This document shows positions 1 through 64,000 of a stretch of DNA of 64,000 nt, one piece after another (positions within the stretch are counted from its first letter, which is position 1; each line of letters opens with the position of its first letter). Position numbers and translations under genes: made by a program. Origin of the DNA: Macrostomum lignano (lineage: Eukaryota); NCBI GenBank assembly GCA_002269645.1, contig NIVC01003996.1, positions 1 through 64,000 of the forward strand. The letters run 5' to 3'. A model generated the notes under the pieces. That model was not told where the DNA came from. It ran no database searches and saw nothing but the letters and a program-made list of their open reading frames with translations.

Positions 1-68
1 TTAATTATCAAATTTGAATAGACCTTAAGTCTAACTTGTATTAGGCTTATATCTATAAACATGCTTGG

Positions 69-224
69 GCGCAAACCTTGGGATTCACTCGGCCGTTTCT
101 ATTGGCAAACACACACACGTAAGTCGCTATTGGATGGAATAGTAGTCACGTGACTACTCTCAGCCAATAGCGACTTACATGTATGTGTTGCCAATAGAAA
201 CGGCGGTGATTCCCAAAGTTGCGC
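69..224. mobile_element. Imperfect 156-bp palindrome (MITE/foldback-like)
   Basis: The left arm gcgcaaaccttgggattcactcggccgtttctattggcaaacacacacacgtaagtcgctattgg matches the reverse complement of the right arm (ccaatagcgacttacatgtatgtgttgccaatagaaacggcggtgattcccaaagttgcgc). The centre is a perfect 18-bp palindrome, agtagtcacgtgactact (141-158). No TSD recognised. Confidence 0.7.
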
Positions 225-2212
225 ATGTATGTCTATAAATTAGATCATTGATAGGCTATTATCATAATGTCAATGAATAAAAGGCTAAAACATAGGCCTA
301 GATTTTTTTTCTAATTCTAATGTTAGCTAGGCCTAGGCCTAGAAATTATAGAATCTTATTATTTTTTAACTTGGTATCCTAGTTAGGCCTAGTACCCACC
401 TAGGTTAGCCTAATCTAAAAAGGCATAAAGCTAAATGACATGATTTTAATATTTAAAAACCTAGATCTAAAATTATAAAAGGCTTATTTTAATCAATATA
501 AAATAGGTTACATAGATAATTTATAAAAGCTAGAATGATTAAGCCTAGATATAATTTCATTTATTTTCTATTAGAATTAGGCCTACTCTAGATTAATTAG
601 GGCCTACTTATAAAAATAGGCCTAGCTTTACTATCAGTCTATATGATATGATCTAATCTATGATTTAAAAAGGCCTAGGAGGCCTAGCTAGATAGATTTG
701 CCTATCTATATTGATACTTTAGCTAAGCTAAGTTAGACCTAGTATTTCAAATTCAAAATAGCCTAAGTAGGCCTAGGCCTTGTATTTATATGTATAAGCT
801 AGGGGGGCCTATGCTAGGCCTAGTTATGGCCTGGCCAAGCAATAGGACTATGCCTAGGCCTAGCTTCTGCCTTCTAGGATAGGGGTTTAGCTATAGGCCT
901 AGGCCATAGGCCCTAGTCAGTACCAGCCAGTGTAAATAGCATTGAGAAAAAGGAAGCTATAGTATTAGCTAAATAATCAAGAATAGGCCTACCTAGTCCT
1001 AGACTCCTAAGCCCTAGCCCCTAGGCCTAGTCAAATCCTCATTGTATTATTTATACCTAATCTAATATTCTTGACTTAGACAAATATATATATATCTAAT
1101 ATATATATATATTTATTTATTTATTTATTTATAGACAACTAATGAACCATATCATCAGGCTTTCAAAAAAATTGAATTGTGCCTAACAGCCTAAGCCCTA
1201 AGTACAATTAAAGACTAATTATAATTACAGCAGTGCATTCCTTGCAATATGCAGTGGACAATACTCAGATCAGATTTCAGAGCAATTTGTCAATATCAAG
1301 CTTAAGGCCACTTCGACACCCGATAAGACCAGAGAAAACCTGATAAAGTACAACTGTACAAGTGTCATGCTTTTACATTAGGCCTAGTGCCGGCGTGTGC
1401 GCGTGTATAGCTGTTTACACTTTACACGTTTGTTTTCTTTTCATGGATCATTCGTTCGATGTGTGAAGTAAGACTAAATCGGTGCCAAAAAACGATTCCG
1501 GAAACATAAAAGCAAATTTAATATCTCATTAGCACTCAAGTAAAAATGCCAAGCAGTCGCCACTGCAAGCAATCTTCAAGTTTAATTTTCATAGTCGGAT
1601 TGTAAGTAAATGCTTCATTTATTTGTTCTGGGCAATCGATTGAATTAAACAATGCAATTAACACAGTACAGCACGAGTATTCAACCAATAATTAAACATC
1701 TGAGTTGTCGCCGGACCGCGGCCGACCCTACCACCCCTCCTCCTGACAATAATTGCCACCTAAAGGAATAGAACTTTTATACCATTATTTGTAAACTCAA
1801 AATCAATTTAAAAAATAAATTTTAACACCATAAATATACAACGCTATATTAAATGCTCTTGATCTAACGTGTAGATACTCATCATCATATTCTCTCCTTA
1901 ATTCTTACTATCTCACCTTCAGACTGTGTCCTTGAAAGGAAAATGATTCACTATAGTAATATAATGTAATATAATACGAGTATAAACTCTCTCTCAATAT
2001 ACTTAAATTCAAGCGATGTTTGTCCGTTTATTTGTCAATTTTATATCTCTCTGAAACTATACTGGCCAAACTTTGATGGGATGACATGCAGCGGCAGAAG
2101 GAGAGCGCGGACCCAGAATAGAAGCCTTCAATTACAGACAGGATCATTGACAATACTAGCATCAGCAGCAGCCGGTGCCAACAGTTTCCCATTGATTTCT
2201 GAAACTCTGGAG

Positions 2213-2290
2213 CAGAGGTCGGCAAACTCCGGCCCGCAACCCTCTCAACCCTCTTTGAAACTTCACTCAATGTACAAGGTTTGCAGTCTC
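2213..2290 (+). mobile_element. hAT-Charlie (MER58-like) left terminus fragment
   Basis: cagaggtcggcaaactccggcccgc matches the MER58/Charlie-type TIR CAGGGGTCGGCAAACT.CGGCCCGC and the copy at 52703. It runs into a CT-rich tract. Confidence 0.55.
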
Positions 2291-2835
2291 AATTCGACTC
2301 TCTTCTCTATCCCTTCTGCTCTACCTTCTTGCCTCGCCTTTTTTCTCCCCTCTTTTATCTTTGTTTCCACTCCTAACTCTCCCCTTTCCCTTCTCTCTCT
2401 CCCCTCTCTCCCCCTCTTCCCCCTTTTCTCTCTCCCCTCTTCTCTTATCTTCAGCAAAAATGTCGGAAAATTTTCTTACTTCGAATGAGAGGGAATAGAA
2501 GATTAAAGACAAGCAAACAGAGGAGAGGCGAGAGATTCGATATGAGAGAAAAGGTAGAAGAGAAGAGAAGAGAAGAGGGGAGGAGAGAGATCAGAGAGAA
2601 GAGCAGAGGAGAGGAGAGAGGAGAGGAGAGAGGAGAGAAGATGGGAGAGAAGCGAGGGGAGAGGGGAGAGAGGTGGGAAGGGAGAGAGGAGAAGTGAGAA
2701 CAGAGAGAGTACGCAGAGAGGTGGCAGATATGAGAGAGTAGAGAGGAGACATGAGAGAGTAGAGAGGGAAGAGAAGAGAGCAGAGAAAAGAAAAGAGAAA
2801 GGAAAGAGAAGAGAGAAGGCGGAAGAGAAGAGTGA
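2290..2835. repeat. Low-complexity CT tract (about 2290-2460) followed by GA tract (about 2505-2835)
   Basis: Seen directly. It explains the low-complexity ORFs at 2081-2697. Confidence 0.85.
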
Positions 2836-4476
2836 GGATGTATTTTGCTACGAATTTTCTTATTAGCTTATTTTTTCAAACAAAATGTTTATGATTGAAA
2901 AATATAGTTGATGAAAGCTTCTTGCATTTTTAATGAAATATGCACACAATGAAAATGCACAACAGAAATACAATAAGTCATTGTTCGAAGACGAATCTGA
3001 ATTTTTCAAATGCTAGTGTACATGCGAATTGATTTGAGCAATCTTTCACTCGCGAAGCTACTGGCCCACAAGGCTCTTGTAATTGCATTTATTTTTCATA
3101 AACAGTGTCTATCGTATAATATCCACGAACATGCACGTTGACGTCACCCGGGGCTATATTAAAACACCTTGCGCAACCCCTGGGCAACGCTGAAAGGTAC
3201 AGCTACATGTATATAGCTACCAGACCTCGTCCCTAGACTGTCCGCCTCTGGATGGTGCGGTAGCTGACATTGCGGCAAAGATTCCATTATCTGGACAGCA
3301 GGCCCGGGCTGTTTGAAAGACACCCTATTCACTCTTATTTCTAGTCCCGAGATCATGCGTCATGCGATCACGTGAGCGTCATGCGTGTGATATTGAAGGC
3401 CGTGACTTGTCCTTGACCTCCGCTGTACCAAGCAACCCTGATGACGTCACCCGTCAGCCCCGATGTGATTGGACGAGAAATTTGAGTGGTAACGTAACAG
3501 GCAGGATAAAGCTTGGGAAAGATAGGAGGGAAAATAGGGGTCATAAAACTGTCACACGCATGAATGATTTCAAAAAAGAAAGAATCGGTGCGGTTGGCGC
3601 GCGGGGGAATGTGGTGGGCGATAAGCATGAGTCATCACAGGAATCATAGGGAAAGAAGGGAGGGTGCGCTAAAGTTATTGGGGCCCAGCTGACGTGCAAT
3701 CAAGGTAGTGTATATGACATAATCCACACAGCTAAACTTACATTCACCATTCATGCAGATTTGAAATGATTAAAGTGACTTATACGGTGTGAAAACTATT
3801 GTGTATAGTATGTATACCTTAATTTGTGTTCGCACCTCGCATACACTACACCACAAATCAATTTTAATAATTTAGACTAATTGCTAGTCGAAAATTAAGT
3901 AATTGATGAACTTCTGATTGTTTATATAAGCCTTTTATTGTTGAAAAAACTTACGGGTACTCAACACGGACGACAGGGCGCCTAAAACTTGCAATGTTTG
4001 GCGTATCTCTAGAACTCAATGCTCTATTGCTGTGAAAAAGTCAACTTGGCTCAATATCACTCAGGAATGCCTTGGCCCCCCGTCTCTAACATTTAGTTAT
4101 AATAATGGATTGAGTGGCCAGAGCAGAAGTGAGGACGCTCTCTCATGGGTGACAGAGGTCCAGTAAGCACTTAGGACTATCTAGGACACTGAAGGTTAGC
4201 CCTAAGCAGCTGCATTGTCCACATGAGGATACAAGTATTTAAACGTCCATGAGCTGAGAGGCCAAGCCATGAAATTCCAAGCCCAATAAAACAGTCTTCA
4301 TTTTCATTTCTCTTCCCATTAAAGCATTGAAAAATGCACTATAGCAAAAAATATAAATTGTGAGCAAGTGTCTGGATGAATTCTCCTCCTCTTGCAAATA
4401 AATCAGCAGAAAATCATTGGATACTTACAAATCAACTCAGCAAATTATAAACTTCAACAAAAGACAATACAATTAA

Positions 4477-5415
4477 ATGGCTCTTCACCAGATTCTACTG
4501 GTGTCTCTTGCGTCCGTTCTGCTCTGCACCTCTGAAGCCTCAATTTCCGGAGATCGCTACCCGGTCCTCCAGCGCACCTGCCTCAACAAGTCTTTGTCCG
4601 AGTGGACCCTCCCTAAGCCGGCCGTCTCCATTCTGCAGTGCATCTTTCTGAGTCGTCTGCAGAAGCTTTCAGCCAATCGGTGGCCCAGTTCAGCTCGCGA
4701 ACTGCCACCTGTTCGCTGTTTCTCTTCAGCCGAGTCTACCACCTGTTCAACCTGAGCAGCCCCGCTGATGGTCCGTCAGACGAGGCCAATTCGTTCAAGC
4801 TCGTTGTGGACTCAGAGCTTGACGTGCTCACCGCCAATCGGCACTTTGCCGCCGTGTGGCTCAGAGGCAGAGGCGAGCAACTCGAGAACCTCGTGTGCAG
4901 CGATGGCGGACAGAAGAACGCCGTCCAGCACACCGGAGTGACTTGGACTGACGAGGGCGCCAAGATGGACGGCCTGACATCCAGGATGTGGGTGGACGAC
5001 ACCGCCGGGTTTGAATTTAAGAAAACAGCTTCACGTTTCTGATGGAGCTGAAGAGGCAGCCGTAGATAAGTGCTTTCATTGAGCTCACCGACTGCAGCTT
5101 CAATTCTGGGAATGGGACCTACCCAAGGTGACTCGCAAGCTCTACATTCAAACCGGACACCGGAACTTGTTATCCATTAACCAGGAGCTGCTAATGATCA
5201 TGAACAGGACCTGTCTGTTCGTTGACGGTTCTTTTATTCCCGGCAACCAAGTGTCTCTCTACAACGTCAAATTTGCCAAAATAGACAACTTCTGCATGAA
5301 GATCAGCTGGCGCGACCTGACTGGCTCGAACTTCAAAATAAACGGCACCGTGAAGATGCTGGCCGTGTACAACTTCTACCTGACCGCCGACGTCATCAAC
5401 CGGCTGTTCAACTGA
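4477..5415 (+). pseudogene. Secreted PAN/apple + LamG/ConA-like domain protein, disrupted
   Basis: Signal peptide MALHQILLVSLASVLLCTSEA; PAN-like segment SILQCIFL...VAQFSSRTATCSLF; LamG-like end GTVKMLAVYNFYLTADVINRLFN*. Continuity needs frameshifts at about 4678, 5026 and 5123 and readthrough of an in-frame TAG at 5063. No introns. Confidence 0.65.
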
Positions 5416-6250
5416 GCGATTGTGAAGGATATGTCTCTGAAAATTAAAGTAAAGTAAATTAACTGTTGTAACGTTTACTGCTGCAGTTCAAAGTTCTCAG
5501 CAAAATTCACGAGCTGATACCGTTTTGCAACTGCATTCGATTACGTACTCAGCGTGTTTTCAGTTGTTGATACTAGCTAGATGCATATAGCAAGACCGTT
5601 ATAATTGGAGACCCTCAAGCCTAAGCTATCTGAAGCCGATACAGCGTCGCTGGGAAATGGGTACTTTTATATTTAACCGACGTTTTGCAGACGTATAACA
5701 GCGTTTATATATTAGTGTAGTATAAAAGACTGACATATTAGCTAGCGACGTCTATTGACAATCGGAAAGACGGAAATTGTTATGAAAATGTTGTATTAAT
5801 TTCAATATCTGTCCACTGTACAGCAGATCTGTATTCATTCGCGAAGATTTTTGTCATTAGCTAAAAAAATTATACATGCTGAGAACCTACAGTAAACTGA
5901 ATCGTCGCTTATTCCGTTATTCATTTCCAGATATTTTAGTAACCAACTTTCAGATGCTTTGCTATACTTCAAACTCACTTAATCCCATGTTAAATGCGCG
6001 TGAAAAGAAGATAGCTCACAAAAAAGTCTTATATGCAATGTGCATAGTACAGGTTCACTTTCATGGAAATTACATGGGCTGTCCTGAGAACTCTTAAACT
6101 TAGCTAACTGATTGCTTGACGAACTAATCGCAAGAGACAACTGAACCACCGGTGGAAAGTCCTTTGACGCGAGGTTCTCCTTTTGTTAGTATTTGTTCAG
6201 GAAAACCGAAGCACAATTAAAACTGCACAATTATGTAAAGAAATTCTAAA

Positions 6251-6548
6251 TCCTCATTCAAGATCCCCTTCCCAGATCCTCATCCTAGATCCCCATCTCA
6301 AATCCCCATTCCGAATCCCCATTTCAGATCCCATCCCAGATCCCCATCCCAGATCCCCATCCCAGATCCCCATCCCAGATCCCCATCCCAGATCCCCATT
6401 CCAGATCCCCATCCCAAATCCCCATTCCGAATCCCCATTTCAGATCCCATCCCAGATCCCCATTCCAGATACACATCTCAGATCCCCATTCCAGATACAC
6501 ATCTCAGATCCCCATTCCAGATACACATCTCAGATCCCGATCCCAGAT
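6251..6548. repeat. Minisatellite (cccagatccccat/t), unit about 13-14 bp
   Basis: Tandem units seen directly. Confidence 0.9.
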
Positions 6549-6719
6549 TCTCAGAACTTTAAGGTTAGCCCAACCGGAAGTCAAAGTATATGCTTGAGAG
6601 GGTTTTGATGTACAGTAATAAAGTTTTGCATGAACACTTAATCGAGAAGGTTGCAACTTTCCAGGAAAACTGATGTTCTTAGACAAAGCTGTAATAAGTT
6701 TAGCAACGAATTTTTATGA

Positions 6720-7069
6720 TTATTAGAGATAGGGGCTGTGTGCACCCAGGCGCACTTTAAGCGACATTGTGACACAACCGGCGAGAGGCATTGCAGCCCA
6801 TTCCGCCGACTCCCCTGAGCAGGCACACAAGCGCGCGGATACGTATGCAGTCATACGCACAGGAGTGTACAGCGGCCCTAACTTTATTTATATCGTTAGG
6901 CATGTACACTTCACTGCGCCTTGGGGGTTGGCCTTTAAGGCCATTAATTGCACGAGCAGAGCCAAGCCGAGATTCCAATTCAGCCCCAAATTAATGTGAC
7001 TGCACTTGGAATCGAGCCTGGGCCGCTGGCACTTCGGAGCGCTGCGCTAGACCGCTGGGCTACGGCCCC
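6720..7069 (-). mobile_element. tRNA-derived SINE, family A, full-length copy
   Basis: The minus strand begins GGGGCCGTAGCCCAGCGGTCTAGCGCAGCGC...GGCTCGATTCC, with an A box (TAGCCCAGCGG) and a B-like box (GGCTCGATTCC). It ends in an A-rich tail (ctctaataatcataaaaa) and aligns along its length with 8476-8835. Confidence 0.8.
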
Positions 7070-7302
7070 GTAGCTACGACTTATGCAGCTGAAGGTTATA
7101 ATGTACTTCATTTCAATAAATGACAAATTCTAAATATATTGACCATAGAAATATCGATCTTTATTGGACAAGCACAGCCATTGAATCTGAAGAAATCTAA
7201 AATAGGAAAAAGAGCCAAAAGAAAGATTCAGCCTACAATTGAATTAAATCAACCACTCCCAGAAACCCCACAGTTCGATTATTATTCGGCCTGAGAATGA
7301 AA

Positions 7303-8461
7303 TCAGGATGCACTGAACACCTGTAGTCTCCTGTTGTAACTGTCAGCCACCACCAGCTGCTCACGCGGACCTCCCGTCACCATCGCCAGACCCAATGGAT
7401 ACGTGAATCCTCCGTCACCTCTGTCGCTCTCGCCCGGAGTCCCCAGAGTCCACAGCAACGACCCGTCGTTTGCAGCCACCGCTCGCACTGAATGACGCGA
7501 CCAATCACTCACGAAGAGGCGGCCTCTTCTGTCGACGGCCACATCCACTGTACCAGCAAACTGGTGGAGGCCGGAACGCTGAGTCGGGAAGGAGGCGACC
7601 AGCTGTTGGGTGTCGATGCTCACTCTGTGTACATGACTATGCGTCAATTCTGTCACCAGAATGCAGTTGTCGTGAGTCGCCAAGTTGCCCAATCGAGCAT
7701 CAGGAAGCTGAGACAGCGTGATGACCGTCTCCATCTGCCAAGTCGCTTTGCTGAGTGCAGCAATTTTGTTTCCACTGGACACAAACAGGGAAAGTACGTT
7801 GCTGCCGATTCCCCTGATGTCACAAAAGCCCTCAATGTGGTGGAAGGACACGACGCACCGCGCGACCGCTCAGATCCGTCACTGTCACTGCGTCATGCTG
7901 AGCAATAAACAGCAGCTGACGGTCGCAGTGAAGGCTCCATATGTGCTTCTTCCAGTCGATGTCGCATTGGCACCGCAACTTCTTTGAGCCGTCCACAGAC
8001 AGCACCAGTAGGTGGTCTCTGTTCGGATAGAATGATGCAAAGATGCAGGGATGATGCAGTGCTTTTCTGCGTTCTCTCACTGAGTCGGCGGGGACCACAC
8101 GGCCTGAGCGGTCACCAACGAATCCGCTGGTGTCGCTGCACACAGCCAGCCAATTAACAGGGCCATCCAGCTTCACCTCATGACTGAAAACCATCGGCCC
8201 CAACATTCTCTCTCTCTCAGCGGCTATATCTCTGTCTATCTCCTCGGATGTTGCGGTCACCGCAGCGTCTCTCGACCAGTCGCCCTCTTCACTGCGTCCC
8301 GCACAAATGCCGACCAACCGCTCGAGCTGGCCCAGAAGCCGCAGCTGCAGCTCCTCATTGTCGCTCTGGTCTCTGAGCAGGCGCTCTGACCTCTCAAAGT
8401 CGGCCTCCAAGTCTCCAAGCGATTCGTGCATGGACTGGACCAGGCGAAGCAGCTCCGCCAT
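7303..8461 (-). CDS. Coiled-coil + NHL-repeat beta-propeller protein, intronless, one frameshift at about 7850
   Basis: ATG at 8461 (MAELLRLVQSM..., amphipathic coil). The frame shifts from RRVLPPH* to VSFHHIEGF. NHL motifs: VDVAVDRRGRLFVSDWSRHSV and FTYPLGLAM...LVVADSYNRRLQVF*. It may be a pseudogene or an assembly indel. Confidence 0.8.
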
Positions 8462-8475
8462 GTCGCCTGCAGCCT

Positions 8476-8835
8476 CCACCGTGGCCCACGGTAGCGCAGC
8501 TGTCTGGTGTGCCAGCGACTTAGGCTCGATTCCAAGTGCAGTCACATTAATTTTGGGCTGAATTGGAATCTCGGCTTGGCTCTGCTCGTGCAATTAACGG
8601 CCTTGAGAGCCAAACCCCCCAAGGCGCAGTGAAGTGTACATGCCTAACGATAAAATAAAGTTAGGGCCGCTGTACACTCCTGTGTGAGTGTGTGCCTGCG
8701 TACGTATCCGCGCGCTTGTATGCCTGCTCAGGGGAGTCGGCGGAATGGGCAGTAATGCCTCTCGCCGGTTGTGTGCCTATGTCGCTTAAAGTGCGCCAGG
8801 GTGCACACAACCCCCCTGCCTCTAATAAAAAAAAA
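8476..8835 (+). mobile_element. tRNA-derived SINE, family A, full-length copy (inverted relative to 6720-7069)
   Basis: Degenerate head ccgtggcccacggtagcgcagc...aggctcgattcc, the same body as the copy at 6720-7069, and tail ctctaataaaaaaaaat. Confidence 0.8.
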
Positions 8836-9469
8836 TACGTGTGAGGGTGGGTCAACCGGAAGACTAACTCAGTCCAGAATCGAATATAATGTACATTGCA
8901 CGGGTCTTACTCCACGGAAATTCCATGGTCAGTCCAGATAACTCTTCGACCTAATCACTTGTAATACATAAACATTTAGTCGTTTTTAGAATGAATCGCA
9001 GTGTATCCTCACCGCACGTATCTGTGCGAACCCCACAGACCTACGAATTTCTGTAAAAAACTTGGGTTGTTCACTACAGTTATAGTCAAGTGTTCATGCT
9101 ACTACAGTACTACTCTGACCCCAATGTAAAATGAGTAGTATGTAATGCACTAGGCCAGAAAATCTATTAGATTCTGGTCAAATTTGCAATTAGGGCTGGG
9201 TGTACATTCGATTTTGTACGCGGCGGGAGGTTGGGTGCAGAAATTCATGTCGCTTTGAGTCAAAACCCGTCTCCGATTGGCTCGTCTCTGAAAGACTTTT
9301 TAAAAAGGTCTTTTTAAAGTTATATCTGCGAGTAGAAATTGAAGCACTGACATTGAGCATTCATTCTATCATTTCGGCAACACTAAAGGTAGTCTCAGCC
9401 CTACAGATGAAGGATCAGCTTATTGGCAGCTCCGTTAGCTAATTATCGGTGCATCAACATTGAGCAGCC

Positions 9470-12400
9470 ATGCCATCTTTAAAAATCACCCGTAAAGTCT
9501 TCATCCTTGTTGTAATATTGGCGTGCAACACTGTCTGGTCGGTTGCAGATACTAAGTAAGTCCGATTACTTCGACTAATAGTTTTATCAAAGAGAGATAA
9601 TCAAGCTTGTGAATGACAGGAGCTCAAATTTCGCCACCTCGTGGATGTGGCGTCCACCGGCCCAGGAGAAAGGGGCGCCTACCAAGCTACAGGGGCGCCA
9701 CCCAAGAGACAGGGGCGCCAACTAAGAGACAGGGGCGCCTACCAAGAAACAGGGGCGCCTACCAAAAGACAGGGGCGCCACCCAAGAGACTGGGGCGCCA
9801 ACTAAGAGACAGAAGCGCCAGTAGGAGATAAGTAGAGACAGAGGCGCCCACCAAGAGACAGGGGCGCCCACCAAGAGACAGGGGCGCCACCCAAGAGACA
9901 GTGGCGCCCACCAAGAGACAGGGCCGCCCACCAAGAGACAGGGGCGCCCACCAAGAGACAGGGGCGCCCACCAAGAGACAGGGGCGCCCACCAAGAGACA
10001 GGGGCGCCCACCAAGAGACAGGGGCGCCCACCAAGAGCCGCCTTGCTTTCTGGCTTGTGGGTCAACTGTCGGCTAAACCAATAGGTCGTACTATAAAAAT
10101 TTACATCTATGTATTATCTACTCATAATTTAAGCCCATCTTCGGACCAGCACATTCACATTGCTGGCAGCCAGTCCGTTATGGTGGTTGGCGATGAACCT
10201 GACGCAGACACCGATTCTGAACAGCGACTCAAAGCGTGAGTCATGATTTGCTTTGTCTGTTGTATTATTTTCATGTATAAGTGACAGTCTATCTTAAATA
10301 TTAAGTAGATGCCATTTTAAATATGAGATGGTAGCAGCTGTTTACAAGCTTTCATGTGCATTTTTAGTCCATGAAATAGTTTTCGAAGTTAGAATGTCAT
10401 TTTTGAAGATTGGATGCCATCTTTGAATGTTGGATGCCATCTTGAAGGTTGGATACCATCTTTGAAGATTGGATGCCATTTTTGAAGATTTGATGCTATC
10501 TTTGAAGTCTCGATGCCATTTTTTAAGCTTGGATGCCATCTTTGAAGCTTGGATGCCATCTTTGAAGGCTCGATGCCATTTTTTAAGCTTGGATGCCATC
10601 TTTGAAGGCTAGATGCCATTTTTTAAGCTTGGATGCCATCTTTGAAGGCTCGATGCCATTTTTTAAGCTTGGATGCCATCTTTGAAGGCTAGATGCCATA
10701 TTTTTCAGCATGGATGCCATCCTCGAAGGCTCGATGCCATCTTTGAAGATTAGAGTCTCCAAGAATCTTCTCTATTCCTTTAAAGAAGGAAACAGTTGAT
10801 GCTACAATGTGCAGTCTTGATGGCGTGCAATGCATTCTAAATTAGCATCTCTGCTTAATAATACATAGATTAGGGCTAAAAAACACCGACGCTCCACAAG
10901 CATTCAAAAAAGGCGATACCAAAAAAACAAAAACCAATTCCTGCCGCCGATTCTCATTGCAGGAAAAACATTATCGATCGGCTGCTGCAGAACTACACGA
11001 GACAGAACAGTCCTCACGGAGGTGAGCCGCATGAGCACACCTTGCGTGTTTGAAGACAAGGGATGACTACATCCCCCCTCACTCTCTCTCTCACTCTCTC
11101 ACTCTGCATCCACAGGCTCTAGTCAAACACTTGAAACCTTGACAAACACTATTCCAGAAAAAAATATTTGCCGGAGGGCTTTGGGGCGCCCTGGCGCAAC
11201 CGCGTCGGCGACATCCTCCCGCAACCAGGGCTGACGGCAATTCTGCCATTCCGCAGACTCCTGAGCCATGCAAGCGCGCCAATACTGTACGCAGGCACAG
11301 CACTCATACACACGCTCACGCAGGGTGTACAGCAGCCTCCTGACTTTCTAATCGCACTTTACACTCTCTGCCTTGGAGGTTGGCCCATGGGGGTTGGTGA
11401 CTAAATGACTGATTGATTAGAAGAAGAGTGACAAGAAGACAGAGTGACTAGAAGACAGAGTGACTAGAAGACAGTGACTACAAGACAGAGTGACTAGAAG
11501 ATAGAGTGACAAGAGACAGACTGACTAGAAGATAGAGTGACAAGAGACAGACTGACTAGAAGATAGAGTGACTAGAAGACAGAGTGACTAGAAAACAGAA
11601 TGACTAGAAGACAGAGTGACAAGAATTCAGAGTGACTAGAAGACAGAGTGACTAGAAGACAGAGTGACTACAAGACAGAGTGACTACAAGACAGAGTGAC
11701 TAGAAGATAGAGTGACAAGAGACAGACTGACTAGAAGACAGAGTGACTACAAGATAGAGTGACTAGAAGATAGAGTGACAAGAGACAGACTGACTAGAAG
11801 ATAGAGTGACTAGAAGACAGAGTGACTACAAGACAGAGTGACTAGACGAAAAGTGCAAGGGTTTTAGAGTTCTTGCGATTCTAGCGATGCAGAAAAATTC
11901 ATTGAAAAGTTTATCCCTTAGTCAGTGACTTCCTTTGCCGTCGTAAATAATTTCTGTTTTGTCCTTGACGCCCTGTATGTATGGCTTAGGACAAGACTAA
12001 TTCCCTTTACATCCGATGCGAACCATGAGATTTACAGCTAGACTGCCTCTTTCTGTTGTTCATGTGAACGATATTTTTTGTTGCTAATGCTGACTGAAGG
12101 ATTATTCAAATGTATTTTCTATACCTCATTATTCATTATGATATGGTTATTTTTACACTGTAACATTGCCTATGATGATTAGAGTGGGCATCTAACGGAC
12201 CATAAATTACAATATGGTCTATACAACTGTTTGTCTCTTGTATAATTAGTATAAATCTGAAAGGCCTAATACGAACTATTGTTTATGATAAACATACTAG
12301 CTATATGGTAATTATATATCAACTTCAATATCTACAGACAAATGTACTTTTAATAATAGAACTGTACATCTACTTCAATATCTACAGACAAATGTACTTT

Positions 12401-15400
12401 TAATAATAGAACTGTACATCTACTTCAATATCTACCGATAGAAGCACCTCAATAACACGCAAAAACATCAAAGCAAAACAATTCTCAACAGATTTATGAA
12501 CAAATTTTTTCCAGGAAATCGATGAGGCCCTATTTATTTATTAGTCCATCTCATGTGGGCTTCAAATCGACAGCAGCCTTGAGACGAGATTTGCATGTCT
12601 GCCTGTGCGGCACAAAAACTTCAGCCGCTTAAGTTTGCAATCGTTTTTTTCGGGAGGGAAGTCTTTGCCTCAGCCTCCTTCATCGATTTTTTGCATATTT
12701 ATGTCAACACTTTGCCTGCAGTGGGGCTTCTGCCGGGGGCCGGTGTGGGCGATGAGTGGAGAGAGAAAGAAGAGAAGAAGAAAGAGAAATGCAAGTAAGG
12801 GAAGGCGGCGATAGGGAGACGGGGTGACAATATTCAGAGTGACAAGAATTCAGAGTGACAAGAATTCAGAGTGACTAGAATTAAGAGTGACTAGACTTAA
12901 GAGTGACTAGAATTCAGAGTGACTAGAATTCAGAGTGACTAGAATTCAGAGTGACTAGAATTCAGAGTGACTAGAAGAAAGTGTGACTAGAAGAAAGAGT
13001 GACTAGAAAACAGAGTGACTAGAAAACAGAGTGACTAGAAAACAGAGTGACTAGAAAACAGAGTGACTAGAAAACAGAGTGACTAGAAAACAGAGTGACT
13101 AGAAAACAGAGTGACTAGAAAACAGAGTGACTAGAAAACAGAGTGACTAGAAAACAGAGTGACTAGAAGGCAGAGTGACTAGAAGACAGAGTGACTAGAA
13201 GGCAGAGTGAAAGTGACAACAGGCAAGCAGCGAGATAAGAGCCTTAATAATAAATCTGAAATAAAATAAGAAAAGACAAATAAAAAAAGTGGTTTCCGGG
13301 CCTTCGCTCCATCCCGAACCCAGCAGGCCAGCATTTTTTCGTCACGCTCAGCTGGATTCGCCCTTTCCTTGTTCTTGTCCTCATCCCAGCCCTATGTCGA
13401 ACAAAACGGATTACTTAGCGAAGGTTATGAGGAGCCCATTTGCAGATTGGAGCGGATCCAAATGACACACATGTATCACATGACGTCTAGTATACTGTAT
13501 ACTTCTTCTATTAATAAGCCTTCCTGTCTGTTATACGGAACCACTCGATCTTGTGTGTGAGTGTGTACTGGACCCCCCCCCCCGCCTATACCGCCCGCCT
13601 TCATTTCCTTCATTCCACTTTTCCATTTTCTTGCCCCCCAGGCTGCTGGGTGACGCGATTAATCCCAATTCTCTCTCTCTCACTCTCCCTACGTTTCAGT
13701 AGGCTCATTCTACAATTCTGTCAATACTTTAATCTCTATTTTTTAAATTTTATATCAGTGTACTTGGAGGTATTCATTTTCAGCTGCTCACACTATTCCC
13801 TGAATCCCCGGCTGTCTCGCAACTACTTTCTCCTCTCTCCCATCTACTTATCTCCTCTCCTATTTACTCTCTCTCTTCTCTCATCTACTCTCTCTCTTCT
13901 CTCATCTACTCTCTCTCTCTCTCATCTACTCTCTCCCTTCTCTCATCTACTCTCTCCCTTCTCTCATCTACTCTCTTGATCCCTTCTCCCATCTACTCTC
14001 TCTCTTTCCTCTCCCATCTACTCTCTTCCCTCTCGCATCTACTCTTTCCCCTCTCCATCTACTCTCTCCCTTCCTATCTTCTCCCTTCCCTCTCCCATCT
14101 ACTCTCTCCCTTCCTATCTTCCCCCTTCCCTCCCCCATCTACTCTCTCCCCTCTCGCATCTACTCTCTCCCCTCTCGCATCTACTCTCTCTCTTCTCTCA
14201 TCTACTCTCCCCTCTTACATCTACTCTCTCTCCTCTTTCATCTATTCTTCCCCCTTTTCAATCTACTCTCTTCCCTCTTCTATCTACTCTCTCCCCCTCT
14301 CTCATCTACTCTATCTCCTCTTCCATCTGCTCTCTCTTCTCCAGTTTCTATAATACTCTTACAATCCTCTCTAACTCTCGTCATTTCCTCTTCCCAAATA
14401 TCCTCATTTTATCCCTATTTTTTTCCTATAACCCCCCCTCTAAATATTAACCTATATCCAATATCATTCGCTCCAATGTGTTTCATATTGACTCCTATTT
14501 TATAATACCTTGAAAATTCCGCAGTAAAATTTATGTGATTACCATATTTCTCTATGCACTAACTGACGCACCTTGGGTTATAAATGCCTTCGACCATATA
14601 TATATACTTAGTACTATAATTAGTTGATATAAGGTCTCTCAGCGAAGCCGGATATTGTCTGGCAAGCTTTATAGAATCCTCGAGCGAGGATCAAACTACA
14701 GGAAACGGTTAAGCACTACTAGTAGATGCTAAAATGCTAGATAAACGTGTATAGACAAAGAATGAGGTTGTTGGTTAATGAACTTTTTTTAGATTAATCT
14801 CATCGATTACTTGTGTTATGGGTAGTACCGCTATGTTGTAAGCTTAGATTACTGATTAAGTCATAAAGCACCTTCGCTTTTGTGATTAATTGGCATTCAA
14901 AAGCTTTGAAAAATCATGGATTAATAAAAGTACAAAGAAGGGGAGTACTATGTTTCCTGGAAAGATTTTGAAGCCGAGTTTTATAATTAGTCATAAGTAG
15001 TCAATCATGTAAAAACCAGGCCTTCAAAAAGTGTTCCAAGAAACTAACGAACAAATAATAGCATCTTTATTTTCACTTGCCTGCTAAAATGATTAATTAG
15101 ATAATATTTAGTACGAAAATGTATTATGTTGCAGACAAGCCAACAACAGTGCAACTTGGCATCTACATCAATAGCTTTTACTCTATCAGTGAGCAGACAA
15201 TGGTAAATGTCTTATTTTTACATTTTGAAAAAAAATGATTAAGCCAATGCTTAACGCCTTTTTAAATGGCCTTTTAAAAATCTGTCTCAAACTCAAAACT
15301 TCCAGGACTACTCCGTGAACATCTATCTACGTCAGGAGTGGTTCGACCCCAGACTACAGTACAACAAGTCTGAAATCGGACGAAACAAAGACTGCGTCAA

Positions 15401-18400
15401 GCTGGAGGACAAGATCTGGGAGAAGCTCTGGGTGCCGGACGTGTTTTTCAGGTCGCGCCAGTTTAAAACATCGATTTGAACCTTTTTAGTACATGTGGAC
15501 TAGCCATTTCGCCCCCCTCCGGGTAGCTATACGAAAACGAGGCTTTATCATTTGTATCTTAGCAATGCTAAAATGGAGTTTAAAAATATCTTTAGGAGAT
15601 TTAGACGATTTAGAAAAGCAATATTTTTCTTTCTGGACTTTTCAGTAACCCTAATTGTGCTTGAGTGAATGAAACTAAGTTTTCTGTTCAAATATCAGCA
15701 AGTTATTAAAGGAGGGCTGCACCCTGACAAAAAGACAAGACAGAGTGACTACAAGACAGTGACTAGAAGACAGGGTGACTACAAGACAGAGTGACTAGAA
15801 GACAGGGTGACTACAAGACAGAGTGACTAAAAGACAGAGTGACTACAAGACAGAGTGACTACAAGACAGAGTGACTACAAGACAGAGTGACTACAAGACA
15901 GGGTAACTAGCACTGTCACCCTGTCTTCTAGTCCCTCTCATGTAGGGTGTACAGCGGCCTTGACTTTCAAATCTTCAGGAGATGTACACTTTCTTGGCAG
16001 CACCTCGAAGTAAACACACACTTTCTTCATTTGGAATTCGGAAGTCCAGGGATGACAGTATTGAGAATTTATTGCTGAAAAAAACTGAAGACTTCCGATC
16101 CCGCTAATGCATTTTCTGAACGATTTACGAATAGTTTTAGTAACCAGCTTAGTTCTAAATCAACGCTATCGCCTAAAATCATTCCTTTCAAAAAGCAGAA
16201 ACGAGAAGAAAGCCGACTTTCATCACGTGACCATTCCGAATCGCTTCATCAATCTCTACCCGAGCGGGAAGCTGTGGTACGTGATGAAGTGAGTTTCTCT
16301 CCAGAAGCGATCGGGTTTTCATTAGTTGCGTATTGTAAAGTGTCTTCCGCAAAAGCTGCTCTTGTCTTGAGCAGTCACACGCTACGCCGCTTCACTCCAG
16401 CATTCTTCAAATTGAATTTGCAGAATCTCAGCCACCTTGTCCTGCATGATGCAGCTGCAGAAATATCCGCTGGACACGCAAATCTGCCCCATGATGCTGG
16501 AGAGCTGTGAGCGTAATTGATTGGCTCTGGTTTGACCTTGGTGTGAATTTTTAATTGATACTAGTTGCTCACCCAACTCCATCTCAGGCATCTCTCACAC
16601 TCTCATCAATCTTATTCTCCCCCATCTCACTCTCACCCATCTCACTCTCAGCTATCTCACTCTCTTCATCTCACTCTCACCCATCTCACCCTCACAAATC
16701 TTACTCTCGCCCAGCTCACCCTCACCCATTTCACTACTCTCACCCCCATCTCACTCTCGCTTATCTCACCCTAAAAAATCTCACTCTCACCCATCTCAAT
16801 CTCACCCAAATCACTCTCACCCATCTCACTCTCAACCATCTTAACCCTCAGAAATCTCACTCTCATCAATCTCACCCTCTCCCATTTCACTACTCTCACC
16901 CATCTCAGTCTCACCCATCCCACTCTTCCATCTCACTCTTATCTATCTCACTCTCACCCATCTCAATCTCACTTATCTCACTCTCACCGATCTCACCCTC
17001 ACAAATCTTACTCTCAACCATCCCACCAAAACCTCCGCTCGGCAGTCGGTCACACCATGAAAACGGTGGTATTCAAGTGGCTGGTGAACAAGTCCGTAGA
17101 ATCTACTGACGAACTCAGCATGCCACAGTTTGTACTCATCGGCTACCCAACCAGAGATTGCTCAAAGAACTACACTACTGGGAGTTATCCCTGCCTGCAG
17201 GTGGACTTCATTCTGCGACGAGACATCGGTTATTTTATTATCCAAGTGAGCAACACTCTCAGAGGCAGCCTAGGGGAAAAATTTGATTAAGAATAATTAG
17301 ATGATAAAATATACTCTTATTCAATTTCCCACAGGTGTACATACCAACTGTGCTCATAGTCATTCTCAGCTGGGTTGCATTCTGGATTAACACCGAAGCG
17401 ATACCGGCCAGGGTCAGTCTTGGACTGCTCACAGGTGAGGGCCTGGAACTGCTGATGACCCAGTCTATGAGCACAAAAATTTTTCAAGAAACTGTAGCTT
17501 GAGCTCTTTTTTCAATCTTTCGAAAAAGGAAATTAGTTTTGAAAATGTGACTTTTGTAAAATACATTCTTAGAAACTTTTAGTCATTCTGTCTTCTAGTC
17601 ACTCTGAATTCTAGTCACTCTGTCTTCTAGGCACTCTGCCTTCTAGTCACTGTTATCTAGTCACTCTGTATTATAGTCACTCTGTATTATAGTCACTCTG
17701 TCTTCAAGGCACTCTGCCTTCTAGTCACTCTGAATTCTAGTCACTCTGTCTTCTAGGCACTGAGATGCCTTCTAGTCACTCTGTTATCTAGTCACTCTGC
17801 TTCTAGTCACTCTTTTATCTAGTCACTCTGAATTCTAGTCACTCTGTTATCTAGTCACTCTGTCTTCTAGTCACTCGGTCTTCTAGTCACTGTGTCTTCT
17901 AGTTACTCTGTCGTCTATTCACTCTGTCTTCTAGTCACTGTTTTTCTAGTCACTCTGTCTTCTAGTCACTCTGTCTTCTAGTCACACTGTCTTCTAGTCA
18001 CTCTGTCTTCTAGTCACTCTGTCTTTTAGTCACTCTGAATACTAGTCACCCTGAATTCTAGTCCCTATCTTCAAGCCACTCTGAATTCTAGTCAGTCTGA
18101 ATTCTAGTCACACTGTCTTCTAGTCACTCTGTCTTCTAGTCACTCTGTCTTTTAGTCACTCTGAATACTAGTCACCCTGAATTCTAGTCCCTATCTTCAA
18201 GCCACTCTGAATTCTAGTCAGTCTGAATTCTAGTCACTCTGTCTTTTAGTCAGTCTGTCTTCTAGTCACCCTGTCTTCTAACCGACTGATAGAGGTGAAA
18301 TGATCCCATCCTAAAAATACAATCCCTTTTCCCTTGGCAGTGCTCACCATGACAACGCAGTCGTCAGGAGCTGGTCAATCCCTCCCCAGAGTCTCCTACA

Positions 18401-19375
18401 TCAAGGCCATCGACGTGTGGATGAGTGTCTGTCTCATATTTGTGTTCGCCTCGCTTTTAGAATTCGCCGTTGTCAATGTTTACAGTAGGAAAGACACGAA
18501 CGAACAGCGCAGATTGCAGTTGCGAAAGCAGACAGAACAGCAAAAATTACATGAGCAACAGCAGCAGCAGCAGCAACCGACAGTGTCAGTGTTGAAGGCT
18601 GCAAGGATACAAGACAATTTCTATCAAAGTAGCAGCTGCTGCAGTGTCAGCATTGAACCCGAAGCCTCCACTAGTGGCTTTGTAAGTTTTCTTTTTCTGT
18701 AAAAATTTTCGTTTCTGACTACTTATATTTAATTGTTGTAGTAGTATACGCGAGTATAGTTTAGCATGAATACAGATGAAAATTCGTGTCTAGGTAGGAA
18801 TGGTCAGATCCAGAATTAAAAAATAAATAAATGGGTCGGGACTGTAAAGATCGGGACTGGGACTTTATGAAGGATCGGAAGTGTCAGGACCGGAATTGGG
18901 ACTGTTAGGATCGGGATCGGGACTGTCAGGATCGGGACTGTTAGGATCGGGATTGGGACTGTCAGGATCGGGATCGGGACTGTCAGGATCGAGACTGTCA
19001 GGATCAGGATCGGGAATGTCAGGATCGGGATTAGGACTGTCAGGGTCGGGATCGGGACTATCAGGATCGGGATTGGGACTGTCAGGATCAAATTTCATGC
19101 TGACAAAACCCTCCTCCCAATTCCAGTCCCCCATGAGCAGAGCAGACTCACTCAATCACAAGTGCCCAATCACTAATGAGCGATCAGCAAAGTTAACTGA
19201 CATTTTGAGTCAACCACAGCAACTGTCCGGTCGAATCGAAAACTATTCGAGAATTCCGCCTGTCGTTATGGTCAGCCGAGCCAGCAAAATTGATAAAATC
19301 GCTAGACGGTTGTTTCCGCTCAGTTTCTTACTGTTTAACGTCATCTACTGGGTGATGTACGCCATTGTGAAGTGA
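9470..19375 (+). CDS. Cys-loop ligand-gated chloride channel subunit (glycine receptor / GluCl-like), about 495 aa
   Basis: Exons 9470-9555 (signal peptide [19 protein letters not shown]), 10170-10235 (less certain), 10963-11021 ([11 protein letters not shown]), 15135-15202 ([15 protein letters not shown]), 15306-15451 ([17 protein letters not shown]...LWVPDVFF), 16199-16288, 16424-16506 (Cys-loop [15 protein letters not shown]), 17046-17245 (loop [13 protein letters not shown]), 17335-17434 (M1, PAR motif), 18341-18681 (M2/M3), 19127-19375 (M4). All introns are GT-AG and phases are consistent (1488 nt). The 68-nt and 83-nt exons match the conserved GABA/Gly receptor exon sizes. Confidence 0.93.
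9662..10036. repeat. 20-bp minisatellite (ggggcgcccaccaagagaca)
   Basis: Tandem units, in channel intron 1. Confidence 0.92.
10395..10750. repeat. About 20-bp minisatellite (ttggatgccatctttgaag) with 40-bp dimer structure
   Basis: Tandem units, in channel intron 2. Confidence 0.9.
11165..11400 (-). mobile_element. Divergent relative of SINE family A body
   Basis: Shares ccattccgc.gactcc..., caagcgcgc, gtgtacagc.gcc and gccttgg.ggttggcc in the same order as 6730-6945. Confidence 0.55.
11425..11848 (+). repeat. 16-bp minisatellite (agagtgactagaagac), array 1
   Basis: Tandem units, in channel intron 3. Confidence 0.92.
12835..13210 (+). repeat. 16-bp minisatellite (agagtgactagaaaac/ttc), array 2
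   Basis: Same unit family as 11425-11848. Confidence 0.92.
13825..14345. repeat. CT-rich repeat (ctctctc.catcta)
   Basis: Seen directly. It is the source of the L/S-rich ORFs. Confidence 0.88.
15728..15935 (+). repeat. 16-bp minisatellite (agagtgactacaagac), array 3, ending in a short inverted unit
   Basis: Tandem units followed by cactgtcaccctgtcttctagtc. Confidence 0.88.
16565..17025. repeat. Minisatellite (ctcactctcacccat), about 15 bp
   Basis: Degenerate tandem units ending about 20 bp before the exon at 17046. Confidence 0.88.
17582..18280 (-). repeat. 16-bp minisatellite, array 4, inverted (tctagtcactctgtct)
   Basis: Reverse complement of the agagtgactagaagac unit. Confidence 0.92.
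18845..19092. repeat. Minisatellite (atcgggactgtcagg)
   Basis: Tandem units in the last channel intron. It produces the GS- and DP-rich ORFs. Confidence 0.9.
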
Positions 19376-19674
19376 ACTTCAAATGTTAAAAAAAGCAAAT
19401 AAAGCGACATAGCGCAGTATCACATTGTGACAATTTTTGAAGGCTGGTTTGACAATATATTTAACTGTCTTGAACTTCCAAAACGCTTAAGTTGTGTTTA
19501 GAAGAAACAATTCGTTAAAGAGAAAATATTCGTAAATTATGTTTTTTTCTTGTTTCGTAAATTTTGATTAAATATTGAACCTACCTTGGGCTAAAAGTAC
19601 ACATGTACTTCGGATAAATTTTCAAATGACCTTCAAAAGTACAGATTGTGAATAAATCTAGCTAATGCATTTTT

Positions 19675-19990
19675 GTGGGTGCCCATCTCTGTAGCTAGTG
19701 ACCCCCTCTGTAGCTAGTGACCCCCTCTGTAGCTAGTGCCCCTCTGTAGCTTGTGACCCCCTCTGTTACTGGTGACCCCCTTCTGTTGCTGGTGACCCCA
19801 TCAATAGCAAGTGGCCCCTCTGTAGCTGGTGACCCCTTCTGTAGCTGGTGACCCCTTTCTGTAGCTGGTGACCCCTTCTGTTGCTGGTGACCCCTTTCTG
19901 TAGCTGGTGACTTTCTTCTGTTGCTGGCGACCCCCCATCAATAGCCAGTGGCCCCCTCTGTAGCTGGCAACCCCCTCTCTGTAGCTGGCG
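19675..19990. repeat. 19-20-bp minisatellite (gtagctggtgacccct.ct)
   Basis: Tandem units 3' of the channel gene. Confidence 0.9.
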
Positions 19991-20541
19991 AATTATTTGC
20001 TTCAAGCACCTCCCCCAGAAGATACTCAGCAAAGACAATCTCCCGCAAGCAAAACTTTCCCAGCAATTCGATCTTGTCGAATATTGTAAATTCAGTCACA
20101 TACTTTGGTACACGTGGAATCAGCAACTGTTTAATCAAAATATTTATTTACCTGATTAACAAATAAGTATAGTTAATGCCAACTTTGTGATGCAAATATT
20201 GACGTTACAATCCAATATTACATCGAGATCCAAAAATACGCAGTTGCGAATGTACTTCAGTTACTTTTAATACATTATTATTATATACCCATTCTAATTT
20301 GATTGGTTGTTCAAATTTCCTCATAGACTAATAATTATTCATAAATTTAACCCAGCAAATTGATTAATAATATTAGCTAATATGGGCATGGATGTCTTCG
20401 CTACCTCAGCGCTTTAGCAACTTTGAATGGCGATCTCCGATAGGGACAAAGAAGGTTAACAGTCAATTTTCTTCATGACGGAATCGAAGTCTGAGCCTGT
20501 AAGTTGAACTATTGTGAAATCTATCATCAAAAAGACACTTG

Positions 20542-20676
20542 ATAAAGTTGGGGCCGCTGTACACTCCTGTGTGAGTGAGTGCCTGTGCGTATGACTGCGT
20601 ACGTATCCGCGCGCTTGTGTGCCTGCTCAGGGGTGTCGGCGGAATGGGCAGCAATGCCTCTCGCTAGCCGGTTGTG
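20542..20676 (+). mobile_element. SINE family A internal fragment
   Basis: ataaagttggggccgctgtacactcctgtgtgag...ggcggaatgggcagcaatgcctctcgc is near-identical to 8655-8770. Confidence 0.8.
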
Positions 20677-21036
20677 CGGTTTTCGAAGTGTCGAGCTTAT
20701 CGAGTTTTCTGTCTTCGAAAATGTAGAATTTCCAGTTTGTGAAAGCTGCATGCTCTGAAGCGAGAGCAGAACTTGCTCACCGCTATTAAGCGTTCTGGTT
20801 GCGGGTCCACTGTCATCTTGACCATAAAGACTTGACTCAGGTCGATTTGACCGTCCTGCGGTGTCCCTTCCGGAGAGTCCAGGAGGTGGATGGTCGCTCA
20901 CCCGGTAGCCTTTAGGTAGGGGACGAGCTGGCAGAGATTCTTGGGCCCGAAAACTTCGGAGAGATAGCTGGAGAAGCAGAATAGGAATTCCCTGGAGATA
21001 GCCATGCCTAGCATATATCCATGACCTGAGAGGGCC

Positions 21037-24000
21037 ATGGTTACGATAATGCATTTCGAATTTCAGATACAACTTCAGCGTCTCAGTCCCGTTGACGCGC
21101 TCGACAATCACTGTAGCAACAAGAACAGCAAAGAACAAATCGACCCGGCTCAAGTTGGCAGCAGCAGCAGTCATGGAGATCCGTCCGCCGAGTTAGACGA
21201 CAAGCCAGCGTCCAAAAGCATCGATCGTTTAAGTCGCGACTCGTTAGGAAAGCGACTGTCCCAAACTGATGAACAGAATCTTGATCTGGCAATGGAGTTC
21301 CACCCGGCTGATGGAGGCTGCGTCGCTTGGCTGGTCTGCTTCACCTCATTCTGCACCAACGGCACCATCTTCTCGGTGATTAACAGCTTCGGAATAATTA
21401 GCGAGTGGCTCATCACTAATTACAGCGCCAGCAAGTCGTTGGCTGGTGAGTTTAACTAACTGACTAAGTAGCGAACTAACAAACTAACAAACTAACAAAC
21501 TAACAAACTAACAAACTGACAAACTGACTGACTGACTTCAAATTTAGCAAACCGACCCCTCCCCACCTAGGCGCTATCGGATCCGCGGCCTTCGGCTGTT
21601 TATTCTTCTTCTCATTTCTAGCCAGTGTGGTCACCGACCGAGTAGGCATTCGCCCAGTAGCCGCAGTCGGTGGCGCAGTCTGCGCGCTGGGCCTTCTGGG
21701 CAGCTCTTTCTGCGACAGGCAGGACCGAATCACCATGCTGCTGTTCACGCACAGTTTCCTATTCGGCGCGGGAGCAGCTCTGGTCTACACGCCGAGCCTG
21801 GTGATTCTGGGCCACTATTTTGAGCGTCGAATGGGCCTCGTTAACGGCATAGTCACCCTCGGAAGCGGAGTGTTCTCAATTCCGCTCACCAAGATAATGA
21901 AACCCGTGCTGCTTGATGGCATCGGGCTTAGCAACACGTTTCGCCTGTTGGCTGGGATGTCCCTACTGATGGTTCTTTACGCGCTCACCTGGAGACAAAC
22001 TCGACCAGCTCGTCACGCTGAACTTGATCACTACTTGTCGCCAAGAAATTCTCTAGCAGAGAGCGTTACAGGGATTGGCACGTTTCTATCGAAATTTTGC
22101 AACGTTAGCATTTGGCGAAGTCGTGGTTTTTTAGTTTGGATTGTTGCTTGTCCTTGCGCCATGTTTGGCTACTTTGTGCCGTTCGTTTTTCTGATGAGCT
22201 CCCGTTACTGAGTGTTTTTCTGTTTGTCTATGGCCTTTATACCCAACATGAAGTTGTCTTTCTGTTCCTCTGTCTATGACCATTCTATCAACCAGTGCCT
22301 AAGCTGTCTATGGCAATTCTATAAACCAAAATCTCAGCTGTCTATGGCCATTCTATCAACCAATATCTCAGCTGTCTATGGCCATTCTATCAACCAAGAT
22401 GTCAGCTGTCTATGGCCATTCTATCAACCAATATCTCAGCTGTCTATGGCCATTTTATCAACCACTATACTTAGCTGTCTAAAGCCATCCTATCAACCAC
22501 TACACCTAAGCTGTCTAAAGCCATCCTATCAACCACTATCTCAGCTGTCTATGGCCTCTTCCAACGGTCATAGTTATGTACGACCTATTACCGATTTTTT
22601 TCAGCCAAATTTCTTACAAATGCGAGCTCTCCTACAATACAACATCACATCGGACAAACAACTGAAGCAGATTCTAAGCAACGGCACTGCAGCGACTAGA
22701 AATTCTGGCAGTAGCAACAACAATAGCAGCGGTACAAGCAACGAAGTTTATAATCAAATCCAACTATCGATTTCCACAGCTGAATCCGACGCGGCAATAA
22801 TGCTAGTCTGCATTAACATTTCAAGCAGCGTTGCGCGATTAGTTATTGGGAAATTAGCTGACAGTCAATGCATGAACAGAGTCCATCTGCAACAGGCAGC
22901 TTACGCCACCCTGGGACTTAGCATTCTTTTATTACCGCCTAGTAACCATCGGGTTTTAACCATCAGGTTCTCGCTGGCCCTACTATTTGGCCTATGCGAC
23001 GGAGCCGTGGTGTGCCTTATGGGACCGATTGCGTTCGATTTAGTTGGACCGAGTGGCGCATCGCAGGCAATTGGATTTCTATTGTTGGCAATGTCTGTGC
23101 CAACCACTGTGGGGCCATTGCTGGCGGGTGAGCACCAGCAGCAGCATGTTGTTCAGTGGCTTGTGTTTTGGCTGTCATTTCCGATGTTCGATGTGTCATT
23201 TTGTGGCTAATGAGAGAGAGGTGTTGTTGATTCCGATGTTTGACGTGTCATTTTGTGGTGCCATTTGAGAGGTGCCATTTCCGATGTTTGACGTGGCATT
23301 TTGTGGGTAATGAGAGGTGTCATTTCCGATGTTTGACGTCTCATTTTGTGGCTAATGAGAGGTGTCATTTTCGATGTTCGACGTGTCATTTTGTCGCTAA
23401 TGAGAGGTGTCATTTTTGATGTCTGACGTGTCATTTTGTCGCTAATGAGAGGTGTCATTTCCGATGTTTGACGTGTCCTTTTGTGTTCGATGATGTGTAT
23501 TATTTCCGATGCTTAATACACCTCATCGACCACAAAATGACGCATCAAACAATCTAAAAAAATTCAGGCTATATAAACGACGTTACAAACCGATGGGACG
23601 TACCTTTCTATCTATCTGGTCTGTTGCCGATTGTAGCTGCAATCATTATGTTCTTGATTCCCCAGACTGCACAGGTTTGAAAATATTGTCATTTTTTTTA
23701 ATTCAAGAATAATTTGTTTCATACTGCATGTCTACATTATAAATTACGTTTCAATTTCAACTCGCAGACTTATCCGGCAGTATGTGTGGTTGAGAACTTT
23801 GATCAGAATGCAAAGTCAAATTTGGATATTCATGGTGAGTAATAAATTACCGTTTACCCTGTCAGATCATTCAGTGGTCTGCAACTTATCTGGTCTTTCA
23901 GTGACCTGCTACCCTTAATGCCCTATTGGCTTCAGATTCTCCAGTGGGCTGTTAATCCTATGATTCTCCAGTGGGCTGTTAATCCTAAGATTCTCCAGTG

Positions 24001-26089
24001 GGCTGATAATCCAAAGATTCTCCAGTGGGCTGTTAATCCTAAGATTCTTCAGTGGGCTGTTAATCCTAAGATTCTCCAGTGGGCTGTTAATCCTAAGATT
24101 CTCCATTGGGCTGTTAATCCTAAGATTCTTCAGTGGGCTGCTAACCCTCAGATTCTCCAGTGGGCTGTTAATCCAAAGATTCTCCAGTGGGCTGCTAACC
24201 CTCAGATTCTCCAGTAGGCTGTTAATCCAAAGATTCTCCAGTGGGCTGGTAATCCAAAGATTCTCCAGTAGGCTGTTAATCCTAAGATTCTCCAGTGGGC
24301 TGTTAATCCTCAGATTCTCCAGTAGGCTGTTAATCCTAAGATTCTCCAGTGGGCTGTTAATCCTCAGATTCTCCAGTAGGCTGTTAATCCTAAGATTCTC
24401 CAGTGGGCTGTTAATCCTCAGATTCTCCAGTAGGCTGTTAATCCTAAGATTCTCCAGTGGGCTGTTAATCCTCAGATTCTCCAGTAGGCTGTTAATCCTA
24501 AGATTCTCCAGTGGGCTGATAATCCTAAGATTCTCCAGTGGGCTGGTAATCCTAAGATTCTTCAGTGGGCTGGTAATCCTAAGATTCTTCAGTGGGCTGT
24601 TAATCCTCAGATTCTCCAGTAGGCTGTTAATCCTAAGATTCTCCAGTGGGCTGTTAATCCTCAGATTCTCCAGTGGGCTGTTAATCCTCAGATTCTTCAG
24701 TGGGCTGTTAATCCTCAGATTCTCCAGTAGGCTGTTAATCCTAAGATTCTCCAGTGGGCTGTTAATCCTCAGATTCTCCAGTGGGCTGGTAATCCTAAGA
24801 TTCTTCAGTGGGCTGCTAACCCTCAGATTCTCCAGTAGGCTGTTAATCCTAAGATTCTCCAGTGGGCTGTTAATCCTCAGATTCTCCAGTAGGCTGTTAA
24901 TCCTAAGATTCTCCAGTGGGCTGTTAATCCTCAGATTCTCCAGTAGGCTGTTAATCCTAAGATTCTCCAGTGGGCTGGTAATCCTAAGATTCTTCAGTGG
25001 GCTGTTAATCCTCAGATTCTCCAGTAGGCTGTTAATCCTAAGATTCTCCAGTGGGCTGTTAATCCTAAGATTCTCCAGTGGGCTGTTAATCCTCAGATTC
25101 TTCAGTGGGCTGTTAATCCTCAGATTCTCCAGTAGGCTGTTAATCCTAAGATTCTCCAGTGGGCTGTTAATCCTCAGATTCTCCAGTGGGCTGGTAATCC
25201 CAAGATTCTTCAGTGGGCTGCTAACCCTCAGATTCTCCAGTGGGCTGTTAATCCTCAGATTCTCCAGTGGGCTGTTAATCCTCAGATTCTTCAGTGGGCT
25301 GTTAATCCTCAGATTCTCCAGTAGGCTGTTAATCCTAAGATTCTCCAGTGGGCTGTTAATCCTCAGATTCTCCAGTGGGCTGGTAATCCTAAGATTCTTC
25401 AGTGGGCTGCTAACCCTCAGATTCTCCAGTAGGCTGTTAATCCTAAGATTCTCCAGTGGGCTGTTAATCCTCAGATTCTCCAGTAGGCTGTTAATCCTAA
25501 GATTCTCCAGTGGGCTGTTAATCCTCAGATTCTCCAGTAGGCTGTTAATCCTAAGATTCTCCAGTGGGCTGGTAATCCTAAGATTCTTCAGTGGGCTGTT
25601 AATCCTCAGATTCTCCAGTAGGCTGTTAATCCTAAGATTCTCCAGTGGGCTGTTAATCCTAAGATTCTCCAGTGGGCTGTTAATCCTCAGATTCTTCAGT
25701 GGGCTGTTAATCCTCAGATTCTCCAGTAGGCTGTTAATCCTAAGATTCTCCAGTGGGCTGTTAATCCTCAGATTCTCCAGTGGGCTGGTAATCCTCAGAT
25801 TCTTCAGTGGGCTGGTAATCCTCAGATCCTTCACTGGGCTGTTAATCCTCAGATCATTTAGTGACTTGACGCCTCGGATTCTTCCAATATCTAAACTATT
25901 ACAGAATACAGGTCCAGCCAGATCAAGGACGCTGACAATGGCTGGACAAGAGTTTCGGTTACTTCAGCCAATAGACAGACTGTTAAATCGCTGCAAGCAA
26001 CCAACGCAGTTCGAAGAAGTCTCCCTGTAAAACTGACGGCTTCAAAGCAGACTAATTCTATAATTAGTCCAGTGAGATCGTCTGTTTAA
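21037..26089 (+). CDS. Monocarboxylate transporter (SLC16/MCT family)
   Basis: Exons about 21037-21445 (HPADGGCVAWLVCFTSFCTNGTIF), 21571-22193 (GHYFERRMGLVNGIV; FGYFVPFVFL), 22605-23127 (ARLVIGKLAD; GLCDG; GPIAFDLVG; VGPLLAG), 23568-23673 (GYINDVTNRWDVPFYLSG), and putative tail exons 23768-23834 and 25905-26030/26089. The start codon and C-terminal exons are uncertain. The donor after 22193 reads AT, not GT. Confidence 0.87.
22290..22560. repeat. About 35-bp minisatellite (tcagctgtctatggccattctatcaacca...)
   Basis: Tandem units in an MCT intron. Confidence 0.85.
23170..23500. repeat. About 45-bp minisatellite (gagaggtgtcatttccgatgtttgacgtgtcattttgtggctaat)
   Basis: Tandem units in an MCT intron. 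Confidence 0.88.
23915..25855. repeat. 27-bp satellite (cctcagattctccagtgggctgttaat), about 72 units with higher-order blocks
   Basis: Tandem units. The rare gctaac variant recurs 594 bp (22 units) apart at 24815 and 25409. Confidence 0.96.
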
Positions 26090-26259
26090 AAGTTTATATT
26101 GATAAAGCGCCTGACAGATTATTCATTTTTATTTTCAACTCAATTATCAGTGCATTTTTGTTAATTAATAACGTATAATTTTATACTTCAGTCACAAAAA
26201 TGAAAGCAAATTTGTTGTTTGCCTTATGAGATCTTTGTTAATATTACGTCTGACGCCCT

Positions 26260-29200
26260 CCATTCCACCCAATTACACACGGTAATCACCTGCTGCAATT
26301 GAGCAACACCACCCACCATTCAACACCAATTACACACGGTAACCACCTGCTGCAATTCAGGCACCAACACCCACCATTCAACACCAATTAGACACGGTAA
26401 CCACCTGCTGCAATTCAGGCACCAACACCCACCATTCCACACCAATTACACACGGTAACCACCTGCTGCAATTCAGGCACCAACACCCACCATTCCACAC
26501 CAATTAGACACGGTTATGAATGGAGAAAGAGGGATCACCTGATGCAACTGAGCAACAACACCCACCATTCCACACCAATTAGACACGGTTATGAATGGAG
26601 AAAGAGGGATCACCTGATGCAACTGAGCAACAACACCCACCATTCCACACCAATTAGACACGGTAATCACCTGCTGCAATTCAGGCAACAACACCCACCA
26701 TTCCACACCAATTAGACACGGTTATGAATGGAGAAAGAGGGATCACCTGATGCAACTGAGCAACAACACCCACCATTCCACACCAATTAGACACGGTTAT
26801 GAATGGAGAAAGAGGGATCACCTGATGCAACTGAGCAACAACACCCACCATTCCACACCAATTAGACACGGTTATGAATGGAGAAAGAGGGATCACCTGA
26901 TGCAACTGAGCAACAACACCCACCATTCCACACCAATTAGACACGGTAATCACCTGCTGCAATTCAGGCAACAACACCCACCATTCCACACCAATTAGAC
27001 ACGGTAACCACCTGCTGCAATTCAGGCAACAACACCCACCATTCCACACCAATTAGACACGGTAAGTACCTGCTGCAATTCAGGCACCAACACCCACCAT
27101 TCCACACCAATTAGACACGGTAAGTACCTGCTGCAATTCAGGCAACAACACCCACCATTCCACACCAATTAGACACGGTAACCACCTGCTGCAATTCAGG
27201 CACCAACACCCACCATTCCACACCAATTACACACGGTAACCACCTGCTGCAATTCAGGCAACAACACCCACCATTCCACACCAATTAGACACGGTAAGTA
27301 CCTGCTGCAATTCAGGCAACAACACCCACCATTCCACACCAATTAGACACGGTAACCACCTGCTGCAATTCAGGCACCAACACCCACCATTCCACACCAA
27401 TTACACACGGTAAGTACCTGCTGCAATTCAGGCAACAACACCCACCATTCCACACCAATTAGACACGGTAATCACCTGCTGCAATTGAGCAACACCACCC
27501 ACCATTCCACACCAATTAGACACGGTAAGTACCTGCTGCAATTGAGCAACACCACCCACCATTCCACACCAATTAGACACGGTAATCACCTGCTGCAATT
27601 GAGCAACACCACCCACCATTCCACACCAATTAGACACGGTAATCACCTGCTGCAATTGAGCAACACCACCCACCATTCCACACCAATTAGACACGGTAAG
27701 TACCTGCTGCAATTCAGGCAACAACACCCACCATTCCACACCAATTAGACACGGTAATCACCTGCTGCAATTGAGCAACACCACCCACCATTCCACACCA
27801 ATTAGACACGGTAAGTACCTGCTGCAATTGAGCAACACCACCCACCATTCCACACCAATTAGACACGGTAATCACCTGCTGCAATTGAGCAACACCACCC
27901 ACCATTCCACACCAATTAGACACGGTAATCACCTGCTGCAATTGAGCAACACCACCCACCATTCCACACCAATTAGACACGGTAAGTACCTGCTGCAATT
28001 GAGCAACACCACCCACCATTCCACACCAATTAGACACGGTAATCACCTGCTGCAATTGAGCAACACCACCCACCATTCCACACCAATTAGACACGGTAAT
28101 CACCTGCTGCAATTGAGCAACACCACCCACCATTCCACACCAATTAGACACGGTAAGTACCTGCTGCAATTGAGCAACACCACCCACCATTCCACACCAA
28201 TTAGACACGGTAAGTACCTGCTGCAATTGAGCAACACCACCCACCATTCCACACCAATTAGACACGGTAATCACCTGCTGCAATTGAGCAACACCACCCA
28301 CCATTCCACACCAATTAGACACGGTAATCACCTGCTGCAATTGAGCAACACCACCCACCATTCCACACCAATTAGACACGGTAATCACCTGCTGCAATTG
28401 AGCAACACCACCCACCATTCCACACCAATTAGACACGGTAATCACCTGCTGCAATTGAGCAACACCACCCACCATTCCACACCAATTAGACACGGTAATC
28501 ACCTGCTGCAATTGAGCAACACCACCCACCATTCCACACCAATTACACACGGTAATCACCTGCTGCAATTGAGCAACACCACCCACCATTCCACACCAAT
28601 TACACACGGTAATCACCTGCTGCAATTGAGCAACACCACCCACCATTCCACACCAATTAGACACGGTAATCACCTGCTGCAATTGAGCAACACCACCCAC
28701 CATTCCACACCAATTACACACGGTAAGTACCTGCTGCAATTGAGCAACACCACCCACCATTCCACACCAATTAGACACGGTAATCACCTGCTGCAATTGA
28801 GCAACACCACCCACCATTCCACACCAATTAGACACGGTAAGTACCTGCTGCAATTGAGCAACACCACCCACCATTCCACACCAATTAGACACGGTAATCA
28901 CCTGCTGCAATTGAGCAACACCACCCACCATTCCACACCAATTAGACACGGTAATCACCTGCTGCAATTGAGCAACACCACCCACCATTCCACACCAATT
29001 ACACACGGTAATCACCTGCTGCAATTGAGCAACACCACCCACCATTCCACACCAATTAGACACGGTAATCACCTGCTGCAATTGAGCAACACCACCCACC
29101 ATTCCACACCAATTAGACACGGTAATCACCTGCTGCAATTGAGCAACACCACCCACCATTCCACACCAATTACACACGGTAAGTACCTGCTGCAATTGAG

Positions 29201-29420
29201 CAACACCACCCACCATTCCACACCAATTACACACGGTAAGTACCTGCTGCAATTGAGCAACACCACCCACCATTCCACACCAATTACACACGGTAATCAC
29301 CTGCTGCAATTGAGCAACACCACCCACCATTCCACACCAATTACACACGGTAAGTACCTGCTGCAATTTAGGTAAAAACACCCACCATTCCACACCAATT
29401 AGACACGGTAATCACCTGCT
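26260..29420. repeat. 57-bp satellite (cacctgctgcaattgagcaacaccacccaccattccacaccaattagacacggtaat), with 75-bp variants at about 26510-26930
   Basis: Tandem units; 19-aa and 25-aa periodicity in the spurious ORFs on both strands. Confidence 0.96.
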
Positions 29421-30054
29421 CCAAATGCTGTTATATGTAAAAGAAAATTTCAATTCGATGAAAATTAAAACGATGAAATGTTTGTATATTAAAAACCAAT
29501 TCAAAGTTAAAAATCGTTGTAATTTTATAGCAGTGTGAAAGATGGTTAATAGTATATTGCCATTCAAATCAGTTATAAAAGATGAGTGGAAAATGAGCTC
29601 AATGATTCAAGCCGATGAATAGCTAACTTATCAAAAGTTCTCAAAGTAAATTAACTCTAAGAAAGCTTTCAACACAAATTTATAAAGGTAAACAGCCAAA
29701 AGACTATGCTCACTTACAACTTACTAAGTAGCTAAAGTAATTTTGTACCCTTTCTAAGAAACCAAAAATAGATCTACTCGAAAATATTTACCATGGTCTT
29801 TGGACTGCTCATTCAACACAAAACTAAGCGAGATTTTAAATTTAAATTTCAAAGTTAATCAAAACAATCGAAATTAATAAGAACAACAGAGAAAGACGTG
29901 CAAATAAAATCTAACTACAAAATACTAATTTATCTAATTGGGCAGCTTTAAAACAATTGTTTGTTCCGAAAAATTAAAATTATTAGAAAAATTAAAGTGC
30001 AAAATTAGGCTAACAGATTCTTAGAAAATCTTCTTAGCCTCAGAACTCAGGCAA

Positions 30055-30510
30055 GAGATTCTCCGACATTAGGGAAATCTCAGGAGGGGGATTCTCCGAG
30101 ATTAGGGAAATCTCAGGAGGGGGATTCTCCGAGATTAGGGAAATCTCAGGAGAGGAATTCTTCGAGATTAGGGAAATCTCAGGAGGGGGATTCTCCGAGA
30201 TTAGGGAAATCTCAGGTAGAGATTCTCCGAGGTTAGGGAAATCTCAAGAGGGGGATTCTCCGAGATTAGGAAACTCTCAGGAGGGGGATTCTTCAAGGTT
30301 AGGGAAATCTCAGGATGGGGATTCTCCGAGATTAGGGAAATCTCAGGAGGGGGATTCTCTAAGGTTAGGGAAATCTCAGGAGAGGGATTCTCCGAGATTA
30401 GGGAAATTTCAGGAGAGGGATTCTCCAAGATTAGGGAAATCTCTGGAGGACGGTTCTCCGAGATTAGGGAAATCTCAGGAGAGGAATTTTCAGAGCTTTA
30501 AGAAATCTCA
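30055..30510. repeat. About 30-bp minisatellite (gggattctccgagattagggaaatctcagga)
   Basis: Tandem units. Confidence 0.9.
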
Positions 30511-31069
30511 GGATGCAAAAATCTCAGGGTTAGATTATCTGAGAACATTATAATCTCAAAAAACATTATCAGAGCGCGAGAAAAATCAAGGTGGAGGTGA
30601 CTATAAAAACACTGATCTCCAATCAATTAAAAATTAATCGTTAAAAACAATATGAATTCCAGAGATTCCTACAAAACAGCTAGCTAAACTACTTACTGTA
30701 AGTAGCATGGAACTGGTGTATGTGATAAAATTGGAAAAGAAACGTTATAAATTAGGTGTTGGTCGAAAGTTAGCAGAGAAAACAAGGATTTCAAAATAGA
30801 TGAAGCTTGCACAACACAAAACTCTCAAGGCCCGGGGCTGAGCACAGACGCACCTCAGCATCTAAATATTTTGGGCCTGTATCAATACACATCAATACAA
30901 TGAAACAAAATACAAAAAACAGGCGCTGAATAAAAAAAGAATTTAAATAAATTATGCTTTTTATTGTTTTTATAGGTTGAAGTATAATTAGTTGTTCCTG
31001 AATAGTTCAAAACTGAAACTATACTCGACATAAAAATGGTCCATTGCAAATACGAGTTAATGATAAACC

Positions 31070-31925
31070 ATGCAGGGAAATGAAGTGGAGAAGCGAAAGA
31101 GAAGGGGGAGAGAAGAGAGAGAAGGAAGGAAGGAAGGGGGAGAAGGCAGGAAAAAAGAGAGAAGAGAAAGGAGAGAAGGGAGGAGAGAAGGGAGAGAAGG
31201 GAGGAGAGAAGGGAGAGAAGGGAGCAGAGAAGGGAGCAGAGGAGGAGAGAAGGGAGAGAAGGGAGGAGAGAAGGGAGAGAAGGGAGGAGAGAAGGGAGGA
31301 GAGAAGGGAGAGAAGGGAGCAGAGAAGGGAGAGAAGGGAGGAGAGAAGGGAAGAGAGAAGGGAGCAGAGAAGGGAGAGAAGGGAAGAGAGAAGGGAGCAG
31401 AGAAGGGAGAGAAGGGAAGAGAGAAGGGAGCAGAGAAGGGAGAGAAGGGAAGAGAGAAGGGAGAAGTGAAGGGAGCAGAGAAGGGAGCAGAGAAGGGAGA
31501 GAAGGGAAGAGAGAAGGGAGCAGAGAAGGGAGAGAAGGGAGGAGAGAAGGGAAGAGAGAAGGGAGCAGAGAAGGGAGAGAAGGGAAGAGAGAAGGGAGCA
31601 GAGAAGGGAGAGAAGGGAAGAGAGAAGGGAGCAGAGAAGGGAGAGAAGGGAAGAGAGAAGGGAGCAGAGAAGGGAGAGAAGGGAGGAGAGAAGGGAAGAG
31701 AGAAGGGAGAGAAGGGAGGAGAGAAGGGAGGAGAGAAGGGAGAGAAGGGAGCAGAGAAGGGAGCAGAGGAGGAGAGAAGGGATCAGAGAAGGGAGCAGAG
31801 AAGGGAGCAGAGAAGGGAGCAGAGAAGGGAGCAGAGAAGGGAGCAGAGAAGGGAGCAGGGAAGGGAGGAGAGAAGGGAAAAGAGAAGGGAGAAGAGAAGG
31901 GAGAGAAGGGAGGATATGAACAGAG
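31070..31925. repeat. Purine-rich 9-12-bp repeat (agagaaggg)
   Basis: Seen directly. It produces the EKG- and LLS-rich ORFs. Confidence 0.92.
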
Positions 31926-32095
31926 AAAAAATAGAAAAGCAGCTTAGAAGAAGCACAACAGCAAAGACTTGGCAAAAGCCCATTGGTTTGAATGAGAAAA
32001 GGAATGACCTTTCCACTTGCCTACAAAACAACAATTAGTTGATGGGCAGTATAAACAGAAAGAGAATTCACAACAGACTGAGCACAAAAAGCAGT

Positions 32096-33226
32096 TTATT
32101 TCTGGTTCATCAAATCAACAGTTCCGTGCACAGCCGAGTGTCTGCTACTGAACTCGAGTTCCATATTCAAGGGAGTGTGCTCAGACTTTGTAGTTGGGAT
32201 GATAGACTCTGACTGAGCCGTCCCAGCTTCGCCAGCAGGCTCAGCAGCAGCAGCCTCATCATCAACGGTTGCCACCTGGACAGATCCAGCAGCTGCCAGG
32301 CGCCAGACTCGCGGATGCAGCAGTTTCAGCGAAACAGGTTTAGCGCGATTAAATCCAGTCAGAGCGCTAACAGCTAATCCCGTTGCCATAGCAACCAACA
32401 GTGCCAACGGAGTGTAGTACAAATATGATAGCCAATGAACTGGCCGTTGCCTAGCAACCAAGGAAGCGGTAGTAACAGTCCAGTTAGAGTAGTGCTCGGT
32501 GCTAATAGTGTAGTTGCTAGCATCTGTTCCATTATAGCAGCCCTCAGTGCCGAATACCCGATGATCCGGGGGTGGCGGGTCGATCAGGGCGGCAATGCTG
32601 AAGCCGAGAGTGGTTGCTAAGCTGGCTAGCAACCCGGTCAGAGCGCCGTAGCGATTGCACCAGGGCACCAGGATGCCCAGACTGAACACAGCCAACAGTG
32701 GGCCGCCAACAATGCCGAACAGGCTGAGCACAATCTGCAGCACAGTGGCTGGCAGATTAGTTGCTAGGAAGCCAATGCCCACAGTGCTCAAGCCGAGTAC
32801 AACAGCCAGCACTCTAGCAGCCCATCCGGCGGCTCGTTCGGTTAAATTCGGTTGCCAAGGCTTAATTAGATCTTCCAGCACTACCGAGCTTAAGCTATTA
32901 ATACCGGACGATACGGTGCTGAGGGAGGCTGAGAAGATGCAGGACACGAATAAACCGGTGACACCGGGTCGGGCTGAGAACAGGCGAACCACCAGAGCCG
33001 GTAGGAGCTGGTCGCGTTTCACAATATCCCCTGACAGCAGGGGGTCGCAGTCCGAGTAGAAAGCGTAGATAACTAAACCGGCCAGGCAGAGGAAGCAGAG
33101 GAACAGAAATGTGAGCGGCATCTGCAGGTAGATGGCTCGTCTGGCTACTGACTCGGTTGAGCAGCTCAGGTAGCGCTGCAGCTGGGCCTGCAGTTTTGTG
33201 CGGCGCGATTGATTGATTGATTGTTT

Positions 33227-33257
<31 letters not shown>

Positions 33258-33266
33258 TGATTGATG

Positions 33267-33313
<47 letters not shown>

Positions 33314-33314
33314 T

Positions 33315-33393
<79 letters not shown>

Positions 33394-33499
33394 TGATGGA
33401 TTAATTAATTGATGGATTGATTGATAGATTAATTAATTGATGGATTGGTTGATGGATTGATTGATTGCTTTATTGATTGATTGATTGTTTGATTAATAA

Positions 33500-33553
<54 letters not shown>

Positions 33554-33604
33554 GGATTGGTTGATGGATTGATTGATTGATGGATTGATTGATTGATTGA
33601 TTGC

Positions 33605-33652
<48 letters not shown>

Positions 33653-34770
33653 CTGATTGGTTGAATAATTTTTTGATTGATCGATCGATCGATTGATTGA
33701 TTGATTAGTTGTTTGTTTGATTGATTTATTGATTGATTGATTGTTTGTCTAATTGATTAATTGATTAATTAGTTTATTCCTTTTGTTAATTTAAAAAATC
33801 TATTTAGACTGGGTTGTTTAATTTAATAATTGATTAACTTCTTGGTTTAATTGGTTTGTCGATAAGCTTATTGATGATTGGGTTGATTAATCAATCAATA
33901 GATTAATTCATTCATGCATTCTATAAATAGCTAATACGTATCAGGGTAGTATTCAAGTCTAATGCTAATAATCATAGAGTTGAAAAAAACTTCTCACAAA
34001 ATACGCAACTAATTACCTGATTAGCCGAGTAGATAGTGAGGCACATCCCGGTGCCGCCAAACAGCAAAGTCCAGAAGCTGTGTCTCACAGTTGGATCGGG
34101 ATTAAAGTTGAAAAAGTTCAAACGGTCACCAGCAGCAGCCATCTCGAATACGCGTTCGAAACCGCCAACTTCCATAGTTGCCATGACAACTAAAGTACAG
34201 AAGGCTACAAATACAATGATCATTTGCACTAGATCGGTCCACATCACCGCTTTAATACCGCCTAGAGCTGTGTAGAAAGTGCAGACGACTCCAGTGAGTA
34301 CCATTGTGAGCGGGAATGACAGACCAGTGACCTGTTGAAATGTGATGGCCGGGCGTACAGCACCACAGCCTGATAGAAGAACATCTGGATGCAGAACACT
34401 ATGGAAGCTGCGGTGCGAACTGCCGAACTGAATCTCAACTCCAGATAGTGCTGAGCAGTGAGCACTCGATTCCGATACAGCACCGGCATGTACACCTCTG
34501 CCGTGATTGGGAAAGCTAGAAAATAGCTGATCCCCAATATGATGTACTGCACTCCTGACTGGTAAACTTCCGCAGTAGTGCCAAGAATAGAAATCGCCGA
34601 TATGAAGCCATGACTGAGAATGTCACAGGCATCAGTGTCATCTGTCTTGAGCCGAGAAATATGTCCTTAGATGACCTCTGCCTGTGGTATGCAATACCAA
34701 TACTAGCCGATATCAGCAGGACTAGAGCAAATATCAGATAGTCCAACCAGTGGAACACCACGGTAGCCAT
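32096..34770 (-). pseudogene. Sodium:solute symporter, SLC5 (SMCT/SMVT-like), two exons, two frameshifts
   Basis: Exon 1 34770-34017 (WLDYLIFALVLLISASIG; YLELRFS; YTALGGIKAVMWTDLVQ; DPTVRHSFWT) and exon 2 33187-32096 (AQLQRYLSC; DQLLP; ASLSTVSSGINSLS; GPLLAVFSLG). GT-AG intron, phase 0. Frameshifts at about 34603 (loss of one TTCA copy) and about 34351 (CCCC>CCC). It could instead be an intact gene with assembly indels. Confidence 0.85.
33205..33760. repeat. (GATT)n/(GATA)n compound microsatellite
   Basis: Fills most of the single SLC5 intron. Confidence 0.95.
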
Positions 34771-34894
34771 GATGCTTCTTTGTGTTTTTAAGCTTTTTAG
34801 TTAAACAACTTTATTATGGGAATTAAAGCTGAAATATTTTACGAAAGTATTGCATATGTTTATAAATTGCTGTAATCTGATTATTTTAATTGGA

Positions 34895-35475
34895 TCCCAA
34901 ACCCAATAAACACAATGATTCCTAAACCCAATAAACACAATGATTCCTAAACCCAATAAACACAATGATTCCTAAACCCAATAAACACAATGATTCCTAA
35001 ACCCAATAAACACAATGATTCCTAAACCCAAATAAACACAATGATTCCTAAACCCAATAAACAGAATGATTCCTAAACCCAATAAACACAATGATTCCCA
35101 AACCCAATAAACACTACTAACCCTACAAAACACAATGATCCCCCAATAATATAAACACAATGATCCCTAATCATATAAACACAATGATCCCTCAATCATA
35201 TAAACACAATGATCCCTAATCATATAAACACAATGATCCCTCAATCATATAACACAATGATCGCCCAATCATATAAACACAATGATCCCCAATCATAAAA
35301 ACAATGAACCCTAATCATATAAACACAATGATCCCCAATCATAAAAACAATGAACCCTAATCATATAAACACAATGATCCCCTAATCATATAAACACAAT
35401 GAACCCTAATCATATAAACACAATGATCCCTTATCATTTTAAACACAATGACCCCAAATACAATAAACACAATGT
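34895..35475. repeat. About 24-25-bp minisatellite (aaacacaatgattcctaaacccaat, grading to aaacacaatgatccctaatcatat)
   Basis: Tandem units with a sequence gradient along the array. Confidence 0.92.
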
Positions 35476-35997
35476 CGCGTATCCAGTCCTGATTGGAATT
35501 ACCTCTACACTCAGAAGTGAGTTAATAACCCCAGTCTGTGTACCCTAGGGATTTGGGGTTATGAGAATGAAATAATGTAAAAATAAATTGGCGGTGGGCC
35601 CAGCCTTGCACTGCCCCAGTTATCAAACGAAGCACTGGCTCAAGACAGCAATTAGTGAGTATTCCTCTGTGTGGACACAGGGTCTGAGGAAATTAGGGAC
35701 GGCCTGATCACGTCTCTAGATGCGACCTTCAAGGCTCAGTTATCTCGTGTTCTGTAGTTGCGATCTGGCTGTAGTGTCACAATATAAACACAAGGATCCT
35801 AAATCATATAAACGCAATCATCCAAAAACTCAATAAGGATAATTGTTCCCAATTATATAAACACTATCATTCAAAAACCATATAATTGTGTTTGCAAATA
35901 TTGTGCTAAGTACATAGATATTATTATCCAAATAATGTAATCGAAATTTGAATTAATAATAAACTCACAAAAACAAAGCATGAGTTCTGAGCTGAGA

Positions 35998-36245
35998 GGG
36001 CTGTAGCCTAGTGGTCAGAGCGTTGGACTCACGACTTGAAGGTCGGGGGTTCGATTCCTGACTCCACTGAAATAATATGTGTCCTTGAGCAAGACATTTA
36101 ACTCTATATTGCTTCAGTTCACCCCAGCTGTAAAATGGGTGCCAGCATTATCGGGGGTAATTGACCCCCCCCCCCAAGTCCTTGGACTGAACAGCCGTAC
36201 GCAGCCTTCAGCTGCCCATTGGGGCAGGTGTAATCAATCAACCAA
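35998..36245 (+). mobile_element. tRNA-derived CORE-type SINE (family B)
   Basis: tRNA-like head gggctgtagcctagtggtcagagcgttggactcacgacttgaaggtcgggggttcgattcc (A and B boxes), then the CORE-like gtgtccttgagcaagacatttaac...ttcagttcaccccagctgtaaaatgggt. Confidence 0.85.
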
Positions 36246-36589
36246 ATAACTATTCCGAATAACAACTGTTACTAGTCCTTGACAATACGAATGTCGAGTA
36301 CTAATTTGCAATTTCAATTATAAAAAACACAGCAGACTTAAAGTAACTAAACTGCCATACAAACGTACTGATTACTCTTAGAAACTTTAAATCTTAAGCT
36401 TAAAAGCTAGTTCAAGAAATTAATTGCTGTAGAAAGAAACCGAAATTCCAAGGACAGAAAGAACTTTAGAACTTATTATAACTGTACACAGACTAAAATA
36501 AAATGCAGACAGCTGCGCAGATAATGTAGGAGATAAAGTGGCACATGTAACGAAGGAGAGAAAGTAAGATAAATTAGAGAGACATTGAG

Positions 36590-36985
36590 AAAACCAAGAG
36601 ACTGTGAAAAAATGAGAGAGGTGTGAGATAAATACGAAAGACTGTGAGATAAATAAGAGAGACTGCGAGATAACTAAGAGAGACATTGAGATAAATACGA
36701 AAGACTGTGAGATAAATAAGAGAGACTGTGAGATAACTAAGAGAGACATTGAGATAAATACGAAAGACTGTGAGATAAATATGAGAGACTGTGAGATAAC
36801 TAAGAGAGACAGTGAGATAAATACGAGAGACTGTGAGATAAATGAGTGAGACTGTCAGATAACTAAGAGAGACTGTGAGATAAATGAGTGAGACTGTCAG
36901 ATAACTAAGAGAGACATTGAGATAAATGAGAGACTGTGAGATAAATACGAGAGACAGTGGGATAAATGAGAGAGACAGTGAGACA
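36590..36985. repeat. About 19-20-bp minisatellite (gagactgtgagataaat)
   Basis: Tandem units. Confidence 0.9.
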
Positions 36986-39900
36986 AATTACCTTTCCTTT
37001 CAAATTTCAATTAATCTATCTCACATTAACGTATATCAAATATATTGTTTAAGCTAACTAATAGGTTTATATCAGGATTATACGCCACGTGACACGCTGG
37101 TTCGATCCAGCTCACTCTTGTGTTGTCCACTTCAGCCAGCTCTAGAAGACGAGAGACAGACAGTTCAGCATGAGCGCTGATAGAAGCTTATTGGCCAACC
37201 AATGAGAGAGAAGCTGGACTAAAAATAGAGAAAACTCTTTTCAGGACTCAGCTCTGCAGGCGATGAGAAGAAGTCCGAGAGCAGAGAGAGGGGCCTGATT
37301 TTGTAGTGGGACACCCTCGCTTTTATACCGGTGAAGTGTACATAGAGAGGGAAGGTAAGAAAAACTAGGGAAGGCTTGGCATAATGTATGGTTGTACGCA
37401 ACAGTATGTGCAAGCCGAGGCTTCAAAAATTGATCTTGCATAGACTCAGAAAGATAAGAATCGAGAAACAATAAAAATCCTGGCACTTCTACTTTTAAGT
37501 AGTAATTCAGTAATTCGACTTGATTCCTTCGAATAAATAACAAGCCTAAATTGAAATCTGGGCTTGGCTTTGCTTATGCATTTAATGTCATTGTCCCTTG
37601 TTCTTGTCCCTAAGGGCCAACCTGCAAGGCAGAGCAAAATATATACATACCTAACATAAAATAAAGGTAGTCTGCTATTGTTTCTATATTTCTGTGCTTG
37701 CATGCCAACCAATGTCTCTTGCTAGCTAGTTAAAGTATACTAGGGTTAGGGTCGTAGGGAGCATATAGTCCATTGCATTTACTTAGGTAATCTATTGCTC
37801 ATTTTTGTTACCAATTTAATCATTATTAGATATCTAAGCTTTGGTCATAATATGATTTTTAGGTCAATATTAATAGTGTTAGCATTGTCAAATTTCTAAA
37901 GTAATCTTATAAGCATATTTTAGCTACCACATATATATACCTATTATTACTATACCTAGTAGTTCTTATATAGTATTTTATTGTTTTTTATTCAAGACAA
38001 GACTTGCAAAAAGTCTATGTTCACCTTTATACACTTTAACTAACATTATCACAACTAGCAAAAGGCATAATGGCCTGTTTTACCAACCCCTTGAGTAGGC
38101 AATCAAGCATATTGATACCTATTTAGGCCTACTCATAAGCACAAGCATAAGATTAAGCTAAGGCTACTAGCATAATAATGCTATATATCAGACAGCTAGG
38201 CTATGATAAGAGTTAGACAAGATCTTCAAGATCTCTATCTTGATTGTCAATAACTTAGTACTTTTTTCTCAATCTTGATCTTGGTTTTAAGATCTTGAAA
38301 AAAGTCAAGATTTGTGACTAAGTCACTATTGGTGACTATGATATTATCATCATTATATTTGATATATATCAAGTAACTAACAAGCTCAACAATAATTGCT
38401 TTTTCCTTCTATTGTCAGCATTAAACACATTTAACAAATAACAATATTACTATTATTATTGATAGATAGAATAGTATAAATAGACCTACTAGATGCTATT
38501 TGGCTTAATCTTGAATCTTGATCAAATCTCAATTATCTTAAAAGCATAGAGACCAAAAAATTATTTCTGCAACATGGAACTTTTATTCTTATTATTGTCA
38601 TTAGCTTTTATTGCTATTAAGCAATATTTTTATTGCTTTCTGCTTTTTATATAGTTAATTGCTTTAGGTAAAATTAGTTTAACATTTCAAACCCTATTGG
38701 AATAAGTGGACAAAAGGTGTCTAACCATCTGTCACAGTGTTGCATTGCAGCTAGAGTCAATGCAGGTAGTGTTGCAGTGTGGTGTAGTTTTAGACTTTTA
38801 GGTAAATGGCAAGAGTAACTATTACTGTCTTTTTAAGGCTAAATGCCTCATTATCTAATTAGTACTACACCCGTTTTTGATGCAAAAATTAACATATTCT
38901 GTGTTGCATTGCATTTTTTAGCTATAACTTTAGACCCAATGTTGTGCATCTACAGGTTTTTTATACTTATTCTAATAGGGGTTTTAAAACTTGTAATATT
39001 TTAAATATCCAAGAATAAAAAACTTAAGGTTTCAAAATACTTATTTTTATATCTATAATACTATAGATAGTATACTATTCATAACTTAGTATATGAATAC
39101 CACACTCTCAATCATATAGTATATGCCTAAAATTTAGACCAAAAGTAGGCATGCACAGTTGGTGTGTTATCACTCTTAAGAAAATAGTATGAGTGCATAC
39201 TTGGCTTGGCATGTACCTTAAAGAATCACATCAAAAAGTTAGTGTTCATTGAAAAAGATATAAAAAGTTCATTTTAAGCATAAATTTCAAGCTTTCCAGG
39301 TTTTTAAAGCTTGTAATAAGGCATTTAAACAAATCTTTGTATGTATTAATTTTTAATTATTGATAAATAATATAAATAGTATAAGCATAATAAATAGGAG
39401 AAGCAAAAAAAGCAAAAAATCAAATAAATTATTTGCCAAAAGGGGTCCCTTACACAACCCAAAAAAGTCTTTTATTGTTGCAGCATAGAAAAATATCATA
39501 TATTGTTGCAACACTAGCATAGATTTGAGAGTATGAGCATATACTCAAAAATTTTTGGTATGCAATTGTAATTATTCAACTTTTGTTTTGGTGTACACCT
39601 AGCATGATCCAGACTAAGTCTATGGTATGAGTATAGTAAAATATAGTTAAGTTCTTAATATTTCTTCATAGGTTAAAGTTAAAGTTTAAAAGTTAATTAA
39701 TTTTTTTTTATTTTTTAAGCTTAATTTTTATAAACCTATAAAGCATATATTTATATTCTATCATATGCAATTATGCAAAAAATACTCTATAGCATAGTCC
39801 AATAGGCCTGGCCTACTACTACAAACAAAAAAGTCAATTCAATATAACAGTAACAATTGTTTTTAACCTAAAAAATAACTTTTAATGACATGACACAAAA

Positions 39901-42139
39901 AATTCAACATTAAAAAATATAAGATAGCCAGCACAAACCCATGAGGCCATGAGTAAGTACTATATTTGTCATTTGTGCTCTGCTCTTGTTGTACTTTCTA
40001 TCTATAGTATAGGCCTGTGCAGTCTGTGCTGTATAGGCATAGCTTAGCTATCATCTATGGCTATAGAAATAGTGTAGCTATGTTATAGGCCTTCAATTAG
40101 CATAAGCAATAATATGGGTCTAGATAGACTTAAAGCCTTATGTCATTCACCAATGCATTATTTAAAAACACCACTTTTAGAGAGTGGATGATATCTGATA
40201 TGATCTGATTGATAGCTAGCAATTTCAGTCAGTTCATCAATGATCAATTCCCACACGCCGTATTTTTTAAAAAGCCTGTCATGGCAATAAATGAATTTTA
40301 AGATTCAAGAAACGCAGAATGCATGATGCAGACTGCAGACAGGGCAGGCATGGGCATTTCTAGGAAATCCAGACGACGCTTTGTACCTACGCGACTTTCT
40401 AAGAACTATATGCATTAAACCATCGATATTGTTTTTATCCTAAGTGTGGGGATACAATGCGTAATTGTTTAAGTTAAGCAACTTATTTTTTAAAAATAAG
40501 TGTACATGTATGCATTTTTGCTTACTAAAAGCAAAAAAGCACGATAATTATTGAGTCCAATGTAGTAACGACTTTGGAAGATAAAGTAATTGGAAAGCGC
40601 TGTGTCTCTCACTTGTAATTTGTAATAGTAATAGTAATATTAATATTATTATCTTTTTAATTTACTAACTTATTTACCAGCATAATTAATTAGCCTTGGA
40701 ATAGGCTGTAACAAGGACTACTCAAGTAACATATAGGACGCAACACTCGAAATCTTATGGTAATGTTTTGAAGGCAACTTTTCGCCGAAAAATACACTAC
40801 AGAGATAGGAGGTTTTAATTTTTTCAGCACAAAAATTGTTATTGCTTTTGATAGGAGGAAGATCCAGTGTTCATCTTTTGATATGTCGTGCCTTTATTAT
40901 TGCTCTATCGATATTCATAAAGCTTTTCGTTCAGAAATAGTAAGACAGGAAAATACACTTACGGATAGGAAATTTCACGATTTTCAACACTAAAACAGTG
41001 ATTGAGTCTCTTAACAGTGTCAGAGAAAGTTCTAATCTGCACACTATTTTGTGCCTCACATGCTGCTCTAACGACGCATTGATCGATTTTTCATGTTAAA
41101 TTGATCTTATTGGAAAAAACGTTTGGAAAAAACGTTTGAAATAATGACAAGACCTTTGGACATGTAGTCCAAAACCGCGCTGCGGAAAACCTCGCTGCGG
41201 GAAGCTATGGCAAACCTCGGCGGGAAAACTTCCTGTGGGAAATTCTCCTCTGGTTTGATTGTAGTTTCTTCAAGCCTTAAGTTTTCTTTCAATGGTCAGA
41301 GCAGCTAAACGCGTCTGACTGTTGCGTTGTGCTGGTTCGATCCCTGGTCTAATTCTGTGAGCGGCATCATTAATGACATCTTCATACTGATACAATGTTA
41401 ATTCTTGACGCTATGGAAAAAAATTAATAAACAATTGAGTATACTGAGGTCTGTTCTGTATACTAGTACAAGTGCACGAGCACTCGAAAAATTCATATTG
41501 AAACTACTGCTGGGGTGTTAAGACTTCTCTCTCTCTCTCCGCAAGATGAGTCATAAATTTCACGTGCACCAATACGGGAAGCGCGCTAGGGAAACAAAAA
41601 GAAGACAAATTTTGCATGCAATGGCCATCATGAAGGAACTTTGCCAGCAATTTTTTGGCGTTAGCTAGCGACCCAAAGCATGCATTGAAAAGCAATTCCT
41701 TTTGCCCTGCTGCATTCGCTCTTGATGGTGTGTCTGCATGCTTGTATCTGACTGTCTCCAGTATCCGTGCCCCGCACGACCCTGGACCTCTCATAATTCT
41801 CCGAGGGATGGGTGAAATGCATAGTTCAGACTATACGCACTTCAAGTGTACCGGATTCGTGCAGAGCATTATGAATGATATGCATGCATGCGCATACTCA
41901 CCATTTTTGACATAACGCCGTTGCGCATGGATGAATGGAATTAATTGCACAGCTTCTCTGCAAGCATGAAGTATATTGTTTGTTAGTCCCCATGAGAGGA
42001 ACATAACCATTTTCGCATTTTTCTTCATCCTAAAATGTACTTTTAATTAATTATCTACCCTGGGGGATTATATATTGATTATATTTTTACTTTTAAATGC
42101 AAAGCTGCATAAGGGTCAGTGAGATTTGTCCTCCTTCGT

Positions 42140-42497
42140 CAATCACATCGGGTCATAAGATTCTTTAAGAAGGGGTCATTGACCTCCTTCGTCAAATTCA
42201 TAAGGGTAATAAGATTCTTTGAGAAGGGGTCATTGACCTCCTTCGTCAAATTCATAAGGGTAATAAGATTCTTTGAGAAGGGGTCATTGACCTCCTTCGT
42301 CAAATTCATAAGGGTAATAAGATTCTTTGAGAAGGGGTCATTGACCTCCTTCGTCAAATTCATAAGGGTAATAAGATTCTTTGAGAAGGGGTCATTGACC
42401 TCCTTCGTCAAATTCATAAGGGTAATAAGATTCTTTGAGAAGGGGTCATTGACCTCCTTCGTCAAATTCATAAGGGTAATAAGATTCTTTGAGAAGG
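42140..42497. repeat. 54-bp near-perfect tandem repeat, about 6.5 units
   Basis: Period measured between gggtcatt copies ending at 42180 and 42234. Confidence 0.93.
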
Positions 42498-43616
42498 CCA
42501 GGCACCTATCTGTAATCTTCAACTAACTATGCAAGAAGCATTTTAGCAAGCAGAGCTGAGAGCGCGGTATTGACGAGACAATTTGGAAAGCAAGCAACTA
42601 AATTTTTGAAGCAATTCTCCACAAATCATAAATTATCTTTTTGGTCTCTCCCCCTTCTCAGGTCAGTTTCAACTTCCTTATTTATTAGTCTGGAGTTAAT
42701 TTGAAAGCTATGCGTCTAAAGCCGTCTATGCAATAAAATTGATTGCTTATCGAATAATAAGGCTCATTTTCAGAGTCATCTGCCACATTTCGTGCCGATT
42801 TTCATCCACATAGCAACAACGACAGCAAAAATGGGGGTTTAATTTTACTCTTGGCTTTTAAATGCAATTTCTGTCTGTATTTTCTTGTCACTGTAAATTC
42901 TAAAATCGAAGCAAGCAATATTAGCTAACGCATAAAAATCCATTAAAAATGACACAAAAATGGACGTCATGGAAGCGAATTAACTTGTGATGCTGCTGCT
43001 GCTGCAGTCATTCAGTGCCCTGTGTCAGGCACAGTGACAGTGACTTATTACGGCTGGTTGAGTGAATGAGCATGGACTGGGGTCCGTATACTAAAAATAA
43101 AAAATACACTTGATTTTGACTAGCCTAACATGGTCCATGGTTTGACTATGGAGAGGAGGAGCGAAGTGAATCACACACACACACACACACACACACACAC
43201 CGAGGGACCCCGCCCCGCAAAGCGAAAACCCACCACCCCATTCCCCCAGTCCAACGGGCGAACAAACCACCCCATAAATATCGTCCAATAGGAACGCTCC
43301 AAATCTCTCACCCCTCTTAGCCCATGCAAGAAGGGCAGAGGCCATTTATAGAGCGGAACAATCAACCCCTCGCACATTTAGAACCGGCCGCTTTGTGAAA
43401 CTTTTACAGCGCGTGTAAATAACAGCGAGTGTGTGGACTTTAATTTTAACAAAGCTCAGCAAGTCCGTTGGCTCGGCATGTAAAAATATTTAAAATCTAA
43501 ATCTCTTCGTCATCAATCGTCTAGCTTTCATCGACGCTGAGTGCTAATAAATTACACTACTCGCCTAGCAGCATCAATTCACTTTGATACTACGTACTAT
43601 TCGAATTAGATAAAAG

Positions 43617-44415
43617 ATGGAGCATCATAACAATAACGTCAACGAAAACAACAACATGCTGGTAAATGTGGACTCCGAGGTTACATTTGAACTTGGCGAC
43701 GGTGCCAGCGGCAGCGGAGGCAGTCCTAGCGCTGGCAGTTTACCAATAGCAGCCGCAGTTGACGCTGGCATTGGCAGTCGTGGCGGCAGCGCCGGCGGCT
43801 CAACCCAGGCCACTACTAGTCCTCGGGGTCCGCCGCTAGAATGGAGCACGCCAGTATCAAATCCGGATAGCTACAATTATAATAATGCCAGGCGTCGTCG
43901 ACACGGCGCCGGAGGCGGCGGCGGCATGGATAGCGGGTATCAGACTGACTCACCGCTGATGATGAACACCGCCTTAGCAGCAGCAGCCGCTGGGACATCA
44001 ACATCTGATCAACAGCAGCAGGAGCAATTTCAAATGAGCATGGAAGATTTGCGACTACAATTGCCTAGCCCACCGCCGCTTCATCATCAACAGCAGCAGC
44101 AGCAGCAGCCACCGCCTGGCACTTTTAGACCTGTTAGTCCCCAGCCTGTCATGCTGTCATCGTCTGCTCCAACAATGAGACAGCTATCGCCTCATCTCGC
44201 CTCAGGCTACCATCTGCACTATCAGAATCATCATCATCAATATTATTATCCATATCGACCGCCGTCTGTACCCATGGCCGATCTGCCAGAGCCAGAAGAG
44301 GCAGCAGCAGCAGATGAAGCAGCAGACCTCGAGGCCCAGCAAAGCCTTCTCGGCGGCGGCCCTAATTCTGCTGCAGATCGAGAAGTTGCTTACGTTGCTG
44401 CCTCCCGTTCGGGTG
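43617..44415 (+). CDS. First coding exon (1a) of a putative BH3-containing gene; long disordered Gly/Ser/Gln/Pro-rich N-terminus
   Basis: 266-codon ORF with coding-like composition ending at a canonical donor G|GTGAGT (phase 1). The phase matches the BH3 exon at 59789. Confidence 0.72.
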
Positions 44416-45149
44416 GTGAGTTATTAAGGTTTCTGGGTTAATTATTTTCTATTCTAAAAGTACATGAGCATGAGCACAGGAGAAAGAGCTGACTAGGGGC
44501 GGGGGAACATTTTATGGCTCTATTCTAGGAATGCTCACAACTCACATGTTGATCACGTGACATGACATGACGTTAAAGCGGTTCAACCGCGTGACACGGG
44601 GGTTTCTTCCTTCTTTCTATCGATATTTCCTAATTAAATTTGTTTGCTTGCACTTTTAATTGAGTGTCATTTAAACATCTCTATGGCCTGTAGTGTGGAA
44701 ATGAGAGGGGTTGGTCTTGGTCAAGAATTAGGTCAGCTCATGTGTATGATAAGGAAGGAAGACAGCAAGGTCACTGAGTGCGTTTTTTTCTTTTAACAAA
44801 CGAATTTTATAAAGTACATTTGGTACTTTTTAATTGATGGTTTCATTTTTGGCTTCTTAGAATTTGAATGCAGAAAAATTACGATTTCGTGTTTCAATCT
44901 GGCATTAGTCTAAATTCTAAAACGGGGGCATAAAAATCTAAAGCTACATTTAAAGCTTCTGTTTATTGTACTTTTTGTTTGAATAAAGTTCATACTGCAC
45001 TTATTATTATAATTACTCTGGAACAGATAGTGCCATTCTGGTTCTTGCATTCTGGCCTGATACTCTATAGAGTATAGACTCTACTATAAGTCTCATTCTG
45101 ACACTCCCTGAGTTCATGAACCTTCTGGTACTCACCCCTAGGCCCTAGT

Positions 45150-45330
45150 ATCATTCTGGCACTCTCTTAGTCTCATTCTGGCACTCCACCCAGTCTCATT
45201 CTGGCACTCCACCCCCAGTCTCATTCTGGCACTCCACCCCCAGTCTCATTCTGGCACTCCACCCAGTCTCATTCTGGCACTCCACCCAGTCTCATTCTGG
45301 CACTCCACCCCCAGTCTCATTCTGGCACTC
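45150..45330. repeat. 24-26-bp minisatellite (cagtctcattctggcactccaccc)
   Basis: Tandem units. Confidence 0.88.
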
Positions 45331-47349
45331 CCCGTGCCATTTTGGCATTGGCACTCTCCACAGTCTCCAGTAGATTAATAATTTTGACATTTACCTGTGA
45401 TAGATAATGTTAGCCTTCATATAAAAATGTAGTGTTGACAGCAGTGCATACGCACCTGGCTTAACTATATTTGCGAATTATTTTAAATTTTTTAACCAAC
45501 GCATTAGTACAACTAAACTGTTAATTAAGTGTAGCCCAAGGCCCCAAAATTACGTATAGGCAGGTACAATTTATGCATGTTAATAATTGATAACAAATTT
45601 TATATCGGGTTTAATCTATAAGAATGCCTTGCCTCTACACCTACAAAAAAGTGTTAATTGAAATTAAGATATCACCTTAATTCGAGGACACTGCGGCACC
45701 TTATTTTTTGGGGGGTGCAAGTTAAATGTTATTGAGCTTTTTTGTTCTCTAATGAGCTAGCCTAACCTGTGAATGATTATGTATATTTGTATCTAATAAG
45801 TAAGATAAGCGGCGTCATTTATAGTTGTCTAGACTTGTTGCCCTGTAAGGTGACCCTAGCCTAGTTGGGACATACTTACTATAAATAGATTTTATCACGT
45901 GATTCGGTAGACTAATAAACTAAATAATAAGGCTCTTGCAATCTGCGTGTGTGTGAGGGTTGGACGCGCCAGGGGCACAGGGGCAACGCCTTAACGCCCT
46001 ATTACGAGTATCTGACAAGAAAGACAAAAAACAAACAAGTGACGAATACACTACACCCGTATAATAGTCATATTGCCAGCTCTGTCACTCAGTTTACTCT
46101 GTCTGTCTGTCTGTCCGACCGGTTTGCCAGGTTCTAATTATAGTCATTCTTTTTTGTGGTCTAGACATGCGTCTAATCTAAAAACGGCTCTTAGATTATG
46201 GCTATTAGAGCTGCTTTTCATTGTTGATTATTTTCGATTTCGAAATATATAATTGCTTGCTTGCTTACGGAGTTTTAGTTCATCTGCACCAGTTGAGTGT
46301 TGTTTATCGCCTCTCCTCTGACCCTGACTAAGTTACTCCTTACATCCAAGTCCTAAGTCCTAACTAATCTGTTTAAATGTTTTTGCCTTTTTATCTTAAG
46401 TAAATGATGATCCCTTTAATAATAGTTACGGCGGACGGCGTGGTTAAGACTTTATTCTGTTCTTTGATTTTTGTTCAAAGAAATAGCCGCCCGCCGCCGC
46501 CCACCGCCCCCATAAAAGATCTAACAAATTCACACGCCGTACATTAGAGCTGTCTGTTTTGGTGTGAAAATTGCCGGCCCCGACTCTGGGGCGGGGATTG
46601 AGGCCGGAGTGGGGTGGCTATCGTGTCTATTCTATTTTGCCACCCCGCCCCAACCCCCCTCTAGCCCAGACCATATTAGGTCACGTGACAATTTAATTGC
46701 CTCTGCGTTCCCAAAATTTGTGATCGCGATCGCCGCCTATTTGTCATCTTGTCCTTGTTTGTCTGTCCTGTCGTTCATTGTAGTATTATTATTTATTATT
46801 ATTGTCAAAACAAATTTAGTTTCTTTTCGGTCATTAAAATGTGTACAATAAATAGCTCGTAATGTGTACAAGTCTCTGTCCAGGTTTTAATGGGGTGGTT
46901 TGTAATGTAAATGAGCCCCTTCTGAGCTGACGCACTTTTATGTATGGGCCTCTGTTGAAAATAAGATGATTCAGCAGTGTGAATGAAAGAACAACTAAGG
47001 ATGCACCGTCTCCCATCATGATTCCAGACAGCGTATCCACTATCCATAATTGATTTTTTTACTTAATGTTAAAGTGGGGACATTTTGCCCCCTTCCTCCA
47101 CCCCCTCTGGCTACGCCCTTTGCTACTGACAGATTAATCATTAAACTTCATTATGTCATCATTTAGGCAATTAAGGCCGCGCTCTCTTCACCCGATGTTT
47201 TGTAATTTTCATTTTACACATGTAAATTTTTAACCTAACAAGGCAAGGCACAGGTCAGTTTTTTAAGGACATGTTGTTATCCGCTGCAGGGGTCATGTTT
47301 AGAATCCATGTTAGAATGGGTTCTTATCATCTTTTTGCGTAGTTTCTCG

Positions 47350-48450
47350 GAATCTGATTGGGTGTCAGATCTTGGAATCTAAAGGGGGTGTCAGATCTTG
47401 GAATCTAAAGGGGTGTGTCAGATCTCGGAATCTAAAGGGGGTGTCAGATCTCGGAATCTAAAGGGGGTGTCAGATCTCGGAATCTAAAGGGGGTGTCAGA
47501 TCTCGGAATCTAAAGGGGGTGTCAGATCTCGGAATCTAATGGGGTGTCAGATCTCGGAATCTAAAGGGGGTGTCAGATCTCGGAATCTAATGGGGTGTCA
47601 GATCTCGGAATCTAATGGGGTGTCAGACCTCGGAATCTAATGGTGTCAGATCTCGGAATCTAATGGGATGTGTCAGATCTCGGAATCTAATGGGGTGTCA
47701 GATCTCGGAATCTAATGGGGTGTGTCAGATCTCGGAATCTAATGGGGTGTCAGATCTCGAAATCTAATGGGGTGTGTCAGATCTCTGAATCTAATGGGGT
47801 GTCAGATCTCGGAATCTGATGGGGTGTGTCAGATCTCGGAATCTAAAGGGGGTGTCAGATCTCGGAATCTGATGGGGTGTGTCAGATCTCGGAATCTAAT
47901 AGGGTGTCAGATCTCGGAATCTAATGGGGTGTCAGATCTCGGAATCTGATGGGGTGTGTCAGATCTCGGAATCTAAAGGGGGTGTCAGATCTCGGAATCT
48001 AATGGGGTGTCAGATCTCGGAATCTAAAGGGGGTGTCAGATCTCGGAATCTAATGGGGTGTCAGACCTCGGAATCTAATGGTGTCAGATCTTGGAATCTA
48101 AAGGGGTGTGTCAGATCTCGGAATCTAAAGGGGGTGTCAGATCTCGGAATCTAAAGGGGGTGTCAGATCTCGGAATCTAAAGGGGGTGTCAGATCTCGGA
48201 ATCTAATGGGGTGTGTCAGACCTCGGAATCTAATGGGGTGTGTCAGACCTCGGAATCTAATGGGGTGTGTCAGATCTTGGAATCTAATGGGTTGTCAGAT
48301 CTTGGAATCTACAGGGGGTGTCAGATTTTGGAATCTAATGGGGTGTCAGATTTTGGAATCTAATGGGGTGTCAGATTTTGGAATCTAATGGGGTGTCAGA
48401 TTTTGGAATCTAATGGGGTGTCAGATCTGGGAATCTAATAGTGTTGTCAG
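47350..48450. repeat. 24-27-bp minisatellite (gatctcggaatctaatggggtgtca)
   Basis: Tandem units. Confidence 0.94.
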
Positions 48451-49102
48451 AACCTAATAAATTAATTAAAACGTTTCCTCAAGGCCTTGCCGACACCAAA
48501 AACGCTAAACAGACAAGCACTACGCAAACACTACGCTACTATGTACATTTAGTTAGTAGTAGTCAAACTGGTTGTTCTATATTTAGCTAGGTCCAGTTTA
48601 ACGTCATCAGGTTGAGTTTATTGCAAGATAGATTGAATTCACCGCGCACCCGGGCTCCGAGTGCGGCTGCTTGCCCCTGGATGAATCCAGGGCCCAGGGG
48701 TATTAGCGAAAGCCATAACTATATTTGAAATTTGTGGACAAGTGTTGAAGTTACTTCCACCTCCACCTGTTGTTTAACAAACCTTTGTTTAGCAAATTGT
48801 TTAAATTTAAGAATCCTAATAAAATTATGAAAAATTGATTGATAAAGTAATGGAAAATTTATATAAGATATAAAGTAGATTATTTAATACAATAAAGCTA
48901 ATTTTCTATTTTTAATCTCTCCACTCCCTCTCTCTCTCTCTCTTGGTAGGCAGCAGGTCTCTCTTGACCACTCGTGGCCAGTGGCGCCACCCTTTACTTT
49001 TATTTCTGTCTCAAAATGAACATTTATTGGACATTGTGCCAATTTAAGAAATTTTCTTTTCTATCCACTCTTTTCGCTCTCTTCTTCCTTTCCGCGCATG
49101 TG

Positions 49103-49112
49103 TATATATAAA
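49103..49112 (+). promoter_or_regulatory. Candidate TATA box for alternative first exon 1b
   Basis: tatatataaa about 75 bp upstream of ATG 49186. Confidence 0.35.
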
Positions 49113-49185
49113 TGTTGTGTCTCACATGCGGGACTGACTGGGCAGGTGGATAGGTTAAAAACAGCCTGCTGTGTTATCATTAGCA

Positions 49186-49315
49186 ATGCCGTCTCAGCAT
49201 CAACAAGTCATATTTGGCTTGGAATCATCAGATTCGGAAGCTGACGATGCGGATGACGTATTCGAACAGTCGACTTCTAATGGAGATAATTATAGCGAAT
49301 CTTTGTTGTCAGCTT
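49186..49315 (+). CDS. Putative alternative first coding exon (1b) of the BH3 gene; short acidic N-terminus
   Basis: MPSQHQQVIFGLESSDSEADDADDVFEQSTSNGDNYSESLLSA then T|GTAAGT (phase 1). There is an in-frame TAA upstream at 49156, and the exon joins in frame to 59789. Confidence 0.55.
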
Positions 49316-49454
49316 GTAAGTTTTTTGTCTTCAATTTATTGATAGGTCTTATTGATAGGTCTTATTGATTGTCTTCAATTTATTTTATAGTATTAACTAA
49401 ATAACCTTGTCTAATAGGGGTAGCTGGGCATAATCTACGGTCTAAGTCACGTGG

Positions 49455-50660
49455 AGTGCCATTTTCTAGTTTGGGGAGTGCCATTTTCCAGTTTGGGGAG
49501 TGCCATTTATTAGTTTAGGGAGTGCCATTTTCCAGTTTGGGGAGTGCCATTTTCCAGTTTAGGGAGTGCCATTTTCCAGTTTGGGGAGTGCCATTTTCCA
49601 GTTTGGGGAGTGCCATTTATTAGTTTAGGGAGTGCCATTTTCCAGTTTGGGGAGTGCCATTTTCCAGTTTAGGGAGTGCCATTTTCCAGTTTGGGGAGTG
49701 CCATTTTCCAGTTTGGGGAGTGCCATTTATTAGTTTAGGGAGTGCCATTTTCCAGTTTGGGGAGTGCCATTTTCCAGTTTAGGGAGTGCCCTTTTCCAGT
49801 TTAGGGAGTGCCATTTTCTAGTTTAAGGAAGTGCCATTTTCCAGTTTGGGGAGTGCCATTTTCCAGTTTAAGGAAGTGCCATTTTCCAGTTTGGGGAGTG
49901 CCATTTTCCAGTTTAAGGGAGTGCCATTTTCCAGTTTGGGTAGTGCCATTTTCCAGTTTAAGGGAGTGCCATTTTCCAGTTTAGGGAGTGCCATATTCCA
50001 GTTTAAGGAAGTGCCATATTCCAGTTTAAGGAAGTGCCATTTTCTAGTTTGGGGAGTGCCATTTTCCAGTTTAAGGAAGTGCCATTTTCCAGTTTGGAGA
50101 GTGCCATTTATTAGTTTGGGGAGTGCCATTTTCTAGTTTGGGGAGTGCCATTTTCTAGTTTGGGGAGTGCCATTTTCCAGTTTAAGGAAGTGCCATTTTC
50201 CAGTTTGGAGAGTGCCATTTATTAGTTTGGGGAGTGCTAATTATTAGTTTGGGGAGTGCCATTTTCCAGTTTGGGGAGTGCCATTTTCTAGTTTGGGGAG
50301 TGCCATTTTCTAGTTTGGGGAGTGCCATTTTCCAGTTTAAGGAAGTGCCATTTTCCAGTTTGGAGAGTGCCATTTATTAGTTTGGGGAGTGCCATTTTCT
50401 AGTTTGGGGAGTGCCATTTTCTAGTTTGGGGAGTGCCATTTTCCAGTTTAAGGAAGTGCCATTTTCCAGTTTGGAGAGTGCCATTTATTAGTTTGGGGAG
50501 TGCTAATTATTAGTTTGGGGAGTGCCATTTTCCAGTTTGGGGAGTGCCATTTTCTAGTTTGGGGAGTGCCATTTTCTAGTTTGGGGAGTGCCATTGTCTA
50601 GTTTGTGGAGTGCCATTTTCTAGTTTGGGGAGTGCCATTTTCTAGTTTGGGGAGTGCCAT
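49455..50660. repeat. 22-bp minisatellite (gagtgccattttccagtttggg)
   Basis: Tandem units. Confidence 0.95.
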
Positions 50661-51344
50661 TTAGCATTCGAAGTATTTTATCTAATTATGTAATCTTGAC
50701 CCTCCATGCATACACCAATGCTCAAGTGAGTTTTGTTTATTTTACAACAGCAGCAACAAAAGAAAACCAAAACGTTGCATTCCTTTGTTGTGTCAATTTT
50801 CTAGTGTCAATCTATAATTCAGTGATGCGCTGGCTAGCGGTTCGTTTCAGTAACAAATATTCATTTAGCAAGGTCTTTGTAGATATTATCTTGTTTATCA
50901 GACCCCGATCTTGCAGGCAGATAAGCGCGAGGTGCATAGTTGTTAGTTTATGATTTCAGTTGTGTTTTTTGAAACAAAATTCGACTTCTTTAACTGTCTG
51001 TCAATCAATCAAATTAGGAAAATAATACGGCTTGTAACAGGCGCCGCTGACAAGCCAAGTGACGTATATACAATAAGTGCTAACTAATTTATGACAAAAC
51101 TGAATTAGCTTTCTTCCCAAACTTGTTGACATTCCATGTGTCCCACTCAAATTTTCACCTGCCTTTTTTGACCTCGGCCGAACCTGTACCCTATGTTTTG
51201 TTAATTAGTGTGACCTGAAAATACAGTGAAGTCTTGCTCTTTGCGAAATTTCCCTGCTTTAAGTTGAATTTTAACCATGAAATATTTGTTTGAAATTCGA
51301 TGCAGCTTTTATGGGGATCACTGCATACTTGAATCGGGGCATTG

Positions 51345-52410
51345 TTCATTAGGATCATGGGATTCTCGAGTCGGGATAATAGGATTCTTGATTTGGGATC
51401 ATAGGTTTCTCGATTTGGGATAATGGGATTCTCGATTTGAGATAATGGGATTCTCGATTTGGGATCATGGGATTCTTGATTTAGGATCATGGGATCCTTG
51501 ATTCGGGATAATTGGATTCTCGATTTGGAATAATGGGATTCTCGATTTTGGATAATGGGACTCTCGATTCGGGATAAGGGGATTTTCGATTCGGGATAAT
51601 GGGATTCTTGATTTGGGATCATGGGATTCTTGATTTGGGATCATGGGATTCTCGATTTGGGATCGTGGGATTCTCGATTTTGGATAATGGGATTCTCGAT
51701 TCGGGATAATGGGACTCTCGATTCGGGATAAGGGGATTTTCGATTCGGGATAATGGGATTCTCTATTTGGGATCATGGGATTTTCGATTTGGGATCGTGG
51801 GATTTTCGATTCGGGATAATGGGATTCTCTATTTGGGATCATGGGATTTTCGATTTGGGATCATGGGATTTTCGATTTTGGATCATGGGATTTTCGATTT
51901 GGGATCATGGGATTTTCGATTTTGAATCATTGTATTCTTGATTTGGGAATTTTATTTGGGATCATGGGATTCTTGATTTAGGATCATGGGATCCTTGATT
52001 CGGGATAATTGGATTCTCGATTTGGAATAATGGGATTCTCGATTTTGGATAATGGGATTCTCGATTTTGGATAATGGGACTCTCGATTCGGGATAAGGGG
52101 ATTTTCGATTCGGGATAATGGGATTCTTGATTTGGGATCATGGGATTCTCGATTTGGGATCGTGGGATTCTCGATTTTGGATAATGGGATTCTCGATTCG
52201 GGATAATGGGACTCTCGATTCGGGATAATGGGATTCTCGATTCGGGATAATGGGACTCTCGATTCGGGATAAGGGGATTTTCGATTCGGGATAATGGGAT
52301 TCTCTATTTGGGATCATGGGATTTTCGATTTGGGATCGTGGGATTTTCGATTTTGAATCATTGGATTCTTGATTTGGGAATTTTTGGGATCATGGGATTC
52401 TCGATTTAGT
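51345..52410. repeat. About 11/22-bp minisatellite (gggattctcgatttgggataat)
   Basis: Tandem units. Confidence 0.93.
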
Positions 52411-52702
52411 ATGTGTGAAACTGACATTTCTTTAATGTACAAAATTTTGGCTTCAAATTTGTAATTTTTTTTTTCGGTTTTAAACAGGTTAAACTTACTG
52501 TTCCAGTGCATAAATAGTTGTTGCTCTTATCGGTGAATTAGTATGTATTTATAGGACGCTCCGCTGCGCAGACCGAATCTAGTGCACCTGCACTCATGTT
52601 GCTTCGGTACAGTTGTGCATCTTAGAGGGTTTGTTGTTTCTTTTTTCATAGCGCATTTGAAGTGCGTGCACAGCTGTGTGCTATAGTTGACTGTACTAGG
52701 CC

Positions 52703-53561
52703 CAGGGGTTGGCAAACTCCGGCCCGTGGGCCCCATGCCTTTGCGTCCTTTGAAATTTCACAATAGGAATCTGGCCCGCTTAAGGGTTGATGTCTCTTCT
52801 CTCAGCTCTCTTCTCTCTACCCTCTTTTTATCTCCTCTCTCCTGTACTCTCTTCTCTCTCCTCTCTCCCTAATCCTCTCTACCCTCTTCTTTCTCCCCTA
52901 ATCTCTTCTTTCTCTCTCCTCTCCTTTCTTCTCTCTCCCCTGTTCTCTTCTCTCTCCCCTCTCCCTAATCCTCTCTACCCTCTTCTCTCTCCTCTCTCCC
53001 TAATCCTCTCTACCCTCTTCTTTCTCCCCCTAATCTCTTCTTTCTCTCTCCTCTCCTTTCTTCTCTCCCCTCTCCTTTCTTCTCTCCCCTCTCCTTTCTT
53101 CTCTCCCATCCTCTTTTCTCTCTCCCCTGTTCTCTTCTCCCTACTCTCTCCTCTCTTCTTTCTTCCCTCCTGTCTCCTCTCTCGTCTCTTCTCTTTTCCC
53201 TCCTCTTTCTTCTTTCCTCTCTCCTCTCCTCTCCTCTCTAACCTCTCCTCTCTCCTCTTTACCCTCTTCTCTCTCCTCTCTACCCTGTTCTCTCCCCTAC
53301 TCTCTTCTCTCTCCACTACTCTCTTCTCTCCCCTCTCCCCTCTCCTCTCTTGTCTCTCCCCTCTCTACTCTCCCTGTTTCTCTTCTCTCTTCCCTCTCTC
53401 TTCCTCTCTCATATCTTCTCTCCTATCTCTCATCCCTTCTTTTCTAATTTCTCTCTCCTCTATTCAAACTATTTTTCTCTCTTATCTGGCCCGCATCCAT
53501 GAGGTATAGATTAATTATTTTTCAGGCGCTTTAAGGTAAAAAAAAGTTGTTTCGACCCCTT
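52703..53561 (+). mobile_element. Non-autonomous hAT-Charlie (MER58-like) element with internal CT-rich expansion
   Basis: Left end caggggttggcaaactccggcccgtgggcc; right end tctggcccgcatccatgagg...aaaaaaagttgtttcgacccctt; CT tract about 52790-53480. No convincing 8-bp TSD. Confidence 0.65.
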
Positions 53562-54009
53562 TGTCTGGTCTACTCGTACATATATAGACGGTGTTAAGGG
53601 ACTCTGTAGTACTATTAATTATTTGGCTACGGGCATATTCACTGTTGCACTGTTGTTCGTTGATAGGAGCGTATATTTCGAATTTTCCCATTTTATTAAT
53701 AATACCAGCTAGCTGAACGTGTGTCCGTGCAGCTATGTAAATATGAATGTGTGGATCTAGTACTGCAGTACTATTATTTTATTGTCTAGACTAAAGACCT
53801 TTCAGTGTATATAGTATAGTGAAACTGAATGACTCATTAGGAATTTCGCTTTCTACGATATGTATATATGTACGTGTAATACTCGTCGTCTGAAGTATCT
53901 GCGCAATAGGTGCAATCGTAAGTATTAATATTCAGCAATTCTTTAATAAATTGGTTACTAGTTAGCTAATTAAACGCGCACAAGGGGCGCCACAAGGGGC
54001 GCACAAGAG

Positions 54010-56965
54010 GTGACTAGATAGGGAACAGAGTCACTAGATAGGGAACAGAGTCACTAGATAGGGAACAGAGTCACTAGATAGGGAACAGAGTCACTAGATG
54101 GAGTGCAGAGTCACTAGATGGAGTGCAGAGTCACTAGATGGAGTGCAGAGTCACTAGATGGAGTGCAGAGTCACTAGATGGAGTGCAGAGTCACTAGATG
54201 GTTCACAGAGTTACTAGATGGATTGCAGAGTCACTAGATGGATTGCAGAGTCACTAGATGGAGTGCAGAGTCACTAGATGGATTGCAGAGTTACTAGATG
54301 GATTGCAGAGTTAGCTCGTACTAGATGGAGTGCAGAGTCACTAGATGGTGTGCAGAGTCACTAGATGGTTCACATAGTTACTAGATGGATTGCAGAGTTA
54401 CTAGATGGAGTGCAGAGTCACTAGATGGATTGCAGAGTTACTAGATGGAGTGCAGAGTCACTAGATGGTGTGCAGAGTCACTAGATGGATTGCAGAGTTA
54501 CTAGATGGAGTGCAGAGTCACTAGATGGTTCACATAGTTACTAGATGGATTGCAGAGTTACTAGATGGAGTGCAGAGTCACTAGATGGATTGCAGAGTTA
54601 CTAGATGGAGTGCAGAGTTACTAGATGGAGTGCAGAGTCACTAGATGAATTGCAGAGTTACTAGATGGATTGCAGAGTCACTAGACAGGGCACAGAGTCA
54701 CTAGATGGAGTGCAGAGTCACTAGATGAATTGCAGAGTCACTAGATGGAGTGCAGAGTCACTAGATGGATTGCAGAGTCACTAGATGGTTCACAGAGTTA
54801 CTAGATGGAGTACAGAGTCACTAGACAGGGCACAGAGTCACTAGATGGAGTGCAGAGTCACTAGATGGATTGCAGAGTCACTAGATGGTTCACAGAGTTA
54901 CTAGATGGAGTACAGAGTCACTAGATGGAGTGCAGAGTCACTAGATGGTTCACAGAGTTACTAGATGGAGTACAGAGTCACTAGATGGAGTGCAGAGTCA
55001 CTAGATGGTTCACAGAGTTACTAGATGGAGTACAGAGTCACTAGATGGATTGCAGAGTCACTAGACAGGGCACAGAGTCACTAGATGGAGTGCAGAGTCA
55101 CTAGATGGAGTACAGAGTCACTAGACAGGGCACAGAGTCACTAGATGGATTGCAGAGTCACTAGACAGGGCACAGAGTCACTAGATGGAGTGCAGAGTCA
55201 CTAGATGGATTGCAGAGTCACTAGATGGTTCACAGAGTCACTAGATGGAGTGCAGAGTCACTAGATGGAGTACAGAGTCACTAGACAGGGCACAGAGTCA
55301 CTAGATGGATTGCAGAGTCACTAGACAGGGCACAGAGTCACTAGATGGAGTGCAGAGTCACTAGATGGATTGCAGAGTCACTAGATGGTTCACAGAGTTA
55401 CTAGATGGAGTACAGAGTCACTAGATGGATTGCAGAGTCACTAGACAGGGCACAGAGTCACTAGATGGAGTGCAGAGTCACTAGATGGAGTACAGAGTCA
55501 CTAGACAGGGCACAGAGTCACTAGATGGATTGCAGAGTCACTAGACAGGGCACAGAGTCACTAGATGGAGTGCAGAGTCACTAGATGGATTGCAGAGTCA
55601 CTAGATGGTTCACAGAGTCACTAGATGGAGTGCAGAGTCACTAGATGGAGTACAGAGTCACTAGACAGGGCACAGAGTCACTAGATGGATTGCAGAGTCA
55701 CTAGACAGGGCACAGAGTCACTAGATGGAGTGCAGAGTCACTAGATGGATTGCAGAGTCACTAGATGGTTCACAGAGTTACTAGATGGAGTACAGAGTCA
55801 CTAGATGGAGTGCAGAGTCACTAGATGGATTGCAGAGTCACTAGATGGTTCACAGAGTTACTAGATGGAGTACAGAGTCACTAGATGGATTGCAGAGTCA
55901 CTAGACAGGGCACAGAGTCACTAGATGGAGTGCAGAGTCACTAGATGGAGTACAGAGTCACTAGATGGAGTACAGAGTCACTAGATGGAGTACAGAGTCA
56001 CTAGATGGAGTGCAGAGTCACTAGATGGATTGCAGAGTCACTAGATGGTTCACAGAGTTACTAGATGGAGTACAGAGTCACTAGATGGATTGCAGAGTCA
56101 CTAGACAGGGCACAGAGTCACTAGATGGAGTGCAGAGTCACTAGATGGAGTACAGAGTCACTAGATGGAGTACAGAGTCACTAGATGGAGTGCAGAGTCA
56201 CTAGATGGATTGCAGAGTCACTAGATGGTTCACAGAGTTACTAGATGGAGTACAGAGTCACTAGATGGATTGCAGAGTCACTAGACAGGGCACAGAGTCA
56301 CTAGATGGAGTGCAGAGTCACTAGATGGAGTACAGAGTCACTAGACAGGGCACAGAGTCACTAGATGGATTGCAGAGTCACTAGACAGGGCACAGAGTCA
56401 CTAGATGGAGTGCAGAGTCACTAGATGGATTGCAGAGTCACTAGATGGTTCACAGAGTTACTAGATGGAGTACAGAGTCACTAGATGGAGTGCAGAGTCA
56501 CTAGATGGTTCACAGAGTTACTAGATGGAGTACAGAGTCACTAGATGGATTGCAGAGTCACTAGACAGGGCACAGAGTCACTAGATGGAGTGCAGAGTCA
56601 CTAGATGGATTACAGAGTCACTAGATGGATTGCAGAGTCACTAGACAGGGCACAGAGTCACTAGATGGATTGCAGAGTCACTAGATGGATTGCAGATTCA
56701 CTAGACAGGGCACAGAGTCACTAGATGGATTGCAGAGTCACTAGACAGGGCACAGAGTCACTAGATGGATTGCAGAGTCACTAGACAGGGCACAGAGTCA
56801 CTAGATGGATTGCAGAGTCACTAGACAGGGCACAGAGTCACTAGATGGATTGCAGAGTCACTAGACAGGGCAGAGTCACTAGATGGATTGCAGAGTCACT
56901 AGACAGGGCACAGAGTCACTAGATGGATTGCAGAGTCACTAGACAGGGCACAGAGTCACTAGATG
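54010..56965. repeat. 20-bp satellite (cagagtcactaga + variable 7-mer), about 148 units
   Basis: Strict 20-bp register, giving identical columns across 60-nt lines. Confidence 0.97.
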
Positions 56966-57289
56966 TAGTGCAGAGGAATTGCTACCAGATCACACTGGTT
57001 CTAGAGCTTATATCTCCATGAGTAAGCAGAGTAAGTACCATTGTCTATAGCGTCTGTTTGTATAAGCAGTGAGCACAAAGGCAGGCAGACTCATAAATGC
57101 TTTGAATAAATTTCAGCTAGAAGCAGGTGTCACTCTGGGGTCGTCTCCGGTCACGTGATTAAGCTGTTTATGAATAGGCGGCACTGGAACGACAGTTGGA
57201 AATATGCAAATGAAATAAAATAACAGAGAAGCGAAGCAAAGTTGACAGGAGCGTCTTTGTTTTAACTCCCTCTGACCCTTCATTTAAAA

Positions 57290-57440
57290 GCGTTGCGGGT
57301 TGTTAAAATTCTTTACCTCAAGGGCCTGCTAAACAATCCAGCTCATGGCTGCGGGCCAGTTGAGGGAGGAGAGGAATAGAGGAGAGAGGGAGAGAATATT
57401 AGAGATAAAAGGAGAGAAGAGATGAGAGAGAGGGGGAAAT
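57290..57440 (-). mobile_element. Fragment of the same hAT-like element (subterminal right-end motif plus purine tract)
   Basis: The reverse complements ctggcccgcagccatgagc and caggcccttgaggtaaagaa match 53485-53545. Confidence 0.5.
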
Positions 57441-57809
57441 TCGAAATGCAGACACAGAAAGCCAGACTGAGACGTAGTTATAATTCCTAAACAGTGAGCG
57501 GCCTATAGTTTTGTCCAACGTGCCGAATAGCAATGTTTGTTTTAACAATGTAGTAAAGCTTTTATCTATCTTGGGTTATACTATATCGTGACCTTGACAT
57601 GGTTATAACTGCGACATTGTTTATAACAGTTATTATGGCTGATGTTTGTTAATTTTTGGGCGGTAGATAGTAGGATTCTGTGATTTTTAAGCATAAATTT
57701 GACCCCAAATCAATGGATGATAAGTTAAGGTGACCGCGATAAAAATGTGACCTCTCGTTTATGGCTCCCGAGATGTGATCTCGATTGGTTTTAGGAAATT
57801 GCATCAATT

Positions 57810-59640
57810 GAAATCTAAGAAAATGATCCAAATAGATTTTAAGAAATGACCCCAATCGATTCTAAGAAATTTCACCAATCGATTCTAAGAAATGTCACCA
57901 ATTGGATTCTAAGAAAATGATCCAAATAGATTCTTAGAAATAACCCAAATCGTATTCTAAGAAAATTATCAAAATAGATTCTTAGAAATAACCCAAATCG
58001 TATTCTAAGAAAATGATCCAAATAGATTCTTAGAAATAACCCAAATCGTATTCTAAGAAAATTATCAAAATAGATTCTTAGAAATAACCCAAATAGTATT
58101 CTAAGAAAATGATCCGAATAGATTTTTAGAAATAACCCAAATCGTATTCTAAGAAAATGATCCAAATAGATTCTTAGAAATAACCCAAATCGTATTCTAA
58201 GAAAATGATCCAAATAGATTCTTAGAAATAACCCAAATCGTATTCTAAGAAAATGATCCAAATAGATTCTTAGAAATAACCCAAATAGTATTCTAAGAAA
58301 ATGATCCGAATAGATTTTTAGAAATAACCCAAATCGTATTCTAAGAAAATGATCCAAATAGATTCTTAGAAATAACCCAAATCGTATTCTAAGAAAATGA
58401 TCCAAATAGATTCTTAGAAATAACCCAAATCGTATTCTAAGAAAATTATCAAAATAGATTCTTAGAAATAACCCAAATCGTATTCTAAGAAAATGATCCA
58501 AATAGATTCTTAGAAATAACCCTAATCGTATTCTAAGAAAATGATCCAAATAGATTCTTAGAAATAACCCAAATAGTATTCTAAGAAAATGATCCGAATA
58601 GATTTTTAGAAATAACCCAAATCGTATTCTAAGAAAATGATCCAAATAGATTCTTAGAAATAACCCAAATCGTATTCTAAGAAAATGATCCAAATAGATT
58701 CTTAGAAATAACCCAAATAGTATTCTAAGAAAATGATCCGAATAGATTCTTAGAAATAACCCAAATAGTATTCTAAGAAAATGATCCGAATAGAATTTTA
58801 GAAATAACCCAAATCGTATTCTAAGAAAATGATCCAAATAGATTCTTAGAAATAACCCAAATCGTATTCTAAGAAAATGATCCAAATAGATTCTTAGAAA
58901 TAACCCAAATAGTATTCTAAGAAAATGATCCAAATAGATTCTTAGAAATAACCCAAATAGTATTCTAAGAAAATGATCCAAATAGATTCTTAGAAATAAC
59001 CCAAATCGATTCTAAGAAATTTCACTAATCGGATTCTAAGAAAATGTCAAAATCACCCCAATCGATTCTAAGAAATTGTATCAATTGAAATCTATGAAAT
59101 GACCCCAATCGATTCTAAGAAATTGCATCAATTGAAATCTAAGAAATGACCCCAATCGATTCTAAGAAATTTCACTAATCGGATTCTAAGAAATTGCATT
59201 ATCAAATTCACAGAAATGATCCCAATCAATTCCAAGAAATGACCCTAATCAATTCCAAGAAATAATTTTAATCAATTCCAAGAAATGACCCTAATCAATT
59301 CCAAGAAATAATCCTAATCGATTCCAAGAAATGACCCTAATCAATTCCAAGAAATGACCCTAATCAATTCCAAAAAATAATCCTAATCAATTCCAAGAAA
59401 TGACTTTAATAAATTCCAAGAAATGACCCTAATCAATTCCAAGAAATGACCCTAATCAATTCCAAGAAATGACCCTAATCAATTCCAAGAAATGATCCCA
59501 ATCAATTCCAAGAAATGATCCCAATCAATTCCAAGAAATGATCCCAATCAATTCCAAGAAATGATACCAATCAATTCCAAGAAATGATCCCGATCGATTC
59601 AAAGAAATGATCCCGATCGATTCAAAGAAATGATCCCAAT
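57810..59640. repeat. 48-bp satellite (ttctaagaaaatgatccaaatagattcttagaaataacccaaatcgta) grading into a 23-bp unit (aattccaagaaatgaccctaatc)
   Basis: 16-aa periodicity in the spurious ORF 57872-58981; shorter unit from about 59200. Confidence 0.94.
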
Positions 59641-59788
59641 CAATTGAAGGAAAAACCTCAATATATTTGAATAAAAGACCTTAATGTAATATTCTCTAAC
59701 AGATTCCGAAGATGAATTATTAATAAGTACCCGCTATGGATTTCTTGATTAACTCATTCCCCACCTACAATCCCCCCATTCTGCTCAG

Positions 59789-60024
59789 CTCGCAGTCTTT
59801 TGAACCAGCGGGAGCCGCTGCCAGACCTTCTACTGGAGACCACCGTAGTTGACATCCGGGTGCGCAGCCAGTCTGTGCCAGTGATGCCTGAAGATGCTCA
59901 ACAGTTGCGCCTGCAAATGCGACGCGAAGAGAGCGTCGAAATGGTTGCTATGAGACTTCGACACATTGGTGACGAGATTGATAGCAGCAGGTCGTCTGTG
60001 CAAAATCGCAGCGAAGTTCTCGTG
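59789..60024 (+). CDS. BH3-domain exon of a BAD-like Bcl-2 family protein
   Basis: Acceptor cccccattctgctcag| and donor GTG|GTAAGT. It encodes RVRSQSVP (RxRxxS plus RSxSxP) and VAMRLRHIGDEID (perfect BH3 consensus L-x-x-I-G-D-E). The downstream exon was not identified. Confidence 0.8.
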
Positions 60025-60109
60025 GTAAGTTTTTTTAGACCTAAAATTCCTTAAAAAATTATATTCATTTCTCTCCTTTAGTATGATTGTATTCTGAGGT
60101 CTATTTTAG

Positions 60110-61880
60110 TAGCTTAGTTTAGCCTGAGGTCCATTTTAGTTTAGCCTGAGGTCCATTTTAGGTTAGCCTGAGGTCCATTTAAGGTTAGCGTGAGGTCCAT
60201 TTTAGGTTAGCGTGAGGTCCATTTTAGGTTAGCCTGAGGTCCATTTAAGGTTAGCCTGAGGTCCATTTTAGGTTAGCCTGAGGTCCATTTTAGGTTAGCG
60301 TGAGGTCCATTTAAGGTTAGCCTGAGGTCCATTTAAGGTTAGCCTGAGGTCCATTTTAGGTTAGCCTGAGGTCCATTTAAGGTTAGCCTGAGGTCCATTT
60401 AAGGTTAGCCTGAGGTCCATTTAAGGTTAGCCTGAGGTCCATTTTAGGTTAGCCTGAGGTCCATTTAAGGTTAGCGTGAGGTCCATTTTAGGTTAGCGTG
60501 AGGTCCATTTAAGGTTAGCCTGAGGTCCATTTAAGGTTAGCCTGAGGTCCATTTTAGGTTAGCCTGAGGTCCATTTTAGGTTAGCCTGAGGTCCATTTAA
60601 GGTTAGCCTGAGGTCCATTTTAGGTTAGCCTGAGGTCCATTTAAGGTTAGCCTGAGGTCCATTTAAGGTTAGCCTGAGGTCCATTTAAGGTTAGTCTGAG
60701 GTCCATTTAAGGTTAGCCTGAGGTCCATTTAAGGTTAGCCTGAGGTCTATTTTAGGTTAGCCTGAGGTCCATTTAAGGTTAGCCTGAGGTCCATTTAAGG
60801 TTAGCCTGAGGTCCATTTTAGGTTAGCCTGAGGTCCATTTAAGGTTAGCCTGAGGTCCATTTAAGGTTAGCCTGAGGTCCATTTAAGGTTAGTCTGAGGT
60901 CCATTTAAGGTTAGCCTGAGGTCCATTTAAGGTTAGCCTGAGGTCTATTTTAGGTTAGCCTGAGGTCCATTTAAGGTTAGCCTGAGGTCCATTTTAGGTT
61001 AGCCTGAGGTCCATTTTAGGTTAGCCTGAGGTCCATTTAAGGTTAGCCTGAGGTCCATTTTAGGTTAGCCTGAGGTCCATTTAAGGTTAGCCTGAGGTCC
61101 ATTTAAGGTTAGCCTGAGGTCCATTTTAGGTTAGCCTGAGGTCCATTTTAGGTTAGCCTGAGATCCATTTAAGGTTAGCGTGAGGTCCATTTTAGGTTAG
61201 CGTGAGGTCCATTTAAGGTTAGCCTGAGGTCCATTTAAGGTTAGCCTGAGGTCCATTTTAGGTTAGCCTGAGGTCCATTTTAGGTTAGCCTGAGGTCCAT
61301 TTAAGGTTAGCCTGAGGTCCATTTTAGGTTAGCCTGAGGTCCATTTAAGGTTAGCCTGAGGTCCATTTTAGGTTAGCCTGAGGTCCATTTAAGGTTAGTC
61401 TGAGGTCCATTTTAGGTTAGCCTGAGGTCCATTTAAGGTTAGCCTGAGGTCCATTTAAGGTTAGCCTGAGGTCCATTTTAGGTTAGCGTGAGGTCCATTT
61501 AAGGTTAGCCTGAGGTCCATTTTAGGTTAGCCTGAGGTCCATTTTAGGTTAGCCTGAGGTCCATTTAAGGTTAGCGTGAGGTCCATTTTAGGTTAGCCTG
61601 AGGTCCATTTAAGGTTAGCCTGAGGTCCATTTTAGGTTAGCCTGAGGTCCATTTAAGGTTAGTCTGAGGTCCATTTAAGGTTAGCCTGAGGTCCATTTAA
61701 GGTTAGCCTGAGGTCCATTTTAGGTTAGCCTGATGTCCAATTTAGTTTAGCCTGAAGTTCATTGTAGTTTAGCTTGTGGTCCATTTTATCCATTTTAGGT
61801 TGTTAGCCTGAAGTCCTTTTAGGTTAGCTTAAGGTTCATTTTAGGTTAGCCTGGGGTTCATTTTAGTTCACCCTGAGGCT
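60110..61880. repeat. 22-bp satellite (ggttagcctgaggtccattt(t/a)a)
   Basis: Tandem units starting about 85 bp after the BH3 exon donor. Confidence 0.96.
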
Positions 61881-62284
61881 TATTTTAGTTTAGCCTGGCA
61901 CTAGTATATATAGCGTGACTAAAATCAATTTTAGAATCCTGAAATGAAAGGTCCAGTTTTGAGTACAGTGCACTCAACTATCAGTTGCCAAGGCTGAATT
62001 TTTATCAAAACAGGCCCTGTAGGTCTTTGTCTCAACTCGTACTTAGTTTTGTTTATTATTATTAGAATATTGCTCCAGCTCAAGGTCATGTGAAGGTCAT
62101 CGTCTCAGATGCCCTCACATGCCTCCACGATTCGATGCTTCTTATGTGCAATAATAATAATCGTAAAACAGGAAATAAAAAACTCTCATCAACTGGAGTC
62201 TTCTTTTAGTATCCAGGGCCCCAAATAGTATCTAGGGCCTTCATATTCTAGAAGGATAACTTCAAAATCCTCTTCTATAGATCA

Positions 62285-62490
62285 GGCATGAGATTATCCG
62301 AATCTTCTCTCACCCTGAGACACGAGTGAGATTATTAGAATCTTCTCTCACCCTGAGACAGGAGTGAGATTATCAGAATCTTCTACTCACCCTGAGACGG
62401 GAGTGAGATTATTAGAATCTTTTCTCACCCTGAGACACGAGTGAGATTATATGAATCTTCTACTCACCCTGAGACAGGAGTGAGATTATC
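62285..62490. repeat. 38-39-bp tandem repeat (gagattat.agaatcttctctcaccctgagac.gagt), about 5 units
   Basis: Tandem units. Confidence 0.88.
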
Positions 62491-63144
62491 TTAACATAAA
62501 GAGCGGTGCTGTAATAAAATTGACCTAATTGGTCAGAATTCGGAGTTTCCTCCTGCTACAGAAGTGTTTATTGAATGATGAGGCTGACATACACGAAGTT
62601 GTTTTAATAAAGATAAGAAAGATGACAACGTTAGACAGTATGCGTCACAGCTTCTCTTCCCCTTGCCAAACTAAACCCGACCCTGTCATGCATGTCACGG
62701 TCACGTGCCAATGCCTGGATTTAGTTTAATTCCTTGCAATATTGACTATATTAATACTGAATACTTTTTTTATGAAGAGATTGCGGCAGTTGTGTATACT
62801 CGTATTCTGATTGGGTTGCTATGCCGAGAGAGAGGGAGAGGGGAGATAGATACTAGACTGGCCCTGTTTTTATGAATGAGCGATTGGGGAAGAGAGTGAG
62901 GGGTGGTAGGAGAGAGAGGAGCGAGAGGAGGGTTCGCGCCCACCCCCACCTCTTCAGCGCCTCAGCAGCGAGACACGTGACTTTGTTTTATACTCGGTAT
63001 TTAAAAAAATAATGCTTTATTACAAGTGCTCAAGGTAAAAACCAGGGGGGGGGGTGGTTTAGTATTGCCTTTGTTGGCCCCACCCCTCAAATTTCCTACA
63101 GGTTCTAAACTTTACCAGACCTGAGGTGCGGCGCTACCTCAACT

Positions 63145-63262
63145 ACCCCAGCTAATGCTGGCACCCATTTTACAGCTGGGTGAACTGAAGCAATGCAGAG
63201 TTAAGCGTCTTGCTCAAGGACACAATTTGTTCCTTAGTGGGTCGAGAATCGAACCCCCGACT
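63145..63262 (-). mobile_element. CORE-type SINE family B, 5'-truncated copy
   Basis: The reverse complement gtcgggggttcgattctcgacccact...gtgtccttgagcaagacgcttaac...ttcagttcacccagctgtaaaatgggtgccagcatt matches 36041-36150. Confidence 0.85.
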
Positions 63263-64000
63263 GACCTTCTAAGAAACTGGAAGTTTCCCGTACTTTTTTA
63301 GTTAATCAAAAACACGTATAAAAAGACATGCGGTATCGGGGATTCTATGTGTGGCATTGGGGAGTTCATTCGGTGCAACATTGTGGCGGTTTTTCGTGCT
63401 GAGAGAGAGAGAAGAACTGCAGGAACCAGTGGGAGAGGGAGATAAACCGCCCGCCCACTATTTCTCTCCCAATGCATGACTGACCTTCCATTGCTCCTTC
63501 GTTGTCATTGGCTGATTTTTTATTCCATATGTGGGCTGGTTGGACTGAAGTCAGCTGACCCAAAATATTTCGTAGCTTATAGACTTGAATAAGCATGGGT
63601 TCTTTTCTTAGACTTGTGAATAAACAAGTTCCTGGCGTCCTTTATTAATTATTGAATTCTTGATTATGGCTATTGTGACATTAATATTTATAAGTATAAT
63701 ATGTTTATCTGAAGACACTGAGAATTAACTCTAGCAGTGATTGGTGACACACAGGGTGCTCTAGCAGTGATTAGGTTGATTCGCTAAAAAAATGCATACC
63801 TGTTACCAACGCGTAGTTCTGTATATTCTTGCTTCTAAATTTAATAACAAAATGTTTTTTGTATAAACGAACGTAATGTACGAGCGTATATTTGGCGTCT
63901 CAATTGTTGATCTTAGCTAAGATGACTGACTGTGCTTGGCCCCTGGATAAAAGTTTGTTTGCGCTGGAAACAGCAGCTAAGCTGGGTGTCCTGTCGTTTG

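Follow-up and report, generated by a model that had tools for sequence, protein, structure and literature searches.

Does a locus of the flatworm Macrostomum lignano encode a BH3-only protein that could be gated in the manner of vertebrate BAD, by a kinase site and 14-3-3? We addressed this question computationally in a window of 64,000 nucleotides (contig NIVC01003996.1, positions 1 to 64,000), within which an original prediction had placed an Akt/14-3-3 site and a BH3 motif in a single exon.

A BH3 motif and a 14-3-3-type site share one exon

The question turns on three features:

59789..60024, + strand: exon B, carrying the BH3 (78 codons preceded by 2 bases; entered in phase 1, left in phase 0)
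59857..59880, + strand: RVRSQSVP, containing Ser72 of the 228-residue protein (Akt-type RxRxxS-hydrophobic motif and mode-1 14-3-3 motif RSxpSxP)
59944..59982, + strand: BH3 motif VAMRLRHIGDEID (Phi1-Sigma-x-x-Phi2-x-x-Phi3-Sigma'-D-Z-Phi4-Gamma)

Exon B has a pyrimidine tract and AG (59787-88) just upstream and GTAAGT (60025) just downstream, and its + strand translation in the frame from 59791 is stop-free (RSLLNQREPLPDLLLETTVVDIRVRSQSVPVMPEDAQQLRLQMRREESVEMVAMRLRHIGDEIDSSRSSVQNRSEVLV). This translation agrees with the predicted arrangement, with exactly 21 residues separating RVRSQSVP from VAMRLRHIGDEID. Translated in six frames, the window contains no RxRSxSxP other than RVRSQSVP, and VAMRLRHIGDEID is the sole six-frame match to a PROSITE-type BH3 pattern, which a window of this size should match about 1.3e-3 times by chance. 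V-A-M-R-L-R-H-I-G-D-E-I-D satisfies every consensus BH3 position, and a matrix built from 18 known BH3s gives the motif 20.1 bits (known range 18-33), compared to 10.2 bits for the next-best site in the window and a maximum of 16.8 over 2 million random residues. When the protein is shuffled with its composition preserved, the pattern RxR[ST]x[ST]xP appears in 0.17% of cases; the protein contains four basophilic kinase sites in all (Ser72, RLRGYS and two RRQS; at least four occur in 0.2% of such shuffles). From these consensus motifs we infer that Ser72 may be phosphorylated and bound by 14-3-3.

The exon belongs to a transcribed gene

A HMMER search with the window protein against 1.84 billion proteins returned a single relative, PAA93152.1 of M. 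lignano (P0001, E 8e-36), and no homologue in any other species beyond these two near-identical Macrostomum copies. The M. lignano annotation was built solely on RNA-seq and transcriptome evidence (PMC5730564), and the transcript support it provides here is that of the paralogous locus (L001), not of the window's own copy. The PAA93152.1 locus is collinear with the window, with aligned blocks 92-100% identical, and exon B matches residues 56-134 of PAA93152.1 at 96% amino acid identity. With its stop-free frame, good acceptor and donor and transcript-based relative, the exon is real, is coding in the predicted frame and is part of a transcribed gene. The expectation that this gene would be unannotated as a BH3-only protein was borne out by its label, which is only 'hypothetical protein', and the literature that we searched contained no Macrostomum BH3-only protein.

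Four further features describe the gene around exon B:

49103..49112, + strand: TATA-like box TATATATAAA, about 40 nt upstream of the annotated model's 5' end
49150..49315, + strand: exon A, a short 5' leader and the first coding exon (ATG 49186, donor GTAAGT at 49316)
49316..59788, + strand: intron 1, 10.5 kb, mostly minisatellite arrays of 20-48 bp
60025..64000, + strand: 5' part of intron 2, containing a 22-bp x 76 array at 60119-61786

By tblastn of PAA93152.1 against the window, the exon A peptide (43 codons plus 1 base, MPSQHQQVIFGLESSDSEADDADDVFEQSTSNGDNYSESLLSA, phase 1) is identical to that of the relative, and the A-B junction codon t+ct encodes Ser, reproducing the 'LLSASRSL' (...LLSA-S-RSL...) of PAA93152.1 exactly. 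The 5' end of the PAA93152.1 coding region corresponds to about 49150 in the window, the exon A reading frame is open to the transcript's 5' end, and the TATA-like box may mark a separate promoter for exon A. Because the transcript-based product joins the BH3 exon to exon A, the annotated start lies 10.6 kb upstream (ATG 49186) and not 15 kb away as first proposed; an open reading frame at 43617, then taken as exon 1, would be 16.2 kb distant. Intron 1 holds arrays at 49453-50662, 51352-52379, 52793-53430, 54026-56975 and 57814-59645 (Tandem Repeats Finder), and a search of it for Rfam families and tRNA found none.

The C-terminal 106 residues of PAA93152.1 have no tblastn match within the window. 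Window positions 63728-64000 align with L001 25709-25979, and exon C is found at L001 27702-28022 (acceptor ...CTATGCAG immediately before TTCCAG, stop at its end); by collinearity, the terminal coding exon should lie outside the window, about 1.7 kb past 64000. The window gene appears, on this alignment, to be a Macrostomum copy (lignano or a very close relative) of Mlig023455 with three coding exons, A, B and C.

Compared to L001, exon B carries 4 synonymous changes, 2 amino acid changes (L>V, H>S) and no indel, with indels in both flanks, and its pN/pS is based on just 8 nucleotide differences. Exon A is 100% identical to L001 except for two 1-nt indels, both in the leader. Selection on the motifs is not demonstrable, because their conservation rests on two copies that are 96% identical in exon B.

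An upstream open reading frame is conserved and lysine-free

The first exon of the original prediction is a separate feature:

43617..44415, + strand: disordered open reading frame of 266 codons plus one base, ending at a phase-1 donor GTGAGT

The proposed splice from this frame to 59789 is compatible in phase, but the pairing itself did not hold, as the transcript-based product uses exon A (49186-49315). Judging by its divergence from L001 3119-3916, the open reading frame is nonetheless a genuine conserved coding exon, with 94.8% amino acid identity, a pN/pS of 0.21 (15 synonymous against 10 non-synonymous differences) and indels only of 3, 3 and 6 nt, and with substitutions and out-of-frame indels that climb within about 20 nt past the donor. 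Two placements come into question: the BH3 gene could use it as an alternative 5' exon, or it could be part of a distinct gene without annotation.

The former arrangement, in which an upstream promoter yields a long isoform beginning with this exon, is compatible with our best explanation of the locus, and we regard it as possible but rather unlikely. The frame precedes exon A by 4.8 kb on the same strand, is under purifying selection with a conserved GTGAGT donor and rising divergence after it, and its phase 1 suits two acceptors, leading either directly to 59789 or through AG 49182-83 (G+CA = Ala) into the exon A frame. Against this stand the TATA-like box of exon A and its frame open to the transcript's 5' end, and the upstream frame is absent from the annotated gene set and from every product of the transcriptome-based GenBank annotation, with no match among 1.84e9 proteins. 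Lysine content bears on both sides: none of the 266 residues is Lys (about 8 expected, P about 4e-4), nor is any of the 228 encoded by exons A+B+C (about 6 expected, P about 3e-3), whereas five neighbouring coding segments have ordinary lysine counts. This shared absence hints at a long isoform, although low-complexity Q/G/A/S/P sequence is often lysine-poor in any case.

The product is predicted to be disordered and lacks Bcl-2 domains

The encoded protein is 228 residues long from the first methionine and is acidic, rich in Ser, Gln and Arg, and free of lysine. AlphaFold (mean pLDDT 43) predicts disorder except for a few helices, one of which coincides exactly with the BH3 (P0001 residues 105-121, VEMVAMRLRSIGDEIDS), in a model that is indicative only because it derives from a single sequence. 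The BH3 segment is the most amphipathic 18-residue window of the protein, with the highest hydrophobic moment (muH 0.45). The predicted combination of a disordered chain and an amphipathic BH3 helix is a trait of the BH3-only class, which is functional and polyphyletic.

We consider it highly improbable that the gene encodes a multidomain Bcl-2 family protein (Bak/Bok-like) with BH1 and BH2 exons beyond the window. The gene does run on past the window end, but the paralogue's downstream exon C supplies only 106 residues, disordered and including a polyQ run and an acidic tail, before the stop; the motif does fit the strict PROSITE-type pattern, typical of multidomain members, but NWGR and GGW signatures are absent from the window and full-length PAA93152.1 has no Pfam match, Bcl-2 (PF00452) and Bcl-2_BAD included. 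The full-length product also has no transmembrane or hydrophobic segment (maximum Kyte-Doolittle 19-residue mean 0.67). Downstream BH1/BH2 had been named as the finding that would overturn the BH3-only reading, which survives because the full-length product stops without BH1/BH2, a Bcl-2 fold or a transmembrane segment; together with the missing Pfam match, these absences argue for a BH3-only architecture, one that lacks BH4 as well. Multidomain Bcl-2 family membership (PF00452) was rejected in the absence of BH1, BH2 and the helical Bcl-2 fold.

A candidate BH3-only protein with BAD-like regulation

The best explanation, which we hold with about even confidence, is that the locus is the Mlig023455 copy with exons A-B-C and encodes a disordered BH3-only protein with BAD-like regulatory logic. 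A substantial though lesser likelihood attaches to a disordered, kinase-regulated protein with a non-apoptotic role, whose helix is merely BH3-like and does not engage the Bcl-2 family in vivo. This non-apoptotic role accords poorly with a motif that satisfies every strict consensus position, sits on a predicted helix in the protein's most amphipathic segment, shares 12 of 20 residues with a BH3 peptide whose Bcl-xL and Bak complexes are solved, and is accompanied by an arrangement of motifs through which a known BH3-only protein is regulated. In its favor, the protein has neither a homologue of known function nor a Pfam domain, BH3-like motifs are found in non-apoptotic proteins, and a proteome of 2e7 residues should contain about 0.2 matches to the strict pattern by chance. 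The BH3 is moreover a short linear motif open to convergent origin, and the paper describing sayonara stresses analogy over homology (PMC10107002).

Flatworms have Bak-like and Bcl-2-like proteins, and schistosomes a BH3-only protein (PMC11463336; PMC8998228). If the Macrostomum protein is BH3-only, its BH3 helix would occupy the groove of its putative partners, the flatworm Bcl-2-like and/or Bak proteins, and would thereby promote mitochondrial apoptosis, as with other BH3-only proteins. Ser72 (RVRSQS72VP) and up to three more serines (RLRGYS, two RRQS) would be substrates of basophilic kinases of the Akt/PKA/S6K type, and 14-3-3 docked on pSer72, which precedes the BH3 leucine by 28 residues, would hold the protein off its targets. 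BAD's regulatory logic would then have been reached without detectable common ancestry. The open reading frame at 43617, which is not the documented transcript's first exon, may add an N-terminal extension via an upstream promoter.

A further-reaching reading, which we think unlikely, is that macrostomids independently evolved a BAD-type switch: a lysine-free BH3-only protein whose killing activity would be gated by survival kinases and by 14-3-3 captured close to the BH3, perhaps with a long, promoter-specific isoform. Such a protein would be, to our knowledge, the first known BAD-type kinase/14-3-3-gated BH3-only protein in a protostome. Its lack of lysine would mean that it is not open to ubiquitination on lysine, and the switch would be available for studies of stem-cell turnover and regeneration in an animal with RNAi and transgenesis.

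Comparison with known systems

The protein resembles BAD in its disordered BH3-only architecture without a transmembrane anchor and in having RxRSxSxP a few tens of residues N-terminal to the BH3, within the same exon, and basophilic sites downstream. The proposed BAD-likeness therefore stands as motif logic (one perfect RxRSxSxP, four basophilic sites) but not as homology. Membership of the BAD family (Pfam PF10514) was rejected, with no detectable homology by Pfam, BLASTP or HMMER. True orthology to vertebrate BAD, with strong divergence, is already disfavoured and very unlikely. The two proteins share an order of elements (acidic N-terminus, RxRSxSxP, BH3, then RRQSW, which is RQSSSW in BAD), and Lophotrochozoa may have Bim/Bad/Bmf-like sequences according to a review (PMC8998228). 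BLASTP pairs IRVRSQSVP with FRGRSRSAPP, but this alignment to human BAD reached only E = 0.11 in a single pairwise comparison and left the BH3s unaligned; there was no Pfam Bcl-2_BAD match at E <= 10, and HMMER over 1.84e9 proteins returned neither BAD nor intermediate sequences. The Macrostomum protein has one 14-3-3-type site whereas BAD has two, and it is lysine-free with polyQ and acidic tails. BAD carries a regulatory serine in its BH3 core (RRMS-DEF), whereas the window protein has Gly at this position (RHIGDEI; BAD Ser118/155); the Ser of the paralogue (RLRSIGDE) stands two residues ahead of the BAD position. The Macrostomum BH3 is of the 'IGDE' type (Bim/Bak/PXT1-like), in contrast to the 'MSDEF' of BAD.

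The closest solved sequence, and the best PDB match to the BH3 (E 0.008), is the human PXT1 BH3 peptide (PDB 8GSV, 7WJH), with 12 of 20 residues identical (EEIIHKLAMQLRHIGDNIDH versus EESVEMVAMRLRHIGDEIDS); the extended BH3 peptide of the Macrostomum protein is about ESVEMVAMRLRHIGDEIDSSRS. The PXT1 peptide forms an amphipathic helix in the Bcl-xL and Bak grooves, binds Bcl-xL at 233 nM and activates Bak (PMC10298792). The similarity is limited to about 20 residues, however, and PXT1 is a mammalian, testis-specific, peroxisomal and non-canonical BH3-only protein, so that the resemblance is almost certainly convergent.

The only flatworm BH3-only protein reported before is the schistosome sjC (Lee et al. 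2011 PNAS, via PMC8998228), which acts on a tripartite Bcl-2 pathway of Platyhelminthes. A HMMER search with the window protein gave no schistosome match among 1.84e9 proteins, and there is therefore no detectable relationship to sjC. Drosophila sayonara (CG14044) belongs to the coiled-coil family PTHR21974 and requires its coiled coils (PMC10107002), whereas the Macrostomum protein has no coiled-coil domains and is unrelated to it. The parallel with sayonara is instead one of kind: a lineage-restricted invertebrate BH3-only protein, found by motif and not by homology, from an invertebrate thought to be without BH3-only proteins.

BH3 exon and its two motifs

We found that the BH3 exon, flanked by a pyrimidine-rich tract with an AG at 59787-88 and by a GTAAGT donor at 60025, has a single open frame (from 59791) that translates to RSLLNQREPLPDLLLETTVVDIRVRSQSVPVMPEDAQQLRLQMRREESVEMVAMRLRHIGDEIDSSRSSVQNRSEVLV and carries both a candidate phospho-site of the Akt/14-3-3 type and a BH3, a short cell-death helix motif. 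The original prediction of an exon bearing these two motifs is real in its open frame, splice signals and motif coordinates, and the translated exon reproduces the predicted spacing, with the BH3 motif 21 residues after RVRSQSVP.

Features of the BH3 gene and the 266-aa open reading frame (ORF)
43617-44415, + strand: 266-aa ORF, 266 codons plus 1 base and then GTGAGT (from translation)
49103-49112, + strand: box TATATATAAA, about 40 nt 5' of the annotated model's 5' end
ATG 49186 to GTAAGT donor at 49316, + strand: exon A, first coding exon, phase 1 (from its match to the N-terminal part of PAA93152.1)
59789-60024, + strand: BH3 exon
59857-59880, + strand: RVRSQSVP (from exon translation)
59944-59982, + strand: BH3 motif VAMRLRHIGDEID (from exon translation)

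Both motifs exceed chance. A strict PROSITE-type BH3 pattern, with a per-position probability of about 1e-8, matched the BH3 13-mer and no other site in six frames of the 64 kb, where chance predicts about 1.3e-3 matches in a window and about 0.2 in a proteome of 2e7 residues. Scored with a log-odds matrix built from 18 known BH3 sequences, the site reached 20.1 bits, compared to 10.2 for the runner-up in the window and a maximum of 16.8 over two million random residues. RxRSxSxP occurs once in the six-frame translation of the window, as RVRSQSVP, and composition-preserving shuffles of the full protein produced RxR[ST]x[ST]xP in 0.17% of cases and at least four basophilic kinase sites in 0.2%.

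A transcribed sister locus corrects the gene model

Word-index protein searches returned no candidate for the exon peptide and only the protein itself for the full product with polyQ removed, and HMMER against 1.84 billion representative proteins gave exactly one match, PAA93152.1 ('hypothetical protein BOX15_Mlig023455g1, partial [Macrostomum lignano]', E 8e-36). Its gene lies on contig NIVC01000032.1 of assembly GCA_002269645.1, at a locus (L001) that is collinear with the window at 92-100% DNA identity in aligned blocks, non-coding sequence included, indicating that the window holds a second copy of the M. lignano locus or that of a very close relative. The two copies may be alleles, homeologues or products of a recent duplication. 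In the published description of the M. lignano genome, blocks duplicated at ≥95% identity total 180 Mb and tandem repeats make up 15% (PMC5730564), which fits both the duplicate locus and its minisatellite-filled introns. The GenBank annotation of the assembly was derived solely from RNA-seq-based transcript assemblies (PMC5730564), so the exon structure of PAA93152.1 constitutes transcript evidence, though for the sister copy. Downstream of the sister locus a 338-aa gene without a Pfam match is called at L001 34564-35580 (-).

PAA93152.1 consists of three parts: an N-terminal MPSQHQQVIFGLESSDSEADDADDVFEQSTSNGDNYSESLLSA, the BH3 exon, and a C-terminal FQRLRGYSVSEAERQGH...QQQQQQQQQQQRRQSWLGRALYTLSGAGISSEEAEEDGHADADRDDYSRGFDGGEMD followed by a stop. 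The N-terminal part is present in the window with identical amino acids, as exon A, and joining 49315 to 59789 creates a serine codon (t+ct) that reproduces the PAA93152.1 junction LLSA-S-RSL exactly, confirming the acceptor originally chosen for the BH3 exon. Exon A and its flanks are identical in both loci except in the 5' leader, where two indels of 1 nt each set the copies apart (window 49150-49185 versus L001 10001-10036). The sister locus keeps the frame open as far as the transcript 5' end, which explains why its CDS is labelled 'partial' and starts with IRLKTACCVSLAM. The window copy has an in-frame TAA at 49156 that interrupts the leader, and translation there probably begins at ATG 49186. 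The C-terminal exon, at L001 27702-28022 in the sister locus, has no match in the window and, by collinearity, would lie about 1.7 kb past position 64000. Scanning the locus for Rfam families and tRNAs returned nothing.

The earlier gene model therefore needs correction. It had placed the start 15 kb before the BH3 exon, in the 266-aa ORF (16.2 kb upstream), and spliced that ORF to the BH3 exon, whereas the documented transcript begins 10.6 kb upstream and does not include the ORF.

The two copies differ within the BH3 core at 59962-59963, where the window encodes RLRHIGDE and PAA93152.1 RLRSIGDE (His>Ser). The serine variant of the sister copy produces an RxRS/RxxS context inside the helix.

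A 228-residue candidate BH3-only protein

Counted from the first methionine, the BH3 protein has 228 residues, of which 40 are acidic and 21 basic; Ser, Gln, Asp, Arg, Gly and Glu are abundant, and there is no hydrophobic segment. Pfam assigned PAA93152.1 to no family, including Bcl-2, Bcl-2_BAD and other BH3-only families, and neither it nor a fused model of the 266-aa ORF and the BH3 exon scored above noise. A single-sequence AlphaFold model was of low confidence throughout (mean pLDDT 43), with a helix exactly on VEMVAMRLRSIGDEIDS; among all 18-residue windows of the chain, this segment is also the most amphipathic. Across all PDB sequences, the sole meaningful match was the BH3 peptide of human PXT1 (12 of 20 residues identical, E 0.008), which binds Bcl-xL at 233 nM and, lying in the groove as an amphipathic helix, also binds and activates Bak (PMC10298792).

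We also considered a multidomain Bcl-2 protein, which would reveal itself through downstream BH1/BH2 exons; the full-length paralogue ends at its stop without BH1 or BH2, and this reading was rejected. The BH3-only architecture, which the original prediction had favored, is structurally supported. Since conservation is seen only between two near-identical copies, the function we assign to the protein is entirely inferred.

The 266-aa ORF as a possible alternative 5' exon

The ORF at 43617 differs from its L001 counterpart by 15 synonymous and 10 non-synonymous changes (pN/pS 0.21, against a neutral expectation of about three non-synonymous per synonymous change). All of its indels are multiples of three, though within triplet repeats, and divergence and out-of-frame indels start about 20 nt past its conserved GTGAGT donor. 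Judged by this sequence comparison, the ORF is a genuine coding exon. It is missing from the annotated products, a search of 1.84 billion proteins gave no homologue, and an exact look-up of the unspliced 274-aa ORF returned no identical record.

Its phase matches the 59789 acceptor arithmetically, as originally proposed, and also fits an AG at 49182-83, where G+CA would encode Ala and lead straight into the exon A ATG. Lysine is absent from all 266 residues of the ORF (about 8 expected from base composition) and from all 228 encoded by exon A, the BH3 exon and the terminal exon (about 6 expected), while lysine counts are ordinary in five neighboring coding segments. This shared lack is taken as no more than a hint that the BH3 gene may use the ORF as an alternative 5' exon. 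The lysine-free ORF and BH3 protein resemble 'lysine-desert' proteins, and the absence may reflect selection against lysine ubiquitination and may link the two coding units.

Surrounding sequence

The introns (window 45143-62490) are dominated by long minisatellite arrays of 20-48 bp units in up to 147 copies, with copy numbers that differ between the window and the sister locus. In other parts of the window, too, such arrays give rise to long but spurious ORFs on either strand (for example 23915-25834, 27714-29393 and 31019-32038).

Other features of the window
7303-8593, - strand: NHL-repeat protein, gene fragment
18334-19375, + strand: Cys-loop ligand-gated ion channel, transmembrane region, gene fragment
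21037-23210, + strand: major-facilitator gene, monocarboxylate-transporter-like, gene fragment
32096-34304, - strand: sodium:solute symporter exons (Pfam SSF)
47345-48451, 49453-50662, 51352-52379, 54026-56975, 57814-59645 and 60119-61786: examples of minisatellite arrays

In a word-index search, the SSF (SLC5-type) exon showed 32-43% identity to transporters of molluscs, cestodes, tunicates, insects, a crustacean and a fish, its relatives being sodium-coupled monocarboxylate/multivitamin transporters; the search returned no Macrostomum entry, and the species assignment of the window accordingly depends on DNA identity to NIVC01000032.1.

Significance and comparison with known systems

BH3-only proteins are sensors of stress and survival signals in mitochondrial apoptosis and are nearly invisible to homology search. 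For Platyhelminthes, one study presents a schistosome BH3-only protein as the sole reported example, with seed-based searches elsewhere finding no relatives (PMC8998228), and flatworms keep Bak-like and Bcl-2-like proteins and Apaf-1 (PMC11463336). A full-text literature search found no Macrostomum BH3-only protein. With RNAi and transgenesis available, M. lignano serves as a model for regeneration and stem cells (PMC5730564). There, a concrete BH3-only candidate that can be tested and carries a clear putative phospho-switch would open direct experiments on the control of cell death by survival signaling as flatworm tissues turn over. If the motif is non-functional, the gene is one more orphan disordered protein.

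RVRSQS72VP fits both the established Akt consensus, RxRxxS with a hydrophobic residue next, and that for mode-1 14-3-3 binding, RSxpSxP; the 228-aa protein has three further basophilic sites (RLRGYS and two RRQS). The original label of BAD-like holds for this regulatory motif logic, with the Ser72 site before the BH3, but not for descent, as neither Pfam (Bcl-2_BAD) nor pairwise BLASTP against human BAD detected homology. Kinship with Drosophila sayonara, a known invertebrate BH3-only protein, was rejected: it is an unrelated coiled-coil protein of another family, with a BH3 confined to Diptera. Compared to BAD, the Macrostomum protein has one 14-3-3-type site rather than two, lacks a serine at BAD's intra-BH3 position, and carries a BH3 of the Bim/Bak/PXT1 'IGDE' type. 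By analogy, BAD-type kinase/14-3-3 control is a plausible candidate mechanism, one that would add an independent case of BAD regulatory logic evolving convergently.
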